DNA of 64,000 nucleotides from a bacterium (lineage in GTDB: Bacteria; Bacillota; Clostridia; Christensenellales; DTU072). Location of the stretch: contig CAVIQK010000003.1 in the NCBI GenBank assembly GCA_963644945.1, positions 54,401 to 118,400 on the forward strand, in the 5' to 3' direction. The position numbers and the translations under genes are program-made. The notes beneath the pieces are model-generated. The model was not told where the DNA came from. It did not search any database and worked only from the letters and a program-made list of their open reading frames with translations. Position 1 is the first letter of the stretch; each line of letters starts with the position of its first letter. Shown piece after piece: positions 1 to 64,000 of this stretch.

Positions 1-1424
1 GCGAAGAATTGTCCGAAGACGTGGGATATTATTTCGTGTTCTCACTGTCAAGCGGAATAGCGGTAGCCGAAAACGGTGTCATAAATGCCGGCACGTATAG
101 AGCGACATTGAGATTCAACGAAAATCCCAATTATGATTTCTCGTCAATTACCGCATCCACAACATTTGTCATCAACAAAAAGGATGTAGAATATAGACTG
201 CTTACCGAAGAAGTTTATGACGGAACCTATCGCCATATTACAGTGGACGGACTGCCCTCAACTTACCAACAAGAAGGAGTAGAGGTCATCTACACCTATA
301 CATATACCGATAGCAACGGTGCGACAATAACAACCAACAACAAGATAAGAGACGTAGGCACTTACAATGTATCCGTACAAATCAAAGGTGGCAACAACTA
401 TTCTGACTTTGTCGGCAACTGCAACGACTATAAGATAGTTAAAAAACAACTTGTCGTGTATGTCGAATCAATAGTTTCGATCTACCCCGAAACTTTACCT
501 TTGTCGCCTACCATAAGATATGAAGGAATTGTCGGAACAGATGCAGGCAAAGATCTAACTTCGCTTCTCGGTACCTTAAAACTCACCTCAACTGCCGACA
601 ATTACAAGATTCCTGTCCCGGGAACCTATGAGATTATAGCATCCGGACTATACAATGCCAATTACGATATCTCTTATGTATCGGGCGAATATATAGTAAA
701 ACTCGCATCCGGAGTAGAAGAATGTACGGGCGATTTGCAAAGTGCCATAGACAATGCCGAAGGCAATGTAAAACTCTACTTGAAAAAGGGTTCCTATGGC
801 GACATAGTGATTAACAAGGCAGGCAAAACCGTCACCCTTATAGGCGAGTACGAAAAGGACGGTACGCCTTCTACAACGTTCAACTCAATAGTCGTAGAAA
901 ACGGTGCATTAGAACTCATTTCAATAGGGTTTAAGGGTATAGAAAATACAGTGTCCCTTACCGTAAAATCGACTGCAAACGGCATAATCGTCAACAGATG
1001 CGTGTTCTATGGCGAAACAATTTCAGCGGAGTCCACCTTACTCAACAGCGAGGCGATTAGAATAGAAAACGGCTTTTCTGGAAGCGTTACCATAGAAAAA
1101 ACCACAATCAAATATCGTACACTCGGCATTATTTCCTATTCGGCAAGCATCGTTTTGACCGATACGGAGATTTCATACGTAAAACAAGGCATAGCGCTAA
1201 GAGGCGGATCTCTTGTAATGACCGGCACGACCGTTGACCATTCATCCGACTATGCACTATATATCGCAACCAAAAACGCAACATTCAGTTTGGTGAACAA
1301 CACCTTCCACGAAAACGGCGATGCAATACGTTACAATGCTTTGATCGATATCGAGAACGAGACAGGACTTGTCAACGGCAATGTATATACTAACAATATC
1401 AACAATTTCTCGCCTCAAAACTAA
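1..1424 (+). CDS. Surface/secreted protein, C-terminal portion (5' end lies upstream of the window); MBG-like adhesin repeats followed by a parallel beta-helix-like region
   Basis: The frame is open from the window edge; track ORF 9..1424 merely begins at an in-frame TTG with no upstream stop. Repeat units of the type YDGT-YRHITV ... GTYEIIASG..NANYDISYVSGEYIVK match MBG (YGX-type) repeats. The C-terminal half has short repetitive turns (IIVNRCVFYG, IEKTTIKY, LTDTEISY, LVMTGTTV) like pectate-lyase-fold beta-helices. Confidence 0.6.
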   Translation, partial: EELSEDVGYYFVFSLSSGIAVAENGVINAGTYRATLRFNENPNYDFSSITASTTFVINKKDVEYRLLTEEVYDGTYRHITVDGLPSTYQQEGVEVIYTYTYTDSNGATITTNNKIRDVGTYNVSVQIKGGNNYSDFVGNCNDYKIVKKQLVVYVESIVSIYPETLPLSPTIRYEGIVGTDAGKDLTSLLGTLKLTSTADNYKIPVPGTYEIIASGLYNANYDISYVSGEYIVKLASGVEECTGDLQSAIDNAEGNVKLYLKKGSYGDIVINKAGKTVTLIGEYEKDGTPSTTFNSIVVENGALELISIGFKGIENTVSLTVKSTANGIIVNRCVFYGETISAESTLLNSEAIRIENGFSGSVTIEKTTIKYRTLGIISYSASIVLTDTEISYVKQGIALRGGSLVMTGTTVDHSSDYALYIATKNATFSLVNNTFHENGDAIRYNALIDIENETGLVNGNVYTNNINNFSPQN

Positions 1425-1433
1425 TAAACAACA

Positions 1434-4400
1434 ATGAATGACACCAAAAAGTTTCAAAAACTGACGGTAGGTATATTTATTATACTGATTTTAGCTATCA
1501 TGCTCGGGACGACTACGGTTCCGAGCAATGTTGCTTATGCCGAAGAAAAAACATCGGTTTACAACGTTGTCATTTTTTTAAGATTTGAAGATTCTCCGAC
1601 TTTTGACCAAAACACCCTAGAAAACTCCGAGGTTTTCGACATTTATTCCAATGATATAGAAAAGGTTAGAAGCCTAAAAAGATTTTATTACAAAATGTCC
1701 GACGGACAAATTGAGATAGAAAATTATTTCGGTTTTTCCGATTCTTCTTCCACCACTTACTATGTTTATAATGCAGAGGGTGCTTCTTCTAAATGGAATG
1801 AAAAAACTCAAAGAACGGAAAAAGAAAAAGAATTGATTTCCAAGGCTTTACAAGGCTTTGAAAACTCTTATCGTGATAAATCTTTGCCGACCTCTCTTTT
1901 CGATGGAAACAATGACGGTAAAATAGATTCGGTATCGTTTATCGTGCTTGACAATACTCCGTCTTCTAATGACAATTGGAACACTCTAATTTGGCCACAC
2001 TCATGGGATTGTCAATCGATCGGTGTTTCCGATTCGCTGACCTTTTCGGACGGATCTTTGCAATGTGGAGATTATACGTTTACATTTGCGTATCCGCTAG
2101 ACGGGAACTCGAATTTTGCTGTAGCCGCTCACGAAATGGGACATGTTTTCGGTGTAAGTGACTATTATTCATACAAAGAAACATATCACCCTGCGGACGT
2201 TTACGATTTGATGGATAAATCTACTGCGGATATATATTCCCCCTCGTTTATGTTGGTTTACACAAGGGATCGCTATCTAAAATCATATTCGGGAAGAATA
2301 GAAACTTTGTCCGCAGGACGAACAATAACATTGACAGCCACAACCGAAGCCACAACTAGCGAAGACATCGTTGCCATAAAAATAGAAACCGACAAAGCAG
2401 GTGTCTATATTATGGCGGAATATCGTATAAATTATAGTTCGTCGGGCTATGACAATGCCCTTCCCTCGTCCGGTGTAATAGTATATAAGGTTGATGAAAC
2501 CGTCGTAGATACAGACGGAAGCCCCTTAGGCAACATGAATGCCAGAAAGATAAGTCCGTACACGAATCACGAAGTGCTTGTTTACAACGATACGAGTTTG
2601 TCGTCGTCTGCCATGCTAAAAGCCGGACAAAAAAGACAAGGAATAAGAATAGCGCTTACCACCCTTTTAGATATAAATATAAGTGTTGTAGAACTAAACG
2701 GTAGTCAAGCAACAATCGAAGTGTCGGGTTCATATTTCAATCAAGAAACAACCCCTAAAACCTCGATTGCGATAGACCAAGCAGAATATCTTTCGGACGA
2801 AACAAGTGGTCATTACGGAGTAGATGTTTCGCTTACGGTGTTAAGAAAAAGTTTGTTTGAAAAAGTTTCTCTACAACTAGCCGACAAAGACGGCAATGTT
2901 ATTTGCGAAAAAATCGGCTACTCCAAAGATATCAAGTCAACACAATGTTCGGTTTTGTTCGGAGTGTGGCAAGACAACAACGAAGCCTTTTCGGGCGGAG
3001 TGATAGAATCAAAAGAACCGGTATATTTATATATGAGTATATACGGTACCGATGGCACGAAATATGACGTCTATACAAAAGACTCTCCTCGCACCATAAA
3101 TTTAGGCTCTTACACGTGGGACGAAATTTACGGCACTGCCACATATATAAAAGGCACACTCACAATAGATGCCACAAAAGATGCCGAAGGAGTAATTATA
3201 GGGAATGTTAAAGACGGACAGTTTTGTATCGATGACCTAGATGTAAAAATATTTACGAATTCAAAATCGGGTGAACAAGAAATCTCCCTTCTAAGTAGTG
3301 GTGATTTTTATAGAGAAGTTATTTTCCCTTCGACTTATTCGGGTGCGGGTACTTATACCGCAACAATAAACATTTATTACAAAACCGTCAAATTGGGTTC
3401 CAAAACAATAAGTTTTAGAATACTAAAATCTATATCTACACTAAAAATCACGCCGAGCGTAAAAGATAAAGTTAGCGTTATCGGAGACGAGATTTATTTG
3501 TATTTGGAAGACTTTTTAGAATCGTCCATTTCGTTTGATTATGAGGTTACATATCAAGACAATACGAAAGAAACATTCCCTCTTTATATCCAAAAAAGTA
3601 AGGTTTACGATTCTCCTCTCGTTGTCGAAAAGAAGATAGGCGACAGTACGAAAACTGTCAAATTCTACTTTTATGACACCGTAAAAACATTAAATGTTCC
3701 GTCGAGTTTTTACTACGGCACTACGCTTCCGGTAAGCCTGGATGCCGAGTTTTATTCGGGTAAGACTCAAAAAGTAAATGTCGTTTACGGAGACTATAAA
3801 AACAAAAATGCTGTCGGTAGTACTCAAAACGTATCGATTACGGTTGACCTAGGATACGACTACACAAAACTTCCTTATAAAAAAGAATTTTCGACTACAT
3901 GCCAAATAGAAACATTGGACGGAGTCTATTCGATAAACGAAATAGGGTTAGACAAAGAAACTTTTTCTTATGGCGAAACTGTCACCAACGAGATTTTGTC
4001 CTATGTTACATATACATCCTATAAATCTTATTTTGACGGCATCGACGAAATCTCGGTCTTAGACGATCTTACATCCGTTTTGGTTTTGCCTTTGGACTAC
4101 TCGTCGCTTGTCGGCAATATGAGAGAATCGTCCGGGGTGCTAACAATAAAAATTGATAATACAACAAAGAGTGTAAATGTCAACATTGTCAACGACATAA
4201 AGGAAATCAAAAGCAATCTTTCTACCAACGAAAGAAGATCGGTAGGAGATTATTCTTCGTTTGAGTATCAAGTGTATTATGCCAACGCATACAACGAAAA
4301 AATTTCGGTGTCGCTCTCTTCCGGACTAATAAAAATTGGCGGAAGCCCCGTAAAAGAAACGATGCTTAACAGTATAGGTGTCCATCAAATAGAAGTTTTC

Positions 4401-5183
4401 AACCCGTCAAAACCCCAAGAAAAATTATATTCGGGTGTCTTTACGGTGTACGAAGAATATATAAATGTGTCGGGCATATATGACGGCGAAAAAGAAGTCG
4501 TAATTACTATTTCCTATGGTGACTACCCTAATCTTTCCGGTTACACTCTCAAATATACAACTTCAAAGGGCGAAAAGTCTTTCGTTCTTACCGAAAATAC
4601 TTACAAATTAAGAAATGTCGATTCGATTCTAAAAGAAGGTGTGTCGAAAACGACCGTTGAAATTCCCGTTTTGCAAAAGTCGGCAAAATTTGGAGAAACC
4701 ACAATTACATTATCCGTAGAAAATAAAATAAATACCGACATATTGACAGTAGGAGACGATTCAATTGTAGATTATGACAACAGCATCGTCTATCTAAAAA
4801 AGGAAATGACCTACAAAGATTTTATTAAAATCGCCAAAACCTCCACAAGATTTACCATTTATGTCGAAGATATTTTTAGATATGTAGGAGGCAAAGACTA
4901 CTATCTCTATATAAAAAATTCGGGCGGTATGACCGTTGCCAAATTTAGAGTTATTTTGCTAGGCGACGCCACCGGTGACGGAAGACTGGGAGAAGACGAC
5001 ATTTACGAATATGCCAATGCCATTATAAAAGGTGCCGACGATTATATTGACAAAAGTATCGGAGGACTCGATATCGACTCATTTGTAAAACGTATTTTGA
5101 AAAATAATTTAGATCCGTTGACCATTGCCAAAATTTTTGTAAAGGATATAGGAGGGAGAAAAGAATATGAAGAATATTGCTAA
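1434..5183 (+). CDS. Secreted M6-family (immune inhibitor A-like) zinc metalloprotease, 1249 aa, with long beta-rich C-terminal extension and dockerin-like C-terminus
   Basis: N-terminal signal peptide (KLTVGIFIILILAIMLG...NVAYA-EEK). It has the IWPHSW motif and the HExxH zinc site HEMGHVFGVSDYY typical of M6 peptidases. The C-terminus has a Ca-binding dockerin-type loop, LLGDATGDGRLGEDDIYEYANAII. It starts 10 nt after the previous stop. Confidence 0.75.
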   Translation: MNDTKKFQKLTVGIFIILILAIMLGTTTVPSNVAYAEEKTSVYNVVIFLRFEDSPTFDQNTLENSEVFDIYSNDIEKVRSLKRFYYKMSDGQIEIENYFGFSDSSSTTYYVYNAEGASSKWNEKTQRTEKEKELISKALQGFENSYRDKSLPTSLFDGNNDGKIDSVSFIVLDNTPSSNDNWNTLIWPHSWDCQSIGVSDSLTFSDGSLQCGDYTFTFAYPLDGNSNFAVAAHEMGHVFGVSDYYSYKETYHPADVYDLMDKSTADIYSPSFMLVYTRDRYLKSYSGRIETLSAGRTITLTATTEATTSEDIVAIKIETDKAGVYIMAEYRINYSSSGYDNALPSSGVIVYKVDETVVDTDGSPLGNMNARKISPYTNHEVLVYNDTSLSSSAMLKAGQKRQGIRIALTTLLDINISVVELNGSQATIEVSGSYFNQETTPKTSIAIDQAEYLSDETSGHYGVDVSLTVLRKSLFEKVSLQLADKDGNVICEKIGYSKDIKSTQCSVLFGVWQDNNEAFSGGVIESKEPVYLYMSIYGTDGTKYDVYTKDSPRTINLGSYTWDEIYGTATYIKGTLTIDATKDAEGVIIGNVKDGQFCIDDLDVKIFTNSKSGEQEISLLSSGDFYREVIFPSTYSGAGTYTATINIYYKTVKLGSKTISFRILKSISTLKITPSVKDKVSVIGDEIYLYLEDFLESSISFDYEVTYQDNTKETFPLYIQKSKVYDSPLVVEKKIGDSTKTVKFYFYDTVKTLNVPSSFYYGTTLPVSLDAEFYSGKTQKVNVVYGDYKNKNAVGSTQNVSITVDLGYDYTKLPYKKEFSTTCQIETLDGVYSINEIGLDKETFSYGETVTNEILSYVTYTSYKSYFDGIDEISVLDDLTSVLVLPLDYSSLVGNMRESSGVLTIKIDNTTKSVNVNIVNDIKEIKSNLSTNERRSVGDYSSFEYQVYYANAYNEKISVSLSSGLIKIGGSPVKETMLNSIGVHQIEVFNPSKPQEKLYSGVFTVYEEYINVSGIYDGEKEVVITISYGDYPNLSGYTLKYTTSKGEKSFVLTENTYKLRNVDSILKEGVSKTTVEIPVLQKSAKFGETTITLSVENKINTDILTVGDDSIVDYDNSIVYLKKEMTYKDFIKIAKTSTRFTIYVEDIFRYVGGKDYYLYIKNSGGMTVAKFRVILLGDATGDGRLGEDDIYEYANAIIKGADDYIDKSIGGLDIDSFVKRILKNNLDPLTIAKIFVKDIGGRKEYEEYC

Positions 5184-5880
5184 AATTGTTGTCCTCTTTA
5201 TTTTCGTGATGTTGTCTCTTTCTTTAATATCATGTTCAAATAGCGATGTCGATACACTTGCATTTTTAGACGACTACCCTGTAAAAACCACTTTTTCACC
5301 GGATGAAAGTTTCCCCGAGATAAAGATTTTGGCGACAACCAAAAGTGGCAAAAAAGAAGAAATATCGGTAGGGAAAGACATGTTGTCGGGATTTGACACC
5401 TCTCTTTCGAGTGCTACCGAAAAAGAATATAAGATAACCTATAAAGGCAAGACATTGACCGGCAAATATACTGTTTCGGGCAAAGTAAACACCAAAATAC
5501 GTTTGACTTATCAAGTGGAAAACAACGGAGACGAAAAAATAATCACGGTCGCAGCCCAAAACTTCTCCGGAGACGGTTTTTATGCCTTGACAGGGGCAAT
5601 ATCTTACTACAAAGAAGTTGTCAAAGAACTAAACATTGTGTCGTCCAATGCTCAATACGAGGTGGCAAGCGAAGAGAAAAACAATCAGACCTCTTTTGTA
5701 TATTACAACAAAGACGGTACTGCAAGAATTTCTGCGGACTGCGAACTATTCAAAATCAAAGTAAAACATTATGACGGGATCGAAGTATCCTTGACAATTG
5801 GCGGACAAAAAGATTATTATATAGAAATGTCAGAGGGCAAAGGTATATATTACGTGCCGTCTTTGACTATAACACTATGA
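5167..5880 (+). CDS. Lipoprotein with Big_3-like Ig domain, function unknown
   Basis: Signal peptide plus lipobox (MLSLSLISC-SNS). A GGAGGGAG Shine-Dalgarno lies upstream, and the gene overlaps the protease gene by 17 nt. An Ig-like segment (KEEISVGKDMLSGFDTS...YKITYKGKTLTGKYTV) is shared with the lipoproteins at 31166 and 38008. Confidence 0.65.
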   Translation: MKNIAKIVVLFIFVMLSLSLISCSNSDVDTLAFLDDYPVKTTFSPDESFPEIKILATTKSGKKEEISVGKDMLSGFDTSLSSATEKEYKITYKGKTLTGKYTVSGKVNTKIRLTYQVENNGDEKIITVAAQNFSGDGFYALTGAISYYKEVVKELNIVSSNAQYEVASEEKNNQTSFVYYNKDGTARISADCELFKIKVKHYDGIEVSLTIGGQKDYYIEMSEGKGIYYVPSLTITL

Positions 5881-7514
5881 CGTACAACAAAATTATTACA
5901 CCAAATGAATTATGGCAAGATTTCGATACCGAAAAACCTGCCGAAATTTTATATAAAGCTCGAGAAGAAGACCGTTTTGAGTCGGATGTCTATGAGATTT
6001 TGTGGCGTGCCTTTTCCGAGGCAGACGGCAGTCTAGACATCGCATCGAGATTGTATATCCCTAGCGGTGCAAAAGACGTAATAATCTTGACGGAAGATAC
6101 CGAAGGATTAGAAAGAGTCGTAGAACTCGAAAGAGCCCTTCGTCTAGGTTGTGCCGTCATGGTCGTAGATTATTCCGACATGCACAATTGGGGGACGAAA
6201 TTCCCCGAGAGTTTGTCTTATGGCACGATTGAAAAGAGGGGCGATAGAATGGCTCGTTTTGAGCATACCCCGTATGACAGTTGTCAGTTTTTATATGCAA
6301 GAATTTTGTCAAGAGCGATAAGTGTCGCCAAAGAACTATTTGAAGACGGCAAAGTCATTGTTTGGGCGCTAGGCGATTCTGCCGAATTTTGTATTCAAGG
6401 CGTTGCAATGGACAAACATGCCGACGGACTGATTATCGTCAACGGCAACACGTATGAAGAATATAACGATCTCAACCGCTACGACGACGAAAAACCCGAA
6501 CTATCTCAAGAAATGCTTATTTGGTTGTCGTCGGTCTCGGCAATTGCCTATGTAAAACATTTAGATTGTCCCGTATTGTCGGTTTCAGGGAGCAACAGCC
6601 TTGATTGTGATCCCGATAGACTAGAAGATTTCTTCTCGTCCATGAAAGAGTCTTTGACAATTTTGGTGCGAGCCGGAGAACGCAATGCTTTGGACCAAGG
6701 TTGTTTTGCGACAATTTCAAAATGGATAGAAGGAATAAGAGCAGGAAGAACATTCCCGACGATCCCGACTGCCGAAGTCAAAGTCTATGACGGCGGTTCG
6801 GTGGCGGTTTCGGTCAAAGCCGATTCCTCGTCAATGATAGAATCTACAACCGTATATTATGCATTCAATGAGAAAAATCGTCGGTTTAGATTTTATAAAA
6901 AATGCCCCACCACGTGTATTTCAATGGCGGGCGAATATATGGCGAATTTCAAATTAGGTGGCAATGCTACATCTGTTTTTGTGTATGCTACCGTCAATTA
7001 TTTGGACGGACTCTCGATTTCCTCATTTATGAATTACGAGCCACTCACCGAGAGCCACTCCGACATTGCTAGACACAACGTGGTTTTGTCGGGTGCCAAA
7101 TCTTACGATGAATTCGAAATAGATCGCAATTCTTTTCTCTTGATAGAAAACGAGAAAAAGATTATAACAACCGGACTCGGCCTAAAAGGCGTGGCTGCCA
7201 AAAACGGAGGTCTGCGTACTTTTTCGGTAAATGACGGAGAAATTGGCGAAAATGCATCCATTTTGCAAATGGATTTTTATAGCGAAAAACAAAAAATGGT
7301 TGTCGTCGAAATCGAAAAATGCGAAGACGGCATACTTACAAAGTACTCCGCAAGTGCCGAAATAGGAGGATCTACCAAGGTGTTTATTCCGGTTAGATTT
7401 TCTCCGAGCGACTTCAAGACAAAGGACCGTATCCCCCTAGAAGACTTCAATGACCTAAAAAGTCTGTCTATTCTTACCCCGGGAGTAGGAGTGGGCAATA
7501 TTTTATTCGTATGA
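5877..7514 (+). CDS. Hypothetical protein, 545 aa; possible alpha/beta-hydrolase-like N-terminal half (weak)
   Basis: Long ORF with ATGA start/stop overlaps at both ends (5877 and 7511). The N-terminal half loosely resembles esterase/dienelactone-hydrolase folds (VIILTED...VMVVDYSD...VIVWALGDSAEF), but no clean GxSxG nucleophile elbow is visible. No signal peptide. Confidence 0.5.
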   Translation: MTYNKIITPNELWQDFDTEKPAEILYKAREEDRFESDVYEILWRAFSEADGSLDIASRLYIPSGAKDVIILTEDTEGLERVVELERALRLGCAVMVVDYSDMHNWGTKFPESLSYGTIEKRGDRMARFEHTPYDSCQFLYARILSRAISVAKELFEDGKVIVWALGDSAEFCIQGVAMDKHADGLIIVNGNTYEEYNDLNRYDDEKPELSQEMLIWLSSVSAIAYVKHLDCPVLSVSGSNSLDCDPDRLEDFFSSMKESLTILVRAGERNALDQGCFATISKWIEGIRAGRTFPTIPTAEVKVYDGGSVAVSVKADSSSMIESTTVYYAFNEKNRRFRFYKKCPTTCISMAGEYMANFKLGGNATSVFVYATVNYLDGLSISSFMNYEPLTESHSDIARHNVVLSGAKSYDEFEIDRNSFLLIENEKKIITTGLGLKGVAAKNGGLRTFSVNDGEIGENASILQMDFYSEKQKMVVVEIEKCEDGILTKYSASAEIGGSTKVFIPVRFSPSDFKTKDRIPLEDFNDLKSLSILTPGVGVGNILFV

Positions 7515-8077
7515 AAATAGAATCGAAAAGCATAAAAGGATTTATAATTTTTGCTTTAATACTTATTATAATTGTCGCTTTGGCATTTTTCATGTTTGCG
7601 ACGATTGACGTTGAAGGCAAGTCAATGCAACCCACCATTGAGGACGGGGATAAAATTTTTCTAATACGAAAATTTGTAGAATATAAAAAGGGCGATGTCG
7701 TGGTATTTATCGGAAGCGACAACAAAGCACTCGTAAAGAGAATTATTGCAACCGAAGGCGACACCGTAGAACTCAAAAAAGACGAAAACGGCACCTTTAG
7801 ATATTATGTCAACAGTGTCCTAGTAGAAGACGAATATGTAAATTTGTCGACATATACATCCCCTACCGCAACAAAATTTGAATATAAAATAGTGGTCCCC
7901 GACGACGAATTTTTTTATCTGGGGGACAACAGACTCGTGTCAAAAGACAGTAGCGAAATTTCCAAAAACGACGACGGCACTCTAAGTGTCACGTTCGGCA
8001 TTTATGAAAATATAATCGGTAAGGTTTTATTTAGATATAATTTTGACGGCAAATTTGTCGTAAAAGGCGTCGAATAA
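7511..8077 (+). CDS. lepB: Signal peptidase I (S26, P-type Ser-Lys dyad)
   Basis: N-terminal TM anchor, catalytic Ser box GKSMQPTI, Lys box LVKRIIATEGDTV, and box E YLGDNRLVSKDS. Confidence 0.85.
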   Translation: MKIESKSIKGFIIFALILIIIVALAFFMFATIDVEGKSMQPTIEDGDKIFLIRKFVEYKKGDVVVFIGSDNKALVKRIIATEGDTVELKKDENGTFRYYVNSVLVEDEYVNLSTYTSPTATKFEYKIVVPDDEFFYLGDNRLVSKDSSEISKNDDGTLSVTFGIYENIIGKVLFRYNFDGKFVVKGVE

Positions 8078-8078
8078 T

Positions 8079-8987
8079 CTAGCGACGCAAATCTTTCCCT
8101 GTAAGTTCCAACATAACCGCTCCTCTTAGACGAGAGAAAATTCTTTCGTCGTACCTATCTAGGAGCATGTCGGGAGACAAATTTGTGGTTATAAAAGTGG
8201 CTTTCTTTTGTCTTTCGGTAAAGAGATTATATAGGTACTCGCAAGTCACGTTTTTGTAGATTTGTTCAACACCTAGATCGTCTATAAACAAAACATCCGC
8301 ATCATAAATTTCAGAAAGCATAGAGAATTGATCTTTGATATAAGAGGTGTGCGCTTTCAAAAACAACTTGTTGAGAGAAAATGCGTTGAAGAATGCGACG
8401 TTAAATCCTTCCTTGATAAGGTAGGTTGCAAGTATACTCAATAGGTAGGTTTTTCCGACACCGGTTTTTCCTGATATGGTTATCAAATTCTTTGTGATAT
8501 TAGGAAAATTTTCTCCCCATTTTTTCACAAATGTAAAGACTTTTTCGGCATTGATTTTATCTTGACCTTGATATTTTTCTAAATCAAAATCGTCAAAAGT
8601 TTTTCCGAAAACTTGTATATCGCAAGACTCTTCGGCGATACGTTTTATGTCGGGAATAACACAGTCGCAAAGTCTTCCGTCGATTACGCCTTGATCGTTA
8701 CAAAGTGTACAGTGCGGTGTATGTTTTAGATCGCTTTCCGTTTTTCCGTATTTTGCAAGTTGCTTAAAATATTCGGTTTCGGCTTCCTTAAGTCTTGTTT
8801 CGGCAACCGAAACATCGGAGTTAAAGATATCGGCTCTGGCTTTATCGAATTGTGCCGATCTAAAATTTCCTCTTGCCGATTTGAAATTCGGATCCTTTTC
8901 GAGTTCCTCGATTTCTTTTGCTATTCTAAATTCGTCAAGTTCTCTCTGTTCTTTTTTTATAGACTTTGCAATTTTTACGTAATCCAT
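8079..8987 (-). CDS. Replicative helicase loader, DnaI/DnaC-like AAA+ ATPase
   Basis: Walker A GKTGVGKTYL and Walker B VLFIDDLG. The N-terminal Cys cluster (HCTLCNDQG...LCDC) resembles the DnaI zinc domain. It sits directly downstream of a DnaD-domain gene with a 1-nt gap. Confidence 0.75.
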   Translation of the reverse strand: MDYVKIAKSIKKEQRELDEFRIAKEIEELEKDPNFKSARGNFRSAQFDKARADIFNSDVSVAETRLKEAETEYFKQLAKYGKTESDLKHTPHCTLCNDQGVIDGRLCDCVIPDIKRIAEESCDIQVFGKTFDDFDLEKYQGQDKINAEKVFTFVKKWGENFPNITKNLITISGKTGVGKTYLLSILATYLIKEGFNVAFFNAFSLNKLFLKAHTSYIKDQFSMLSEIYDADVLFIDDLGVEQIYKNVTCEYLYNLFTERQKKATFITTNLSPDMLLDRYDERIFSRLRGAVMLELTGKDLRR

Positions 8988-8988
8988 T

Positions 8989-10419
8989 TTATACCTCTAT
9001 ATCGTTAAGATCGGTAAAGACTCCGGCAAGTTCGTCTTTCGTGTAGTCCCTTCTTTGCATAGGTGCTTTTGTAGGAGTGTTTTGGTTGAGTTTTTCAAAT
9101 TTTTCTTTGGCTTCTTCGAGGCTTACCGAAGGCGTATCTTTTACGGCAATAAGCATTCTGTTCATTTGCGAAAACGGGAAGTTTCTGCCTATACACATTT
9201 TTGCCGAAAGTTCTATTACGTCATAAGGTAGTCCCCATTCCGAAGTCCATGTTGAATAAAATTCTCTGTCCCTTGCCGTCACATATCTAGATGCTCCTGC
9301 CGTCTCCAAAAGATCTTTGATTTCATCGTCGGTAGAAACTTTTTTCAGTACGTATTGGTCGATTGCCTCTTTAGTGACGAGTCCGAGTTTATAAAACTTT
9401 TTAACTACCTCGTTGAGTCCGTCAAGAGTTTTAACATTGGATATGAACGAATAATGCGCAAGCGATAAAAGTGCATCTTCTGTAAAACCTTCCTCCTCCC
9501 AAGGACGAATATAGGTGTTTACTACGACATCAAGATCCGCATAGTAAGCCCCGATACCTTTAAGAACATTTTGTGCGGTTTTGGTGAGATCTTTTTTCAT
9601 CTTACCGTATTCGTCAATTTCGTAAGGGGTATGCGCTCCCGAACGTTTTAATTCTGTCATAAGGTTATCGAGTTTAGTAAGCCCACCTTTCTTTTTAAGA
9701 AGTCTTGCCGCCGTCAATATTCCGTCATGACCGAATCCCATTTCGATCCATTTTCTGTATAAGTCTCTCGCATCTATATCGGGAGCAGATTTTAGTCCCA
9801 ATGTCTCGTAAACCATTCGCAGTTCTTCACTGTTGTTTTCGAGTTGTTCGATTTTCCCTTCGGCATCCTTATACGTCTTGATGCCTTCGTTTATCCATGT
9901 GTTGGCAACCGCCAAAATATAAGAAGTGCTTATTTTTTCGTTTTTATATCTCTTGCAATATTCCATTATGACGAGTAGTGCATTTGGCTCTATTCCCGAG
10001 AACTCTATTAGTTCAAAATATCTGTTAAGTTCTTGCGGTGTAAGAAAACGATCGGGGAAAATTCTCGTAATATCCTCTACAAAAGACGCATACTTTTTAA
10101 CATCGTAATTGACGATTTTCGGCATAGGATTTTTTGGTGAAACGTAAGTAAGACTTATCGGTTCCGATTTTGAATTCATTATAAGTCCTTCTTTCTCCCA
10201 ATAAAGGAAGGCTTCTCTTACACGTTCCTCGGACATTTTGAGATTAAAAGCAATACTTTCTATGGTGGTGTCTTCTCCCGCATAGAGAGATTTAAGTCCG
10301 GTCAAATACACTTTGACGAAATCTCCGTCGGCAGAGGGCAAATACCCCGCAATGAAAATATTATCTACGGGAGTGAATCCGTTTTTGATTATATCGGAAT
10401 GCAGTTTTAGTTGCGACAT
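8989..10419 (-). CDS. DnaD-domain replication initiation/membrane attachment protein (DnaB/DnaD-like)
   Basis: Repeated DnaD-like C-terminal domain segments (YFELIEFSG..ALLVIMEYC; VYETLGL...DLYRKWIEMGF; LLSLAHYSF). I moved the start to the ATG at 10419 (MSQLKLHS), which is preceded by GAGGTGAA. The track start at 10482 adds an implausible hydrophobic extension. Confidence 0.7.
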   Translation of the reverse strand: MSQLKLHSDIIKNGFTPVDNIFIAGYLPSADGDFVKVYLTGLKSLYAGEDTTIESIAFNLKMSEERVREAFLYWEKEGLIMNSKSEPISLTYVSPKNPMPKIVNYDVKKYASFVEDITRIFPDRFLTPQELNRYFELIEFSGIEPNALLVIMEYCKRYKNEKISTSYILAVANTWINEGIKTYKDAEGKIEQLENNSEELRMVYETLGLKSAPDIDARDLYRKWIEMGFGHDGILTAARLLKKKGGLTKLDNLMTELKRSGAHTPYEIDEYGKMKKDLTKTAQNVLKGIGAYYADLDVVVNTYIRPWEEEGFTEDALLSLAHYSFISNVKTLDGLNEVVKKFYKLGLVTKEAIDQYVLKKVSTDDEIKDLLETAGASRYVTARDREFYSTWTSEWGLPYDVIELSAKMCIGRNFPFSQMNRMLIAVKDTPSVSLEEAKEKFEKLNQNTPTKAPMQRRDYTKDELAGVFTDLNDIEV

Positions 10420-10545
10420 ATTATCGTTCACCTCATTTATTATTATAATTATAATACCACAAGAAGTGTGAATTGCCAACAATTTAGTGATTTTTTCACA
10501 AATTTCAAAAACGACACTTCTAAAATGTTTCTTTCGGAGGCTTGT

Positions 10546-13500
10546 ATGGAACTAAAACAACTCACTCTCGGATTTTCGTCAAAAAACGTGACAGAATTTG
10601 ATTTTGCACGCATCAACGATACGTTGTCTGTTGCTACCGGTGGCAATACCAAAGTGTTTCGTGACGGACTTTCGACTGCACTGTTTGGTTTTTCTGGAGA
10701 AAACGGTGACTCTGCACCGTTCAAATTTACCAAAATCACATTTGAAGAAAAAGATGCCGAACATATTTTGATTAGAGTCTTAGAAAAGGACGACGAAAAG
10801 ACCATCTATACCGAAGACGGCAAAGAAAAACCGATAGAAGATTTCTATGCAATACTCAAAAAAGAACTGAAAGCAGATCCGGAACTAGTGAAGAAATATT
10901 CGTTTGCCGAAGAAGATCTCGTCAACGAAGTGTTAGAAAAAGGTCTTGCCGGATATTTGTCTTATATTCCCGATATCGAAGAAAGAATAGAAGAAAGTTA
11001 CAAAAATGCTTGCGAAAGGGAACAAGAATTAGAAGAAAGACTTGTCCACTTGTCCAATTTTGAAGGAGTCGGTGGCGGACGTAATGCCCTTGTTGAGATA
11101 GACAAAGATATTCACGTTTTGGAAAATGCTCTCGACAATATAAGCGAAGACATAGCAAGAGGAGAGTCCGAAACCAAAACGGGCTACGAAGTACTCAAAA
11201 ATTCTGCAAGATTACAAGAACTTGAAGATATGGAATCAGACATGAACCACATCGAAGAGTACATCAATCTTTCAAAGAAAGCCAAAAACATTTTGGATCT
11301 CGAGGCTAGAGTTATCAAACTTGAAAATTCTGCGGTTTCCGGAAGAAGGACCGACGGGGACATTGCTCTACTCAAAGCAAAAGTTGAAAATCTTAATCGC
11401 CAAATCGCCAAATTTTCCGAAGAACAACGTAAATCCGAAGGCGAAGTTATCTATTATGCCGAAAAATTACAAGAACTTCGTGGCGACATAAAAGGTCTTG
11501 TCGAAGTCACCGCATCGGGTTCGACCGACGACGTAGAAACCGAAGTCGGCGAATATTACGAAGAATTCAAAAATGCCAAAGAGTCATACGAGGAAAGACT
11601 GAAAAAGGTAGAACTCGAAAGGAATGCTCTCTATGAGCATATCGCCGAGTTGGAAACAAGAAGAGGAAAAATCGCCTATCCTGTTGCTTACAGAAAAGCA
11701 GTCATTGATGCAGTGACATTAGAAGATCGTATGGCGGACATGAGCGCCCTTGCCGAAAAAGAAGAAAAAGTCATAGGCGAAATTGTCGAAGAAATAAAGA
11801 AAAAAGAAGAAGAATTCAAAAAACTTTCGGATAAAGCCGAAGATTTGGAAAAAGCGGCGGCAGAACTTCTTGCCGAGATATCCGGAGATTACGAAAGCAA
11901 GGAAGATCGCTTTAATGCCGAAAACGTAGAGAGAAATAAACTTTACAGCAATCACATAATCGTCAACGAGCAAGTTAGAGAAATTAAAGCCATCGAAGAT
12001 AAAATCAAAAAACTTCAAGAAAGCCAAAGAGAATTCCAAGACAAGAGAGCAAAACTCAACGATGCCAAAGTCGAGGTCGAACTCCACAAGGCAAAACTCA
12101 ACAAGCGTCTCCGTCAAATGGAAGACAAGTACAACGAGAGAATTGCCGAAAATCTCTATGCTCAACAAGTCGAATCTTTGAATTATGGCGACAGATGTCC
12201 TATATGCGACGGTTTTGTTATCAAGAAAAACGCAAAACTTCGTTTCATGAAAATGGATGACATTATTGCCGATATGGATGCAATAAAGAAAGCCATAGAA
12301 GAAGACGATTCCAAAATATCCAGAGTCCTTCTAAAACTAGGTGCATATATGTCAGCATCGGCATCCGGCGATGCTTATATCAATTCACTCGAAGACACTA
12401 GACAGAAAAAACAAGATGCGGTAGATGCATTCTGTAAAGAAAGCGGAGTCGAAACCCCTCCGGAACTCTCCGATAAACTAAGAAAAGCCATAGAAAATCA
12501 AAGGGATACCAACGAGAAGGCTGAAAAATATCACGATTTGGAAGGCCGTCTTGCATCTGTTTTGGAAGCGAAAGGAAGAGTTGCTTTCCAAATCAAAAAG
12601 ATGACAGAGTTAGAACTCGGACGTCACCAAAGAGCGCTTGACGATTACAAGTGTTCGGTTAGATCCGCAGTTGACGAATATCGTCCCGTTATGAAAGTTT
12701 TAGGCGGAGAAAAGGGCAAAGATGTCTATCCGAAACTTATGCTCGTAGATAAAGAATTGGAGACAATATCGGATGACCTAGAAAGTGCAAGAAAAAGACT
12801 TTCCGCAACCGACAAAGAAAGAGAAGACATCAACAAAACTCTTGCAATATTTGACGGTAGAGATCTCCCCATCGGAGACGGTGGCGAAAATGTCAATGTA
12901 GCGGGACTCGGTGCCAAGGTTATTGCCAGAAGGTTGAAAGCAATGACCGACGAAATCAAAAAATACGAAGACGAATATGAAAATGCCAAAGTCCGTTTTG
13001 TTGCCGCAAAACGTGTCGTTGACAACTATTCAAGAGAGAAATACAACATTGAAAAAGACCTTCTCGTTTCCGATGAATCGGGAAAGGCAGTCGTATCTTC
13101 CGACGACTCGTTGAGAAAAGAAATCGACGAAGGAGTCAAATCTCTCGGCATGCAATCTGTCGAAGAACTTAAAGACGTGGTTATAGCCGACGACGACGAA
13201 AGAGCCTTGGAAGCAATAATTGCAGGATTTAGAGGCGAACTCAACATGCTAAGGGGAGCCACTTCCGTTGTAAAAGAAACTCCCGAAATCGATGTTGAGG
13301 AACTTAAAGACAGAAGAAAACAAATACGTGAAGCGATCTCCGAAATGTATCAAAAGAGAGCAACGCTTAAAATCGGTATTGATGCAGCAGATAAAAATGA
13401 TCGTCAAAAAGACGAGGCACTACTACGTTTGAAGAGAGTAAGAGCCGACATAAGAGAACTTGACACAATCAAAACCTATATTGAGGACGGAACTCTAAAT

Positions 13501-13866
13501 GTTATGTCGTTGTTTGTAAGAGTGTTACAAGATGCGTCCAATGCAGCGTTTAGCATGACAAAAGGTGCATACAGCCTCGAATTTTCCGCAAACGGAATAG
13601 ACGTCGTGGACAACATAAAAGAGCAAACCATCCCCGAAAACAAACTCACCGATTATCAAAAAACGGTTAGATATCTTGCACTTTCTTCTAAAATCGCAAG
13701 TGTTATCGATTCGATAATCGACACCGACAACGATGTATTCTTTATGTTGAATTCGTTTGAAACCGACAAGAACTATGCAGAACTTGCCATCAATTTCTCG
13801 AAAGACAGAAATATTACGGTTGTTGCCGATGAAGATATAAAGACCGTCTTATCGGAAGTATTGTAA
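10546..13866 (+). CDS. Rad50/SbcC-like long coiled-coil protein with central CxxC zinc hook and degenerate ATPase motifs
   Basis: Start set at ATG 10546 (MELKQLTLGF) behind GGAGG. About 1000 aa are heptad-rich E/K/L sequence. CPIC sits at 12196..12207, residue ~551 of 1106, exactly at the midpoint. The N-terminal P-loop position reads ATGGNTKV instead of GxxGxGK[ST]. The C-terminal signature and Walker B positions read LTDYQ and FFMLNSFE instead of LSGGE and hhhhDE. Confidence 0.6.
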   Translation: MELKQLTLGFSSKNVTEFDFARINDTLSVATGGNTKVFRDGLSTALFGFSGENGDSAPFKFTKITFEEKDAEHILIRVLEKDDEKTIYTEDGKEKPIEDFYAILKKELKADPELVKKYSFAEEDLVNEVLEKGLAGYLSYIPDIEERIEESYKNACEREQELEERLVHLSNFEGVGGGRNALVEIDKDIHVLENALDNISEDIARGESETKTGYEVLKNSARLQELEDMESDMNHIEEYINLSKKAKNILDLEARVIKLENSAVSGRRTDGDIALLKAKVENLNRQIAKFSEEQRKSEGEVIYYAEKLQELRGDIKGLVEVTASGSTDDVETEVGEYYEEFKNAKESYEERLKKVELERNALYEHIAELETRRGKIAYPVAYRKAVIDAVTLEDRMADMSALAEKEEKVIGEIVEEIKKKEEEFKKLSDKAEDLEKAAAELLAEISGDYESKEDRFNAENVERNKLYSNHIIVNEQVREIKAIEDKIKKLQESQREFQDKRAKLNDAKVEVELHKAKLNKRLRQMEDKYNERIAENLYAQQVESLNYGDRCPICDGFVIKKNAKLRFMKMDDIIADMDAIKKAIEEDDSKISRVLLKLGAYMSASASGDAYINSLEDTRQKKQDAVDAFCKESGVETPPELSDKLRKAIENQRDTNEKAEKYHDLEGRLASVLEAKGRVAFQIKKMTELELGRHQRALDDYKCSVRSAVDEYRPVMKVLGGEKGKDVYPKLMLVDKELETISDDLESARKRLSATDKEREDINKTLAIFDGRDLPIGDGGENVNVAGLGAKVIARRLKAMTDEIKKYEDEYENAKVRFVAAKRVVDNYSREKYNIEKDLLVSDESGKAVVSSDDSLRKEIDEGVKSLGMQSVEELKDVVIADDDERALEAIIAGFRGELNMLRGATSVVKETPEIDVEELKDRRKQIREAISEMYQKRATLKIGIDAADKNDRQKDEALLRLKRVRADIRELDTIKTYIEDGTLNVMSLFVRVLQDASNAAFSMTKGAYSLEFSANGIDVVDNIKEQTIPENKLTDYQKTVRYLALSSKIASVIDSIIDTDNDVFFMLNSFETDKNYAELAINFSKDRNITVVADEDIKTVLSEVL

Positions 13867-13885
13867 AATCAATAGATTATAAAAA

Positions 13886-14389
13886 ATGAAAAGGCAAAAA
13901 AAACTTTTAGTTTTATGCAGAATAGCGGTAATTGCGGCGATATATTTCGTCGCAACTTATTTTTTAGCCCCCATTTCTTTTGGCGAAATTCAGTTTAGAA
14001 TAAGCGAAGGCATGATGATTCTTCCGTTGTTCTTCCCCGATTCGATTGTAGGTTTGACACTCGGTTGTGTGCTTGCCAATTTAAGTTCCCCGTTTGGAAT
14101 TATTGACGTGGGACTTGGCTCTCTTGCAACGCTTATTGGCGGAATAGGCACGTTTTTCCTTGGGAAAATTCTCAACGGCAAAAAAATGCGTCCCTTTATA
14201 TCCCTAATTCCGCCGGTCGTGTCCAATGTTCTTATAGTGCCTCTCGTATGGCTTTTGACGGGTACGGACGACAGTTATTGGGTACTCGCCGCATCCTTGT
14301 TTGTTTCGGAAACAATATCAGTTTATGCGATAGGTTTGCCCCTTTATTACAACATTGACAGGATTTTGCAACGAAGCAAACCTGTCTAG
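13886..14389 (+). CDS. queT: Queuosine precursor transporter QueT (ECF S-component-like)
   Basis: 167 aa with about 5 TM segments. Strong resemblance to the QueT family: APISFGEIQFRISEGMMILPLFF, GLTLGCVLANLSSPFGIIDVGLGSLATLIG. Confidence 0.8.
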   Translation: MKRQKKLLVLCRIAVIAAIYFVATYFLAPISFGEIQFRISEGMMILPLFFPDSIVGLTLGCVLANLSSPFGIIDVGLGSLATLIGGIGTFFLGKILNGKKMRPFISLIPPVVSNVLIVPLVWLLTGTDDSYWVLAASLFVSETISVYAIGLPLYYNIDRILQRSKPV

Positions 14390-14494
14390 CAACAATTTTC
14401 AACAAATTTTACTTGTCATTAAATATTGTTTGTTATATAATAACTATACTTGTATTATTATAAAGTGCGCACGCACACGGAGAATAAGAAGAAG

Positions 14495-16768
14495 ATGAAG
14501 AAAAAGATCTTAGCATTTGTACTTATCATTGTGGTTTTCGCCTTGGCATTATCGGGTTGTTCATTTATAAAACTCAATGCCGACAGACAATCGTCCAGAG
14601 TTATTCGTACCGTCACCAAAGACAACGTATCTCTCAACATCACATATACGGAACTCAAAGATTATACCAATAGCCTTCTTTACGGAAGTTTTTATAGTTA
14701 TGTTTCCCAAGGTTATATGTCGGTTTCGGATGTCGTAGATTATGCCCTTGCAGCCAAAACTCAATCAAAGGCATTGACGATCACTGCGATGGAATATTTG
14801 AAAACTCTCAACAGACAAAACCTCGTAGGCGATGCAATGTACAACGAATTGGTCAACAAATACGGCTCGGACAACATCAACAAACAAGTTTTGTCCGCAT
14901 TGACCATTGCCGAATATTACGATGCAATAGCGAGTGTCAACGAAAGTTTAGATTCGTTGGTTGAAAATTACAAAGAAGAATATTACAACAACCAAAGAAA
15001 AGACACCGTATATTCTGCCGACCTTCAAGATGTCAAAGAAATCAAGATCGTCCAAGGTGTCGAAGATGAATATTATGTAGGTTCCGTCGGACCTAAAACC
15101 GAAGACATCAAAATCGAAGTTTCCTACACCGAGGAATCTAAAAAAGAGGCTATCACGCTTCCTATAACAAGTAGCATGATTTCTAAAGCCTTCTCGTCAA
15201 GTTCTGCAGCCGAAGACAGCGAATTTATCGTAAAACTCGACGTCGAAGTAATGAAAGACGGCAAATATACAGCCAACGTTGTGACTGCGACCAAAACTTA
15301 CAATGTCGTAGAAGCCCCCACAACCAGAGAAAATGAAGAAGACGAAAAAGTCGCTCTTGAAGAAATAAGATATAAGTCCGCAAGTGAAATTGCTTACTGG
15401 GCAGAAACAAACGGTGTCGATTACGGCTACGAAATCCCCGCAATTGTTGACCTCGATGCTCAAAAGACGAGTTCGGATGCGGCTACCGCTTATGCTTGGA
15501 CAGAAGTAGAAAAATATCTAAAAGATGCCGGCAGAACGATGGATTATTACTATGCAAGTGCAATAGAATCTGAAGTTATATCTGCATATAAAGCCGAAAT
15601 CAACAAGTTGAGCGAAGAAGAATTTTCCGCACAACTCGATACCGAAGTTGCCAAGAAAATAACCGAACTTCAAAACGACAGCATCAAAAACTACAAAGAT
15701 AAAACCGTCGCCGCTCAAAAAACCGCCTTCATCTCGGCAATAGAAGATACACTTGATTCTTTATATTATGTCCCCGAAATCGGCCAAGTCAAAGGTTATT
15801 TCTATGTTTCTCACCTTCTCATAAAAGATTCTTCAATAGGTGACGAATTCACAGAGCAAGGTTCCGACGATCAATTGATTGCCGACAATATCGGCACAAT
15901 GACTGTTGACGAAATCAACACCAGATTTGATGCATCCTTCGAATGTGACGGTTGGGAATATAACGAAGAAGGTGTGTATGTTCACAACGAATCTAAATGT
16001 TCCGACAAAGAAACACAAGACAAATCTCAATGCAAATCAATTGCATATCTAGCGAAAGACGTAAAGGCTACGACCGTACTTGACAATCTTGCAAAAGAAT
16101 TGAACGGCGAAACCGACGGAGCGAAGAGAGTTGCTATATTCAATAATTATGTAGAGAAATATGGTCAAGATCCCGGAATTTTATCTAAGACCAACGGTTA
16201 TCTTATTACTCCCGACGTAGATGATATGTCTTGGGTTGACGGATTCGAATCTCTCGGAATTTTGCTCGGAGCATCCGCAAACTATCAAAATGTAGGCACC
16301 TACAAAGTTGACAAGGATGCGGCAGTTGCATCTTTCAAATCTCTTTATGGTCTTGACGATGCAAAGGCAAATGAACTTTATGAAAAGTATAATAAAAATG
16401 TCAATGTATATACAGCCGATGACGGTTCCGCACTTTATTACACAATAGCCAACACCGTAAGTTCCGGCGGATATGCAGGCATCCACGTAATGATGGTTAC
16501 ATTCTTCCCCTTCTCGGCAGATTGGACTGCAGACTCCGTAATAAATATTGACGGCGACAAACTTTCCGACTCTGTAAGAGAATCTACACTTGACACCAAA
16601 CTTGACGACGATTATACCGCAAAGACCGATTGGTTGTCCGACTATGAAACAGATGACAACGGATATACCATTACACTCGGCAAGAAATATACCGAAAAAG
16701 GATTCTCCGTCAAGGACCACAAGAAGATAGGTGATTATATCTCCGATATAGTTGAGTCAATTGGTTAA
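14495..16768 (+). CDS. Large lipoprotein, function unknown (757 aa)
   Basis: Start moved to ATG 14495 (MKKKILAFVLIIVVFALALSGC-SF), giving a signal peptide with a lipobox. The rest is hydrophilic D/E/K/Y-rich sequence with no catalytic motif that I recognise. Confidence 0.6.
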   Translation: MKKKILAFVLIIVVFALALSGCSFIKLNADRQSSRVIRTVTKDNVSLNITYTELKDYTNSLLYGSFYSYVSQGYMSVSDVVDYALAAKTQSKALTITAMEYLKTLNRQNLVGDAMYNELVNKYGSDNINKQVLSALTIAEYYDAIASVNESLDSLVENYKEEYYNNQRKDTVYSADLQDVKEIKIVQGVEDEYYVGSVGPKTEDIKIEVSYTEESKKEAITLPITSSMISKAFSSSSAAEDSEFIVKLDVEVMKDGKYTANVVTATKTYNVVEAPTTRENEEDEKVALEEIRYKSASEIAYWAETNGVDYGYEIPAIVDLDAQKTSSDAATAYAWTEVEKYLKDAGRTMDYYYASAIESEVISAYKAEINKLSEEEFSAQLDTEVAKKITELQNDSIKNYKDKTVAAQKTAFISAIEDTLDSLYYVPEIGQVKGYFYVSHLLIKDSSIGDEFTEQGSDDQLIADNIGTMTVDEINTRFDASFECDGWEYNEEGVYVHNESKCSDKETQDKSQCKSIAYLAKDVKATTVLDNLAKELNGETDGAKRVAIFNNYVEKYGQDPGILSKTNGYLITPDVDDMSWVDGFESLGILLGASANYQNVGTYKVDKDAAVASFKSLYGLDDAKANELYEKYNKNVNVYTADDGSALYYTIANTVSSGGYAGIHVMMVTFFPFSADWTADSVINIDGDKLSDSVRESTLDTKLDDDYTAKTDWLSDYETDDNGYTITLGKKYTEKGFSVKDHKKIGDYISDIVESIG

Positions 16769-16786
16769 GAAAAAATTAGAGCAAAA

Positions 16787-16821
16787 AGAAAGTGGCACAA
16801 TCAATGTGCCACTTTTTATTT
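16787..16821. terminator. Bidirectional rho-independent terminator between convergent lipoprotein genes
   Basis: Perfect 9-bp stem AGTGGCACA / TGTGCCACT (16791..16813) with a 5-nt loop, flanked by an A-run upstream and TTTTATTT downstream. Confidence 0.7.
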
Positions 16822-16838
16822 ATCCGACAAATATTTTA

Positions 16839-17684
16839 TTAGCCTTCGAAAGAATAGAACTTAAAGGTTATTCCGTTTTCCATGATTGTCATAGGTATTT
16901 TAGAAGACTCGTATTCACAACCTTTTGTGGATGCATAAGTTTTGTCTTTCATGTATAGGACGGAGATAGAAGAGCCTACCGGAATTGACGAGCGAGAAAA
17001 TGTTTGAAGAACAGCCGTAACCGTTTCGGTTTCACTACCCGATCCTGTAATAAGTGTTCCGCTTCCCGTTGTTTTGACAGAAGAAGATAATGTGACCGAT
17101 TCCAAAGTGTCTTTATCAAAAGTCGTTATAGATTTGGTGACTCCGGACGAAAGACTGTCAAAAGTACGCATATAAGTGTAGATGAAATCGGAATCTATAT
17201 ATCCCGATCCGACTTTCTCGGTACCTTCTTTGGTAGTACCGTTACTTGTTTTTGTATATGTTAGATTTTTGGATCCGTCATATTGTGTGGTCAAAGTGTA
17301 ATTTTTGCCATTATAATTGACCATTTTGTATCCTGCAAGCGTGATCCAAAGGTTAGAACTTCCGCCTTTTTGAACAAGCGATTCGCTCTTCATGATGATA
17401 TTGCCTTCAAGATCCGATATGACGGAAGTGAATTTTACACCGTTTGTAAGAGTGATTCCGTTTTCTATTCCGGTGACAAATTGTTCTCCCGAAATTTCTT
17501 CGACAGTGTTGACCATCGTTGCGAATTTGGAGTCTTCGGAATTGCCCGAATAGACATTATAGGTCACAATTTCTTTGTCAACCCAAGCCCTACCGGGAAT
17601 TTCGGTTTTGGTACAACCTTGAAAAGTTAATGCACCTACTGCTAAAACGATAATAAGAACTAAAACAAATATAACTTTTTTCAT
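16839..17684 (-). CDS. Lipoprotein, function unknown (281 aa)
   Basis: Signal peptide with lipobox (VLIIVLAVGALTFQGC-TK). T/S/G-rich, beta-strand-like sequence. Confidence 0.6.
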   Translation of the reverse strand: MKKVIFVLVLIIVLAVGALTFQGCTKTEIPGRAWVDKEIVTYNVYSGNSEDSKFATMVNTVEEISGEQFVTGIENGITLTNGVKFTSVISDLEGNIIMKSESLVQKGGSSNLWITLAGYKMVNYNGKNYTLTTQYDGSKNLTYTKTSNGTTKEGTEKVGSGYIDSDFIYTYMRTFDSLSSGVTKSITTFDKDTLESVTLSSSVKTTGSGTLITGSGSETETVTAVLQTFSRSSIPVGSSISVLYMKDKTYASTKGCEYESSKIPMTIMENGITFKFYSFEG

Positions 17685-17778
17685 AATAACAAGATTATAA
17701 CATCTTTTTTAGTTAAGTCAAACAAATTTTGTCTTTGCCTATATAAAGAATAAAATTATTATTTATTATTTTATGTCC

Positions 17779-17807
17779 TTAAAATATCCCATAAGATGTG
17801 TTATAAT
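17779..17807 (+). promoter_or_regulatory. Putative extended -10 promoter of addBA (TGTTATAAT), ATG 6 nt downstream
   Basis: TGT+TATAAT at 17799..17807 and a weak -35 TTAAAA at 17779..17784 with a 17-nt spacer. There is no Shine-Dalgarno before ATG 17814. Confidence 0.4.
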
Positions 17808-17813
17808 AAAACC

Positions 17814-20800
17814 ATGATAAAGATATTTGATGGAAATACAGGCAATTTTGCCGCAGAAAAAGCAATTTTGACCATAAAAGAACACGGTCTAACACAAGGG
17901 AAACATGTTGTAATTGTTCCCGACCGTTTTGCAATGTCCGTTGAAAAAGAAATTTTTGATTTGTTGGACATCCCCGGTTCGTTTAATATTGACGTCGTTT
18001 CGTTTACCCGACTTGCCGTCAAAAAATTAAAGAACAATGCAAAAAAATGTCTGACAAAAGAGGGCGCAATCGTACTCACGACCAATATTTTGTTGCGGAA
18101 GAAAGACGAACTCCAATTTTTCTCCCTAGACGGCAATAGAAGATCTTTGGCAAAAGATATATATGCGGTTATTGCATCTCTAAGGACAAGTAGAATTTCG
18201 GCAGACACCCTAAAAAAAGAGTTCAACGGCGAAGGCGATTCTCTTTCAAGAAAATATCACGACCTTGCCTTGATTTATGAAGAGTACGAGAAATCTCTCG
18301 ATGAAATCAACAATGCCGGAGACACTTTGACAAGACTTGCCACGTATGAAAAATTGATCCCGTTTGATAAAGATTTAGAAAATACGCATTTTTATATAAT
18401 CGGTTTCAATTCGTTCAAAGGCAGTGAATTAAGTATTATTTTAGAACTAGGCAAATATGCGAAATCAGTCACGATTGCACTAAACGGCGGAAGCGGTGGC
18501 CCCAACAACAATTTGTTCTCGAAGAAAACGATTGAAAAATTTAAGGGGCTTGCCACTGTAGAGCGAGTAGAAAAATCTTTGCCCGAGCCTATCGATTGCA
18601 TTTATAAGACGATCTTTTCGTACAGTAAAAGAGAGAACCAAACCCTAAATCAAAATGACCGGATACAGGTATTCAAAGAGATCGCCCCGCACTCCGAAAT
18701 CAGAGGAATCGCTCTCGAAATAAAGTCCCTTATAAAGAAAGGTTATAGGTATAAAGATATAGCCCTAGTGACTCACGACGATAGTTACAAAGATGTCATA
18801 GACGGAGTATTTTCAAGACTAGAAGTCCCCGTTTTTATCGACAGAAAATATCCGTTGAAAGAAACTTTATTATCTAGACTTATCGAAAATTATATTCAAC
18901 TAAACACCTCGGGGTTTGAAAGAAAAAGATTTTACGATTTTGCGACAAATCGCCTTTTAGGGTTCCAATACAGTGACATTGAGAGCCTAAACGATTGGTT
19001 GATGTCAAGCAATATCAACCATAGCGAAATAATTAAAAAAGATTTTGGCAAAAGCGAACCGTCTAAAAATGTTCTCAATACTCTTGATTCCGTCTTGAAA
19101 TATATAGAACTTTTACCGGACAAATTTACCGTTTCCGAGGGAATAGAGAATCTTAGAAATCTCACCTCAAAAATCGATTTTTCTATACTCGAAAAGATCT
19201 TCTCCGATGATGGTTTTAACGACGAAAAACTTTACGAAATCAACAGTAGGGCGCAAGAACTTTTAGACAATGAATTTGAAGAATTTTTGCGTCTTGACGA
19301 TAAAAGACAGATTACCCCGAAAGAATTTTTGGATATGGTAAAAGGTGCCATTGACTCCGTCGAAATCTCGCTTATCCCCAATGTCGCCGATGCCGTTTTT
19401 GTCGGCACCAACGAAGAAAGCCGATTCTTTGACAAGAAGATAATTTTTATAGCGGGAGCATCCGAAGGCAAAATGCCTCGCACATCAAGTTATCATGCGA
19501 TTCTTCCCGAAAAGGATATAAACTTGTTCCATAGCAAAAATTTGGAAATATATCCGACACCTTTGGAAATAATTAGAGAAGATAAAGGCTCCCTTGCCGA
19601 GTTGCTCACGATGGCGACCGACAGAATCTATATTTCCTATTCGGAATATTCTCTTCTAGGAGTCCCCGAGACCGCCGGAGAGTTTTTCAAACAAATAGCA
19701 TCGATCTTAGGAGTTACCGAATATTCAAAACTTTCCGACAAATTCGTTGTTGATGGCAAAAATCTCGCCGATGGTTTAGGGAGCAAGAAAAATGCAAAAT
19801 ACGAATTGTTAAAATCTAAAAACGCTATTCTTTCCGACGAACAAAAATCGTATTTTTCTGCACTAAAAGATTATCTCGAATCGGTCGGCGAAAATATGGA
19901 AACGACAGAAAGACCTTCCGTAAATACTCTCGGCTGTTCGTTTTATAAAGATGACACTATTGTATCCAAAGTCACCGGTATAGAATCATTTTATACTTGT
20001 CCTTATAAATATTTTCTCGACAATGTTGTCATGGTGAAGAATAAAGACGAAGGAAAAGCGGACAGATTGCAAGTAGGTATCATCATCCATAACGTGTTGG
20101 AAAAATTTTTCTCAGATTTTAGTTATAGTTATCTAAATATGACCAAAACGGAGATAGAAGCAAAAACCAATCAAATCCTTGACGAAATTTTTGACAATCC
20201 CGAATTTAGATATCTCGAAAACAAGTCCGGCGAAATTGTAAAAAACAACTTACGTAGAGAAAGTGTGTTCAATATATTGCGACTAGTAACAGCCGTAAAA
20301 CACAGCAAATATCGTCCAAAACACATAGAATATCCTTTCGAAGAGACGATTGGCAAGGAAATTACCCTGAAAGGCAAAATTGATAGAGTTGACGAATATG
20401 ACGGTAAATTCATGATTTTGGACTACAAGACGGGAAGTGTCAGAGACAAGGATGCAACAAAAGGACTTTATTACGGATTTAGTTTGCAACCCTATCTTTA
20501 TGCAATTCCTTTCTTAAAAGAAGGCAAAACGCCGACGGGAGCATTTTATGTTCCGATCAATGAGACGTACAGCAAAGAAGAAGAATCTTTCCGATACACA
20601 GGAAAATATACACCGGATGAAATCGTATTGAAAGAAATTGACAACAGATTGTATGAGGTCGACGGAATTTTGCCGGAGTCTCTATCATTCGACAAGGAAA
20701 GACACCCCGTAGCCCTTAAAAATGCAGGATTTTCAAGCACAGATTTTAAGTTTGCGAGTGACTACGCCCAAGAATTGGTAAAAAAAGCGGTAAACTGTTT

Positions 20801-20927
20801 TAGAGAGGGGTACATTGAGCGAAAGCCCAAAGACGACGCTTGCGAATATTGCCAATATGCGGGGACATGCACCGAAATAAAAGTAAGAAAAATTAGCGCA
20901 AGAAATCTAACAGACGGGAAATTTTGA
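17814..20927 (+). CDS. addB: Helicase-exonuclease AddAB, subunit B
   Basis: About 1037 aa directly upstream of addA. C-terminal RecB-family nuclease motif (MILDYKTG). Four Fe-S cluster cysteines (FYTCPYKYF ... CEYCQYAGTC). The N-terminal P-loop is degenerate (DGNTGNFAAEKA). Start chosen at MIKIFDG. Confidence 0.85.
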   Translation: MIKIFDGNTGNFAAEKAILTIKEHGLTQGKHVVIVPDRFAMSVEKEIFDLLDIPGSFNIDVVSFTRLAVKKLKNNAKKCLTKEGAIVLTTNILLRKKDELQFFSLDGNRRSLAKDIYAVIASLRTSRISADTLKKEFNGEGDSLSRKYHDLALIYEEYEKSLDEINNAGDTLTRLATYEKLIPFDKDLENTHFYIIGFNSFKGSELSIILELGKYAKSVTIALNGGSGGPNNNLFSKKTIEKFKGLATVERVEKSLPEPIDCIYKTIFSYSKRENQTLNQNDRIQVFKEIAPHSEIRGIALEIKSLIKKGYRYKDIALVTHDDSYKDVIDGVFSRLEVPVFIDRKYPLKETLLSRLIENYIQLNTSGFERKRFYDFATNRLLGFQYSDIESLNDWLMSSNINHSEIIKKDFGKSEPSKNVLNTLDSVLKYIELLPDKFTVSEGIENLRNLTSKIDFSILEKIFSDDGFNDEKLYEINSRAQELLDNEFEEFLRLDDKRQITPKEFLDMVKGAIDSVEISLIPNVADAVFVGTNEESRFFDKKIIFIAGASEGKMPRTSSYHAILPEKDINLFHSKNLEIYPTPLEIIREDKGSLAELLTMATDRIYISYSEYSLLGVPETAGEFFKQIASILGVTEYSKLSDKFVVDGKNLADGLGSKKNAKYELLKSKNAILSDEQKSYFSALKDYLESVGENMETTERPSVNTLGCSFYKDDTIVSKVTGIESFYTCPYKYFLDNVVMVKNKDEGKADRLQVGIIIHNVLEKFFSDFSYSYLNMTKTEIEAKTNQILDEIFDNPEFRYLENKSGEIVKNNLRRESVFNILRLVTAVKHSKYRPKHIEYPFEETIGKEITLKGKIDRVDEYDGKFMILDYKTGSVRDKDATKGLYYGFSLQPYLYAIPFLKEGKTPTGAFYVPINETYSKEEESFRYTGKYTPDEIVLKEIDNRLYEVDGILPESLSFDKERHPVALKNAGFSSTDFKFASDYAQELVKKAVNCFREGYIERKPKDDACEYCQYAGTCTEIKVRKISARNLTDGKF

Positions 20928-20939
20928 CGAGGAAAATAT

Positions 20940-23900
20940 ATGCCTAACTATACAACTAGCCAAAAAGAAGCAATTGCCGAAAAATCTAATTTAATAGTAT
21001 CGGCATCCGCCGGTAGCGGAAAAACAACGGTGCTTATAGAAAAACTTATCACCATTATAAAAAACGGTGGCGATTTGAGAAAAATCGTTGTCATGACGTT
21101 TACCGATCTTGCCGCATCGGAATTAAAGCAAAGACTACGTCTAGCACTATCCAATGCAATTAGAGAGGGAGAAGGCGATGTCGAAAGATTTAGAGAACAA
21201 ATAGAATATTTAGATTTTGCCAACATTTCGACAATACACACATACTGCTATTCGCTTTACAAAAAATATTTCAACGAAATCGGTGGCGATGCATCCACCG
21301 AAGTTTTGGAAGAGTCGGATGCCGATTTAATGTTCGACGAAAGTTTGGAAGAGGTTTTGAAAAACGCTGTTATTTCGGGCGACAAAGATGCCATGGAGTT
21401 GATTAGAAGATTTTACGGCAAAGATCGTCAATCCGCAACTTTAAAAAGTTTGATAAAAAAAGTTTACGATTACTTTTTAGCAATACCTTCGGCACAAGAA
21501 TTTATGGATAGTATGACCGAAGATTCGAAAAAGCCGTTTGACGAGAGAAAAGTCGTGAAAGAATTTTTGATAGACATACGTAAAAAAGCCGGCAGATTAA
21601 AGATTGAAGTCGAAAAATTTATAAATGAACACATTAATGCTGCGAAAGCGGAAGATCTTATAACCAAGAAGAATACCGGCGAAAAAATAATTGAACGTGC
21701 CCAAAATATAGATGTATGGCTAGGTCAAGTTTCAAAAGCGGAAACTCTACAAGATTTGACACCGGAGTTGGTCATATTGGAAGAAGCCCCCAAAAATGTA
21801 AAGAATGCAGTCTTAAAACCGATAATTGCCGAACTTAAAAAAATCGAAGAGGTATATAACAACATTAGAAGTGAGTTTGAAATATTAGGCGGAGGCATTC
21901 AAAAAGAGATAGAAAAAGCAGAAAAAGCATCATTTTATGCCGATACTTTATTTAGACTTGTAAAAGAAACCAAAGATTTATACGACAAAAAGAAAAAAGC
22001 CGAATCCAAACTTGACTTTTCGGATTTGGAGCATAATGCCCTGAAAATACTAAAAACTTCGGCTTTGGAAGAGATCCAAGATTCTACAGATTTAGTGTTT
22101 TTAGACGAATATCAAGACACCAACAAAGTCCAAGAAGAAATTTTGAAAAAGATAGGAGCCAAAGCCACAATATTTGTTGTCGGAGACGTCAAACAAAGCA
22201 TCTATAAATTTAGGCTGGCGGATCCCGATATATTTATATCTAGGTACAAACAATACGAGGTCGGCGCCGAAGGAAAACTTATAAGATTCAACGAGAATTT
22301 TAGAAGTGATAAAGCCGTCCTTGATTTTGTCAACGACGTGTTTTCTTGTTTGATGACCGAAGATTTTGGCGGAATAAACTACAAAGATGAGGCTATGCTT
22401 ATAGCGGGCGCCGAATATCCGCAAACGTCACAATTTGAAAAAGTCAAAGTTTATAAATTCGAAAAGGACTCAAATAAAACTCCGGAACTTCCTCCTGTTT
22501 ACGATATAAAAAGCGACACTAATCTAAAAGAAGTCGAAGAAAAGAGAGAAATAAATTTTATTGCAGAGAAAATAAAATCAATGGTCGGTGGCGAAATTTA
22601 CGATGTCTCGAAAAAATGTTTTAGACCAATTCGCTACCAAGATATAGCGATTCTTACTTCGACAAACGGAAAAGGCGAAGTAATCAAAAATATCCTAAAA
22701 CGTGCAGATATTCCTGCGTATAAATTTGGCGACGGAGGCGATAAATATCCCGAAGACAGGAATTGTATTTTCTCATATTTAAGGCTCATCTACGACTTTA
22801 ACAATGACGTAAATTTAGTAAAAACTTTGCTTTCTCCCCTATTTGGTTTTACGGAAAAAGAATTATTTGATATTCGTTCAAATGACAATAAATCATACTT
22901 TTGGGAAACCTTATTAAAGTATTCGGGAGACCAAATTCTAAAAACAAAAATAGACGATTTTATTAAAACCGTCAATCGTCATAGAGTTGTTGCAGGCTCG
23001 TCCAATGTAAAAGACCTTGTAGAAACCATTGTAGAAGATCTCGGTTTTGATGCATATATTTTGTCAAGCCATGACGGAGCCGATCGCATAGCAATGCACA
23101 ACGCTTTTGTCAATAAGTTGTCAGGTCAAAGTGTAGCCGAAAACCTTTCAAAATTTATAGAGTATCTTGACTGCATCGAAGAATATTCTTTGGATGCCCC
23201 GTCTTCAGATTCGGATGCCGTCAATATTATGACAATTCACAAGTCAAAAGGATTGGAATTTCCGATAGTAATAATTCCCCATTTTGAAGCATCGTTTTTC
23301 CAAACCGGCAACAACGAATCTAAGGATTTGCGGATAGACAGCAATCTCGGAGTTGCTTTGAAATATTATGACGACGATAAAAAAGTTGTCTCGGAAACTT
23401 TTGTCACAAAATATTTTGAACTCAAAGAAAAAGAAAGAGAAAGAGAGGAGCGTCTACGTCTTTTGTATGTCGGACTGACAAGAGCAAAAAATCATTTGTA
23501 CATAACATCGACTCCGCCCCAAAAAGGAAAAAATTATTTGTATCCCGATCAGTGCGGAAGTTTTTATGAGTTTTTGGACTATGCCGCTAGCAATTCCAAA
23601 AATTTTTCGAATGTTATTGAAACCATCAAGATCGAAACCAACGAAAACAAAAACGAAGAAAATGAAAATGTAAATGCTGGCGAAATCGACCAAATAAACG
23701 AAATCGACCAAACAAACGAAACCGATAAAACTAATGAAACAGATAAAACAAATATCACCAATGCAAAAGATTATGATTTTTCGGCGTTAGAGCAAAAATA
23801 TGAATATGCAGAGTCAACCGTTCTTCCTGTAAAATATTCGGTTTCACAACTCAACGAAAAAGGATTTTCCGAGGTGATTTCCGAAGATGATGACGAAATC

Positions 23901-24440
23901 GATATCTCTATCGGAGAAAGATCCGCCAGAAAAACCAGAGAAAATTCTGCATCGACAGGCACTCTTTATCACAAAATTTTAGAAAATGTCGATTTTTTCA
24001 AAACGGAAAAAGGCGATATAGAGAAATTGCTAGTTGATATGGAAAACAACGGAGAAATATCGACCGAAGAAAAAGAGAAGATCGATGTGGATATTATCTC
24101 GAAAGTGCTAAAACTTCCGGTGTTTTCAGAAATCCGTTCGGGCGAATATCATAGAGAGTCTGCCTTCATGTTGTATGTGCCGGCAAATACCGTCATAGAT
24201 TCGACAACGGCTACCGACAAAGTCCTTGTACAAGGAGTCATAGACTTGGTCGGTCTAAAAGACGATGCAATTTTGGTTGATTACAAATATTCGTCAAAAC
24301 CCGAAGAACTATTGAAAAAAGAATATGAAAAACAACTTTCGGTTTACAAATTGGCAATAGAAAAAATTCTCAACAAAAAGGTAAAAAAGGCTTATCTTGT
24401 GCTTATAAAGACGGCAAAATGTGTCGAAGTCGATGTTTAA
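20940..24440 (+). CDS. addA: Helicase-exonuclease AddAB, subunit A (UvrD/Rep-type SF1 helicase plus RecB nuclease)
   Basis: Walker A SASAGSGKTT, motif II FLDEYQDTN, further SF1 motifs (VGDVKQSIYKFRLA, TIHKSKGLEFP, LLYVGLTRA), and a C-terminal nuclease (GVIDLV...LVDYKYS). Confidence 0.9.
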   Translation: MPNYTTSQKEAIAEKSNLIVSASAGSGKTTVLIEKLITIIKNGGDLRKIVVMTFTDLAASELKQRLRLALSNAIREGEGDVERFREQIEYLDFANISTIHTYCYSLYKKYFNEIGGDASTEVLEESDADLMFDESLEEVLKNAVISGDKDAMELIRRFYGKDRQSATLKSLIKKVYDYFLAIPSAQEFMDSMTEDSKKPFDERKVVKEFLIDIRKKAGRLKIEVEKFINEHINAAKAEDLITKKNTGEKIIERAQNIDVWLGQVSKAETLQDLTPELVILEEAPKNVKNAVLKPIIAELKKIEEVYNNIRSEFEILGGGIQKEIEKAEKASFYADTLFRLVKETKDLYDKKKKAESKLDFSDLEHNALKILKTSALEEIQDSTDLVFLDEYQDTNKVQEEILKKIGAKATIFVVGDVKQSIYKFRLADPDIFISRYKQYEVGAEGKLIRFNENFRSDKAVLDFVNDVFSCLMTEDFGGINYKDEAMLIAGAEYPQTSQFEKVKVYKFEKDSNKTPELPPVYDIKSDTNLKEVEEKREINFIAEKIKSMVGGEIYDVSKKCFRPIRYQDIAILTSTNGKGEVIKNILKRADIPAYKFGDGGDKYPEDRNCIFSYLRLIYDFNNDVNLVKTLLSPLFGFTEKELFDIRSNDNKSYFWETLLKYSGDQILKTKIDDFIKTVNRHRVVAGSSNVKDLVETIVEDLGFDAYILSSHDGADRIAMHNAFVNKLSGQSVAENLSKFIEYLDCIEEYSLDAPSSDSDAVNIMTIHKSKGLEFPIVIIPHFEASFFQTGNNESKDLRIDSNLGVALKYYDDDKKVVSETFVTKYFELKEKEREREERLRLLYVGLTRAKNHLYITSTPPQKGKNYLYPDQCGSFYEFLDYAASNSKNFSNVIETIKIETNENKNEENENVNAGEIDQINEIDQTNETDKTNETDKTNITNAKDYDFSALEQKYEYAESTVLPVKYSVSQLNEKGFSEVISEDDDEIDISIGERSARKTRENSASTGTLYHKILENVDFFKTEKGDIEKLLVDMENNGEISTEEKEKIDVDIISKVLKLPVFSEIRSGEYHRESAFMLYVPANTVIDSTTATDKVLVQGVIDLVGLKDDAILVDYKYSSKPEELLKKEYEKQLSVYKLAIEKILNKKVKKAYLVLIKTAKCVEVDV
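23682..23753 (+). repeat. Four in-frame imperfect 18-bp tandem repeats inside addA (EIDQIN EIDQTN ETDKTN ETDKTN)
   Basis: GAAATCGACCAAATAAAC / GAAATCGACCAAACAAAC / GAAACCGATAAAACTAAT / GAAACAGATAAAACAAAT lie head to tail, embedded in an N/E-rich linker between the helicase and nuclease domains. Confidence 0.9.
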
Positions 24441-24528
24441 TAAATGGCTTGCAAAAAAATCTTGCATTATAATATTTTTATGATATAATAGAATAGTATA
24501 AGAATTATATATGTAGGAGAATTCTGGC

Positions 24529-25743
24529 ATGATATTAGCAGGTGAAGGGCTTGGTGCGACCGTCGTCAACTTTATAAAAGACATGTGTGACAAAATCGGT
24601 TTTACCTCGGCAGGACAAAGATTTATCGCTCTCGCAATCGTCGGCACAGCGATTGTTTTGTTGGCATTTATTATAGCGCTTTTGAGTACTCTCGGCAGCA
24701 AAAAGAAAAAAGAAACCAAAAAATATAAGGTTGCTAAAGAATTTTTGGATACAAACGGCGAAATCACCGAAGAAAACATCGAACATCTCAACCCTTATAT
24801 TCAAGATATGAGTGCGAATATCTCCTCCGGATGGGGAGAATTCCTTGCATCGGATTCTGCCAACGATTATCCTTCCGACTATATGAAAGCCGAAAAGGTT
24901 TTTGGCAGTGCAAAACAAGAGAAATCTAGGACGGGCAAGACTTTCTTTGCCGCCGTATCCATGATAGGTGTTTTGGCTGTTGCATTTTTAGGCGCTCTCT
25001 TGTCTAGATCCGAAGGCGTTCTAGACGTTTTAAGTGCCGGCACGATAATTTATCTTCTTTTTGATATTATATCGGTCATCGTATTCCCGTTGATCGCATT
25101 TATAGTTTTCTCTCTAATTTTATCGGCAGTCAATCGAGGAATTACCAAAAAATCATACAAGGCATACAACGAATTTATATCAACCCTTGACGATGTCGTA
25201 GTTATCTCCAAAGAAAAACCCGAAGAGAAGACCGAAGAAGAAGTCAAAGTCGATGAGAAGATTGACCTTCTCGATGACGAAGTCCAAAAAATAATCAATT
25301 CCAAAATCGAACAAAACGAACTTATCGAAATTGTCACAACTCCTAGAGTTCGCAATGTCGAAGAAGAATCTGAAGTCGTCCTTCCCGAAATTGAAAAAGT
25401 CCAAGATCCTACGGATGTTAGCGACGTAGAACTCAAAGACGACGAATTTGAAGAAATCCCGCTTCCGTCAACCGAATCGTTGTTTGACGACGATGACAAC
25501 AAAACGGAAAAACCTCAACAACAAGTCCAAGAAGAAAAGAAAGAAGAAGAAAGCCAATTGCAAGGACTAGTTGCTCTTGTCGAACAAGCAGTCGCAGATG
25601 TCAAAGGTACGACTAAAGAAGACTTGACCGAATTGGCAAAAGCCATCAAAGAAGCACAAACAGACGGAAGATTCCCTGATCCCAGAGATCAAGAAATCTT
25701 AAACGAATGTAGATACAAAATACTAAACTTATATTATCAATAA
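24529..25743 (+). CDS. Membrane protein with about 4 TM segments and a very acidic C-terminal tail, function unknown
   Basis: AGGAG Shine-Dalgarno upstream. TM segments (FIALAIVGTAIVLLAFIIALL; FFAAVSMIGVLAVAFLGALL; IIYLLFDIISVIVFPLIAFIVFSLIL) are followed by ~190 aa of E/D/K-rich low complexity. Confidence 0.55.
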   Translation: MILAGEGLGATVVNFIKDMCDKIGFTSAGQRFIALAIVGTAIVLLAFIIALLSTLGSKKKKETKKYKVAKEFLDTNGEITEENIEHLNPYIQDMSANISSGWGEFLASDSANDYPSDYMKAEKVFGSAKQEKSRTGKTFFAAVSMIGVLAVAFLGALLSRSEGVLDVLSAGTIIYLLFDIISVIVFPLIAFIVFSLILSAVNRGITKKSYKAYNEFISTLDDVVVISKEKPEEKTEEEVKVDEKIDLLDDEVQKIINSKIEQNELIEIVTTPRVRNVEEESEVVLPEIEKVQDPTDVSDVELKDDEFEEIPLPSTESLFDDDDNKTEKPQQQVQEEKKEEESQLQGLVALVEQAVADVKGTTKEDLTELAKAIKEAQTDGRFPDPRDQEILNECRYKILNLYYQ

Positions 25744-25899
25744 TAACAATGGAAACAGAACCTCGAAGTATAAAGAATAGATTATATCGTCGCATATCCA
25801 CAAGATTTTTAATTGCAGTATAATACTTATATTGCATTATATTTGAGCGGTAAAAGTGCGACGAATTCGCACTTTTATTTTAGGAAAGGAGACAGTACA

Positions 25900-26856
25900 A
25901 TGATTCAAGTGTTTTATACCGACCCTAAGACGCTCAGCACGTTTGAGTGCGAAGATGAATTTTCCGGCGGAGTCAATCTCAACAACAAATGGATTCATCT
26001 TACCAACCCCACAGATAGAGAAATAGAACTTGTCGCAAGAGTCAGCGGAGTATCCGAAGACTTTCTCAAAGCCGCATTGGACGAAGAAGAAAAGGCTCGT
26101 ATAGACGAAGAAGACGGCAATGTCTTGACCGTATTTGATATTCCTATAATAGAAGAAGACGATTCATATTACACTTATGATACATTTCCTTTTGGTTTCA
26201 TAATAGCCAAAGATTTTATAGTTTCGGTTTGCTTGAAAGAGACCGCCATGGTGCAAGGTGTCATCAACGGCAGAATGAAAGGCTTTTCAACTGCCAAGAA
26301 GACAAGAAGCCTTTACCAACTCTTATATTTTACTCATACCAAATATATCGCATATCTTCGCCAAATATATAAGGCAAGCCAACGTATTCAAGACACTCTT
26401 GAAAAAACCACCAAAAACAAAGGCCTTGTCCAAATGCTAGAACTAGAAAAATCAATAGTTTACTTTTCGACAAGTTTGAGATCCAACAATTTTGTTTTGG
26501 AAAAACTTGCAAAAACCGGTCTTATTAAAAAATACGAAGAAGACGATGAACTTTTGGAAGATGTAACCATCGAAAACCGTCAGGCTCTAGAAATGTGTAA
26601 CATATATAGAGAAATTATCAACAGCACTATGGATGCATGGGGCTCGATTATTTCCAACAACGTCAACAGTATTATGAAAGTCTTGACATCGCTTACCCTT
26701 GTCGTCAATATTCCTATGCTCGTATCGGGAATATGGGGAATGAACACTTGGGTTCCGGGCGAAGGCAAAGCACTTGGATTTTGGCTCGTATGTGGTATAT
26801 CGGGACTTGTTTCAGGACTTATTGCATTGATTTTGAAAAAGAAAAAATTGTTATAA
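25900..26856 (+). CDS. corA: CorA-family Mg2+/Co2+ transporter
   Basis: Start set at ATG 25900 (MIQVFYTDP) behind AGGAAAGGAG. The GMN signature is in GIWGMNTW, with two C-terminal TM helices and a basic KKKKLL end. Confidence 0.85.
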   Translation: MIQVFYTDPKTLSTFECEDEFSGGVNLNNKWIHLTNPTDREIELVARVSGVSEDFLKAALDEEEKARIDEEDGNVLTVFDIPIIEEDDSYYTYDTFPFGFIIAKDFIVSVCLKETAMVQGVINGRMKGFSTAKKTRSLYQLLYFTHTKYIAYLRQIYKASQRIQDTLEKTTKNKGLVQMLELEKSIVYFSTSLRSNNFVLEKLAKTGLIKKYEEDDELLEDVTIENRQALEMCNIYREIINSTMDAWGSIISNNVNSIMKVLTSLTLVVNIPMLVSGIWGMNTWVPGEGKALGFWLVCGISGLVSGLIALILKKKKLL

Positions 26857-26894
26857 TCTTTCGATATTTACTATAAAACTAAAACACAGAAAAA

Positions 26895-26928
26895 AAGACC
26901 GATAGAATAATTATCGGTCTTTTATTAT
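26895..26928 (+). terminator. Rho-independent terminator of corA
   Basis: Stem GACCGATA / TATCGGTC (26897..26919) followed by TTTTATTATT. Confidence 0.75.
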
Positions 26929-26941
26929 TATACGAAATAGA

Positions 26942-26978
26942 AAAATTAAATAAAAAAGAGAGCAAATATTGCTCTCTT
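26942..26978 (-). terminator. Rho-independent terminator of the tRNA-Ala/tRNA-Ile transcription unit
   Basis: On the minus strand, stem AGAGAGCAA / TTGCTCTCT (26957..26977) is followed by TTTTTATTTAATTTTT. Confidence 0.75.
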
Positions 26979-27055
26979 TGGTAGGATTGAGTGGACTCGA
27001 ACCACCGACCCCCACCTTATCAGGGTGGTGCTCTAACCTGCTGAGCTACAATCCT
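26979..27055 (-). tRNA. tRNA-Ile (anticodon GAU), CCA encoded
   Basis: Minus-strand read AGGATTGTAGCTCAGCAGGTTAGAGCACCACCCTGATAAGGTGGGGGTCGGTGGTTCGAGTCCACTCAATCCTACCA. It has a 7-bp acceptor stem, anticodon stem CCACC/GGTGG with loop CTGATAA, and T-loop TTCGAGT. Confidence 0.9.
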
Positions 27056-27079
27056 ATATCCGCTATACGCAACTTAGTT

Positions 27080-27155
27080 TGGTGGAGGTAATCGGGTTCG
27101 AACCGGTGACCTCCTACGTGCAAGGCAGGCGCTCTACCAACTGAGCTATACCCCC
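27080..27155 (-). tRNA. tRNA-Ala (anticodon UGC), CCA encoded
   Basis: Minus-strand read GGGGGTATAGCTCAGTTGGTAGAGCGCCTGCCTTGCACGTAGGAGGTCACCGGTTCGAACCCGATTACCTCCACCA. The G3:U70 identity pair context (GGGGGTA...TACCTCC) is present and the anticodon loop is CTTGCAC. Confidence 0.9.
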
Positions 27156-27180
27156 ATACATAAGTTTCGATAGCTTGATT

Positions 27181-27209
27181 ATATTAACATTAAATTGCCC
27201 CCTTGTCAA
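27181..27209 (-). promoter_or_regulatory. Putative sigma-A promoter of the tRNA-Ala/Ile unit
   Basis: Minus strand: TTGACA (27209..27204), 17-nt spacer, TAATAT (27186..27181), about 25 nt upstream of the tRNA-Ala 5' end. Confidence 0.5.
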
Positions 27210-27243
27210 TAATTTTATTCAACTTATAATAAAATTTTAACAA

Positions 27244-28470
27244 TCAGTTATTTAGTGCATCGGTAAGGAGTGTAAAAAATTCATCTTCAATCTCTTTGTT
27301 GTTGAGTCGAGAAGAAAAAGAAAGTTTTGTTTTGCCTTGGAAAGACACGATTGCAAGGTTTCTCGGAGTGTTCACGCTGGTGTTCAACATAAAACTCATC
27401 GTGTCGATAAATTTGCTTGCATCGTTTGGCATTTTTACAACTCCAAGATTTGAAACAATCAATGTTTGCTGTTGCTTGCTGTGTGATTTTGAAAATCTAA
27501 CAATTGCACTAAGCAAAAATCTCGGCATGTATTTTGTCAAAAATATGCGATCAAGTAGGGTAGAAAAATTGATTCTTTGTTGGAGCGCATCTTTTGTCGT
27601 ATGCGTTTTAAGGTCTTTGGTGACGGTGTCTAATATATCTTGGAAAATAGTTTCATCCGTAATAGTGACTCGACTTTTTATAAAGGTTACAAAATTACGC
27701 ATAGATTTTGTAGCAAAAGATTTTCGCATGTTCGCAGGGACGAAAGCGACTAGATGCGGATGTTTGTCACGATAAAGACGTGCATACGAAAAGAGTGCAA
27801 GAGCGACGATGTATTGTGTTACCGTAGCAGAATGACTTTTTGCGAGATTATATAGTTTTTCAGAATCGACGACAATGCTTCTTTCGTGAAAACCATCGGT
27901 CTCTTTATACTTACCTGTGGGGCAAAAAGCCTTTTTTCCGAGAGCGTTTTTAATAGATTGATTTTTAGATTTCTTATCATAAAAATTTGCTTGCGGATCG
28001 GAAAATTCTTCGTTATCCAAAAATTCTCCCGTCATAACCGATCCGTCATTTTCAATGTTCCCATGGACTAAAACCAAATATTCGAATAGAATTGTTTTGA
28101 AAAATTCCATCATAGACGTTCCGTCCCCGAGAGCATGGAAAGTTTCAAGTATTATTTCGTTATCAAGAAAAGAAACTTCTAGAAGGTAATTATTGTTTTC
28201 TTTCCAGTCGATAGGAGCAAGAATTTTTCCGTCATTTTGCTTGACGACGAAAGGCTCGTCATTGGAAATAAGCACGTACTCAAAAAAGGTTTTACCGAGT
28301 TTAACTTTATAATAAGGAAATCTCAAAAATGCCTTGTTTACCGCCTCTTGTAGGCTGTCTTTGTCAATGGGATCGTGAAGTGTTGCGGAAATTCTAAAAT
28401 TGGACTGCGAAGATTTAGTCATAATCATCGGATAAAATTTTGCAACCGCATCGAGGGGATAAACTTTCAT
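27244..28470 (-). CDS. Acyltransferase of the condensation-domain / alcohol acetyltransferase-like HxxxD superfamily
   Basis: About 408 aa from ATG 28470 (MKVYPLDAVAKFYP). The catalytic-type motif HALGDGTS (HxxxDG) lies at about one third of the length, and the two-lobed size is typical of CAT/condensation-fold enzymes. No signal peptide. Confidence 0.5.
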   Translation of the reverse strand: MKVYPLDAVAKFYPMIMTKSSQSNFRISATLHDPIDKDSLQEAVNKAFLRFPYYKVKLGKTFFEYVLISNDEPFVVKQNDGKILAPIDWKENNNYLLEVSFLDNEIILETFHALGDGTSMMEFFKTILFEYLVLVHGNIENDGSVMTGEFLDNEEFSDPQANFYDKKSKNQSIKNALGKKAFCPTGKYKETDGFHERSIVVDSEKLYNLAKSHSATVTQYIVALALFSYARLYRDKHPHLVAFVPANMRKSFATKSMRNFVTFIKSRVTITDETIFQDILDTVTKDLKTHTTKDALQQRINFSTLLDRIFLTKYMPRFLLSAIVRFSKSHSKQQQTLIVSNLGVVKMPNDASKFIDTMSFMLNTSVNTPRNLAIVSFQGKTKLSFSSRLNNKEIEDEFFTLLTDALNN

Positions 28471-28624
28471 AACTATAATATTATAACAAATATATGATTT
28501 TCGGTCAATACTGGACAAGAAATAATACGAACTACGGTCTAGCGATAGAATTCTAACCGATCATAGGTTTTCATGGTTTAATTGTTCTTATCCGGAGGAC
28601 GTGATATAATAAATAGAGGACTAT

Positions 28625-29353
28625 ATGCAACTAACAAGAAAAAATTGGACAAATACCGATATTTTAGAATACGAAAATTATTTATTATCTTTTTCTAAAG
28701 GCGAAGAAACCGCAATTAGACAAAAAATAATAGCAAATACCGAAATTCCTACAATAGGAGTTCCTATGTCGGTCATCAAAAAATTTTCAAAAGAAATTTA
28801 TTTAGGCAACTACCGAGAATTTTTAGAGTTTTTTCCTAGAAATAATCATTCCGAAATTTTAGTCATAGGCAATATTTTGTCAAGAATAAAAGATTTTGAC
28901 GAGTTTTCTCAATATTTGGCTAAATATTCGACAGTAATTGACAATTGGGAAGCAGTCGATACCTTAAAATTTTCAGTTAAAGATGCCGAAAAAGAATATT
29001 TAGAACTAAGCGACAGACTTATAAAAAGTCCAAGAAAATTTGATCGCCGTATAGGTATAAGAATTTTGTTTTCATTTATCGACGAAGACCATTTAGATTA
29101 TATTTTCAATGTTGCGGAAAATTTGCAAGACGAGCAAGAATATTATGTCAATATGTGCTTGGCGTGGCTTCTTTCGGAATGTATGGTAAAAGAAAGAGAC
29201 AAAACCCTCGACTTTTTATATAAAGCCCGTCTTTCTAAATTTGTACTGCAAAAAACCGTTTCAAAATGTAGAGACAGTTTTAGAGTGTCCTCGGAAGACA
29301 AATTGCTACTGAAAAATTTTCTTGCAAAAAAATTGGACGAAATAGACAATTGA
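28625..29353 (+). CDS. DNA alkylation repair protein (AlkD-like HEAT-repeat glycosylase family)
   Basis: 242 aa and all-helical. Family-like landmarks are NWEAVDTL, RRIGIRILF and YYVNMCLAWLLSECMVKERDKTLDFL, comparable to the B. cereus AlkD pattern W..VD / FFIQKAIGWVLREY. Confidence 0.6.
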   Translation: MQLTRKNWTNTDILEYENYLLSFSKGEETAIRQKIIANTEIPTIGVPMSVIKKFSKEIYLGNYREFLEFFPRNNHSEILVIGNILSRIKDFDEFSQYLAKYSTVIDNWEAVDTLKFSVKDAEKEYLELSDRLIKSPRKFDRRIGIRILFSFIDEDHLDYIFNVAENLQDEQEYYVNMCLAWLLSECMVKERDKTLDFLYKARLSKFVLQKTVSKCRDSFRVSSEDKLLLKNFLAKKLDEIDN

Positions 29354-29427
29354 GTCTTATATAATTGAAAATTATATGAATATATATTATAATAATAAAC
29401 AATCAAATTTAATTTTATGAGGTTTTT

Positions 29428-31161
29428 ATGGACGCAATAAGCACATATGAATTTTGGTTAAAGAATGTCACTTCCGACGAAAAACAAGCGCTTGAAAAAA
29501 TGTCGCAAGAAGAAATAGTAGATGCTTTTTCTGGGCCTCTTTCCTTTGGTACGGCAGGCATGCGAGGAACAATCGGACTAGGACTATTCCGCATGAATAA
29601 ATATATGGTAAGACGTGCAACGAAAGGTCTTGCCGAATTTATTTTGACAAAAGGCGAAGATGCCATGAATCGAGGAGTAGTCATCTCGTATGATACCAGG
29701 CGCAAGTCCAAAGAATTTGCGTTAGAAGTAGCCGGTGTGCTGTCGCAATCTCATATCAAAGCCTATATTTTCGAAAGCACCAGACCTGTCCCCATGTGCT
29801 CGTATGCAATAAGATACATGAAGGCCTTTGCGGGAGTTATGATCACTGCATCGCACAACCCCAAAGAATACAACGGATACAAAGTCTATGGCGAAGACGG
29901 AGCGCAAATGTCGCCCGAAGATACCGCCGTTGTCGTATCGTATATTGACAAAATTGAAAACCCTTTCTCCGTTGAAGTCGAAAAATTTGACGATATCAAA
30001 ATCGAAGGCAAATTCGGCAAAGTTTTATCTCAATATGTTTCCGTAATCGGACAAGATGTGGACGACAGTTATTATCAAGAAATAGAAAAGTTGGCACTTT
30101 CTAGCGACGCTGTCAAAAACTACGGAAAAGATCTAAAACTTGTCTATACCCCTATACATGGCTCGGGAGCAATACCCGTCAAAACAATATTGTCAAGACT
30201 AGGGATAAAAGTCTCCGTTGTCAATGAACAAGAAAAACCCGACACCGAGTTCTCTACGGTTTCGGTTCCCAATCCCGAGAATAAGGATACCCTAACACTT
30301 GGTATTAAACTCGCCGACAAGATAAAAGCAGATGTTGTAATAGGCACCGATCCCGACTGCGATCGTATGGGAATAGCCGTCCGCAACGAGAACAAAGAGT
30401 TCGTCGCACTTACCGGCAACCAAATAGGAATTCTTCTTTTAGACTATATCTTATCACGTCTTGACGACGAACATGCCATGCCCGAAAATCCCGCTATAGT
30501 CAAGAGTTTTGTCTCAACAACTCTTGCCGACGAAATAGCCCAAAAACATGGTGTCACCACGATTACGGTTCCCACAGGATTTAAGTTTATCGGAGAGAAA
30601 ATAAAGGAGTGGGAAAGAAACGGAGAACACAATTTTGTTTTCGGATTTGAAGAAAGTTTCGGCAGTCTTCGTGGCACTCACGCAAGAGATAAAGATGCAG
30701 TTGTTGCGAGCATGATGTTTGCCGAAATGACTTGCTATTATATGAGCATAGGCAAGACGCCTTACGAAAGGTTGATTGAAATATTCGATGAGTTCGGTTA
30801 TTATGTCGAGAAGAATACCACAATTCAATTCAAAGGATTTGATGCGATGGAAAAAATGAGCGATGCGATGAACGAACTCAGAAAAAAGACCGTATCGATT
30901 TTGGGCGGAATCGATGTTCTCTATACTACCGACTACAAATCAGGCATCATATATTATGCCGACGGAAAGATGGGAATGACCGATATGTCGAAAACCAACA
31001 CCGTCATCTATACTCTAACAGACAACCAGTTTGTATGTGTACGTCCGTCCGGCACCGAGCCTAAACTCAAATTCTATGTTTTGTCAAAAGCCGCCACACT
31101 CGAAGAATCTCAATCAAAAGCCGAAAAACTCATGGTTTCGGCAAGCGCACTCATAAAATAA
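29428..31161 (+). CDS. pgcA: Phosphoglucomutase / phosphomannomutase (alpha-D-phosphohexomutase family)
   Basis: Active-site phosphoserine loop TASHNPKEYNGYKVY, metal loop GTDPDCDRMG, sugar-binding loop GFEESFG, and phosphate-binding RPSGTEPKLK. Confidence 0.9.
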   Translation: MDAISTYEFWLKNVTSDEKQALEKMSQEEIVDAFSGPLSFGTAGMRGTIGLGLFRMNKYMVRRATKGLAEFILTKGEDAMNRGVVISYDTRRKSKEFALEVAGVLSQSHIKAYIFESTRPVPMCSYAIRYMKAFAGVMITASHNPKEYNGYKVYGEDGAQMSPEDTAVVVSYIDKIENPFSVEVEKFDDIKIEGKFGKVLSQYVSVIGQDVDDSYYQEIEKLALSSDAVKNYGKDLKLVYTPIHGSGAIPVKTILSRLGIKVSVVNEQEKPDTEFSTVSVPNPENKDTLTLGIKLADKIKADVVIGTDPDCDRMGIAVRNENKEFVALTGNQIGILLLDYILSRLDDEHAMPENPAIVKSFVSTTLADEIAQKHGVTTITVPTGFKFIGEKIKEWERNGEHNFVFGFEESFGSLRGTHARDKDAVVASMMFAEMTCYYMSIGKTPYERLIEIFDEFGYYVEKNTTIQFKGFDAMEKMSDAMNELRKKTVSILGGIDVLYTTDYKSGIIYYADGKMGMTDMSKTNTVIYTLTDNQFVCVRPSGTEPKLKFYVLSKAATLEESQSKAEKLMVSASALIK

Positions 31162-31165
31162 ACCA

Positions 31166-32134
31166 ATGAGTAGCAAAGGGAGGTTTGTTCTAATTGTCCT
31201 TTTTGTCTGTCTTTTCCTCGTGTCTTGTGCGGGGAACGGCAATTTAGACAATTCCGGTTCCTCGTCCGGGGGAGCCGAAAGTGGCTCTATCGAAGAATTA
31301 TCTTCGGGTACACCCGAACAAACGGAAGAAAATTCTACCGATGATAGCCAAGTCGATACCGATTCGGGTACAATCACCCCCGTAAAATTAGAAATTTCGG
31401 GTACTCAAACAAAAACCGTCTATAAAAAGGACGAAAAATTTTCTGCGGAAGGTGTCGAATTCAACCTTGTATATAGTGACGGCACCAAAAAAGTTTTAGA
31501 AAAGTCCTCAATTCATTTTACATACGACACATCTAAAATAACCGACCAAAAAACATCGGTCAAAGCATTTATAATTATAGACGACAAAGAATTTTCTTCT
31601 AGTTCTCTCTATATAGAAAAAGTCGTTGACTACGAAAAAGAGATATCTATAAAAACAACTACCACGCTTACCGTTTATCTCGGAGATCCGTTGCCTTCTT
31701 TAGAAGTTGTTTGCAAATATGCAAGCGGAAAAGAAGCGGTTGTCACTAATTATACGACCAATTATCAAGAAATCGGCAAGGCGACAGGCAAGAAAAATTT
31801 GACAGTCTTTTACAAAGGGCTTTCCGCCAATACGGAAATCGAAATCATCGACAAGCCGTCCGGTACGGAAACCCCTGCATTTATACAAAAATATGTCGGT
31901 ACATTTACCAACACCGACGGATGCTATCTAAAAATATCTGCCGACGGCTCAATTGAATTTAGGGAAGCAGAAGGCGGAGAAGTTAAAAACACCACCCTTA
32001 CGGAAGGCGAAGGTTTTGGCCCCGAATTTATTGTCGATGCCGCAACATACATAATAACAAATTACGATGACGGCACCAATATGACGATAAGCAAAAAAGG
32101 TGGCAGTGAAATTAAAAGTTTAATAAAACAGTAA
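31166..32134 (+). CDS. Lipoprotein with Big_3-like Ig domains, function unknown
   Basis: Lipobox LFLVSC-AGNG and an S/G/E-rich linker. Ig-like units follow (KTVYKKDEKFSAEGVEFNLVYSDGTKKVL...; LTVYLGDPLPSLEVVCKYASGKEAVV...LTVFYKGLSANTEIEI). Confidence 0.6.
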   Translation: MSSKGRFVLIVLFVCLFLVSCAGNGNLDNSGSSSGGAESGSIEELSSGTPEQTEENSTDDSQVDTDSGTITPVKLEISGTQTKTVYKKDEKFSAEGVEFNLVYSDGTKKVLEKSSIHFTYDTSKITDQKTSVKAFIIIDDKEFSSSSLYIEKVVDYEKEISIKTTTTLTVYLGDPLPSLEVVCKYASGKEAVVTNYTTNYQEIGKATGKKNLTVFYKGLSANTEIEIIDKPSGTETPAFIQKYVGTFTNTDGCYLKISADGSIEFREAEGGEVKNTTLTEGEGFGPEFIVDAATYIITNYDDGTNMTISKKGGSEIKSLIKQ

Positions 32135-32135
32135 A

Positions 32136-33245
32136 TTATAAAACCGATTTAGCAAAATCGAGCGCACTTTTTACAACGTCATCCATATCGAAATATTTAT
32201 ATTCGCCAAGACGCCCCTTAAAATACACGTTTTGTAGGCCTTGCGCAAGAGTTAAATATTCATTATAAAGGCGGTTATTTTTCTCGTCGTTTATAGGATA
32301 AAATCTTTCTTTCGTGTCGTCCCATTCGTCGGGATATTCGTAAGTCACCACAGTTTTTGGTGATACGGCATGCTCAAAATGTTTATGTTCAATAATTCTC
32401 GTGTACGGCACATCCCTTTCGGTATAATTGACGACTGCGTTGTTTTGGAAATTTTCGGTATCTAAAACCTTTTCATCAAATTTTAAGGACCTATATTGAA
32501 GTTTGCCGAGTTTATAACCAAAATATTCGTCAATAGAACCGGTAAAAACAACTTTGTCCGCTATGGAATCGAAATATTCTTTATCTTTTAGGTAGTCGGT
32601 ATCAAGAATGACATTTGCGCCCAAAAGCATCCTTCTAATCATCGTTGAATATCCGCCTTTCGGCACCCCTTGATATTTATCGTTGAAATAAGAATTGTCG
32701 TATGTAAACCGCAACGGCACTCTCGCAATTATAAACGGCGGAAGATCTTTTGCATCCCGTCCCCATTGTTTTTCGGTATAACCTTTTATAAGTGTTTCGT
32801 ATAGTGTTCTGCCTACAAGCGAAAGAGCCTTGTCTTCGAGGTTTTTAACTTCGGTAATATGCTCGTTTTCCACTTCTTTTTCAATAAAAGACTTTGCCTC
32901 GTCAGGAGTTTCCGTCCCGAACATTTGCTTAAAAGTGTTCATGTTGAAAGGCAAATTATAGGTTTTATCTTTATATTTTGCAATAGGGGAGTTTATAAAA
33001 GGCAAAAACTCGCAAAATTCGTTCACATAAGACCAAACGTCCTCAAAATCTGTATGGAAAATATGTGCGCCGTATTTGTGTACATTTATACCTTCAATGT
33101 TTTCGGTATATACATTACCGCCGATTTCGTTTCGTCTGTCAACGACTAAAACACGTTTACCCTTTTCTATGGCAAGGCTGGTAAAAACCGCACCGAAAAG
33201 GCCTGCACCTACTATTAAATAATCATATTTTTTTGTCATAAGCAC
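32136..33245 (-). CDS. glf: UDP-galactopyranose mutase
   Basis: N-terminal FAD fold YDYLIVGAGLFGAV...VLVVDRRNEIGGN. Family motifs include HKYGAHIFHT, GYTEKQWG, RFTYDNSYFND, YQGVPKGGY and GRLGEYKYFDMD. Length 369 aa. Confidence 0.92.
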   Translation of the reverse strand: MLMTKKYDYLIVGAGLFGAVFTSLAIEKGKRVLVVDRRNEIGGNVYTENIEGINVHKYGAHIFHTDFEDVWSYVNEFCEFLPFINSPIAKYKDKTYNLPFNMNTFKQMFGTETPDEAKSFIEKEVENEHITEVKNLEDKALSLVGRTLYETLIKGYTEKQWGRDAKDLPPFIIARVPLRFTYDNSYFNDKYQGVPKGGYSTMIRRMLLGANVILDTDYLKDKEYFDSIADKVVFTGSIDEYFGYKLGKLQYRSLKFDEKVLDTENFQNNAVVNYTERDVPYTRIIEHKHFEHAVSPKTVVTYEYPDEWDDTKERFYPINDEKNNRLYNEYLTLAQGLQNVYFKGRLGEYKYFDMDDVVKSALDFAKSVL

Positions 33246-33325
33246 CTTGCTATAAGTGTACCAAAATTTATATGTATTTTCAAGCGTAAAACAAAAATTA
33301 AAACATCGCTAATAAACAACTGTTA

Positions 33326-33355
33326 TTGACAACAATACGGAATCTTTGATAAAAT
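33326..33355 (+). promoter_or_regulatory. Putative promoter (TTGACA - 18 nt - TGATAAAAT) driving an apparently leaderless gene
   Basis: TTGACA at 33326..33331 and extended -10 TG-A-TAAAAT at 33347..33355. ATG 33363 lies 7 nt after the -10 with no Shine-Dalgarno. Confidence 0.5.
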
Positions 33356-33362
33356 AATATTT

Positions 33363-34427
33363 ATGAGTGATATGAGCGAAAAAGATACATTTATACAAGA
33401 ATTGATCGACAATGCGTTAAAGACCGCCGAAACGCCGATTGCAGATGAAACCGATCGTCTTTTTAACAATCCTTTCAACATCGTCAAAGACGATGCGATT
33501 ATCCTAGAAGAAACATCTGAAGAAAATGTAGAAGAGCCTAATACACTCAAAACGGAAGAAAATGAAGAAGAAATCGATGTTTCCGAAACCGAAGAAACCG
33601 AAGTTTCAAATGTCGAAGAAGAAAATACCCCTAGTATCACTCCTATAATAGAAATCGCCACCGAAAACCTCGAAGAAGCGGAAACCGAAACCGTAGCGGA
33701 AGAAAATACCGAAGAAATAGTAGTAAGCGACACTTCCACCTCATCGACACCACAAGAGCCAATCACCACCGATTCGACAGGGGACGATGCCGAAAACAAT
33801 ATTCAAGAGGAAACCAATAATAGCGAAGATTCCGCTCCTTTAGAAGAATCTGTTTCGGAAAATATAGAAAACCTCCCCGACTCTAACGAAGAATCTCAAA
33901 AAGAAATTATAGAAAATACTTCCGAAATTGTCGAAACCGGTTCTACAAGTTCGGTACTTGAAAATACGGAAATTCCCGTGGAAAACCGCAGTGAATTATA
34001 CGAAAGTGCCGTACAAGAACTAAATGACATAAGGGCAGAAGAAGAAAAAGAAATCGTAAGACCTCACGAAAAAAGTGAGATAGTCAAAATTAAAAGCCGT
34101 TTTTCTCGTCGCTCTGTAATAAATAAAAAGTTTGCCATAGTTTCTCTCATCTTCCTAGTGCTAGGACTAGGACTTATCGGAGCAGGAGTCGGCATGTTTA
34201 TAAACAAAGCGACATTTGATTTGATAACAATAATTTTATTTTCAGTAGGTGCAGTGTTTGTTGTTTTGTTTGCCGTTTTCCAAATTCTGGCAAATGCGAA
34301 AAAACGCACGGAATTTACGCTTAAAATCACATCTACAGTCCCCGATTACAACGGTAAAAAGGTAGATGCCGATACATATTCGGCCCTAGTTCAAAGAGAA
34401 ATAAAACGTATAAAAAAGTCCCTTTAA
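33363..34427 (+). CDS. Membrane-anchored protein with ~260-aa hyper-acidic N-terminal region and two C-terminal TM helices, function unknown
   Basis: E/T/N/S-rich low complexity (EENVEEPNTLKTEENEEEIDVSETEETEVSNVEEENT...), then FAIVSLIFLVLGLGLIGAGVGMFI and LITIILFSVGAVFVVLFAVFQIL, then a basic tail. Confidence 0.55.
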   Translation: MSDMSEKDTFIQELIDNALKTAETPIADETDRLFNNPFNIVKDDAIILEETSEENVEEPNTLKTEENEEEIDVSETEETEVSNVEEENTPSITPIIEIATENLEEAETETVAEENTEEIVVSDTSTSSTPQEPITTDSTGDDAENNIQEETNNSEDSAPLEESVSENIENLPDSNEESQKEIIENTSEIVETGSTSSVLENTEIPVENRSELYESAVQELNDIRAEEEKEIVRPHEKSEIVKIKSRFSRRSVINKKFAIVSLIFLVLGLGLIGAGVGMFINKATFDLITIILFSVGAVFVVLFAVFQILANAKKRTEFTLKITSTVPDYNGKKVDADTYSALVQREIKRIKKSL

Positions 34428-34526
34428 TACATTTTTGCAGACTTTATTTTGCATAAAAATTCTTGTAAAATCGTCCCAAAAATTTCCACTCATATTATTT
34501 TATAATAATATTTTTTATTTTAAGTG

Positions 34527-34555
34527 TTGAAATATGATTTTTCGTATGCTATAAT
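34527..34555 (+). promoter_or_regulatory. Putative sigma-A promoter of operon A (TTGAAA - 17 nt - TATAAT)
   Basis: TTGAAA at 34527..34532 and TATAAT at 34550..34555. About 115 nt of leader precede ATG 34673. Confidence 0.5.
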
Positions 34556-34672
34556 ACAAAAGTATGATGCTGTTTCAGCGTCGTTTAGACATACATGTTT
34601 TGGCGAGTGTGTTGCAAATCAATGTAAATAGTGCATCCGCCGTAAGCATGTCAAAAACAACAAGGATAAAAG

Positions 34673-35860
34673 ATGGATCAAAGACCAAGACAATCTACCG
34701 GAAGACCTCTGCCCAGACCTCAAGGTGCAAAACCGAAAGGATATCCCGTAGCAGTAAGACGCCCTTCTGCTCCCACGGTACAAGCAAAAAACGGCAGACC
34801 TCAACCGCTAGGCAACAAAAAGAAAAAGAGAAAACGTAAAGAGAGTGATTTCTTTTACATACACAACAAAGGTGTGTGTTTTCTCATGTTTTTGACAAGT
34901 CTTGTCATGCTTTTGGTAGTGGCTATCAATTTTGCCAACATGGTCCCGTCCCTTGCCGAAAACGAAATGATAGGCAAAGTTTTGTCTTATGCGAGTGTCT
35001 ATAAAGAAGCCGACTATACGCCCTATGACGTAAGAGAACAAGCAACGGTTTATGACGAAGACGAAAATATCGTCGAAGAATACGAAGATCAAAGCAAGTA
35101 TTATCTTGCAGGAGATCTTTTCATGGGTTCTCTCAATGCGTTGACGGGTAAAGGCGCCAACGAGGCAGTGTCCGGCTCCGAAGAAGAAATCATCTCTAAA
35201 ATAAAAGCGTATGCGGAAGAAACGACTTCCGGCTCCGAGTCCGGTTCATCGTCGGGTACCGCATCGGGTACAGAAGAAGACGAGGAAGAAACCGTAGTCG
35301 AGACCTCTCCTCTTTACGACAAATATGCATTGAAAAAAACCGAAGCAATAAGCAAGTACGAAGGCTACGAAGGAAGTATCGTATTTACGATAATCTCTTA
35401 TGCTCCGTTGACTATAGCCTTGTATGCAGTGATAGCCCTTGTCATGATGATCAAATCCTTCCTTGCTTTATTTGGCAGAAGAATATTTAGAGGATTTGCC
35501 TTAGGCTCAATAATTTGCGTAGTTTTAGCGATAGCCGTTCTCATGGTAGGCATCTCATTTATTTCGCTAGACACTGCCGTTTACAACGAGAAAGACACTC
35601 TGAGCCTAGAATTCGGACAAGTTGCCGAATTTGCTACAAGTGCATTTACTTCGCCCTATGCGACACTAGAAGAACAAACCACCGCCGACGAAGAATTTGC
35701 CACACTGCAAGCAACACAAAAAGAAGAAGAACAAACAGTATCTATAAAATTGCCCATCCAGACAAATTACGGTATCTACATTTTGATAGCCGTCCCCGCA
35801 GTCACTTTGATATTGTCACTGTTCTCAAAGAAAAAAATTCCTTACGCTATTTTCGATTAA
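34673..35860 (+). CDS. Operon A polytopic membrane protein (395 aa): poly-basic Pro/Arg/Lys N-terminus, 4 TM, S/T/G/E-rich loop; paralog of 55975..57312
   Basis: N-terminus RPRQSTGRPLPRPQGAKPKGYPVAVRRPSAP...GNKKKKRKRKES. TM1 is VCFLMFLTSLVMLLVVAINF. The loop contains TSGSESGSSSGTASGTEEDEEETVVE. Three further TM helices follow. No known domain recognised. Confidence 0.6.
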   Translation: MDQRPRQSTGRPLPRPQGAKPKGYPVAVRRPSAPTVQAKNGRPQPLGNKKKKRKRKESDFFYIHNKGVCFLMFLTSLVMLLVVAINFANMVPSLAENEMIGKVLSYASVYKEADYTPYDVREQATVYDEDENIVEEYEDQSKYYLAGDLFMGSLNALTGKGANEAVSGSEEEIISKIKAYAEETTSGSESGSSSGTASGTEEDEEETVVETSPLYDKYALKKTEAISKYEGYEGSIVFTIISYAPLTIALYAVIALVMMIKSFLALFGRRIFRGFALGSIICVVLAIAVLMVGISFISLDTAVYNEKDTLSLEFGQVAEFATSAFTSPYATLEEQTTADEEFATLQATQKEEEQTVSIKLPIQTNYGIYILIAVPAVTLILSLFSKKKIPYAIFD

Positions 35861-35870
35861 AGGAGACATT

Positions 35871-36140
35871 ATGTGTTTTAGAAAGAAAAAAGTTCAAGAA
35901 AATCCTCCGCAACAGCCGACAGAACAAAAAGCACCGGCATACAAACCCGTCAAAGTGTTTTACGGCAGAGTGCAAGACGGAATGATCCCCGCAGCGAGAG
36001 CATCACAACACGTGCAACTCACCCCTATTGTGACACCTATCACAATGGTCCCGTACATGTCCACCGAAGCAGGACTTTTTGTCTATGCGGACGACGATGA
36101 CGAAGATGACGAAAGAGAAGAAAACTCCGATCAACAATAA
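35871..36140 (+). CDS. Operon A small protein P89 with conserved VQLTPIV-P---VPY module and poly-acidic tail
   Basis: AGGAGA Shine-Dalgarno upstream. Begins MCFRKKK. The module VQLTPIVTPITMVPYMSTEAGLFVY at 36012..36086 is followed by ADDDDEDDEREENSDQQ. No signal peptide or TM. Confidence 0.6.
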   Translation: MCFRKKKVQENPPQQPTEQKAPAYKPVKVFYGRVQDGMIPAARASQHVQLTPIVTPITMVPYMSTEAGLFVYADDDDEDDEREENSDQQ

Positions 36141-36337
36141 TGTGTTTTAGAAAAAAGACGGAAAACAAACCCGTACAAGAGGAAATAAAAAAAGAAAATT
36201 CGAAAGAATTTGACGTGGAAGAACTCCACGAGGCTCTTTTTTCGGTTGATATGGTCCCCATTGCCCCTCCTAAAGATTTAGGAAAAATGGCGCCCGAAGT
36301 CAGCCCCGAAGAGTTCACTATATATCGCAAAAATTAA
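36140..36337 (+). CDS. Operon A small protein P65 (MCFRKK N-terminus, only a vestigial module)
   Basis: Its ATG overlaps the stop of P89 (TAATG). The N-terminus MCFRKKT duplicates that of P89 at nucleotide level (ATGTGTTTTAGAAA). Only a weak remnant, SVDMVPIAPP, is present. Coding status is less certain. Confidence 0.45.
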   Translation: MCFRKKTENKPVQEEIKKENSKEFDVEELHEALFSVDMVPIAPPKDLGKMAPEVSPEEFTIYRKN

Positions 36338-36353
36338 GAGGTAGGATAGCGAA

Positions 36354-36677
36354 ATGAAAAGAAGAAGAAAAGACACTATTGAAACCACCGAAATAGTAGG
36401 AGGGTACAGAGCCCCTCAAGCCCCCGAGTTTTATGCATCCGGCGAAGGACATTATGTTATAAATATGCCTAAGGCCTTGCCTGTTGTCAACATGGTGGAC
36501 GAAAACGGCAATTTATACCAAGCACAAACATTTTATAGACCTCTCCCCAACAGTTCTCCGGTAGCCGTCCCCACACCTCCTTCGGTTGTCCAATTGACAC
36601 CGATTGTGGCGCCGATGACAATAGTTCCGTACATTTCACAAGAACAACCTCTTTATCAATACGACGACGAAGATTAA
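36354..36677 (+). CDS. Operon A small protein P107 with conserved module and acidic C-terminus
   Basis: GAGGTAGGA Shine-Dalgarno upstream. The module VQLTPIVAPMTIVPYISQEQPLYQY at 36588..36662 is followed by DDED-stop. The upstream segment DENGNLYQ...VPTPPSV parallels GPDGNIYC...IPTPSSI of the next gene. Confidence 0.65.
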   Translation: MKRRRKDTIETTEIVGGYRAPQAPEFYASGEGHYVINMPKALPVVNMVDENGNLYQAQTFYRPLPNSSPVAVPTPPSVVQLTPIVAPMTIVPYISQEQPLYQYDDED

Positions 36678-36690
36678 AAGGAATAACGAT

Positions 36691-37686
36691 ATGAACAACA
36701 ACGAGTATAGCGAAGGTATGTATACCACCAATCAACAAAACGGTAGCAGACAATTCGTCGGCGCTCCGCAAAACGACGATGAAGGAATGTGGACACCGGT
36801 AGAAGGCAATATCCAAATGCCTCAAGGTGCAAAACCCGGAGTACCGTTTGTAGGTCCCGACGGCAACATTTACTGCTTGGGCGACGGTCATCCTACCCCT
36901 ACAATGGGAGCAATTGCCCAAAACATGAACAATGCGATCCCTACTCCGTCATCCATTATCCAAATGACGCCTATCGTCCAACCTATTGCACTTGTGCCGT
37001 ATGCATCTCAAAACCAACCTCTTTTGCAATACGATCCGGCATCAAAGCCTCCGGTGGAAGTCAAAACTACGTACAAACGTAAACCTTACCCCGTTCTATG
37101 CGTATTGCTCGCAATTATCTCAATACTAGGCATAGTACTTATAATGTTTATGAATGCTGTCGGCAAAACAGCCGGAGCAGAAGGCTATTCGGCCAACGGA
37201 CTCGACAGTATATTTTCAACCTTGGCATTTTTAGGAATAGGAAGCAGTTCGACGACTTACTTTACGCAAGTTTTACAACCTCTCGCAAGCCTTGGCGATG
37301 CGTTTTCAAAAAGCCTCGGCATCGGTCTTTCTGTTGTAGCGATACCGGTTGCTGTTATATTGGCAGTCATAACATACTTGTATATCCTTATTAAATATTG
37401 CATAAAACTAGGCTCGGGCAAAAGCCCCCGCAACTTCTCTGTTGCATCGATCATGTTGATAATTTTAGGTCTTATTATGCTTGCCGCCGGATACGGAATA
37501 GCAAAATCGGTCGAAGCCGAAACCACGATCGCCGCATATTTTGCGGGACAATCAAAAGTCGGTGTAGGAATAGGCTCATACATAACAATAGCGCTAGGCG
37601 TAATTTCATTGATTTTACCCGGATTTACCAACAAAAAAGCATACGTCGTAGATAAAGGCAATGAAGACGTATATATAATGGAATAA
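36691..37686 (+). CDS. Operon A module-bearing 4-TM membrane protein (331 aa)
   Basis: The soluble N-terminal ~125 aa ends in the module IQMTPIVQPIALVPYASQNQPLLQY (36958..37032). Then come YKRKPYP and four TM helices (VLCVLLAIISILGIVLIMFM, LSVVAIPVAVILAVITYLYILI, VASIMLIILGLIMLAAGYGIA, IGSYITIALGVISLILPGF). Confidence 0.7.
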   Translation: MNNNEYSEGMYTTNQQNGSRQFVGAPQNDDEGMWTPVEGNIQMPQGAKPGVPFVGPDGNIYCLGDGHPTPTMGAIAQNMNNAIPTPSSIIQMTPIVQPIALVPYASQNQPLLQYDPASKPPVEVKTTYKRKPYPVLCVLLAIISILGIVLIMFMNAVGKTAGAEGYSANGLDSIFSTLAFLGIGSSSTTYFTQVLQPLASLGDAFSKSLGIGLSVVAIPVAVILAVITYLYILIKYCIKLGSGKSPRNFSVASIMLIILGLIMLAAGYGIAKSVEAETTIAAYFAGQSKVGVGIGSYITIALGVISLILPGFTNKKAYVVDKGNEDVYIME

Positions 37687-37698
37687 AGGAGAATAAAA

Positions 37699-37929
37699 AT
37701 GGTTTTTGAAAAATGTGTAGAAATTATTGCAGATATGCTCGGCATTGACGAAAAAGAAATCACGATGGATGCAGACATCGTCAACGGACTCGGAGCCGAC
37801 AGTCTTGACGTAATCCAAATGCTCAATGCAATGGAAGAAGAATACGGTTTCACTTTTACCGATGATGAAATACTTACCATCAAAACGGTAGGAGACGTCG
37901 TCACTTTGATAGAAGGCAAACAAAAATAA
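37699..37929 (+). CDS. acpP: Acyl carrier protein
   Basis: 76 aa with AGGAGA Shine-Dalgarno. Canonical phosphopantetheine site LGADSLDVIQMLNAMEEEYGF. It starts 12 nt after the preceding gene and is followed by a terminator. Confidence 0.85.
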   Translation: MVFEKCVEIIADMLGIDEKEITMDADIVNGLGADSLDVIQMLNAMEEEYGFTFTDDEILTIKTVGDVVTLIEGKQK

Positions 37930-37950
37930 AATAAAACATCAAAATATTAA

Positions 37951-37983
37951 AAATCATAAGGGTTTTCCTTGTGATTTTTTTTA
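37951..37983 (+). terminator. Rho-independent terminator closing operon A
   Basis: Stem ATCATAAGG / CCTTGTGAT (37953..37975, one G-T pair) followed by a run of seven or more T. Confidence 0.75.
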
Positions 37984-38007
37984 ATAATTAAGTTTTTAGA
38001 AATCAAA

Positions 38008-38982
38008 ATGAAAGTAGGATCGCATATAAAAGAAAGAAAACATATTCTTGTATTGTTGTCTATATTGACAATAATTTTGCTTTTAACCACACTTTTTGCT
38101 TGCGACGGCGATCTTATCAATTATTCCCTTGAAATCAAAACTTATCCTCAAAAGACGGAATATTATCTTCAAGACGATTTTGATCCGTCGGGCATAGTCC
38201 TAGAACTAAAAAACGAAGTTACCGGAGATATAAAAGAGATAGATTCAACATGCGAAAATCTTGAGTTTTCGGGCTTTGATTCGACTTGTTCTGCTGAATC
38301 GTTGACAATAACCGCCCTATATAAAAAGAATGAAAAAACTCTAGCCACTGCATCGTTTAATGTCACGATAAAAGGCGAGTATAGTTATGCTTACAAAGAA
38401 AAGGACACTCTTACGGAATATCCCACGTTAGAGACCTCATCGCTCGGTTTTACCGACATGAGAAATTATGACGAAACAGAAGTTTATTTTGATTTTCCCC
38501 TTTCTTCTTTTGATTTAGAAAGCGAAATTTTCAAAATTAAAATAGGCAATAAATTATACGGCAAAGACGACAAGTATGAAATAAAAGTTGCATATTTTTG
38601 GAGTAATCCCCAAAACTATAAAGTAGAACTCAATTATGCAACGAAGAAAGACTCCAAAGTTTCTATTCCGTTGTCTTGTATATTTTTGACGGGAGAAGTC
38701 GTAGAAGTCGAAACCGCAAGCAGAGTTTATCGGTATAAAAATACATATAAGGCGAGCCAAGGCGAAGTAGAAAAGAACGGGGACTACTATTACTGCAAGA
38801 TTCCTTTTTCCTCGTCAGATCTTCGCACCGTATATGTCAAATACGGCAATATATTTTCAATAGAGTATTTGCAAAAGGTCGGCACCGACTACGTATTGCC
38901 TATTCCTGTATCGTTATGGAAAGAAGGCACCATATATGTCTATCGCTACGATAGAGAAACATTGCGCTTTTCTCGCCCCTAA
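38008..38982 (+). CDS. Lipoprotein with Big_3-like Ig domain, function unknown
   Basis: Lipobox LLTTLFAC-DGD. An Ig-like unit is present (KTYPQKTEYYLQDDFDPSGIVLELKNEVTGDIKEI...LEFSGFDSTCSAESLTITALYKK). Confidence 0.6.
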   Translation: MKVGSHIKERKHILVLLSILTIILLLTTLFACDGDLINYSLEIKTYPQKTEYYLQDDFDPSGIVLELKNEVTGDIKEIDSTCENLEFSGFDSTCSAESLTITALYKKNEKTLATASFNVTIKGEYSYAYKEKDTLTEYPTLETSSLGFTDMRNYDETEVYFDFPLSSFDLESEIFKIKIGNKLYGKDDKYEIKVAYFWSNPQNYKVELNYATKKDSKVSIPLSCIFLTGEVVEVETASRVYRYKNTYKASQGEVEKNGDYYYCKIPFSSSDLRTVYVKYGNIFSIEYLQKVGTDYVLPIPVSLWKEGTIYVYRYDRETLRFSRP

Positions 38983-39025
38983 ATCTTGCTAATTTTTATA
39001 AAATCCCAACTAAAATCACGTTGTT

Positions 39026-39607
39026 TTATTGCCGTCCTTTTATAAGAACGGTAATTTTTTTAAGAGTAGGAATAAGCACCATCGTCAAAATAAAGTTTAA
39101 TATAAATACGGCAGATTGAGTGCCTAGTCTATAAACAAGATATGCCCAAAAATTATCATAAGATTTTCCGTATCCTGCGACAAAATAAAGCCCCATTGTG
39201 TTTATAAAAGCCGTGCATACGACAAATGAAACCATGTAAGAAAGGATACAATGCAAATAAGGTTTCAGCACATAATCTTTTCTGGGCGGAAGATATTTGA
39301 TAAGCCCCGGAATAACTCCAAGCAAGCAAGAACCGACAAAAATAACAGGGTTAGGTGTATAACCGCTAATAAAACACCCGATGAGATCGGCACCGCCCCC
39401 GACAATTCCTCCCGAAAACGGCCCTAGAATATAGCCTGCCAAAAAACAAATCGTATAAGACAGTGTTATTTTTTGACTGCCGAGCCTTGACGAAAAAGCA
39501 CTTATTGCCACATTTATTGCAAGTAGCATGGCGGTAGTTGCGATTTTGGTGGTGCTAAGCCCTCTCTTTTTAGAAGGTGATTTGCCCCCATTGCAATTTT
39601 GTGTCAT
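39026..39607 (-). CDS. folT: ECF-transporter S component, folate family (FolT-like)
   Basis: Start taken at Met38 of the track ORF (MTQNCNGG), behind GGAGG. It is a small protein with about 5-6 TM segments (TTAMLLAINVAISAF, YTICFLAGYILGPFSGGIVGGGADLIGCFI) and lies directly downstream of a THF riboswitch. The track's N-terminal extension is the riboswitch read as protein. Confidence 0.75.
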   Translation of the reverse strand: MTQNCNGGKSPSKKRGLSTTKIATTAMLLAINVAISAFSSRLGSQKITLSYTICFLAGYILGPFSGGIVGGGADLIGCFISGYTPNPVIFVGSCLLGVIPGLIKYLPPRKDYVLKPYLHCILSYMVSFVVCTAFINTMGLYFVAGYGKSYDNFWAYLVYRLGTQSAVFILNFILTMVLIPTLKKITVLIKGRQ

Positions 39608-39657
39608 AAAAAAACCTCCATGGGAAATATCCCGTATAAGAGGTCCGAAAAAATAAT

Positions 39658-39765
39658 ATTTTAGCGGACGCGACAAGAAACCGCGGTTAAAACCTTTCGT
39701 CCGTAAACAACATCCCATTTTACGGCACTACAAGAAAATCTTACGCTTCTTATCTACTCTATAGG
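39658..39765 (-). promoter_or_regulatory. THF (tetrahydrofolate) riboswitch, class I (RF01831-like)
   Basis: Minus strand: ATAGAGTAGATAAGAAGCGTAAG...CCGTAAAATGGGATGTTGTTTACGGACGAAAGG...CGCGGTTTCTTGTCGCGTCCGCTAAA. It matches the conserved blocks of the Eubacterium siraeum THF aptamer as I remember it (AGAGUAGAUGAUUCGCGUUAAG / AAUGGGAUGU / ACGAAGC / CGCGGUGAAUCAU..CAUCCGCU). Compensatory changes occur in P2 (AAGAAGCG:CGCGGTTTCTT) and P3 (CCGTAAA:TTTACGG). Coordinates are good to +/-3 nt. Confidence 0.85.
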
Positions 39766-39768
39766 TAC

Positions 39769-39797
39769 ATTTTACGAGCGATTACTTATCTAGTCAA
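39769..39797 (-). promoter_or_regulatory. Putative promoter of the THF riboswitch-folT unit
   Basis: Minus strand: TTGACT (39797..39792), 17-nt spacer, TAAAAT (39774..39769), ending a few nt before the aptamer. Confidence 0.5.
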
Positions 39798-39828
39798 GAA
39801 TAAACAACGTATATCTAAGAAATATGAC

Positions 39829-39857
39829 TTGAAAAATATACATATATTGTATATAAT
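39829..39857 (+). promoter_or_regulatory. Putative promoter of rnj (TTGAAA - 17 nt - TATAAT)
   Basis: TTGAAA at 39829..39834 and TATAAT at 39852..39857, divergent from the folT promoter. Confidence 0.5.
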
Positions 39858-39924
39858 TATCATAGATATGTGTTTCGAAAAAACTAAAACAAAACCAACT
39901 TTTACTGCATATCAATAAGGATCT

Positions 39925-41598
39925 ATGAAAAAACACAAAATCAACAAACCTATTAGAATCGTATTCCTCGGAGGAGTCACCGAAATTGGCAAAAACATGA
40001 CCGCAATAGAATGCGGCGGTGATATAATCGTAATAGATGCGGGGTTATCTTTTCCCAATTCCGACGAGTTCCCGGGGATCGAATATATAATACCCGACTA
40101 CACCTACATAAAAGAGCGTGCCGATATGGTAAAAGGCGTAGTCTTTACGCATGGCCACGAAGACCACATAGGGGCAACCCCGTACTTTTTTAAGGACATC
40201 AAAACATCCGGCTACGGCTCTGCGTTTACCATTGCTCTTATCGAACATAAACTCTCCGAAAACAAAGTAAAAGCCGATCTCAACGTGGTCAAATCCGGTG
40301 ACAAAGTTAAACTTGGTTGTTTTGAAGTGGAGTTTATACAAATAACCCACTCGATAGCCGGAGCCTTTGCTTTGAAAATCACAACCCCCCAAGGCGTTAT
40401 TTTCCATACCGGCGACTTCAAAGTCGATTATACTCCGGTTGACGGTAGAATGCCGGATCTTTCACGTATTGCGGAAATCGGAAAAGAAGGAGTCGATATT
40501 TTACTGTGCGACTCTACCAATATCGAAAAACAAGGTTATGCAATGTCCGAATCTAAAGTCGGCGAAAAACTTGATGAAGTTTTTTCGGGAAACATCGGTC
40601 GTCGTATTATAATCGCAACATTTGCATCCAACATACATCGTATCCAACAAATAATCAACTGTGCATATAAGTACGGAAGAAGAGTGACTTTTGCAGGAAG
40701 AAGTATGGAAAATTATGTATCTATTGCCGAAAGAATAGGCGAGATTTTTATCCCAAGAGACATAGTAGTTCCGATAGACAAAATGAGCGGTGTTCCTTAC
40801 GACAAAATCTGTGTTATATCTACGGGTACGCAAGGCGAAGAAATGTCTGCACTGACAAGAATGGCGGACAATCAATATAAGCGTGTCAAAATAGGCGAAA
40901 AAGACACTGTCATTTTCTCGTCAAGCCCTATCCCCGGCAACGAAAAACCTATCTATGACGTTATCAATCGCCTGTCTAAACTAGGTGCCAAAGTTTATTA
41001 CCATACAATGTCGGATATTCACGCATCGGGACACGCATGTAGAGAAGAATTAAAACTTATACATTCCCTTGTCGCTCCCAAATATTTTATACCCGTCCAT
41101 GGCGAATATCGTCATTTGATGATGCACAAGGATCTTGCCACTAAAATAGGAATGAACCCCACCAATGTATTTATTCCGGATCTAGGCTCTGTGTTTGAAT
41201 TTGACAGCAAAAAGGGCATAAGACAAGGACAGTCGATAGAAGTCGGCAAAATACTTATGGACGGCAATGTTATGGGTATGGTTGACGATATAGTGCTAGA
41301 AGAGCGAAAACGTCTCTCGCAAGGTGGCATCGTCATAGTCCATATTACGTTCGAAAAAGTCCGTTACGGCACCTATTCAGGGAAAGTCAATTATACGATC
41401 AAGGGCATGCCCAACGGCGAAGATATAGAGAAGATTTTAGTAAAAGACACAACGGCGCTTGTCAACCAAGCCGAATGGCAAGACAGTGACGAAGAGAAGA
41501 AAAAGGCAGAACTCGGGAAATTGATAAGACGTATCCTTCTCGGAAAACTCGAAAAACGCCCGATGATAATTCCAATTATTGACGAAATAGCGGAGTAA
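39925..41598 (+). CDS. rnj: Ribonuclease J
   Basis: 557 aa with a metallo-beta-lactamase/beta-CASP core: HGHEDHIG, ITHSI, HTGDFK, LLCDSTN and HASGHA, plus a C-terminal domain. Confidence 0.92.
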   Translation: MKKHKINKPIRIVFLGGVTEIGKNMTAIECGGDIIVIDAGLSFPNSDEFPGIEYIIPDYTYIKERADMVKGVVFTHGHEDHIGATPYFFKDIKTSGYGSAFTIALIEHKLSENKVKADLNVVKSGDKVKLGCFEVEFIQITHSIAGAFALKITTPQGVIFHTGDFKVDYTPVDGRMPDLSRIAEIGKEGVDILLCDSTNIEKQGYAMSESKVGEKLDEVFSGNIGRRIIIATFASNIHRIQQIINCAYKYGRRVTFAGRSMENYVSIAERIGEIFIPRDIVVPIDKMSGVPYDKICVISTGTQGEEMSALTRMADNQYKRVKIGEKDTVIFSSSPIPGNEKPIYDVINRLSKLGAKVYYHTMSDIHASGHACREELKLIHSLVAPKYFIPVHGEYRHLMMHKDLATKIGMNPTNVFIPDLGSVFEFDSKKGIRQGQSIEVGKILMDGNVMGMVDDIVLEERKRLSQGGIVIVHITFEKVRYGTYSGKVNYTIKGMPNGEDIEKILVKDTTALVNQAEWQDSDEEKKKAELGKLIRRILLGKLEKRPMIIPIIDEIAE

Positions 41599-41601
41599 AA
41601 T

Positions 41602-42711
41602 ATGGTAGAAAAGAAAAAGATTTTGATTTTCAACACTTATGACAGCCAAGAATGTTCCTATGCAATCAAAGAGTTGTTTGCGGGCGACTCCGAAATTTTG
41701 CCTATACTTTTTGCAGAATACGAACTTCGTGGGTTTATACAAAATCTCCTTACGGAAAAAATGTACGGAGATTATTCTCCTGTGAGAAGTTGGTGGCGGG
41801 TACTTAAAACCAGAGTACTAACTAGGAACATGGATTCTTCCGAATTTGCCCCCGTAGAATATATGAAGAAAAACAGTCTTGCCATACGCAAGATGAAGAC
41901 AATATTTTTCAAATATCATCCGTCGCTTGTCGTTTGCCTTGGCAAAAAAGCCGTCCTAGCCGCAATCACCGCAAGAGAAAAGATGAATGTCAGCACAAAA
42001 ATAGTTGCAGTAATAAGCGACTATGCTCTTGACAAAAGATTCATAAAGAAAGGCATCGATCACTATGTAGTCCCCATGAATTACATGAAGGCAATGCTTC
42101 TACAAGAGGGAATTCCCGAAGATCAAATAAGTGTTATTCCGGTCCTTGTAAGAAAAGAGTTCTTAAAACCCGTTGACAAAGAATTCGCCACCAAAGAACT
42201 AGGACTAAACCCAAAACTACCTACGGTTATGATAAGATCGGCATATTCCTACAATCCGCTTACAAAAAAATTGGTGTCATATTTAAGGAAAGAAAAACTT
42301 CGCATGAACATTCTAGTCGATTGCGGATATGATAGAGGACTCCTTGAGCAAATTCAAGAAATAGCCGCCCCTAATATAATAGGTAGGAACGAACTCATGG
42401 ATCTACATTTAGCCTATGCATCGGCAGATGTCGTAGTCACAAGACCGAGATCCGAGAACATCGCCATGTGTATCGCAAAACGCATTCCGCTTATCACTTA
42501 CGACAGCGTCGGCGAAATGGAAAAGCGCACTGCAAGTATAATAAGTCTAGACTATTCCGTAGATTGCAGTTCGACCGATGAAGTTATGGGGACATTATCG
42601 TCCTTCCTTGACAACAAAAAGGCATATATCAAAAACCTTGCAGTCCCCGAAATGACACAAGCCGAGGCACAAGATGCCATGTCAAAACTACTAAAAGGCT
42701 TAATATCATAA
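41602..42711 (+). CDS. Divergent GT-B glycosyltransferase, MGDG-synthase/UgtP (GT28)-like
   Basis: The size and layout match diacylglycerol glycosyltransferases. The C-terminal nucleotide-sugar region ASADVVVTRPRSENIAMCIAKRIPLITYDSVGEMEKRTA aligns by eye to KPGG..t.E......P.i......GQE..Na, but key residues differ. Confidence 0.45.
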   Translation: MVEKKKILIFNTYDSQECSYAIKELFAGDSEILPILFAEYELRGFIQNLLTEKMYGDYSPVRSWWRVLKTRVLTRNMDSSEFAPVEYMKKNSLAIRKMKTIFFKYHPSLVVCLGKKAVLAAITAREKMNVSTKIVAVISDYALDKRFIKKGIDHYVVPMNYMKAMLLQEGIPEDQISVIPVLVRKEFLKPVDKEFATKELGLNPKLPTVMIRSAYSYNPLTKKLVSYLRKEKLRMNILVDCGYDRGLLEQIQEIAAPNIIGRNELMDLHLAYASADVVVTRPRSENIAMCIAKRIPLITYDSVGEMEKRTASIISLDYSVDCSSTDEVMGTLSSFLDNKKAYIKNLAVPEMTQAEAQDAMSKLLKGLIS

Positions 42712-42796
42712 AAAATCAATATTTTATATAAAATAAAGAGTGTTTTAAGTTAGCGCATTTATATTATAGAAAATCTTACATTTCTAGGAGAATAAT

Positions 42797-43471
42797 ATGA
42801 AAGTTTTGATAGTCGATGACGAAAAACAACTTGCCAAGGCGATAGTTTGTTATCTCAACAAAAACAAGATAGAAGCCGATACCGTTGACAACGGTGACGA
42901 CGGACTTTATTACGGCTTGACCGGAGTGTATGATGTCATTGTCCTAGATATAATGCTTCCAAAACTTGACGGCTATCAAGTCTTATCCCTCCTCAGAAAA
43001 GACGGAATTTCAACCCCTGTTTTGTTCTTGTCCGCAAAAGGCACAACCGATGACAGAATAAAAGGTCTAGACGTCGGAGCCGATGATTATCTTGCAAAAC
43101 CTTTTGACCTTGGCGAACTCCTAGCAAGAATAAAAGCCCTCGCCAGAAGAAAACAAGAATTTGTCGGAGATGACTTAAAATTTGGAGATATTTCCGTATC
43201 CCGCAATTCTTACGAACTCACCGTAGGAGACAAAAAAATCCTTTTGGGACTCAAAGAATTTTCTATTTTAGAGTACCTTATAATAGATCAAAATCAATAT
43301 CTCTCTAAGGATATGATAATAGAAAAGGTTTGGGGCTATGATGCCGATACCGAATACAACAACGTAGAAGTTTACATTTCGTTTATAAGGAAAAAACTCG
43401 AAGCACTAGGAAGCAAAGTCGTAATCAAAGCCCATCGTGGCGTAGGGTACAAATTGGAGATTCAAAGTTGA
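42797..43471 (+). CDS. OmpR-family response regulator
   Basis: Receiver domain (MKVLIVDDE...VIVLDIMLPKLDG...LSAKG) plus a winged-helix output (LTVGDKKILLGLKEFSILEYL...VEVYISFIRKKL...RGVGYKL). Confidence 0.9.
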   Translation: MKVLIVDDEKQLAKAIVCYLNKNKIEADTVDNGDDGLYYGLTGVYDVIVLDIMLPKLDGYQVLSLLRKDGISTPVLFLSAKGTTDDRIKGLDVGADDYLAKPFDLGELLARIKALARRKQEFVGDDLKFGDISVSRNSYELTVGDKKILLGLKEFSILEYLIIDQNQYLSKDMIIEKVWGYDADTEYNNVEVYISFIRKKLEALGSKVVIKAHRGVGYKLEIQS

Positions 43472-44718
43472 TAAGACGTACAAGACTAAAAATTTTATTA
43501 GTTACCATATCAATAATTATTCTAGTAGAGGCATGCATGATAACCATTGCGGCCTCTGTTTTATACAGCAACATAAAAAAAGAAGCATGTGAATTCGTCA
43601 AATCGGTCGTGACTTCCGCAGAGATCGATGAACTCCCCGACGGAAGAAAGATTGTAAGAGTACGAGATTTGATGGCAGGCACCGATAGAGGTGACAAGTT
43701 CGAAAACCTCAAAACCTTCGTTTCCGCATATTATACCGACGGTACGGATACATATAAAGAAGTTGTGCAATCTAGCGCAATGTTTACCTCCGATGAAATC
43801 AAAAATACAAGTTTGAGAGTAGTCACATCCAAGAAAGATGTTGGAAAAATCAACGACTGTTTTTATGCAAAACGTACTACTGAATCGGGACTTGTCTTGG
43901 TGGCGGTTGTTGACAAGAGTTCCGAAATAGACATCCTTGGCAACTTTGTTTTGCGAAGCAGCGGAATCGCCGTCATAGGGACGGCATGCCTTACTGTCGT
44001 GGTATGGATTTTGTCTTACTATGTTACAAAACCGATAAAAGATTCTATCCAAAACGAAAAGCGTTTCATAAGCGATGCAAGTCACGAATTGAAAACTCCT
44101 CTTACGATAATATCCGCAAACGTTGAAGTTATGACCGACGGTCAACCCAACGAATGGGCAGATAATATCAAATCTCAAACTAAACGTATGCAAAAACTTG
44201 TCGAAGAAATGTTAGAACTATCAAAACTTGACGAAAGTATTACTGTCAGAAAAAAGGTAAAACACGAGAAGTTTTCGTTAAGCGACAAGACGTTAGAGGT
44301 CGTCATGCCTTTTGATCCTATTGCATACGAAAAACACATCGAATTCAACTATGAAATTTTGCATAATGTCGATATTTATTCCGATCCCGACGACTATAAA
44401 AAAGTCCTAGGAGTACTTGTCGAAAATGCCGTAAAATATACAGCCGGTAAGATTGATATCAATTTACAAAAAAAGAACAAAAACACTTACGAATTGGTCG
44501 TAGAAAATACGGGATGCGGAATAAAAAATGCAGACAAGGACAGAGTCTTTGAGAGATTTTATCGCAGCGACGCATCAAGAGCAAGTTCGACCGGAGGATC
44601 GGGACTAGGGCTTGCAATAGCCAAAGAACTCTCCGAAAAGAACGGTTGGAAGTTATCTTTGGAGTGCGAAGAAAATGTTTTTACAAAATTCCGTCTTGTG
44701 GTAAAGACAAATTCGTAA
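43468..44718 (+). CDS. Sensor histidine kinase (HisKA/HATPase_c)
   Basis: The TTG start overlaps the RR stop by 4 nt. Two TM segments flank a ~130-aa sensor loop. H-box FISDASHELKTPLT, N-box LVENAVKYT, G-boxes ENTGCGI and GGSGLGLAIAKEL. Confidence 0.88.
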   Translation: MIRRTRLKILLVTISIIILVEACMITIAASVLYSNIKKEACEFVKSVVTSAEIDELPDGRKIVRVRDLMAGTDRGDKFENLKTFVSAYYTDGTDTYKEVVQSSAMFTSDEIKNTSLRVVTSKKDVGKINDCFYAKRTTESGLVLVAVVDKSSEIDILGNFVLRSSGIAVIGTACLTVVVWILSYYVTKPIKDSIQNEKRFISDASHELKTPLTIISANVEVMTDGQPNEWADNIKSQTKRMQKLVEEMLELSKLDESITVRKKVKHEKFSLSDKTLEVVMPFDPIAYEKHIEFNYEILHNVDIYSDPDDYKKVLGVLVENAVKYTAGKIDINLQKKNKNTYELVVENTGCGIKNADKDRVFERFYRSDASRASSTGGSGLGLAIAKELSEKNGWKLSLECEENVFTKFRLVVKTNS

Positions 44719-44806
44719 AGCAAAATTTACTTATAAAATTCATGTTTTAGGCTCTTAAACTATTTACAAAGGTTCCCCAAAACACGACATTTAGAAAAAC
44801 AAGCGA

Positions 44807-44844
44807 CAGTCAAAACAGATTATTTTGTTTTGACTTTTATTTTG
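44807..44844 (+). terminator. Rho-independent terminator after the two-component operon
   Basis: Stem GTCAAAACA / TGTTTTGAC (44809..44834) followed by TTTTATTTT. Confidence 0.75.
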
Positions 44845-44883
44845 AAAATAAATTTATTGTGTCCGCCGATCTAGTCAAAATTC

Positions 44884-44912
44884 TTTACATCGCAAATCTA
44901 TATGTTTATAAT
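44884..44912 (+). promoter_or_regulatory. Putative promoter of the aspS-asnS-leuS cluster (TTTACA - 17 nt - TATAAT)
   Basis: TTTACA at 44884..44889 and TATAAT at 44907..44912. A ~40-nt leader with AAGGAGAG precedes ATG 44952. Confidence 0.55.
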
Positions 44913-44951
44913 ATTATTTATATGTACAACCTTAAACAAGGAGAGAGTTCT

Positions 44952-46301
44952 ATGGAATTTTTAGACCTAACAAAAGAGAAAGTTTACGACGAAACAGAAG
45001 TCCTCTACAATCGTATTTTGAACGGCGAAGTAGAAGAGGGCGAGTTGGTCACAGTAAAGGGTGCGATACACTCTTTGAGAAATAAAGGCGGAGATGCCTT
45101 CATTGTTATTCGTACCGCAAGACATACCCTTCAATTTTATTGGGAAGAAGGCAAAGCCAATTTTTCGGCAGGTGACCTCAAAGAAGGCGATACGGTGGTT
45201 ATGACCGGCAAGATCAGAAAAAGCGAATATTCTCGTATAGGCTACGACATTGATTGTGTTGACGTCAAAGTTTGTTCGTCCCCCTCGGATGTTCCTCCGT
45301 TTTCGATCGGCAAGAGAGAGATAAAAGCATCTTACGATACAATTCTTGACTATCGTCCGATTTCTATGAGACACCCCAAAGAACGTGCTTATATAAAACT
45401 CGTCGAAGGTGTCATGAGAGGCATGACCGAATGGCTATATAAAAATCAATTTACCCAAATTATTCCTCCGAAGATTGTCGCAGCCGGTGCAGAAGGCGGA
45501 GCAGACATGTTCGGACTCGATTATTTTGGAAAACAAGCCTACCTTGCTCAAAGTCCTCAATTCTACAAACAAATGATGGTCGGAGTGTACGAGAGAGTCT
45601 TCACGGTATCCCCGGTATTTAGAGCCGAAAAACACCGTACTTCAAGACATATCAACGAATTTATGGGTATAGACTTGGAGATGGGTTATATTGATAGTTT
45701 TTACGATGTTTGCGAGGCAGAAGCCAGAGCATTGAGATACACTTTCGATCTCATCAATCGTGAATATAAAAACGAACTCGACATTATCGGTATGGATGCT
45801 CTCCCCACTTTTGACAAAGTCCCTTACGTCCGTTTTGACGTTGCAAAACAAATGGTAAAAGAAAAATACGGCAGAGATTTTAGAAGTGATTATGATCTAG
45901 AACCCGAAGAAGAAAAACTTATCGGCAAAATATTCAAAGAGGAATATGGCTCCGAACTTGTCTTCGTCACCCATTATCCTTCCAAAAAACGTCCGTTCTA
46001 TGCAATGGACGATCCCGAAGATCCTACCTACACATTGTCTTTTGACCTTCTTCTAAACGGCACCGAAATCACGACCGGCGGACAACGTATCCACGATTAT
46101 GACATGCAAGTAGCCAAGATGAAGTCAAGAGGAATGAATCCTGACGATTTCGCATCCTACCTAATGATTCACAAATACGGCATGCCCCCGCATGGCGGAC
46201 TCGGAATAGGTGTAGAAAGACTTGCGATGAAACTCTTCAACGTTGACAACATCCGTACAGTCACCTTATTCCCTCGTGACACCGAACGTTTGGAACCCTA
46301 A
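44952..46301 (+). CDS. aspS: Aspartate--tRNA ligase, type 2 (archaeal/eukaryote-like short form)
   Basis: Start at ATG 44952 (MEFLDLTKEK). About 449 aa, so it lacks the bacterial GAD insertion. Class IIb motifs: LAQSPQFYKQ, motif 2 SPVFRAEKHRTSRHINEF, motif 3 GGLGIGVERL. Confidence 0.85.
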   Translation: MEFLDLTKEKVYDETEVLYNRILNGEVEEGELVTVKGAIHSLRNKGGDAFIVIRTARHTLQFYWEEGKANFSAGDLKEGDTVVMTGKIRKSEYSRIGYDIDCVDVKVCSSPSDVPPFSIGKREIKASYDTILDYRPISMRHPKERAYIKLVEGVMRGMTEWLYKNQFTQIIPPKIVAAGAEGGADMFGLDYFGKQAYLAQSPQFYKQMMVGVYERVFTVSPVFRAEKHRTSRHINEFMGIDLEMGYIDSFYDVCEAEARALRYTFDLINREYKNELDIIGMDALPTFDKVPYVRFDVAKQMVKEKYGRDFRSDYDLEPEEEKLIGKIFKEEYGSELVFVTHYPSKKRPFYAMDDPEDPTYTLSFDLLLNGTEITTGGQRIHDYDMQVAKMKSRGMNPDDFASYLMIHKYGMPPHGGLGIGVERLAMKLFNVDNIRTVTLFPRDTERLEP

Positions 46302-46320
46302 CAAAAAGGAAAGAAAACTT

Positions 46321-47685
46321 ATGCAACACATTGATATTAAACAAGTATTACACGACACATCCCTTATAGGAAAAACCATCACCGTATGCGGATGGATAAG
46401 AACAACAAGAGACAGCAAAAATGTTCTGTTCTACGAACTCAACGACGGAACATCTCTCAAAAACCTTCAAGTTGTATTTGAAAAAGAGAGTTTTCAAAAC
46501 ATAACGGTTGCAGCATCTCAAAAATTAGGTGCAGCCGTCATGGTCGAAGGCACATTGAAAGAAGGATTCGGCACTCAATCGGTAGAACTCTCTTGCGAAA
46601 AAATAGAAGTTTTAGGCGAATGCCCCGAAACCTATCCCCTCCAAAAGAAACGTCACACCTTAGAATATTTGCGTACAATTGCCCATCTACGTGGACGTAC
46701 CAACACGTTCTCTGCGGTGTTTAGAGTAAGAAGTGTCCTTTCAATGGCAATTCACGAATTTTTCCAATCTAGAGGATTCATATATGCCAACACTCCTATA
46801 ATCACCGGTAGCGACTGCGAAGGTGCCGGAGAAATGTTTAGAGTGACGACTCTTGCCCCCGGGGACAAAGATTACAAAAACGACTTTTTCGGTAAAAAGG
46901 CAGGTCTTACCGTTTCCGGACAACTAGAAGGCGAAGCCATGGCTATGGCATTTGGCAAGATTTATACATTCGGTCCCACATTTAGAGCCGAAAACAGCAA
47001 CACCCCTAGGCATGCCGCAGAGTTTTGGCAAGTAGAACCCGAAGTTGCATTTGCCGATCTATACGACATAATTGCCCTTGCAAGAGACATGATCAAGTAC
47101 ATAATAAAACGTACAATGGACCTTTGCCCCGATGAATTTGACTTTTTCGAAAAGCACTACGAAGCAGGTCTAAAAGAGAAACTTCTCAACGTCGTCAATA
47201 GCGAATTTGTCACGCTTGACTATACCAAAGCCGTTGAAATTTTGGAAAAGAGTGGCAAAAAATTCGATTATCCCGTAAGTTGGGGTATGGACCTCCAAAC
47301 CGAACACGAGAGATATATTGTTGACGAAGTATATAAATGCCCCGTATTTGTAGTCAACTACCCCAAAGAGATCAAGTCCTTCTATATGAAGCAAAATCCC
47401 GACGGAAAGACCGTTGCCGCAAGTGACTTGCTTGTCCCGGGAGTCGGCGAAATCATCGGCGGTAGCCAAAGAGAAGACAATTTTGATATTCTTGACAAAA
47501 GAATCAAAGAACTCGGCATGAATATGGACGATTATTGGTGGTATATGGATTTACGTCGTTTCGGCTCCACACCTCACTCCGGATTCGGTCTAGGTTTAGA
47601 GCGTATGATCATGTACGTTACCGGTATGTCCAACATAAGAGACGTCGAATTATTCCCCAGAACAACAGGAAATCTTGAATTTTAA
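46321..47685 (+). CDS. asnS: Asparagine--tRNA ligase
   Basis: Start at ATG 46321 (MQHIDIKQVL). OB-fold VCGWIRTTRDSK, motif 2 GPTFRAENSNTPRHAAEFWQVEPE, GGSQRE, and motif 3 HSGFGLGLERM. Confidence 0.9.
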   Translation: MQHIDIKQVLHDTSLIGKTITVCGWIRTTRDSKNVLFYELNDGTSLKNLQVVFEKESFQNITVAASQKLGAAVMVEGTLKEGFGTQSVELSCEKIEVLGECPETYPLQKKRHTLEYLRTIAHLRGRTNTFSAVFRVRSVLSMAIHEFFQSRGFIYANTPIITGSDCEGAGEMFRVTTLAPGDKDYKNDFFGKKAGLTVSGQLEGEAMAMAFGKIYTFGPTFRAENSNTPRHAAEFWQVEPEVAFADLYDIIALARDMIKYIIKRTMDLCPDEFDFFEKHYEAGLKEKLLNVVNSEFVTLDYTKAVEILEKSGKKFDYPVSWGMDLQTEHERYIVDEVYKCPVFVVNYPKEIKSFYMKQNPDGKTVAASDLLVPGVGEIIGGSQREDNFDILDKRIKELGMNMDDYWWYMDLRRFGSTPHSGFGLGLERMIMYVTGMSNIRDVELFPRTTGNLEF

Positions 47686-47687
47686 TT

Positions 47688-50081
47688 ATGAATAAATACA
47701 ACCCTAAAGAGATAGAAAAAAAATGGCAAAAATATTGGTATGACAATGCCGTATTTGAAGCAAAAGAAGATCCGTCAAAACCCAAGTTTTACGGACTTAT
47801 CGAATTCCCTTACCCCTCAGGAAACGGACTTCACGTAGGCCATATCAGAGCCTTTTCCTCAATGGAATTTATATCGAGAAAAAGACGCATGGAAGGTTAT
47901 TCCGTCTTATTCCCGATAGGCTATGACGCATTTGGACTTCCTACCGAAAACTATGCAATCAAAACAGGCATCCACCCGAGAATAGTCACCGACCAAAACA
48001 TCAAAAAATTTGAAGAACAATTAAAAACAGTCGGTTATTCGTTCGACTATTCCAGAACAATCGACACGACCGACCAAGATTATTACAAGTGGACTCAATG
48101 GATCTTTTTACAACTTTTCAAAAGAGGCCTTGCATACAAATCAAAAACCTTCGTCAATTTTTGTCCCACTTGCAACGTAGTCCTTGCCAACGAAGAAAGC
48201 CAAGGCGGTGTTTGTGATAGATGCGGTAGCAAAGTCGAGCAAAAAGAAAAGGATGTATGGTTCCTAAAAATAAGAGAATATGCCGACAGACTACTAAAAA
48301 ATCTTGACGGACTAGATTTTCCGGAAAGAGTCAAAACCGAACAAGCCAACTGGATAGGCAAAAGTGTCGGCGCAGAAGTCAATTTTACATTGACCGACGG
48401 CTCCGAAAACCAACGTCTTACCGTATTTACTACAAGGTGTGACACACTTTTTGGTGTCACTTTCTTAGTCATGGCACCGGAGCATCCCGCAATAGACAAA
48501 TTCAAAGACTCTATCAAAAATATCGGCGAAGTCGAAAAATATAGACAAGAAACCAAGACTAAAAAAGAATTCGACCGCATATTTATGAACAAGGAAAAGA
48601 CCGGAGTAAGACTTGACGGAGTATATGCAATAAATCCCGTTTCCGGCAAAGAAATTCCTGTCTTTATAGCCGACTATGTAATGATGGATTACGGTACGGG
48701 CGCAATTATGGCAGTCCCTGCACATGACGAAAGAGACTATGCGTTCGCCAAAAAATTCAATCTTCCCATTATAGAAGTTATCGAAGGCGGAGATGTCGAA
48801 AAAGAAGCCTATGTTGCAAAAGACGGTGGCAAACTCGTCAACAGTGATTTCCTCAATGGTCTTTCGGTAAAAGATGCCATCAAAAAAATGATTGCATATT
48901 TGGAAGAGAAAGGACTAGGTCACCAAAAAGTCGATTTCAAAATGAAAGACTGGGCGTTCAACAGACAACGCTATTGGGGCGAACCTATACCTATTATAAA
49001 TTGTCCCCACTGCGGACAAGTGCCGGTTCCGGAAGAAGATCTTCCCTTGACACTTCCCAAAATTAAAGACTTCAAACCGTCCCAAGACGGAGAAAGTCCT
49101 CTCGCAACCGTCGATGAATGGGTGAATTGCACATGCCCTAAATGTGGCGGAAAAGCAAAAAGAGAGACCGACACCATGCCTCAATGGGCAGGGTCGTCAT
49201 GGTACTATCTCCGTTATATGTCCCCTAAATGCGACACCGCTCTTGTCGATCCCGAAGCCTACAAATATTGGGGGCAAGTCGATTGGTACAACGGTGGAAT
49301 GGAACACGTCACCAGACACCTTATTTATTCGAGATTTTGGAATATGTTCCTATACGATATAGGTGCCATATCCCACGAAGAACCTTACAAAAAACGTACC
49401 GCTCAAGGACTTATTTTAGGTGAAGACGGCGAAAAAATGTCCAAATCTAAAGGCAACGTCGTCAATCCCGATGACGTCGTCAAAGAGTACGGTGCCGACA
49501 CTTTGAGAGTTTTTGTCTCATTTATAGGAGACTATGGCCAACCTGCTCCGTGGTCAACCGACGGACTAAAAGGCTCTTGGAGATTTATCAATAGAGTATG
49601 GAACCTAATGGATATACTCGGCGACAACGTCGATACAAGCGATCTTAATTTGGACGTTTTGATAAAAGGCGTATCCGAGGATTATGAAACCCTCAAATTC
49701 AATACCGCGATAGCAAAACTCATGACAGCCATAAACGTTGTTTACAATAGAGGCAAAGTATCGAAAAACGAATTAAACGTTATTCTAAAACTCCTCTACC
49801 CTATAGCCCCTCATATCACCGAGGAGATGTATTCTTTGACCAACAACGGAGAAATTTTGTCCAAAACCGAGTGGCCCAAGTATGACGAGAAAAAACTTGT
49901 TTCTTCGACCGTAGAACTCCCCGTTCAAATAATGGGCAAGGTCAAAGGAAGAATAACGGTGTCCCCCGATGCAGACGAAAACGAGATCTACGATGCCATA
50001 GAAAAGGTGGGACTTGCACAGCGAGAAAACGTCAAAAAACTTATATACGTCAAAGGCAAAATTGTCAATTTGATAATATAG
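47688..50081 (+). CDS. leuS: Leucine--tRNA ligase
   Basis: HIGH box PSGNGLHVGH, KMSKS box KMSKSKGN, a CP1 editing domain, and zinc-binding Cys pairs (CPTC...CDRCG; CPHCG...CPKCG). Length 797 aa. Confidence 0.95.
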   Translation: MNKYNPKEIEKKWQKYWYDNAVFEAKEDPSKPKFYGLIEFPYPSGNGLHVGHIRAFSSMEFISRKRRMEGYSVLFPIGYDAFGLPTENYAIKTGIHPRIVTDQNIKKFEEQLKTVGYSFDYSRTIDTTDQDYYKWTQWIFLQLFKRGLAYKSKTFVNFCPTCNVVLANEESQGGVCDRCGSKVEQKEKDVWFLKIREYADRLLKNLDGLDFPERVKTEQANWIGKSVGAEVNFTLTDGSENQRLTVFTTRCDTLFGVTFLVMAPEHPAIDKFKDSIKNIGEVEKYRQETKTKKEFDRIFMNKEKTGVRLDGVYAINPVSGKEIPVFIADYVMMDYGTGAIMAVPAHDERDYAFAKKFNLPIIEVIEGGDVEKEAYVAKDGGKLVNSDFLNGLSVKDAIKKMIAYLEEKGLGHQKVDFKMKDWAFNRQRYWGEPIPIINCPHCGQVPVPEEDLPLTLPKIKDFKPSQDGESPLATVDEWVNCTCPKCGGKAKRETDTMPQWAGSSWYYLRYMSPKCDTALVDPEAYKYWGQVDWYNGGMEHVTRHLIYSRFWNMFLYDIGAISHEEPYKKRTAQGLILGEDGEKMSKSKGNVVNPDDVVKEYGADTLRVFVSFIGDYGQPAPWSTDGLKGSWRFINRVWNLMDILGDNVDTSDLNLDVLIKGVSEDYETLKFNTAIAKLMTAINVVYNRGKVSKNELNVILKLLYPIAPHITEEMYSLTNNGEILSKTEWPKYDEKKLVSSTVELPVQIMGKVKGRITVSPDADENEIYDAIEKVGLAQRENVKKLIYVKGKIVNLII

Positions 50082-50095
50082 AAGTAAACAAAAAT

Positions 50096-50122
50096 AAAAG
50101 GCTCCGCATGGAGCCTTTTTTA
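50096..50122. terminator. Bidirectional rho-independent terminator between convergent leuS and 50120..51028
   Basis: AAAAGGCTCC-GCAT-GGAGCCTTTTTT forms a perfect GC-rich stem flanked by A- and T-runs. It overlaps the stop codon of the minus-strand gene. Confidence 0.75.
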
Positions 50123-51028
50123 TTGTTCATCGGTCAAATAACCATCATAATTTGTACTGAAATCAAGATCTAATTTGTCTAGTTTTTTGTCCTTCGTTTC
50201 GACAAAAACCGTCATATATTTTATGCCTTTTTGAATGGCATCATTGTACTGCTCTGCCAAAGTCTTGTCGGCTTTTATCTCGCCTTTGGTGTTTATCGGA
50301 TAAGACATGCGAGATTGGTTCCCGAGATCCCACTCCGGCGGAATAGGGTATTTTCTATATCCTGCGGTAAAAAGATGAGGAGAAGACAAAACTTTTTCGG
50401 CAATCACCGAAATTCCCGTTTTTAGAAAACATCCTTTTTGAAGAAGTCTTGTAAAAAGATTCCATGCGTTTACCGCAAGGCGAGCATCTTTTTCGCTAAA
50501 ATCAAAATTAAAAGACTCTTTGCAAGTGGTGTTATAAAAATCAAAAGTCGCCTTTACTATATCTTTGTCCCACGAAAAAAGTTTGACGGCAGGGTAAGAA
50601 AATTTTCCGAATCGCTTGTCGGCGGTATAAGCATCCATTTCGGTTTCGACAAGCATGTGGACATTTCCTTTATAACTTTCGCTTACATTAGGGGCGACCT
50701 TACTTTCTTGTGCGAAGAAAATATAAGGATGCAATGACGAGTCCAAAACGTAGTGTGTCAAAAATCCCAATACGAAAGCATATTGCGAAGGCTCCAAATC
50801 TTTATTAAGTGCTTCGTTAAAACTTTTACCTACATTTTTTTGATGGACAAAATCTCCGTATTCTCTTTTCTTTTTGTCGGACGAAAAATTTAGTCCATAC
50901 AAAACATCTCCGCCCATTGATCCGAAATAATAAAATTTTTCATATCCCTCAATGTGCGACCTAACAGTTTGTGGCAAAGAATCAAAAAGTTTTTCCGCAA
51001 AAACATAATGTGTAAGAGCGTTGGGCAT
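50120..51028 (-). CDS. Zinc-dependent phospholipase C-like family protein
   Basis: N-terminus MPNALTHYVFAEKL and the His-rich block VLGFLTHYVLDSSLHPYIF are typical of this family in Firmicutes. No signal peptide. Confidence 0.5.
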   Translation of the reverse strand: MPNALTHYVFAEKLFDSLPQTVRSHIEGYEKFYYFGSMGGDVLYGLNFSSDKKKREYGDFVHQKNVGKSFNEALNKDLEPSQYAFVLGFLTHYVLDSSLHPYIFFAQESKVAPNVSESYKGNVHMLVETEMDAYTADKRFGKFSYPAVKLFSWDKDIVKATFDFYNTTCKESFNFDFSEKDARLAVNAWNLFTRLLQKGCFLKTGISVIAEKVLSSPHLFTAGYRKYPIPPEWDLGNQSRMSYPINTKGEIKADKTLAEQYNDAIQKGIKYMTVFVETKDKKLDKLDLDFSTNYDGYLTDEQ

Positions 51029-51069
51029 AAATTACTCCTTTGGTGTCCCAAAACAAGATTTTAGGGACA

Positions 51070-51798
51070 CTAATCGTTGATTATTTCGACATCGTCGGCG
51101 GTAATTGTTTCTCGTTTTCCGTCGAAGTCCGCTAGCAAAAATCCTTCTTCCGATAGCCCGATTGCTATCCCGACTTTATCTTTCACCCTTATTTTTTTGC
51201 CGACGGTTGCAGATATTTTCTTATAACTTTCCAAGACTTTTTCGTAATATTCTTTTTCTAGCAGGAATATTTCCTTTATTATTTTTGCAACAACTTCTTC
51301 ACGTTTTGCACTCACTGCTTGCATCCTAAGAGTCGTGGCGATATCTTTTATCTCGGTTATATCGTTTTCTATGTTTAGCCCGATTCCGAGAATCAATGCG
51401 TTGGTCTTCGGAGTGCATGCATACTCGCATAAAATACCGCATATTTTTTTATTGCGAACAAGCACATCGTTAGGCCATTTCAACTCGGATTTTACTTCAT
51501 ATCCTGCCAATACTTTTTCGACAGCCATACCGGTAAGAATAACATATTTTGTTGCATCTTTCGGATCAAGTGTTCTGTTGAGTTGTAGAGTCATATAGAC
51601 TCCGCCCTTTTTAGAAATAAAATGTCTTCCGTCTTTACCCATGCCGTCCGTTTGATACTCCGCAACGACAACTCTATCGCAAGAAGAAAGAGTAGACCTA
51701 ACATAAAGATTAGTAGAAGGGCAGTTGACTACTTCTAATTTTATATCGACATTTTCTTTTTTTAATTGGTTTTTAATTTTATGTTTGTATGTACACAT
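51070..51798 (-). CDS. birA: Biotin--[acetyl-CoA-carboxylase] ligase, class I (no DNA-binding domain)
   Basis: Biotin-binding loop variant QTDGMGKDGRHFIS, LKWPNDVLV, KICGILCE, and a C-terminal SH3-like domain. At 242 aa it has no N-terminal wHTH. Confidence 0.8.
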   Translation of the reverse strand: MCTYKHKIKNQLKKENVDIKLEVVNCPSTNLYVRSTLSSCDRVVVAEYQTDGMGKDGRHFISKKGGVYMTLQLNRTLDPKDATKYVILTGMAVEKVLAGYEVKSELKWPNDVLVRNKKICGILCEYACTPKTNALILGIGLNIENDITEIKDIATTLRMQAVSAKREEVVAKIIKEIFLLEKEYYEKVLESYKKISATVGKKIRVKDKVGIAIGLSEEGFLLADFDGKRETITADDVEIIND

Positions 51799-51799
51799 A

Positions 51800-52267
51800 T
51801 CAATCGTCCGTACTCAAATTAAATTTATTCATCGTAGCCTTTATATCGCTATAAGAAAACCCTCTCGAAACCAATCGTCTAAAAAGTCTTTCTCTTAGTT
51901 TTTCGTCAGGTTTTCTGTTTTTCAAAAACTTTTCCGCAACCGCATAACAACTTTCTGCTTCGTTTTCGATATCGCCTAAATATTTGTCGATGATCTCTTG
52001 CGAAATGCCTTTAGAAGAAAGTTCTTGCCTTATACGTCTTTTGCCTTTGGTTGTAGAATTCATCTCAATATATCGTTTTGAAAATCTGTCGTCATCGATA
52101 AATCCGTATTCTTTGGCTTTTTCGACGGCAGTATTTCTAGATTCGTAATCGAATCCTTTTTCTTTCAGTTTGATTCTAATTTGCATTTCTGTGCGATCGA
52201 ACTTATCCAAATAATCTAAAATATATTTGTAAGCCCCGTCTGCATCAAGTTCATATTTTTTTGCCAT
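51800..52267 (-). CDS. recX: RecA regulator RecX
   Basis: 155 aa of three-helix repeats (AYKYILDYLDKFDRTEMQIRIKLKEKGF; AVEKAKEYGFIDDDRFSKRYIE; RIRQELSSKGIS; LVSRGFSYSDI). Confidence 0.8.
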   Translation of the reverse strand: MAKKYELDADGAYKYILDYLDKFDRTEMQIRIKLKEKGFDYESRNTAVEKAKEYGFIDDDRFSKRYIEMNSTTKGKRRIRQELSSKGISQEIIDKYLGDIENEAESCYAVAEKFLKNRKPDEKLRERLFRRLVSRGFSYSDIKATMNKFNLSTDD

Positions 52268-52391
52268 AAAATAATTTTATCACGATTTGAGAAAATTGTA
52301 AATGTCATAGGTAAAAATAGATTTCAAATGTAATGTCAAAAATCTTGAAATTGCGCAATAAAAAAGCCGTAAAACTTTCGTCTTACGGCTT

Positions 52392-52468
52392 TGGCGCGCC
52401 ATGAGGAGTTCGAATCCCCAACCTTTGGTTCCGTAGACCAACGCTCTATCCAGTTGAGCTAATGGCGC
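52392..52468 (-). tRNA. tRNA-Arg (anticodon ACG), CCA encoded
   Basis: Minus-strand read GCGCCATTAGCTCAACTGGATAGAGCGTTGGTCTACGGAACCAAAGGTTGGGGATTCGAACTCCTCATGGCGCGCCA. Anticodon stem TTGGT/ACCAA with loop CTACGGA. Confidence 0.9.
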
Positions 52469-52636
52469 ATATTGATTTTTGCGAAAAATATTATAGTCAA
52501 TGACTCCGAGTTTTGTCAACTAATTTTTATATTATGGCGGATTTCTTTTGATTTTCCTATTTTGATATAAAATATCAATACTACATTATAGACAAAAAAG
52601 AAAACTTTTGTTATAATAATTTTTTGTTGGTGCCCA

Positions 52637-53008
52637 ATGTTAGAAATATTACCTATTATCGACGAAAACGAAAAAGAAAAAGTCTTTTCTTCCGTAAATT
52701 TGCCCGTTCCTAAGTGCAAAGTCTTTTTTGCGCTGATAGAAAACGGCAAGATTATAGGCGGAGCAGATTTGTCGATAGGAGATATTTCACACATAAAATC
52801 AATAGCCGTCATTCCCGAAGAACAAAACAAAGGGAACGGAGATTTTTTCACAAGAGCCCTTATATTCAAATTGCAATCGGTGTCCGATGAAGTGGTCATC
52901 GATTACGAAAACGATTATTTTTTGAGATTCGGTTTCAAAAAAACAGACGGCAAAATGACAGCAAAAAAAGACGAAATATATTTCCCTCACGATTGTAAAA
53001 AGGAGTAG
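52637..53008 (+). CDS. Small GNAT-family N-acetyltransferase
   Basis: 123 aa. Motif A-like IKSIAVIPEEQNKGNGDFFTRALI and the C-terminal YFLRFGF. It ends 3 nt before glnS. Confidence 0.55.
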   Translation: MLEILPIIDENEKEKVFSSVNLPVPKCKVFFALIENGKIIGGADLSIGDISHIKSIAVIPEEQNKGNGDFFTRALIFKLQSVSDEVVIDYENDYFLRFGFKKTDGKMTAKKDEIYFPHDCKKE

Positions 53009-53011
53009 AAC

Positions 53012-54652
53012 ATGGAATACGAAAGCAACAATTTTATCGAAGACATTGTCATAAAAGACATTGAAGAAGGTCGCATAGAAGCCCCTTACACGAGATTTCC
53101 TCCTGAGCCCAACGGTTACCTTCACGTAGGACATGCCAAGAGTTTGAACATAAACTTTGGCATAAAACAAAAATTCCATGGAAAATGCAATTTACGTTTT
53201 GACGATACCAATCCCACGAAGGAAGACGTCGAATATGTCGAAAGCATCAAAGAAGATATCAAATGGCTCGGCTACGAGTGGGATAAAGAACTATATGCAT
53301 CCGATTATTTCGGTCAAATGTTCGAATATGCCGTCCTCCTAATAAAGAAAGGCCTTGCCTATGTTTGCGATTATTCTGCAGACGAAATAAGAGACACCAG
53401 AGGCACCCTTACCGAAGCAGGCAAAGAGAGTCCTTGGAGGAATCGTTCGATCGATGAAAACTTAAAACTTTTTTACGAAATGAAAGACGGCAAATATGCC
53501 GACGGCGAAAAGGTTTTGAGAGCAAAAATTGACATGGCATCCCCCAATATGAACATGAGAGATCCCGTCATTTACAGAGTGCTTCGTGCTCACCATCACC
53601 GCACCGGTGACACATGGTGCATTTATCCCATGTACGATTTTGCTCACCCGATAAGCGATGCGATAGAAGGCATAACCCACAGTATTTGTACCCTAGAATT
53701 TGAAGACCATCGCCCCTTATATGATTGGGTGGTAGATGCATGCGGTTTTGAAAAGAAACCTCATCAATACGAATTTGCTCGCCTCAACATCCAACGTACC
53801 ATAATGTCGAAAAGATTTTTGAAAAAACTTGTCGAAAACGGCACCGTTGACGGTTGGTCGGATCCCCGTATGCCTACAATTTCGGGCATGAGAATGAGAG
53901 GATACCCCGCAGAAGCCCTTATAGATTTTTGCAACAGAGTAGGCGTAGCCAAAGCCAACAGCGAAGTGGATACCGCCCTTCTCGAACACTGCATCAGAGA
54001 AAATCTCAATGAAAATGCCGAAAGAATAATGCTTGTAAAGAAGCCCCTTCCCGTTGTCATCGAGAATATCCCCGAAGGCGAAACAAGGACCTTTACAGTC
54101 GAGAATATTCAAGGAAAACCCGAAAGAGGTACGCACGAAATCACGATTTCCAGACATGTCTATATAGACGAAGACGACTTCTCGCTCAATCCTCCTCCTA
54201 AATACAAGAGATGGGTGACAGACGGCATGATAAGACTACGTGGCGCATACATTTTGGAAAACGCTCGTCCCGTCCTTGACGACAACGGCAATGTCAAAGA
54301 AATACACTGCACCTACATCGAAGACAGCCAAAGCGGAGGATCCAATGCCGGCATCAAAGTAAAAGGCGTAGTCCAATGGACCAATGCAGAAGATGCAGTC
54401 GACGTAACAGTCAACGAATATGACTACCTTCTTACCCCCGTTGTTGACGGAATAGTTGACTTCAACGAAAGAATCAATCCCGACTCTTTGGTAGTGGTAA
54501 AAGGTGCCAAAGCCGAAAAATATTTACTTGAAAAACAAGAAAACGACAAATTCCAAGCAATGAGAGTAGGGTACTACAAACTAGCAAAATTGTCGGGAAA
54601 AACTGCGTTAATGTACAGCATCGTCAGTTTGAAAGACAGTTACAACAAGTAG
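53012..54652 (+). CDS. glnS: Glutamine--tRNA ligase
   Basis: RFPPEPNGYLHVGHAKS (HIGH box) and IMSKRFL (KMSKS box). Class I GlxRS core with a C-terminal beta-barrel anticodon-binding domain. The 546-aa length and the NFIEDIV...YTRFPPEPNG start are typical of GlnRS rather than GluRS. Confidence 0.92.
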   Translation: MEYESNNFIEDIVIKDIEEGRIEAPYTRFPPEPNGYLHVGHAKSLNINFGIKQKFHGKCNLRFDDTNPTKEDVEYVESIKEDIKWLGYEWDKELYASDYFGQMFEYAVLLIKKGLAYVCDYSADEIRDTRGTLTEAGKESPWRNRSIDENLKLFYEMKDGKYADGEKVLRAKIDMASPNMNMRDPVIYRVLRAHHHRTGDTWCIYPMYDFAHPISDAIEGITHSICTLEFEDHRPLYDWVVDACGFEKKPHQYEFARLNIQRTIMSKRFLKKLVENGTVDGWSDPRMPTISGMRMRGYPAEALIDFCNRVGVAKANSEVDTALLEHCIRENLNENAERIMLVKKPLPVVIENIPEGETRTFTVENIQGKPERGTHEITISRHVYIDEDDFSLNPPPKYKRWVTDGMIRLRGAYILENARPVLDDNGNVKEIHCTYIEDSQSGGSNAGIKVKGVVQWTNAEDAVDVTVNEYDYLLTPVVDGIVDFNERINPDSLVVVKGAKAEKYLLEKQENDKFQAMRVGYYKLAKLSGKTALMYSIVSLKDSYNK

Positions 54653-54680
54653 TCAAAAGGCGGTTTTATCAAAAAAGTAA

Positions 54681-54709
54681 AATTACCCCTTGAAAATTAT
54701 CTTTTTATA
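54681..54709 (+). promoter_or_regulatory. Putative sigma-A promoter of operon B (TTGAAA - 17 nt - TATAAT)
   Basis: TTGAAA at 54681..54686 and TATAAT at 54704..54709. The leader contains the palindrome TGCCGATATCGGCA and a GAGGAG Shine-Dalgarno. Confidence 0.55.
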
Positions 54710-54768
54710 ATATATAATATAAAAAGCAACAACATGCCGATATCGGCACCCATGTGAGGAGATAAGTA

Positions 54769-55971
54769 ATGGCGGTTTGCAAACAATGCGGCGCAGTCAA
54801 TGATGACGACAAAAAGTTTTGTTCGGAATGCGGGCACGAACTCAATGCGTTCGATCCCAAAGCCGTGCAACATGCACTTGATACCGTAGAGAAAGAATTT
54901 GAAAAAGATATGAGTATCGGTCTTGATAAATCGAGACTGACTTTTATTTGTGATGTTTGCGGAAAAGTCAACCCCATCGATGTTCCCGGACATCGTTGTT
55001 CGAGATGTGGCAAAAAAATGCCTCGCAACACTTACGTCAAAGCACTTAAATCTATCAAAAATTCTCCCAACTTTGCAGAACCCGTAGTGACTATTCCCGA
55101 AGAACCCAAAGTTGAACAACCCGCACAACCTGTTGTCCAACAACCTCAAGTGCAGGAATGTCCTCAATATGTCCAACCGTCGTCTGCTCAACAAGTCTAT
55201 CGTATGACCGGCAGACAAAATCCCCCACAACAAAACAGCCAAATAGTCCAACCTTTTGTTATTGTTCCTTATGTATCTCAAAACCAACCGGTTTTGCAAT
55301 ACAACCCCAATTCGGTTTATCGCTATCATAAATTTACAGAGGAAGAGAAGAGAGAGAATCTCGAAAACTTGGCAAGAATCGAAAAGGCTCAAGAAGAGGA
55401 AGCCAAGAGAAGAGAGGAAGAAGAAAGACTAAGAAGAGAAGCGATGTTTGCAAACCAAACACCCACGAAAAAATCTAATGTTAGAGTTTGTGCGGTATTT
55501 TCCTTGTTGTTTGCGGCTATCGTTGCATTCGTTCTTTACGGAATGCCTAGCATAATGCCCGGCGGATTCGCTATCTCCGGCAATCAATTTTTATTTAATT
55601 TTGCAGACGGCACCAACCTCGTAAGTGTAATTATGGCGCTTATCGACGGTACGGGAAAATTCCCGACGGCTACGATAGAAATAGCACTCTTTGTGTGCCA
55701 ATGTCTGTTTGCACTTACCGTTTTACTCGCAATTATTCAGTCCCTCGTTAGACTTATAAAGAATAGCGCACGTCCCGCAGGCGTGATAATACCGATTGTG
55801 TCTTTACTTTCGGGACTCGCCTCTTATGGCGTATATGCATGTAAGTCGGGTGCATTCGATGTCAATGCCTTGACAGGAATTTATCCGCAATCTTTGGTTT
55901 GTGCCGTAATGATGGTCGTTATGCCGATAATTCTCATTATCACAACGGCAAGTGCGAGAAAAAGCAAATAA
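54769..55971 (+). CDS. Operon B module-bearing membrane protein (400 aa): two zinc ribbons, P/Q linker, conserved VPY module, charged helix, 4 TM
   Basis: CKQCG...CSECG and CDVCG...CSRCG. The module IVQPFVIVPYVSQNQPVLQY is at 55243..55302. An E/R/K helix follows (EEEKRENLENLARIEKAQEEEAKRREEEERLRREA), then four TM helices whose layout parallels 36691..37686. Confidence 0.7.
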   Translation: MAVCKQCGAVNDDDKKFCSECGHELNAFDPKAVQHALDTVEKEFEKDMSIGLDKSRLTFICDVCGKVNPIDVPGHRCSRCGKKMPRNTYVKALKSIKNSPNFAEPVVTIPEEPKVEQPAQPVVQQPQVQECPQYVQPSSAQQVYRMTGRQNPPQQNSQIVQPFVIVPYVSQNQPVLQYNPNSVYRYHKFTEEEKRENLENLARIEKAQEEEAKRREEEERLRREAMFANQTPTKKSNVRVCAVFSLLFAAIVAFVLYGMPSIMPGGFAISGNQFLFNFADGTNLVSVIMALIDGTGKFPTATIEIALFVCQCLFALTVLLAIIQSLVRLIKNSARPAGVIIPIVSLLSGLASYGVYACKSGAFDVNALTGIYPQSLVCAVMMVVMPIILIITTASARKSK

Positions 55972-55974
55972 TAT

Positions 55975-57312
55975 ATGGAAGAAAAAACTCAAAATCAACA
56001 AGAGTTTCCCGTTATAACCGTTCCGTTCAGCGCTTTGACCAATCCTCATCCGATTGTGTTCAAAGAGAAGAACGTAAAATTTATTGACAAAAGAAACAAC
56101 AGGGAAGAATCTGATTCTACCTATAATACTCAGGAGGATTCGTCTATGAAAGACAAAGAACAACGTGGCCAACAATACGAAGACACGCAAGTCGAAGACA
56201 ACCAAGCCGAAAGAAACACTTCAGACCAACCGTTTACCATCTATGTTAGAGGCAATATGGCAACCGAAGTGTATAGACGTGCAAGAAATGCCGCCTATGC
56301 ATCTTTTGACGACGATTATGGTATGCAAGAAGTTGCATCGACAAGACGTCGCAATCCGTCTTATTACGATCAATCCCAAAATCAAGGACGTAGACAAGAC
56401 GAAAAAGGCAACGGAAAAGCCAAAAAAGAGAAATCTAAAAAGGGTAAAGTCGTTGGATACGAAGCAAGACGTCCGGTTTTGTTCATTGTCGCCCTCTTGG
56501 TTATAGCAGTTCTTGTTGTCAACGTGCTTGCAGTAGTCAAGATTATGCCCGACTATACCGGTATGTTCATTACTAGAAGCATCGCCGAAAATGCCGGCAC
56601 AACCGAGACCGACGAAGACGGCAACGAAATAACATATCCTACCCATATCGCAAGATCTGCGGTGGATCCCGTAATGAGTTTGATTTCGTATATCAAAGGC
56701 GATAAAAACGCAACATGGTCCGAAGATGATATGATTTCCCAATCTTTCTTCACCGACTGTTTTGTCAAAATAATGGCTGATTCTCAAGAAGCAACAGACG
56801 AATCTGCAAGCGATGAAGCCGAAAGCGAAACCAAAACCACTGCCTATGCAGAAGAAACCTCTACTTCTTCGGGATCGGAAACCGAAACCGCTACCGCCGA
56901 AGAATCCGGAGATTCCACAACTTTGGTTCGTACCATTTGTTATATAGGTATGCCTATTGTTATTGTACTCCTATTAGTAACAATAGTTCTTCTAGTAGTC
57001 AAAATGCTCATCGCATTGTTCTCCGGAAGAAAAGTAAAATACGGATTCTTGTTCATCACATCCATTTTATACTTGGTCCTTATCGCAGTCGTTACACTTG
57101 TTTGGAACGAACAAGGACTCCAAGAAGCAAAACTTGTCTTTATGGCACCGCTCAAAGCATTCGGAATGGAGGTCAACAATGCGTCCTTTGCATCCGTAGG
57201 ACTTGGATTCTACATCAATGTTATAGGTTTACTCGTTGCATGGTTCATCTCGGCGTTCGCATACAAAAAAGTTCGTCAGGAAGTTTCTCCTGCACCCCAA
57301 TATAGAAGATAA
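55975..57312 (+). CDS. Operon B polytopic membrane protein (445 aa), paralog of 34673..35860
   Basis: The N-terminus has a module-like FPVITVPFSALTNPHPIVF (56005..56061). A basic cluster GNGKAKKEKSKKGK precedes TM1 (VLFIVALLVIAVLVVNVLAVV). The loop contains ETSTSSGSETETATAEESGDSTT. Three more TM helices follow. Confidence 0.65.
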   Translation: MEEKTQNQQEFPVITVPFSALTNPHPIVFKEKNVKFIDKRNNREESDSTYNTQEDSSMKDKEQRGQQYEDTQVEDNQAERNTSDQPFTIYVRGNMATEVYRRARNAAYASFDDDYGMQEVASTRRRNPSYYDQSQNQGRRQDEKGNGKAKKEKSKKGKVVGYEARRPVLFIVALLVIAVLVVNVLAVVKIMPDYTGMFITRSIAENAGTTETDEDGNEITYPTHIARSAVDPVMSLISYIKGDKNATWSEDDMISQSFFTDCFVKIMADSQEATDESASDEAESETKTTAYAEETSTSSGSETETATAEESGDSTTLVRTICYIGMPIVIVLLLVTIVLLVVKMLIALFSGRKVKYGFLFITSILYLVLIAVVTLVWNEQGLQEAKLVFMAPLKAFGMEVNNASFASVGLGFYINVIGLLVAWFISAFAYKKVRQEVSPAPQYRR

Positions 57313-57324
57313 GGAGTAAGAAAA

Positions 57325-57513
57325 ATGGCAAAATTCAAAAAAGTAAAAGTAGAATATGTTATCCCCAATGCCGGCATCAACCCTGCCCCCAGAGCAGTCA
57401 GCCCTCTAGGAGTACAACTTGCTCCTGTTACCGTCCCGATCCCGATTGTCCCGTATATGGCAGAAGGTGTCCTTGCAACCCAAGGTGAAGACGAAGAAGA
57501 CGATTACGAATAA
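57325..57513 (+). CDS. Operon B small protein P62 with conserved module and acidic tail
   Basis: AAGGAG Shine-Dalgarno upstream. The module VQLAPVTVPIPIVPYMAEGVLATQ (57412..57483) is followed by GEDEEDDYE-stop. Confidence 0.6.
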   Translation: MAKFKKVKVEYVIPNAGINPAPRAVSPLGVQLAPVTVPIPIVPYMAEGVLATQGEDEEDDYE

Positions 57514-57593
57514 TCAAAAAAGACCGTGGGACACTTTGCTCCCATCAAAACAATCAACGGTCTAAAAGTTGATTTTAATACTCATTAAAAGAA

Positions 57594-57634
57594 AAAACAC
57601 AGACCACTCAATCAAGGTCTGTGTTTTTGTTTTG
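57594..57634 (+). terminator. Rho-independent terminator closing operon B
   Basis: 10-bp stem AACACAGACC / GGTCTGTGTT (57596..57625) followed by TTTGTTTT. Confidence 0.75.
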
Positions 57635-57754
57635 ACGATACATTTAGAAAAAGTGATTCACAGTCGATTTTTGTCAGAGTTAAAACCACATAAACAAATT
57701 AAAAAAAGAACGAATTCAAAGTTCTTTTTTTATGGAATAATTTTATCCATTTAG

Positions 57755-57783
57755 TTGAGAATAACTAAATAAATATTTATAAT
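57755..57783 (+). promoter_or_regulatory. Putative promoter of the ABC exporter operon (TTGAGA - 17 nt - TATAAT)
   Basis: TTGAGA at 57755..57760 and TATAAT at 57778..57783. Confidence 0.45.
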
Positions 57784-57871
57784 ATATATCGTTATATTAA
57801 AGTTTCATTAAAGTTTAATCGACGAATATATAAAAAATTAAAATTTTAGGGGAAATTACATAGGTAGAAAA

Positions 57872-59596
57872 ATGATAAAAAAATTGCTAAGCTATGTAAA
57901 GGAATATAAACTTCCCTCGATATTTGCACCGTTTTTTGTAGCGTGTGAAGTTGTAATGGAAGTCCTTATTCCTTTCATGATGACCAAAATTGTTTCTGCC
58001 GCCGAAGGCAATGCGTTCAACGAACTATTGGCTTACGGCGGTTATATGGTGCTTATGGCGCTTTGCTCATTGGCGTTCGGTGTCTTGTCCGGAACATGTG
58101 CCGCAAGGGCAGGCATGGGCTTTTCCAAAAACCTTAGAAAAGGACTTTTTGAAAGCATAGAAAACTTCTCGTTTTCTAACATCGACAAATTCTCGACATC
58201 AAGTCTTATAACCCGTCAAACTACCGACGTCGTCAATATTCAGACAGCCTACATGATGTCCCTTCGCATGATGGTAAGAAGCCCCTTGATGCTCATCGGT
58301 GGCATGATAATGGCATTTTCCATCGCTCCCGAAGTATCATGGATATTCTTGATAGCCATACCGCTAATAGCACTTGGTATCGGACTCTTGTCCTTCTTCG
58401 CCTTCCCAAAATTTAGGGCAATGTTCAAGGCGTACGACAAAATGAATGCCGGCATACAAGAAAACCTCATTAGCATAAGAGTAGTCAAAGCATTTGTAAG
58501 AGGCGATTACGAAACCGCCAAATTCAAAAAGACCTCTAAAAACTTGATGGATTTACAAATGAAAGCCGAAACGGCAATCATTTTCGTGTCCCCGATTTTG
58601 ACTCTCGGAGTCTATGTCACCACCCTTCTCATTTTAGGAATTTCCGGTACAAAAGTTGCCAACAAAGAAATGGAAATCACCTCAATTATGGCGTTGACAA
58701 CTTACGTAATGCAAATACTTATGTCCCTCATGATGCTCTCAATGGTTGTTATGTATATGACTATTGCGAAAGAAAGTGCCGAGCGTATAGTGGAAGTGCT
58801 TGACGAAAAACCTTCCATCACAGACGAAAATGCCAACCCTGACTTGAAAGTCGAAGACGGCTCCATCCAATTTGAAAACGTCAATTTCTCTTATGCAGGC
58901 AAAGTCGATACCCCGTATGCGTTAGAGAACATAAATTTGTCCATAAAATCCGGCGAAACAGTGGGAATTATCGGAGGAACAGGCTCATCCAAGACCACTC
59001 TCGTCCAGTTGATTCCCCGTCTTTACGATGCCACGACCGGTGATGTTTTAGTCGGTGGTCACAGTGTAAAAGACTACAAAATACACACGTTGCGTGACTC
59101 CGTAGCAATGGTTTTACAAAAAAATGTTTTGTTCTCGGGTACCATCAAAGAGAACCTTCTTTGGGGAGACGAACATGCCACAGACGAAGAAATCGAAGAT
59201 GCTTGTAAATCAGCCCAAGCCCACGACTTTATCATGTCCTTCCCCGACGGTTACAACACCGATTTAGGGCAAGGCGGTGTCAACGTGTCCGGTGGTCAAA
59301 AACAACGTCTTTGTATAGCGAGAGCCCTTATCAAAAAGCCCAAAATTATGATTTTGGACGACTCGACCTCCGCAGTCGATACGGCGACCGACGCAAAAAT
59401 AAGGCAAGCCTTCAAAGAAAAACTTGCGGACATGACCGTAATAATTATCGCACAACGTATATCGAGCATCGAAGATGCCGACAAAATAATAGTGCTAGAC
59501 GACGGCAAAATCAATGCAATCGGCACGCACGAACAACTCATGGCAACCAACGAAATATATAGAGAAGTTGCCGAATCTCAAAAGAAGGGGGAATAA
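57872..59596 (+). CDS. ABC exporter half-transporter (TMD-NBD), subunit with non-canonical Walker B (catalytic Glu replaced by Asp)
   Basis: Six N-terminal TM helices. Walker A GGTGSSKTT, signature VSGGQKQR, Walker B IMILDDSTSAVD. Confidence 0.9.
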   Translation: MIKKLLSYVKEYKLPSIFAPFFVACEVVMEVLIPFMMTKIVSAAEGNAFNELLAYGGYMVLMALCSLAFGVLSGTCAARAGMGFSKNLRKGLFESIENFSFSNIDKFSTSSLITRQTTDVVNIQTAYMMSLRMMVRSPLMLIGGMIMAFSIAPEVSWIFLIAIPLIALGIGLLSFFAFPKFRAMFKAYDKMNAGIQENLISIRVVKAFVRGDYETAKFKKTSKNLMDLQMKAETAIIFVSPILTLGVYVTTLLILGISGTKVANKEMEITSIMALTTYVMQILMSLMMLSMVVMYMTIAKESAERIVEVLDEKPSITDENANPDLKVEDGSIQFENVNFSYAGKVDTPYALENINLSIKSGETVGIIGGTGSSKTTLVQLIPRLYDATTGDVLVGGHSVKDYKIHTLRDSVAMVLQKNVLFSGTIKENLLWGDEHATDEEIEDACKSAQAHDFIMSFPDGYNTDLGQGGVNVSGGQKQRLCIARALIKKPKIMILDDSTSAVDTATDAKIRQAFKEKLADMTVIIIAQRISSIEDADKIIVLDDGKINAIGTHEQLMATNEIYREVAESQKKGE

Positions 59597-59599
59597 ATT

Positions 59600-61501
59600 A
59601 TGCCAAGACCAGTCGGAACACCTCCTATGAAAAGAGACCTAAAAAACTCACTAAAAACATTAAAGAGAATTTTCTCTTATGTTTGCATCAATAAATGGAT
59701 CTTTGTCCTAGCCGTATTCTCAATTATATTATCTGCCGCCGCAGGAATATTAGGCACACTTTTCATGTCAAAAGGAATAAGTTTTTTGTCGAGTGCGGTA
59801 GAACAAGGCACAGTCAAAGAATCTTTGCCTGAATTTTTCTCTTACCTATATATAATGGCAGGGATATATGTTGTAGGCATAATCGCAAGCATATCCTACC
59901 AATACATAATGGCATGGATAACAACGAGAGCCACGAGAAAACTTCGTGACGACATGTTTACAAATATCCAAAAACTTCCGCTAAGATACTTCGACAGCCG
60001 TACCCATGGCGAAATAATGTCGTCGTTTTCCAACGATACCGACACTTTTAGAGAACTCATCTCGCAAAGCATCCCGCAATTTATCAACTCGATAGTGACC
60101 GTAATAGGTGTTATCGTATGTATGTTGATATTGTCGCCGATTTTGACATTGATAGCCTTTTCCGTAATATGCATAATGACTGTATTGGTACTGCTTATCA
60201 GCAAAAAAATAGGCAAATATTTTGTCGCCCAGCAGTCTGCCCTTGCCAAAACCAACGGCTACATAGAAGAATATATCGAAGGTCAAAAAGTCGTCCAAGT
60301 TTTCTGTCACGAACAAAAAGTCAACGAAGGCTTTGACAAAGTCAACGGCGCATGGCACGATGCCGCATGCAAAGCCAACACTTATGCCAATATTTTGATG
60401 CCGATCATGAACAACATGTCCCACCTCAACTATTGCATAGTGACTGTTTCAGGAGCGCTGTTTATAATGAACGGCCTATTCGGTATGGAGATCGGCAAAC
60501 TCACCGGTATGATGCAATACACAAGACAAGCCGGCAACCCGATCACCCAAATTTCCCAACAATTCAATGCAATTCTTACAGCCCTTGCCGGAGCCGAACG
60601 TATTTTTGCAATAATTGACGAAAAAAACGAAACCGACGAAGGTTATGTAAAACTCGTACGTTGCGAAACAGACGACAACGGCACCATTACCGAAACCGAA
60701 CACCACACAGGCAAATGGGCATGGAAACACCCCCACAAAGCCGAAGGCACAGTGACCTACAAGCGACTCGAAGGCGAAGTCCAATTCGACAACGTGACTT
60801 TCTCGTATGACGGCAGAAAAACCGTCCTCAAAAATCTTTCCTTCACCGCTCGCCCCGGTCAAAAGTTCGCATTTGTCGGTTCGACAGGTGCAGGCAAAAC
60901 CACCATTACCAACCTGATCAATCGCTTCTATGACGTTCCCGACGGCAAAATTCGCTACGACGGCATCAACATCAACAAAATCAAAAAGGATGATTTGAGA
61001 AGATCTCTCGGCATGGTTTTGCAAGACACCCACTTGTTTACAGGCACAATAAGAGAGAATATTCGCTACGGAAAACTTGATGCAACCGACGAAGAAGTCG
61101 AAAATGCCGCTCGCCTAGCCAACGCCCACTCGTTTATTATGCACCTACCGCAAGGCTACGACACAATGATAGAAGGAGACGGCGAAAGTTTGTCGCAAGG
61201 ACAAAGACAATTACTAGCGATTGCAAGAGCCGCCGTTGCCAATCCCCCCGTACTCATTTTGGACGAAGCAACATCCTCGATCGACACCCGTACCGAAAAA
61301 CTCGTCGAAAAAGGCATGGACAATTTGATGACCGGACGCACCGTTTTCGTTATTGCACATAGACTATCTACCGTCCGCAACAGCGACAACATTATCGTTT
61401 TGGAGCATGGCGAAATAATAGAAGAAGGCAATCACCAACAGTTGATAGAAAAACACGGAAAATATTACCAACTCTATACGGGAGCCTTCGAGTTGTCCTA
61501 A
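59600..61501 (+). CDS. ABC exporter half-transporter (TMD-NBD), canonical Walker B, deviant signature
   Basis: Walker A GSTGAGKTT, signature LSQGQRQL, Walker B VLILDEATSSID, H-loop VIAHRL. A ~40-aa insertion (KLVRCETDDNGTITETEHHTGKWAWKHPHKAEG) precedes the NBD core. Confidence 0.9.
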   Translation: MPRPVGTPPMKRDLKNSLKTLKRIFSYVCINKWIFVLAVFSIILSAAAGILGTLFMSKGISFLSSAVEQGTVKESLPEFFSYLYIMAGIYVVGIIASISYQYIMAWITTRATRKLRDDMFTNIQKLPLRYFDSRTHGEIMSSFSNDTDTFRELISQSIPQFINSIVTVIGVIVCMLILSPILTLIAFSVICIMTVLVLLISKKIGKYFVAQQSALAKTNGYIEEYIEGQKVVQVFCHEQKVNEGFDKVNGAWHDAACKANTYANILMPIMNNMSHLNYCIVTVSGALFIMNGLFGMEIGKLTGMMQYTRQAGNPITQISQQFNAILTALAGAERIFAIIDEKNETDEGYVKLVRCETDDNGTITETEHHTGKWAWKHPHKAEGTVTYKRLEGEVQFDNVTFSYDGRKTVLKNLSFTARPGQKFAFVGSTGAGKTTITNLINRFYDVPDGKIRYDGININKIKKDDLRRSLGMVLQDTHLFTGTIRENIRYGKLDATDEEVENAARLANAHSFIMHLPQGYDTMIEGDGESLSQGQRQLLAIARAAVANPPVLILDEATSSIDTRTEKLVEKGMDNLMTGRTVFVIAHRLSTVRNSDNIIVLEHGEIIEEGNHQQLIEKHGKYYQLYTGAFELS

Positions 61502-61508
61502 AAACAAA

Positions 61509-61539
61509 AAGCACTCAAACAGATTGGGTGCTTTTTTTA
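61509..61539 (+). terminator. Rho-independent terminator of the ABC operon
   Basis: Stem GCACTCAA / TTGGGTGC (61511..61531, one G-T pair) followed by TTTTTTT. Confidence 0.75.
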
Positions 61540-61638
61540 TTAAAAAATAAGGTGGTTTTTATATTTTGATATAAATATATACAAAAATTTCACTATTTTA
61601 CACATAATTTCTTTTTGATTATGTTATAATAATATAGT

Positions 61639-64000
61639 ATGAATTCAAGTAAAGCGCAAAACATAAAAATAATCACACTGTTTATATTGATTTTATTGAT
61701 ATTTTTCACCCTTGTGTCTTTTGACACGCCCATTTCCTATGCGGAAGAAACCACCGGATCCCTAGAAATATCCGTCAAATTAAAAACAGGCGATTCCCCC
61801 GTTTCCGAAATAGAAACCATGCTTTACTATGGTGGGACGGAGAAATATTCGGCGACCACCGATTCTACGGGTAAAGCCACATTTTCATCGGTAAAAAAAC
61901 AAGCCACCAATTACGAAATATATATAAAAATCAACGGCACCGCTTTCAACACGATGAAACGTATAGACCTCAACGAGTCCCGAGACATATTTTTATACCA
62001 AATCTCATTTGAAGACAGTGACGGCACCGCTCTACACGAGAAAATGTACTACCCCGAAAATGCCACATCGGGCATCAAACTAAAATCTACCGATGCCCTA
62101 GGACTCAACTATTCGGCACATACGGGCTACACCTTCGCAGGTTGGAAAGAAAAAGGTTCCGCATCCTCGACGGTCTATTCGGATACCGGCACTATTGCTG
62201 TAAAACAAGACACCGTCTTAGTAGCGACATGGACAGAAAAACAATATATTTATTCGATTGACGGCTCCGGCAGTGTGCTTACACTCAGCGAAGACAATAT
62301 CAAAAAACCCTTCACCTACTCAAACATTACCGATGTAATCAGTGCCATCGAACAGTTGAGAGATCCCGCCAAACCATGCACGATCCAACTCGGCATATCC
62401 CAACTTAACGACATAATCACATTGACAAGAGGCACTTACAACATTTACACCAAATGGGAAAGAGGCGTAGAATCTCTTATCGAAAACGGCTCTATCAAAG
62501 TCTCCAAAGACGTAGTTCTCAATTTTTACGGAAAAATCTATCATAGCGAGTCCTCCTCGAACATTCCGTCTTTTTCGATAAAAGTTTCGGGCGGTACACT
62601 TTCGCTAAAAGAAAACTCTTCCGTTCAAGGAGTATTGTTGGTAGGCACCGTCCAAGACACGCAAAAATCTCAAATACTTCTCGACGGCTATACCCAAAAA
62701 CTCGAACTCGGCTACCGTTATGACGAATCACTTTCGACGTCTTATGACGAAATCGACAAAAGAAAAGAAGGCTACCAAACCCTTCGTCAAAAAGTCCTAG
62801 GCTACACCCTCATGCAAAACGTAGAAGAAACGGACGTTTCTCGTTTTACCCTTGTCGGCGATGACTCGTCCAAGTGGTTCGGCATGGCGTACAACAAGAC
62901 CAAAAAATGCCTTTATATAGAAGAAAAATTTGAAATATCTTACCTTTTGGACTTTACCGAAACCGAAAAAACTCGTCTTTCGGGTACCCTTCCGTCGGCA
63001 AAATACATTTTGAAAGGCTATTCTTACTCCGTCCCCGCCTTGCCCACGTCTACTGCCCTTCGTGGTCATGATTTTGACGGATTTTATTTAGGAACCGAAA
63101 AATACGAGGAAAATGCCACTTTTTCACCGACGGACGACACCGTTTTGAAAGCGAAATTTACCCCGAAAACCTACAAAATAATATACACTAATCTAAAAGG
63201 TTCCACTAGTCCCAAAATCGAAAAACACACCTACATGACCGATACAACATTGACCTCGATTACTACGACAGGCTACACTTTTTCGACCTTCAAAATAGAC
63301 AACAAAGACCTAAAAACCCCCGAAAACACCTTCGTTTTAGGTGGCGAAGACTACATTTCCGACATTACCGTAAAAGCCGTTTGGACGCTAGACGCCCCAA
63401 TAGTCACACCGCAAAACTACAATGGCATCTATGACGGCAAATCACACCCCCTGACCGTCACCACGTTCCACCTTGCATCCACCCCGATAAAATATCTCTA
63501 CGAGTGGTCTTTTGACGGCAAATCGCTAGGCGATCTCGCTACCGTTGACGTAAAACACGTTGCCGACACCGGCACATATCACGTAAAAGTCATTGCATGG
63601 GACGGCGAACTGTTTTCCGCCCCGACCGATACCGAAGTCCTAGCGACCATAACCCCCATTGCAATCACCATAAAACTCCAAGACAAAGAACAAATACGTG
63701 GCCGTATCCCCAAGTCTTTCTCCGCAACCCTTGTAGAAGGCACCTTCCCCGAAGGCGAGAGCATAGCCACCCTAGCCCTTACTTGCAGTTCGGATTTTGA
63801 TCCCGACGTTGTCGGCACCTACACAATAACAGCCACGTCTAAAAACACCGATTACACCATAACATTTATTGACGGCACCTACACCGTCATCCCCGTAGAT
63901 ACGGATGAAATCATAGTCACCACCTCAATGACAGGCGGACTATTCCTTGCCCTCCTAACCTATTTTGTCGCAATGATGATAAGAGTCAAAACAAAAGGAG
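61639..64000 (+). CDS. Large secreted surface protein, N-terminal 787 codons (3' end beyond window); Listeria-Bacteroides-type repeats and an MBG repeat; NOT in the supplied ORF track
   Basis: I translated frame +1 from ATG 61639 to 63999 by hand and found no stop. Signal peptide MNSSKAQNIKIITLFILILLIFFTLVSFDTPISYA-EE. G-x-F-x-G-W/F repeat signatures (HTGYTFAGWKEKG, RGHDFDGFYLGTEKY, TGYTFSTFKIDNK). MBG-type unit (YDGKSHPLTV...GTYHVKV...VGTYTITATSKNTDYTITFIDGTYTVIP). A hydrophobic segment plus basic residues (GGLFLALLTYFVAMMIRVKTKG) sits at the window edge. Confidence 0.75.
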   Translation, partial: MNSSKAQNIKIITLFILILLIFFTLVSFDTPISYAEETTGSLEISVKLKTGDSPVSEIETMLYYGGTEKYSATTDSTGKATFSSVKKQATNYEIYIKINGTAFNTMKRIDLNESRDIFLYQISFEDSDGTALHEKMYYPENATSGIKLKSTDALGLNYSAHTGYTFAGWKEKGSASSTVYSDTGTIAVKQDTVLVATWTEKQYIYSIDGSGSVLTLSEDNIKKPFTYSNITDVISAIEQLRDPAKPCTIQLGISQLNDIITLTRGTYNIYTKWERGVESLIENGSIKVSKDVVLNFYGKIYHSESSSNIPSFSIKVSGGTLSLKENSSVQGVLLVGTVQDTQKSQILLDGYTQKLELGYRYDESLSTSYDEIDKRKEGYQTLRQKVLGYTLMQNVEETDVSRFTLVGDDSSKWFGMAYNKTKKCLYIEEKFEISYLLDFTETEKTRLSGTLPSAKYILKGYSYSVPALPTSTALRGHDFDGFYLGTEKYEENATFSPTDDTVLKAKFTPKTYKIIYTNLKGSTSPKIEKHTYMTDTTLTSITTTGYTFSTFKIDNKDLKTPENTFVLGGEDYISDITVKAVWTLDAPIVTPQNYNGIYDGKSHPLTVTTFHLASTPIKYLYEWSFDGKSLGDLATVDVKHVADTGTYHVKVIAWDGELFSAPTDTEVLATITPIAITIKLQDKEQIRGRIPKSFSATLVEGTFPEGESIATLALTCSSDFDPDVVGTYTITATSKNTDYTITFIDGTYTVIPVDTDEIIVTTSMTGGLFLALLTYFVAMMIRVKTKG

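Follow-up and report, generated by a model that had tools for sequence, protein, structure and literature searches.

An SbcC/Rad50-derived protein of Christensenellaceae-like Clostridia that keeps its zinc hook and appears to have lost its ATPase motifs

The gene at positions 10546 to 13866 of the 64-kb window (the whole stretch of DNA analysed) encodes a protein which we interpret, with moderate confidence, as a vertically inherited SbcC derivative that is without SbcD and without catalysis and would act as an ATP-independent tether or scaffold joined through its hooks. The preliminary description of this DNA had offered two readings, a structural, non-catalytic tether and a very divergent ATPase. 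The evidence from sequence comparison favours the former, because the motif positions vary family-wide without conservative replacement and because purifying selection has shifted away from the heads and now acts chiefly on hook and arms.

The gene and its family

The gene and its immediate neighbours are arranged as follows.

8079..8987, minus strand: gene for a DnaI/DnaC-like AAA+ helicase loader, sharing an operon with the DnaD-like gene (PF01695, NF005304, PRK08939)
8989..10419, minus strand: gene for a 476-aa DnaD/DnaB_2-domain protein of the helicase co-loader type (PF07261, E 2.6e-21)
10420..10545, no strand: divergent intergenic region of 126 bp, where promoter-like sites of the two strands overlap
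10546..13866, plus strand: gene for the apparently ATPase-dead SbcC/Rad50-derived protein (ORF, ribosome-binding site and start; stop codon included)
13886..14389, plus strand: QueT transporter gene, 19 nt downstream (PF06177, E 1e-41)

The open reading frame begins with an ATG at 10546, with GGAGG upstream, and encodes 1106 aa, the stop codon ending at 13866. All 48 members of the family alignment share M1, and the longer N-terminus of one database gene call (P0001, 1141 aa) is unsupported by that alignment. The protein is a member of an unnamed family, which comprises about 60 clusters (at 50% identity) from metagenome-assembled genomes of Christensenellaceae-like Clostridia; these clusters align end to end and are nearly all 1090-1130 aa long. 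The family is covered by no Pfam or NCBIfam model, and a Pfam search of eight distant members assigned no family. Single-sequence searches of Pfam, NCBIfam and PDB gave sub-threshold coiled-coil matches only, and profiles built from the seven closest relatives had no match in PDB, whereas those built from 39 family sequences did. The N-head alignment had no match in a word-indexed search, and a contig scan with clade-specific peptides recovered one locus only. Some databases label family members 'Nuclease SbcCD subunit C' or 'SbcCD ATPase subunit'. Our literature searches turned up no account of an SbcC/Rad50 with a dead ATPase.

Head domains and lost ATP motifs

The preliminary description had proposed a Rad50/SbcC layout, and this was borne out, as both termini are homologous to Rad50 heads with an arm and hook between them. 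The head features are listed below.

10546..10965, plus strand: N-terminal half-head, residues 1-140, homologue of Rad50 lobe I (profile A5; AF2 pLDDT 85-93)
10633..10656, plus strand: Walker A relic ATGGNTKV, residues 30-37, opposite GENGSGKS / GKTGSGKS
10912..10914, plus strand: Q-loop position, with E123 for the Rad50/SbcC Gln (hhalign and HMMER alignments)
13501..13863, plus strand: C-terminal half-head, residues 986-1106 (profile A6; pLDDT 86-93)
13645..13659, plus strand: signature relic LTDYQ, residues 1034-1038, opposite LSGGE
13738..13770, plus strand: Walker B relic FFMLNS, opposite FFLDEG, followed by a retained D-loop-like TDK
13819..13836, plus strand: H-loop region VVADED, residues 1092-1097, without His (profile alignment)

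Searched against PDB, the N-head profile matched Rad50 of M. jannaschii (3aux, E 2.9e-14) and T. maritima (3qf7, E 6.4e-12), and the C-head profile matched T. maritima Rad50 (3qf7, E 1.3e-5), which contradicts the idea that the termini might be unrelated to ABC heads. The first strand and the ALFG helix lie exactly as far apart (F20-F47) as in P. furiosus Rad50 (F21-Y48). An AF2 model based on the 48-sequence alignment reached a mean pLDDT of 78.9, with 85-93 in the heads; an earlier run on seven sequences was unusably poor (56.7). The top Foldseek matches of the model were full-length SMC, MukB, JetC and Rad50 chains together with Rad50 heads. In this model the two half-heads still form an ABC-type head. 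Because the predicted fold is confident and purifying selection persists in the heads, they presumably do something specific, which counts against our preferred reading.

The degenerate motifs placed by eye in the preliminary description agree with profile alignments to canonical SbcC and Rad50, and no canonical Walker A or B was present elsewhere in the protein. The pattern [AG]x4GK[ST] is absent from the 1106-aa protein and from the N-terminal heads of all 48 aligned members, and the two matches in the family both lie within the coiled coil (residues 715 and 774). The family consensus at the Q-loop, 'vidkeeia', stands opposite 'YIKQGEIA' and is missing the Gln, while the signature reads 'lTkEE' across the family. 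FFMLNSFE occupies residues 1065-1072, and DVFFMLNSF aligns with canonical DFFFLDEGF, so that L1068 takes the place of the Walker B Asp and N1069 that of the catalytic Glu; elsewhere in the family this pair is LN, ND, EE, DD, AA, GA, RT and others. At the H-loop, the weakest part of the alignment, 'livlpede' lies opposite VIVFITHD. From these alignments, the protein is inferred to lack ATP binding. It is very unlikely that the head is a cryptic ATPase in which non-canonical residues handle the nucleotide, from binding to hydrolysis. That possibility draws on G33 and K36, which the closest clade retains at Walker A positions, and on a D-loop-like E-x-D-K that is common in the family past the Walker B strand; against it, the columns of all five motifs (Walker A, Q-loop, signature, Walker B and H-loop) are variable and conserved in no member of the 48-member alignment, and conservation is lowest in the heads family-wide. 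The P-loop of the preliminary description is degenerate as claimed, and the G33 and K36 that it contains are peculiar to the closest relatives, being already lost in P0008, which is 39% identical. The N-head carries a net charge of -9 (family mean -8.4), as against +3 in the canonical syntenic SbcC, although net charge is only a rough guide to DNA binding.

Coiled-coil arms, zinc hook and selection

Between the half-heads lie two arms and a hook.

10966..12165, plus strand: ascending arm, residues 141-540 (AF2 secondary structure; Foldseek matches)
12184..12228, plus strand: zinc-hook block YGDRCPICDGFVIKK, with CPIC at 12196-12207, the best-conserved stretch of the family
12256..13500, plus strand: descending arm, residues 571-985 (AF2 secondary structure)

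The long helical arm of the preliminary description is present, but the helical region spans about 830-845 aa (residues ~141-985) and not the ~1000 aa first estimated; the AF2 helices themselves span residues 144-976. In the model, breaks in the ascending arm (257-268, 325-342, 377-379 and 447-451) are mirrored by those in the descending arm (633-637, 719-723, 771-783 and 845-853). The midpoints of paired breaks sum to ~1084-1111, near twice the hook position, which fits an antiparallel intramolecular coiled coil. With ~400 residues per strand, we estimate the arm length to be roughly 55-60 nm. Conserved blocks were found in the arm at residues 379-393 and 457-487.

The CPIC (residues 551-554) does lie at the midpoint of the 1106 residues, as had been noticed. 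Of 48 family members, 47 have the pattern [YF]GxxCP[VIL]C at their midpoint, in the stretch of highest conservation, P0061 being the one member without a hook. The best BLASTP segment to canonical SbcC is this block, which matches the hook IGDVCPVCENRVIQK of the canonical protein. Pfam SMC_hinge has no match in the protein, and the apex is a 25-residue CxxC loop. Zinc binding and dimerisation are predicted from the sequence.

Since synonymous sites are saturated (pS ~0.8), we give pN and pS in place of dN/dS: pN was 0.03 in the hook, 0.14-0.17 in the arms and 0.24-0.28 in the heads. Identity between the 1106-aa protein and its relative in locus L002 was 36% and 56% in the heads, 63% in the arms and 90% in the hook. 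In the canonical SbcC pair from loci L011 and L012 it was 82% and 88% in the heads, 55% and 56% in the arms and 60% in the hook. Constraint is inverted relative to this canonical control, being strongest in the hook and hook-proximal arm and weakest in the heads. A pseudogene is ruled out because ~60 clusters keep intact ORFs of ~1100 aa with pN far below pS. We likewise give practically no credence to a decaying relic or a generic coiled-coil protein with a chance CxxC, an explanation which the sub-threshold single-sequence matches might have suggested and which is already refuted by the profile matches of both termini to Rad50 heads, by the near-constant length of the intact ORFs and by the midpoint CPxC.

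Genomic neighbourhood and probable origin from sbcDC

The divergent promoter region had been put at ~125 bp, close to the 126 bp found here. It holds sigma-70-like sites on the plus strand (10427-10455, 10/12) and on the minus strand (10479-10451, 10/12, with TG), which are consensus matches only; the region is partly conserved in L001-L003. The DnaD-like gene starts with an ATG at 10419-10417. The proposed dnaD-like/helicase-loader operon stands insofar as the first protein has a DnaD/DnaB_2 domain, but with 476 aa it has the size of B. subtilis DnaB and not of DnaD. QueT does follow at the 19-nt distance first described and is probably co-transcribed with the SbcC-derived gene, though outside the system. 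The gap between the two genes contains no terminator-like site and no Rfam riboswitch; a preQ1 riboswitch ahead of QueT was considered and none was found in the gap. AddAB, encoded ~4 kb downstream in the source locus and L002, was rejected as a partner, since it is missing from distant family loci. Plasmid and phage searches returned no homologues, and a mobile-element origin was therefore dropped.

The closest outgroup loci, L011-L013, encode a Metallophos SbcD and a 1188-aa SbcC (AAA_23, SbcC_Walker_B) in an sbcD-sbcC operon divergent from the orthologous DnaD-like/DnaI-like pair. The family profile aligned to this syntenic canonical SbcC over ~1035 columns (hhalign 99.6%, E 1.2e-24). In NJ trees of the neighbour genes, built on only 10-11 taxa, the loci with the SbcC-derived gene form a single clade (200/200 and 199/200), with the sbcDC loci as its sister group. 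The preliminary description had noted that no SbcD/Mre11 gene is adjacent, and we found neither SbcD/Mre11 (Metallophos) nor a second SbcC in the entire 64-kb window or in the fetched family loci. Most simply, the gene is an SbcC that has lost SbcD and catalysis, an orthology suggested by position and profile similarity. The ancestor of this Christensenellaceae-like clade would have had sbcD-sbcC divergent from the dnaD-like/dnaI-like operon; the SbcD nuclease gene would then have been lost, and the remaining SbcC would have lost all its nucleotide-binding and hydrolysis motifs.

This origin also bears on whether the protein is a regulatory or decoy paralogue, pairing via hook or arms with an active SbcC/Rad50 encoded elsewhere and modulating it. 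Such a role, in place of a replacement of SbcC, would come into question if the same genomes carry a canonical sbcCD elsewhere. Among ABC proteins, active ATPases often have degenerate partners, and the best-conserved hook block of the family, GDRCPICDGFVIKK, resembles GDVCPVCENRVIQK of the canonical syntenic SbcC. Nevertheless, we consider such a role unlikely, as the gene occupies the sbcDC slot and does not lie beside it, as the window and fetched loci hold no second SbcC or SbcD, and as the arm length is ~60-80 aa off that of canonical SbcC.

The neighbourhood raises a further idea, that the SbcC-derived protein works physically with the DnaD/DnaB-like and DnaI-like loaders and might, for instance, hold together loading complexes, sister origins or forks after restart; such a role would refine and not exclude the tether model, and we rate its probability as low. 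The divergent arrangement is kept in all eight family loci with enough upstream sequence (the source locus, L002, L003, L004, L005, L006, L008 and L010), whereas most of the other family loci have a different gene downstream. The SbcC-derived, DnaD-like and DnaI-like proteins show congruent groupings, with low identities between sublineages (37-44% for DnaD-like, 32-35% for DnaI-like), and the divergent promoter-like sites overlap. However, the dnaD/dnaI adjacency is older than the loss of catalysis, because canonical sbcDC fills the same slot in the sister lineage; being ancestral, it says less about a replication role than it seems to at first and may reflect inherited synteny or shared regulation.

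Proposed function and comparison with known systems

In the tether or scaffold reading that we prefer, two molecules would be joined at their hooks via a shared Zn2+, and the joined pair would form a long structure that tethers or scaffolds without ATP and without a nuclease. The heads, which are acidic and evolve fast, would be passive docking modules, with a protein a likelier partner than DNA, and the conserved interruptions of the arm may serve as extra docking or bending sites.

The family shares with canonical SbcC of SbcCD (L011-L013) the split head, the long antiparallel coiled coil, the mid-protein CPxC with a similar flank and the position divergent from the DnaD-like/DnaI-like operon. 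It differs in being without Walker A, the Q-loop Gln, LSGGE, the Walker B D-E, the H-loop His and an SbcD gene, in being ~60-80 aa shorter, in an N-head that is acidic and not basic, and in its inverted conservation pattern. The archaeal and Thermotoga Rad50 structures 3aux, 3av0, 3qf7 and 1ii8 are the best solved matches to the half-head profiles and the AF2 head, but Rad50 requires ATP-driven head engagement and Mre11, and the family has neither. Hinge-type SMC, MukB and JetC, the top full-length Foldseek matches, have the same head, arm and apex architecture; they dimerise by a hinge and not a CxxC hook, are active ATPases and have kleisin partners. SbcE (YhaN) of B. subtilis, an SMC-like SbcC paralogue, is like the family a Firmicute SbcC-like coiled-coil protein outside classical SbcCD (PMC2811018). 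It differs in being a functional protein of the ATPase type and in its distinct central domain, and no sequence match between the two was seen.

LmuB of Lamassu is likewise an SbcC-type hook protein repurposed away from SbcD, and weak PADLOC LmuB matches (E 1e-7 to 1e-10) extend over the hook and arm. That the protein is an SMC-like anti-phage defence component of this kind, as these matches and the SbcC derivation of LmuB itself (PMC12663957) might suggest, is nonetheless extremely unlikely. LmuB keeps Walker A and B, with a prototypical Walker A required for defence, and acts with LmuA/LmuC effectors in mobile defence loci (PMC12663957). The family has none of these features, Walker A included, and the neighbours of the gene in the window are dnaD/dnaI and QueT, with no LmuA- or LmuC-like genes; the context is stable, housekeeping and vertically inherited, and homologues on plasmids or phages were not found.

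Significance

It has long been asked what Rad50/SbcC gains from its arm and hook apart from having the heads held in position, and to our knowledge only engineered hook or arm mutants have so far been used to address this. The family is a natural converse experiment, in which motor and nuclease are gone while arm length and hook stay under strong selection, across lineages that share no more than about 35-45% identity in the adjacent replication proteins. What a Rad50 scaffold does independently of ATP can thereby be tested directly. The family also points to a systematic error of annotation, by which its members are named as SbcCD subunits. If these gut Clostridia lack SbcCD, how they handle hairpins and blocked DNA ends becomes a question. 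It is conceivable, albeit speculative, that throughout the clade SbcCD has given way to a nucleotide-independent Rad50 skeleton, recruited to a new task in replication with the DnaD/DnaB-like and DnaI-like proteins, in which hook and arms, not heads, carry the function and which may hold sister origins or restarting forks. If this is true, the family would be the first natural separation-of-function Rad50, and hook and coiled coil would be selectable by themselves.

The hook protein gene and its family

The gene under study lies divergent from two genes for DnaD-like and DnaI-like proteins.

Genes at the divergent region
10546-13866 (+): 'dead' (SbcC/Rad50-derived) gene, intact ORF of 1106 codons
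8989-10419 (-): DnaD/DnaB_2-domain gene, divergent, 126 bp from the 'dead' gene
8079-8987 (-): DnaI/DnaC-like AAA+ loader gene, following the DnaD/DnaB_2-domain gene

A GGAGG stands 7-8 nt ahead of the ATG, and Met1 is invariant across the alignment of the protein and its relatives (the 'dead' family). The preliminary description was exact in its motif coordinates when we checked them on the sequence. It had placed a CxxC zinc hook at the exact midpoint, and CPIC (residues 551-554, nt 12196-12207) indeed falls on the arithmetic middle of the protein; its divergent region of about 125 bp measures 126 bp, and queT starts, as claimed, 19 nt past the stop codon. Its coiled coil of about 1000 aa, however, is too long, as the helical region covers about 830-845 aa. 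Promoter-like sites of the two divergent genes (+ strand 10427-10455, - strand 10479-10451; consensus matches only) overlap at their -10 elements. The loader carries an N-terminal Cys cluster, HCTLCNDQGVIDGRLCDC (residues ~92-110), reminiscent of the zinc-binding N-domain of DnaI.

Searched alone, the protein had neither a Pfam family match nor one in the PDB; in NCBIfam it had nothing but coiled-coil matches, below threshold, to models of SbcC, SMC and Rad50. HMMER, run exhaustively against 1.84 billion representatives, brought up 62 proteins that, with few exceptions, measure 1090-1130 aa and align end to end; eight distant members likewise had no match in Pfam. The databases call them 'hypothetical protein' or, automatically, 'Nuclease SbcCD subunit C' or 'SbcCD ATPase subunit', and the named sources are Christensenellaceae MAGs, 'Clostridia bacterium' and Candidatus Stercoripulliclostridium. 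Plasmid and phage homologues were searched for and none were found. The family is real but unnamed.

Rad50-like heads without catalytic motifs

The Rad50/SbcC layout proposed by eye is borne out at both termini. A profile of residues 1-150 from 39 sequences matched, over the whole N-lobe, the solved heads of Rad50 from M. jannaschii (E 2.9e-14), T. maritima (E 6.4e-12) and P. furiosus (E 1e-4); a second profile, built on the final ~160 residues, matched T. maritima Rad50 (E 1.3e-5). AlphaFold2, with a 48-sequence alignment, gave a mean pLDDT of 78.9, with 85-93 in both half-heads; Foldseek matched the model to full-length condensin Smc, MukB, Smc5/6, JetC and Rad50 chains and to isolated Rad50 heads. 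A chance coiled coil is disfavoured by these head profiles and by a hook present in 47 of 48 members. The profile alignments also upheld the suspected degeneration of the catalytic motifs, all five of which are lost.

Catalytic motifs in profile alignment
Walker A: canonical GENGSGKSS; family tdkdaealk; window protein ATGGNTKV
Q-loop: canonical YIKQGE; family vidkee; window protein E123
Signature: canonical LSGGE; family lTkEE; window protein LTDYQ
Walker B: canonical FFLDEG; window protein FFMLNS (Asp to Leu, Glu to Asn)
H-loop: canonical FITHD; family lpede; window protein VVADED

The N-terminal head lacks a Walker A in all 48 aligned members, and the residual G33 and K36 of the window protein are gone already in a relative 39% identical to it (P0008). 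A cryptic ATPase is disfavoured, since all five motif columns vary freely across the family and Walker A is absent, and of the two options raised by eye the structural, non-catalytic tether is favoured. The N-head is acidic (net charge -8.4 on family average and -9 in the window protein, against +3 in the canonical N-head), a crude argument that the head does not bind DNA as Rad50 does. In LmuB, a known SbcC derivative, a prototypical Walker A persists and is needed for defence (PMC12663957), whereas the 'dead' family lacks one; a Lamassu-like defence role is disfavoured. A literature search for ATPase-dead Rad50/SbcC found no description.

Probable origin from an sbcD-sbcC operon

Wherever the sequence of a family locus reaches far enough upstream (the window, L002-L006, L008 and L010), the divergent DnaD-like and DnaI-like pair is kept, while the downstream gene differs (QueT, ABC transporter, glycosidase or unknowns). 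Between sublineages, identity is 37-44% for DnaD-like, 32-35% for DnaI-like and 22-26% for hook proteins, and all three give identical groupings. Searching outward from the DnaD-like protein, we reached three sister-lineage loci with homologues 35-37% identical in the same divergent arrangement, whose partner is a canonical operon of a Metallophos SbcD (388 aa) and then a 1188-aa SbcC; DnaD-like genes at 26% identity have unrelated neighbours.

Canonical sbcD-sbcC operons divergent from the DnaD-like/DnaI-like operon
L011: 1150-5869 (-)
L012: 1164-5886 (-)
L013: 340-5173 (-)

The divergent gap in L011 is 131 bp, close to the 126 bp of the window. The syntenic SbcC has AAA_23 and SbcC_Walker_B domains, GKTGSGKS, LSGGE, FFLDEG and CPVC at residue 593. 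hhalign pairs it with the 'dead' family across ~1035 columns (99.6%, E 1.2e-24), and its best BLASTP segment against the window protein is the hook flanks, IGDVCPVCENRVIQK versus YGDRCPICDGFVIKK. In small neighbour-joining trees of both neighbour proteins, the 'dead' loci form a single clade (200/200 and 199/200 bootstraps), whose sister group is the sbcDC loci. The absence of an adjacent SbcD/Mre11 gene, remarked earlier, extends to the whole window and all 'dead' loci, where neither SbcD nor canonical SbcC is detectable. The simplest reading of these small trees, the synteny and the profile alignment is a single event in the clade ancestor, in which sbcD would have been lost and the remaining SbcC would have lost catalysis. 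By descent the protein belongs to the SbcC/Rad50 family; judged on sequence, every test of function speaks against an ABC ATPase and against one half of SbcCD.

A functional tie between the protein and the DnaD/DnaI-like helicase-loading proteins has its appeal, but the adjacency predates the loss of catalysis, which weakens the idea, and we consider it unlikely.

Constraint shifted to hook and arms

The motif [YF]GxxCP[VIL]C is kept at the midpoint in 47 of 48 members. The exception, P0061 (1092 aa), has ~22 residues around the hook deleted and is otherwise intact. A second CxxC (CKEC, residue ~633, ~80 residues past the hook) occurs only in the L002/L003 sublineage (P0003-P0007); at this position the window protein has FCKESG. 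In close pairs, synonymous sites are saturated (pS ~0.8), and pN rises from 0.03 in the hook to 0.14-0.17 for the arms and 0.24-0.28 for the heads. With pN well below pS and a near-constant length, a decaying relic is disfavoured.

Identity by region
Canonical SbcC, L011 vs L012 (63% overall): heads 82% and 88%; arms 55% and 56%; hook block 60%
'Dead' protein, window vs L002 (60% overall): heads 36% and 56%; arms 63% and 63%; hook block 90%

The canonical pair serves as a matched control, making the shift in constraint explicit: the 'dead' protein is kept by selection, which acts most on another part of the molecule than in canonical SbcC. Family-wide, the best-conserved segments are the hook and arm blocks 379-393, 457-487 and 608-622; 608-645 and 727-741 also count among the conserved parts of the arm. 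Helix breaks predicted by AlphaFold2 are paired about the hook (257-268 with 845-853, 325-342 with 771-783, 377-379 with 719-723, 447-451 with 633-637), the pattern expected of an antiparallel arm with conserved discontinuities.

Other genes in the window

AddB (ADDB_N and PD-(D/E)XK) and AddA (UvrD helicase and nuclease), at 17796-24440 (+), lie ~4 kb downstream of the 'dead' gene, and are found in L002 and absent from distant family loci. The stretch 1434-7514 (+) encodes a run of large proteins almost without family assignment: one of 1249 aa, whose sole match is an M6 metalloprotease domain, then one of 237 aa and one of 545 aa. A signal peptidase I gene (7511-8077) closes the run, which is kept in L002 and L003. 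Also kept there, downstream of QueT, is a 772-aa protein without family match (14450-16768, +), predicted to be a lipoprotein or to be secreted. An ECF-type S-component gene (39026-39718, -) has a THF riboswitch at its 5' end (39660-39763, -; Rfam RF01831, 58 bits); the true start of the gene is probably further downstream because the listed one overlaps the aptamer. Two adjoining, slightly overlapping 480-aa ORFs at 44859-47685 (+) look like tandem paralogues, each matching class II tRNA synthetase (D/K/N type) with its OB anticodon-binding domain; the LeuRS gene (47688-50081) is directly downstream.

Probable role

A decoy or regulator acting on a canonical SbcC encoded elsewhere in the genome strikes us as quite improbable. 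We think it reasonably probable that the protein is an ATP-independent, nuclease-free structural tether. Two chains would be joined at their hooks by one zinc ion, giving two arms of roughly 55-60 nm each (our estimate from ~400 helical residues per strand). The heads would then be passive docking modules, and docking or bending could also take place at the conserved interruptions of the arm. In essence, the 'dead' protein isolates, in nature, the hook-and-arm function of Rad50.

Follow-up and report, generated by a model that had tools for sequence, protein, structure and literature searches.

The four-helix domain of LetA most resembles TARPs and claudins, and the tetraspanin superfamily in prokaryotes is a very recent finding (PMC13017536). 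The window analysed here is a stretch of 64,000 nucleotides from a bacterium of the Clostridia (order Christensenellales), taken from contig CAVIQK010000003.1 of assembly GCA_963644945.1. It encodes two proteins of 395 and 445 residues, P395 and P445, which the original prediction held to be paralogous membrane proteins whose basic N-termini are complementary to the acidic tails of small proteins encoded beside them. Both open reading frames and all of the quoted peptides were found at their positions, and the acidic ends of the small proteins P89, P107 and P62 are present as quoted. P395 (class C3) and P445 (class C2) represent the two classes that lack a short peptide, the VPY module, in a family of five classes of tetraspan proteins with both termini predicted to lie in the cytoplasm (N-in/C-in). 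Christensenellaceae are among the most heritable, health-associated human gut bacteria, and their cell biology is almost unstudied.

The P395 gene (34673..35860; this and all features below lie on the + strand) encodes a four-helix protein without module, predicted by open reading frame, transmembrane and charge analysis to be N-in/C-in. A word-index search found 14 homologues, and the C-terminal motif KKKIPYAIFD was the search pattern that yielded 27 loci in GTDB genomes. Upstream of the gene lies a promoter-like site, TTGAAA-17-TATAAT with a TG (34527..34555), which matches the consensus at 11 of 12 positions. The polybasic cluster KKKKRKRK (residues 49–56; 34817..34840), predicted to be cytoplasmic, is immediately N-terminal to TM1 (residues 67–88 by hydropathy and AF2; 34871..34936). 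The pre-TM1 motif ESDFFYI (34841..34861) is conserved in alignment A1 and in the C3 proteins derived from the loci, a [KR]-rich stretch with E-x-D-[FY]-F-[FY] being conserved across C3 proteins. An acidic S/T/G/E low-complexity tract (35207..35302) falls within the extracytoplasmic loop 1. This loop has 162 residues in P395; in class C3 its median values are 171 residues and a net charge of -38, and in class C2 its net charge is -19.5. TM2 and TM3, with the short basic cytoplasmic loop GRRIFRGF between them, cover residues 243–299 (35399..35569; hydropathy and AF2), where F267, G268, R270 and F275 (P395 numbering) are invariant in the A1 alignment and F275 is invariant across classes C2 and C3. 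TM4 is followed by the invariant tail KKKIPYAIFD (35768..35857 for both), in which K388, P390, Y391, I393, F394 and D395 are identical in the 14 homologues. The AF2 model of P395 is of moderate quality (pLDDT 64.7, below 50 for residues 161–210) and has four TM helices. In the confident model of the paralogue P331 the segment equivalent to ESDFFYI is a strand beside two strands that follow TM4, from which we infer that the pre-TM1 strand would pair with the post-TM4 strands.

P445, a C2-type four-helix membrane protein without module, was called as 55975..57312, and a stretch near this N-terminus, FPVITVPFSALTNPHPIVF (56005..56061), had been described as module-like. It is not a module. The stretch obtains no score from the profile of modules, with filters off too, and it is missing from all three P445 orthologues, which begin at MKDKE; the orthologue in locus L028 has stop codons at the corresponding position. 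A conserved AGGAGG Shine-Dalgarno sequence and an ATG at 56146 are found downstream of it. From this conserved start (M58, MKDKE; AGGAGG 8 nt upstream) the gene runs 56146..57312, and FPVITVPFSALTNPHPIVF is probably upstream of the real start of P445. Strain variants of P445 are 99% identical, they are uninformative on the N-terminal extension. The basic cluster of P445, KGNGKAKKEKSKKGK (residues 144–158; 56404..56448), lies before TM1, the acidic S/T/G/E tract (56842..56922) is in extracytoplasmic loop 1, and the cytoplasmic TM2–TM3 loop SGRKVKYGF (57022..57048) is the counterpart of GRRIFRGF in P395.

The paralogy and common layout of P395 and P445 are borne out by profile–profile comparison (98% probability, E = 6e-14). 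A pairwise profile alignment of the two families with hhalign scores 105–110, where a control with reversed profile reaches 24. With alignments of the TM domain only the scores are 240 for C3–C2, 110 for C3–P445 family, 118 for C2–P445 family, 91.5 for C3–C5 (reversed 22.6) and 89.7 for C5–C1 (reversed 19.6), the reversed-profile controls ranging over 20–44. An exhaustive HMMER search of 1.84 billion proteins with the P395 profile reaches a representative of the P445 family (E = 1.3e-4). The likeness might instead be merely compositional, a product of TM helices and acidic low-complexity loops and hence no paralogy: BLASTP of P395 against P445 gives only a marginal match of 28 bits confined to a low-complexity patch of the loop, and that tract is not positionally conserved. 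However, the profile scores far exceed the reversed controls, P445 matches C3 proteins from other genomes with 50+ bits, Y215, P245, F275 and G367 are invariant and an ALF-G-[RK] loop motif is common to 15 divergent sequences, and the two proteins hold conserved positions within one cluster. The profile, column and synteny evidence effectively refutes the compositional explanation, which is hardly credible.

The S/T/G/E-rich tracts noted earlier as part of the shared layout are present in both proteins, but the AYAEET/S-T-G-E tract is not positionally homologous; its treatment as homologous positions was rejected, the acidic tract flanking the Tyr215 column differently by lineage in the 15-sequence alignment. 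The statement that each operon has one four-helix protein proved wrong, as hhalign finds the same four-helix domain in P331 and P400. By profile comparison all of the four-helix domains of the cluster are homologous.

P395 and P445 show both marks of the new family, profile homology in the four-helix domain and a position between glnS and acpP beside genes with VPY modules. In 27 related genomes the gene order is glnS-C1-C2-small a | C3-small b-C4-small c-C5-acpP, where small a, b and c encode small module proteins. In each related genome found, this cluster of eight genes occupies a fixed housekeeping position between glnS and acpP-secE-nusG; it contains a single kind of four-helix domain as five paralogues and a single peptide in six copies. 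The single cluster at this site is the ancestral arrangement of the locus, and the family was found only in Christensenellaceae-type Clostridia. The cluster is predicted to comprise two transcription units, as marked by a hairpin and promoter-like sites. In relatives approximately 255 nt separate small a from C3; this interval contains a terminator-like hairpin closing the small gene before it and, after the hairpin, a conserved promoter-like element (TTGAAA / TG-n-TAAACT) that corresponds to the site upstream of P395. In the present genome the cluster is split at this internal terminator/promoter, the two units are 17 kb apart and C4 is lost; P400-P445-P62 follow glnS and P395...P331 precede the ACP gene.

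P400 (54769..55971; class C1), which is preceded by another promoter-like site, TTGAAA-17-TATAAT (54690..54718), consists of a double zinc ribbon (Pfam DZR and Zn_Ribbon_1 matches), a VPY module (module HMM 25.8 bits) and the same four-helix domain. P331 (36691..37686; class C5) has the VPY module fused to this domain, it has 152 homologues and an AF2 model with a pLDDT of 81.5. The small protein P65 (36140..36337) has no module match and occupies the place of C4 in relatives, P65 is conserved in locus L001.

The VPY module has 26 residues with the consensus IVQLTPIVQPIALVPYSSQNQPLAQY, and a profile built from 136 modules finds exactly five true copies in the window. The profile gives no score for P395, for P445 (residues 11–29 included) or for any C2 or C3 protein. 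The small module proteins have no hydrophobic segment. P89 (small b; 35871..36140; 28.7 bits) and P62 (small a; 57325..57513; 18.3 bits) each consist of a VPY module and an acidic tail, and P107 (36354..36677) is assigned as small c by the module HMM (34.7 bits) and synteny. In the monomer model of P331 the module has a pLDDT of about 52, compared with >90 in the TM domain, as is expected of a peptide that needs a partner.

The proposed tie between genes of the P395 and P445 types and the small module proteins has strong support from synteny. A small module gene follows C3 in 25 of 28 loci with a median gap of 27 nt, locus L015 having a degenerate copy in addition to these, and one follows C2 in 17 loci with a median gap of 20 nt; in the window the gaps are 10 nt from P395 to P89 and 12 nt from P445 to P62. 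C5 has its own module, yet small c directly precedes it with a gap of 6 nt, P107 lying 13 nt upstream of P331 in the window. Since C5 combines its own module with a tightly adjoining small c, replacement of a missing module by a small protein is not the whole logic of the cluster.

The positive-inside rule and polybasic juxtamembrane segments are an established principle of membrane protein topology. Hydropathy gives four TM segments each for P395 and P445, with K/R concentrated at both termini and in the TM2–TM3 loop, and D/E in the remaining pair of loops. This distribution agrees with the earlier proposal that the basic clusters are cytoplasmic, and the N-terminal zinc ribbon of the homologous P400 class, a cytoplasmic domain, also argues for a cytoplasmic N-terminus. 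Among the 48 open reading frames in the window the most basic 10-residue segment is that of P395 (8/10, reached in 2 of 20000 shuffles), while P445 has 6/10 (580 of 20000 shuffles). The two strongest acidic windows belong to P89, the highest in the window, and P62 (7/10). The median number of K/R in the 30-residue juxtamembrane segment is 10 and 8.5 in the classes without module, against 4–5 in the module-bearing classes. Because the basic clusters and the acidic tails are both predicted to face the cytoplasm, the electrostatic pairing put forward in the original prediction is possible. Tail acidity and cluster basicity show no covariation across genomes (Spearman rho -0.02, n = 23, and -0.34, n = 15).

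We consider that the best reading, with a probability of roughly 45%, is a hetero-oligomeric tetraspan assembly in which the small proteins would give C2 and C3 the module in trans. The paralogues of the cluster would join in this membrane assembly, C1, C4 and C5 carrying the VPY module in cis on the cytoplasmic N-terminus and C2 and C3 being provided with it by a co-translated small protein. The fused C4 proteins have the order module, acidic/Tyr tract, KKKK, TM1, and C2 proteins have an acidic tract and a basic cluster arranged in cis. From the C4 order, a small protein's acidic tail and the polybasic segment in P395 or P445 can be read as the separated sides of one junction, covalently joined in the fused paralogues, and on that view docking of tail to cluster would be a reasonable, though unproven, way for the small protein to be recruited. 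The basic cluster may additionally fix the N-in topology, and the long polyanionic loop 1 would be an extracytoplasmic insertion, labile in evolution, that is confined to C2 and C3. Against the assembly, tails and clusters show no charge covariation, the P395 model is only moderate, and the counts of modules and four-helix proteins are not strictly matched (6:6 in locus L007, 5:6 in L026 and 6:5 in the typical cluster).

It is a real possibility that no specific pairing of charges takes place. The polybasic segment would then be a strong topogenic signal of the positive-inside type, or would anchor to anionic lipids, in proteins whose external loop is very acidic. The acidic/Tyr tails would serve as spacers or as solubility tags that keep the membrane and the hydrophobic VPY module apart, or would have another binding target, and the small proteins could nonetheless belong to the same pathway. 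The K/R distribution perfectly fits the positive-inside rule, which alone would predict a strong basic cluster. The classes in which loop 1 is longest and most acidic (C3, then C2) also have the most basic N-flank, which would fit a need for additional positive charge to hold the topology, and the absence of covariation with the tails and the nature of the C4 acidic tract as a cis linker also favour this explanation. It leaves unexplained, however, why a gene for an acidic-tailed module protein lies 10–30 nt after each module-less four-helix gene in approximately 25 genomes, and the basic cluster sits in a conserved motif, [KR]n-E-x-D-F-F-Y, beyond composition bias.

A quite unlikely variant of the pairing is that the true partner of P395 is a class a small protein (P62 here), in which case the pairings of P89 or P107 with P395 and of P62 with P445 would be wrong. 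It comes from the colinearity of small a and C3 with the fused architecture, relatives having small a and then C3 just as C4 has module, acidic tract, KKKK and TM1. The approximately 255 nt with hairpin and promoter-like element that separate small a from C3 argue against this pairing, as does the retention of both genes 17 kb apart in this genome; the coupling of C3 to small b (median 27 nt) is tighter and nearly universal.

The cluster was compared with databases and the literature. Pfam, searched with the window cluster proteins, the L002 cluster and alignments A1, A3 and A4, and NCBIfam, searched with the window, gave nothing above threshold apart from zinc ribbons, in P400 and its L002 homologue, and ACP. 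One orthologue matched DUF6560 slightly under the cut-off (25.3 bits against 27.8), a match that is not relied on. Profiles A1 and A3 found no relatives by sequence in the PDB, and Rfam has no match within the two operons or close to them. Literature searches found no account of the cluster, and a look-up of source names for its members gave a single label, 'hypothetical protein'. Judged from sequence, the cluster appears to match no described family or system; we do not claim an unprecedented mechanism.

Foldseek searches with both models place claudins and TARPs first, although none of the matches reaches significance (the best has E = 0.09; TM-score <= 0.45, rmsd about 9–10 Å). The cluster could be a LetA/PqiA-like lipid transporter made of tetraspan modules from adjacent genes, with C1 giving the zinc ribbon and P395 and P445 being ribbon-less. 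The LetA module is a cytoplasmic zinc ribbon and a four-helix domain, which can be split across adjacent genes (PMC13017536), and in P400 the double zinc ribbon precedes the four-helix domain; the non-significant claudin and TARP matches would point the same way. We nevertheless regard a LetA-like identity as very doubtful. With the profiles of all classes, the scores of hhalign against E. coli LetA (12–22) equal the reversed controls, there is no PqiA Pfam match, LetA is absent among the Foldseek matches listed and no Pfam-recognised MCE partner is encoded in the cluster.

Our guess is that the cluster has a cell-envelope scaffold or transport role. More speculatively, and unlikely in its full form, it may encode an order-specific multi-subunit tetraspan machine, either a prokaryotic equivalent of claudin/TARP/tetraspanin scaffolds or a LetA-like transporter fitted to bacteria with a single membrane. 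Its subunits would be linked on their cytoplasmic side by the shared VPY peptide, present in cis or brought by acidic-tailed adaptors docking on the polybasic segments, with the polyanionic loops of P395 and P445 reaching into the cell wall. If the fold relation to claudins, TARPs and LetA is true it widens the prokaryotic tetraspanin superfamily (PMC13017536). The natural fused and split versions of module and four-helix domain are a ready system for cytosolic peptide docking on a tetraspan protein.

The LetA/PqiA systems share with the cluster an N-in four-helix membrane domain that has a small beta element on its extracytoplasmic side, a zinc ribbon in the cytoplasm N-terminal to this domain (here in one paralogue, P400), homologous modules encoded side by side and presumably hetero-oligomeric, and the same eukaryotic families, claudins and TARPs, at the head of structure searches. 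One difference is in sequence, where the cluster gave neither a PF04403 match nor a detectable relation to E. coli LetA. P395 and P445 lack a Cys-rich zinc ribbon, the DZR of P400 is separated from TM1 by the module and a linker, and Pfam finds no MCE domain of the LetB/PqiB type in the cluster genes of the window or of L002. The host is a member of the Clostridia rather than of the Proteobacteria, the paralogue classes number five where LetA/PqiA have two modules, and both the VPY peptide module and the very large acidic loop 1 are peculiar to the cluster.

Compared with membrane proteins that follow the positive-inside rule, a K/R cluster where TM1 meets the cytoplasm and acidic, K/R-poor outer loops are as usual, whereas the P395 cluster is unusually dense (eight consecutive K/R) and lies within a conserved motif, and the basic cluster is strongest in the paralogues without a cis module that are gene-coupled to acidic-tailed proteins. 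'Rosetta stone' logic uses split and fused domain pairs to infer protein partners. The VPY module is likewise fused in C1, C4 and C5 and encoded by a separate adjacent gene beside C2 and C3, but the separate genes are downstream of their presumed four-helix partners and not colinear with the fusion, and the module-bearing C5 also adjoins a small module gene. Gene fission would predict a colinear pair of small a and C3, not of C3 and small b.

CD81-type tetraspanins have their large loop between TM3 and TM4, here it is between TM1 and TM2, and the CCG motif is missing. Claudins differ from these bacterial proteins in their W-GLW-C-C signature and the Cys pair of loop 1, both absent here, and Pfam Claudin_3, SUR7 and CD20 gave sporadic matches only, all below threshold. 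The predicted layout is nonetheless that of the claudin/TARP/PMP22/LHFPL families: by hydropathy, K/R distribution and AF2 there are four TM segments with cytoplasmic termini, a large external loop 1, a short basic TM2–TM3 loop, a smaller external loop 2 and a cytoplasmic tail. The models also predict short strands, from loop 1 and immediately ahead of TM4, and the invariant tail KKKIPYAIFD recalls, by analogy only, the conserved C-terminal docking peptides of claudins.

P395 (395 aa, 34673-35860) and P445 (445 aa, 55975-57312) are found in the window as originally described, all the quoted peptides can be located, and a Kyte-Doolittle scan gives four transmembrane (TM) segments in each. The N-terminus of P395 consists of 66 residues with 19 K/R versus 3 D/E, the loop after TM1 has 162 residues (33 D/E versus 11 K/R), TM2 and TM3 are joined by GRRIFRGF, the third loop is again acidic and the protein ends in KKKIPYAIFD. 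The charge pattern along P445 matches this. The positive-inside rule predicts an N-in/C-in topology for the two proteins, so the basic clusters would be cytoplasmic, as the original prediction had them, and the S/T/G/E-rich tracts would lie outside. These charge clusters stand out. When 48 non-overlapping ORFs in the window are compared, the densest basic ten-residue stretch is that of P395 (8/10, attained by 2 in 20000 shuffled versions of the protein), P445 reaches 6/10 (matched by 580 of 20000 shuffles), and the two densest acidic stretches belong to the small module proteins P89 (9/10) and P62 (7/10). The second-densest basic stretch (7/10) occurs in a 404-aa ORF (24529-25743, plus strand) that also has a dense acidic one (6/10).

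BLASTP of P395 against P445 aligns the low-complexity loop only (28 bits, E = 4e-4 for a single comparison). The proposed paralogy of the two proteins is settled by family profiles, built from 14 homologs of P395 and four of P445 in a word-indexed set of 5.8 billion proteins. With 98.2% probability (E = 6e-14), hhalign matches the family alignments along 179 columns spanning TM1 through the TM2-TM3 loop, and the TM domains by themselves give 110 versus 24 for a reversed-profile control. When the P395 profile is run exhaustively against 1.84 billion representatives with HMMER, no more than 71 proteins reach E <= 1e-3, and one represents the P445 family (1.3e-4). In a 15-sequence alignment of both families Y215, P245, F275 and G367 are invariant and an ALF-G-[RK] loop is common. 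The S/T/G/E tracts have no positional homology in this alignment, they fall on either side of the Y215 column according to lineage and are therefore a compositional trait of loop 1 that is labile; the AYAEET match seen by BLASTP is thus coincidental. In two relatives (L008, L006) loop 1 of the P395-like protein contains perfect extracytoplasmic tandem TDGE / ETDG repeats, evidence that repeat slippage lengthens the acidic tract.

Scanning one genome per GTDB species for a sequence pattern identified 27 loci, which belong without exception to uncultured Christensenellaceae, Christensenella, "Candidatus Stercoripulliclostridium" (Eubacteriales incertae sedis in the NCBI taxonomy) and unnamed Clostridia MAGs. 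Most carry a single cluster uniting the genes of both window operons, in the order glnS - C1 - C2 - small a - C3 - small b - C4 - small c - C5 - acpP - secE - nusG - rplK. C1 (P400-like) has a zinc ribbon, a module and the four-helix (4TM) domain, C2 is 4TM, C3 is P395-like, C4 is module plus 4TM (about 225 aa) and C5 is P331-like. The median gaps are 72 nt (C1-C2), 20 nt (C2-small a), 255 nt (small a-C3), 27 nt (C3-small b), 70 nt (small b-C4), 99 nt (C4-small c) and 6 nt (small c-C5). Judged by this order, in the window genome, as in its closest relative (L001/L028), the two transcription units have been separated and C4 has been lost. P65 (36140-36337, plus strand; 65 aa) occupies the C4 position; it lacks the module, begins with MCFRKK as P89 does, and has a conserved counterpart in the closest relative alone (L001, 11334-11525); other genomes have C4 there. 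An ordinary, bona fide acyl carrier protein gene (37699-37929, plus strand; NCBIfam 77.8 bits) lies directly 3' of C5, both in the window and in those relatives that were examined. L026 has a 141-aa zinc-ribbon protein (12642-13067) in place of small c. L020 (CAVIFU010000049.1) is a full Christensenellaceae-type cluster on a contig labelled Ruminococcus bicirculans, probably a binning or label error.

The four-helix domains are homologous across all five classes by hhalign, which gives 240 for C3 versus C2, 118 for C2 versus the P445 family, 91.5 for C3 versus C5 and 90 for C5 versus C1 (reversed-profile controls, 20-44). Each window operon therefore encodes two such proteins, not one as had been stated. 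The AF2 model of P395 (14 sequences, pLDDT 64.7) shows four TM helices and a disordered acidic tract, with short strands both in loop 1 and ahead of TM4. That of P331 (98 sequences, pLDDT 81.5) is above 90 in the TM domain and only about 52 in the module region; it has one strand before TM1, two after TM4, and others after TM1 and before TM4. By homology we infer that the ESDFFY(I/V) and IPYAIFD motifs of P395 would form a small cytoplasmic sheet adjoining the basic cluster.

The VPY module was profiled from 136 copies of 26 residues (consensus IVQLTPIVQPIALVPYSSQNQPLAQY). The profile matches the window exactly five times, in P331, P107, P89, P400 and P62, and none in P395, P445 or any C2 or C3 protein. 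The 'module-like' start ascribed to P445 has no profile score and is absent from three orthologs, which begin MKDKE at M58 of the window ORF. The ATG of M58 (56146) has AGGAGG 8 nt upstream. In the closest relative (L028) the corresponding upstream stretch spans 44 nt with stop codons, then a conserved AAGGAGG, versus a 174-nt spacer from the P400 stop in the window (55972-56145); as the latter is open in frame with P445, database gene calls carry a 57-residue extension. Only in this lineage is the extension open, and the strain variants differ too little to reveal selection. It is probably untranslated, and in any case is not a module.

The genomic partnership of P395 and P445 with small module proteins is supported by tight gene coupling. 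A small module gene closely follows C3 in 25 of 28 loci and C2 in 17 (in the window, P395 to P89 10 nt and P445 to P62 12 nt); in L015 the copy after C3 is degenerate (69 aa). The tails following VPY, which are often rich in Tyr, have a median of 19 residues with 7 D/E and no K/R.

It had been proposed that these tails pair with the basic clusters. This is compatible with the anatomy, both being predicted to be cytoplasmic. Fused C4 proteins run module, acidic/Tyr tract, KKKK, TM1, and C2 proteins carry an acidic/Tyr tract in cis adjoining their own basic cluster. The idea is weakened by the lack of co-variation between tail acidity and cluster basicity (rho -0.02 and -0.34), by unequal module and 4TM numbers in L007 and L026, and by C5, which bears its own module yet has a tightly coupled small gene. 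L007 (4446-5135, 8411-9139) and L026 (11070-11816) are cluster variants with additional module-less 4TM paralogs and small module genes. Alternatively, the basic N-flank may be purely topogenic. The median juxtamembrane K/R count per 30 residues is 10 in C3, 8.5 in C2 and 4-5 in C1, C4 and C5, which fits the pairing idea, and external loop 1 is longest and most acidic in the same two classes (median 171 residues and net charge -38 in C3, 97 and -19.5 in C2, 35-55 and -2 to -4 in the others), as a purely topogenic role would likewise predict.

The 255-nt spacer 5' of C3 contains a terminator-like hairpin, then a conserved TTGAAA / TG-n-TAAACT promoter-like element; such sites precede P395 (34527-34555) and P400 (54690-54718), each with 11/12 consensus matches. 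Between this element and the Shine-Dalgarno site of C3 several relatives have a perfect 16-nt palindrome, ATTTATAATTATAAAT (L004 2646-2661; L008 9935-9950; L013 4965-4980; L014 9936-9951), with near-identical variants in L002, L016 and L020. It could be an operator, and is absent from the P395 leader in the window (34556-34672). P354 (33363-34427, plus strand), with its own promoter-like site (33326-33355), immediately precedes P395 in the window and in L001 (8722-9702), but not in the other relatives. Two TM segments follow its 257-residue, hyper-acidic N-terminal region (74 D/E), which is probably cytoplasmic and adjoins polybasic P395. A THF riboswitch (39660-39763, minus strand; Rfam RF01831, 58 bits) precedes a multi-TM ORF (39026-39718, same strand).

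The original observation holds, and the locus proves to have more structure than it suggested. P395 and P445 may be subunits, lacking the module themselves, of a hetero-oligomeric tetraspan assembly; the VPY module would come to them in trans from the small proteins encoded next to them, and the basic cluster would serve topology and possibly also tail docking. We put this reading at roughly 45%; docking taken by itself seems unlikely.

The four-helix family is lineage-restricted, undescribed and small (152 clusters for P331, besides the 71 representatives for P395). Pfam and NCBIfam give nothing at threshold for the cluster proteins except the P400 zinc ribbons, a PDB sequence search finds no relative, and no description of the cluster was found in the literature. 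No membership test clearly places P395 and P445 in the claudin, tetraspanin or LetA family, so we do not assign them to any of these. The nearest described bacterial system is LetA/PqiA, whose modules combine a zinc ribbon with a four-helix domain most like TARPs and claudins, and are encoded by one gene or two adjacent genes (PMC13017536). Unlike these, P395 and P445 have no ribbon, the MCE partner is absent here and comparison with E. coli LetA gives no sequence signal; the resemblance is one of architecture only.
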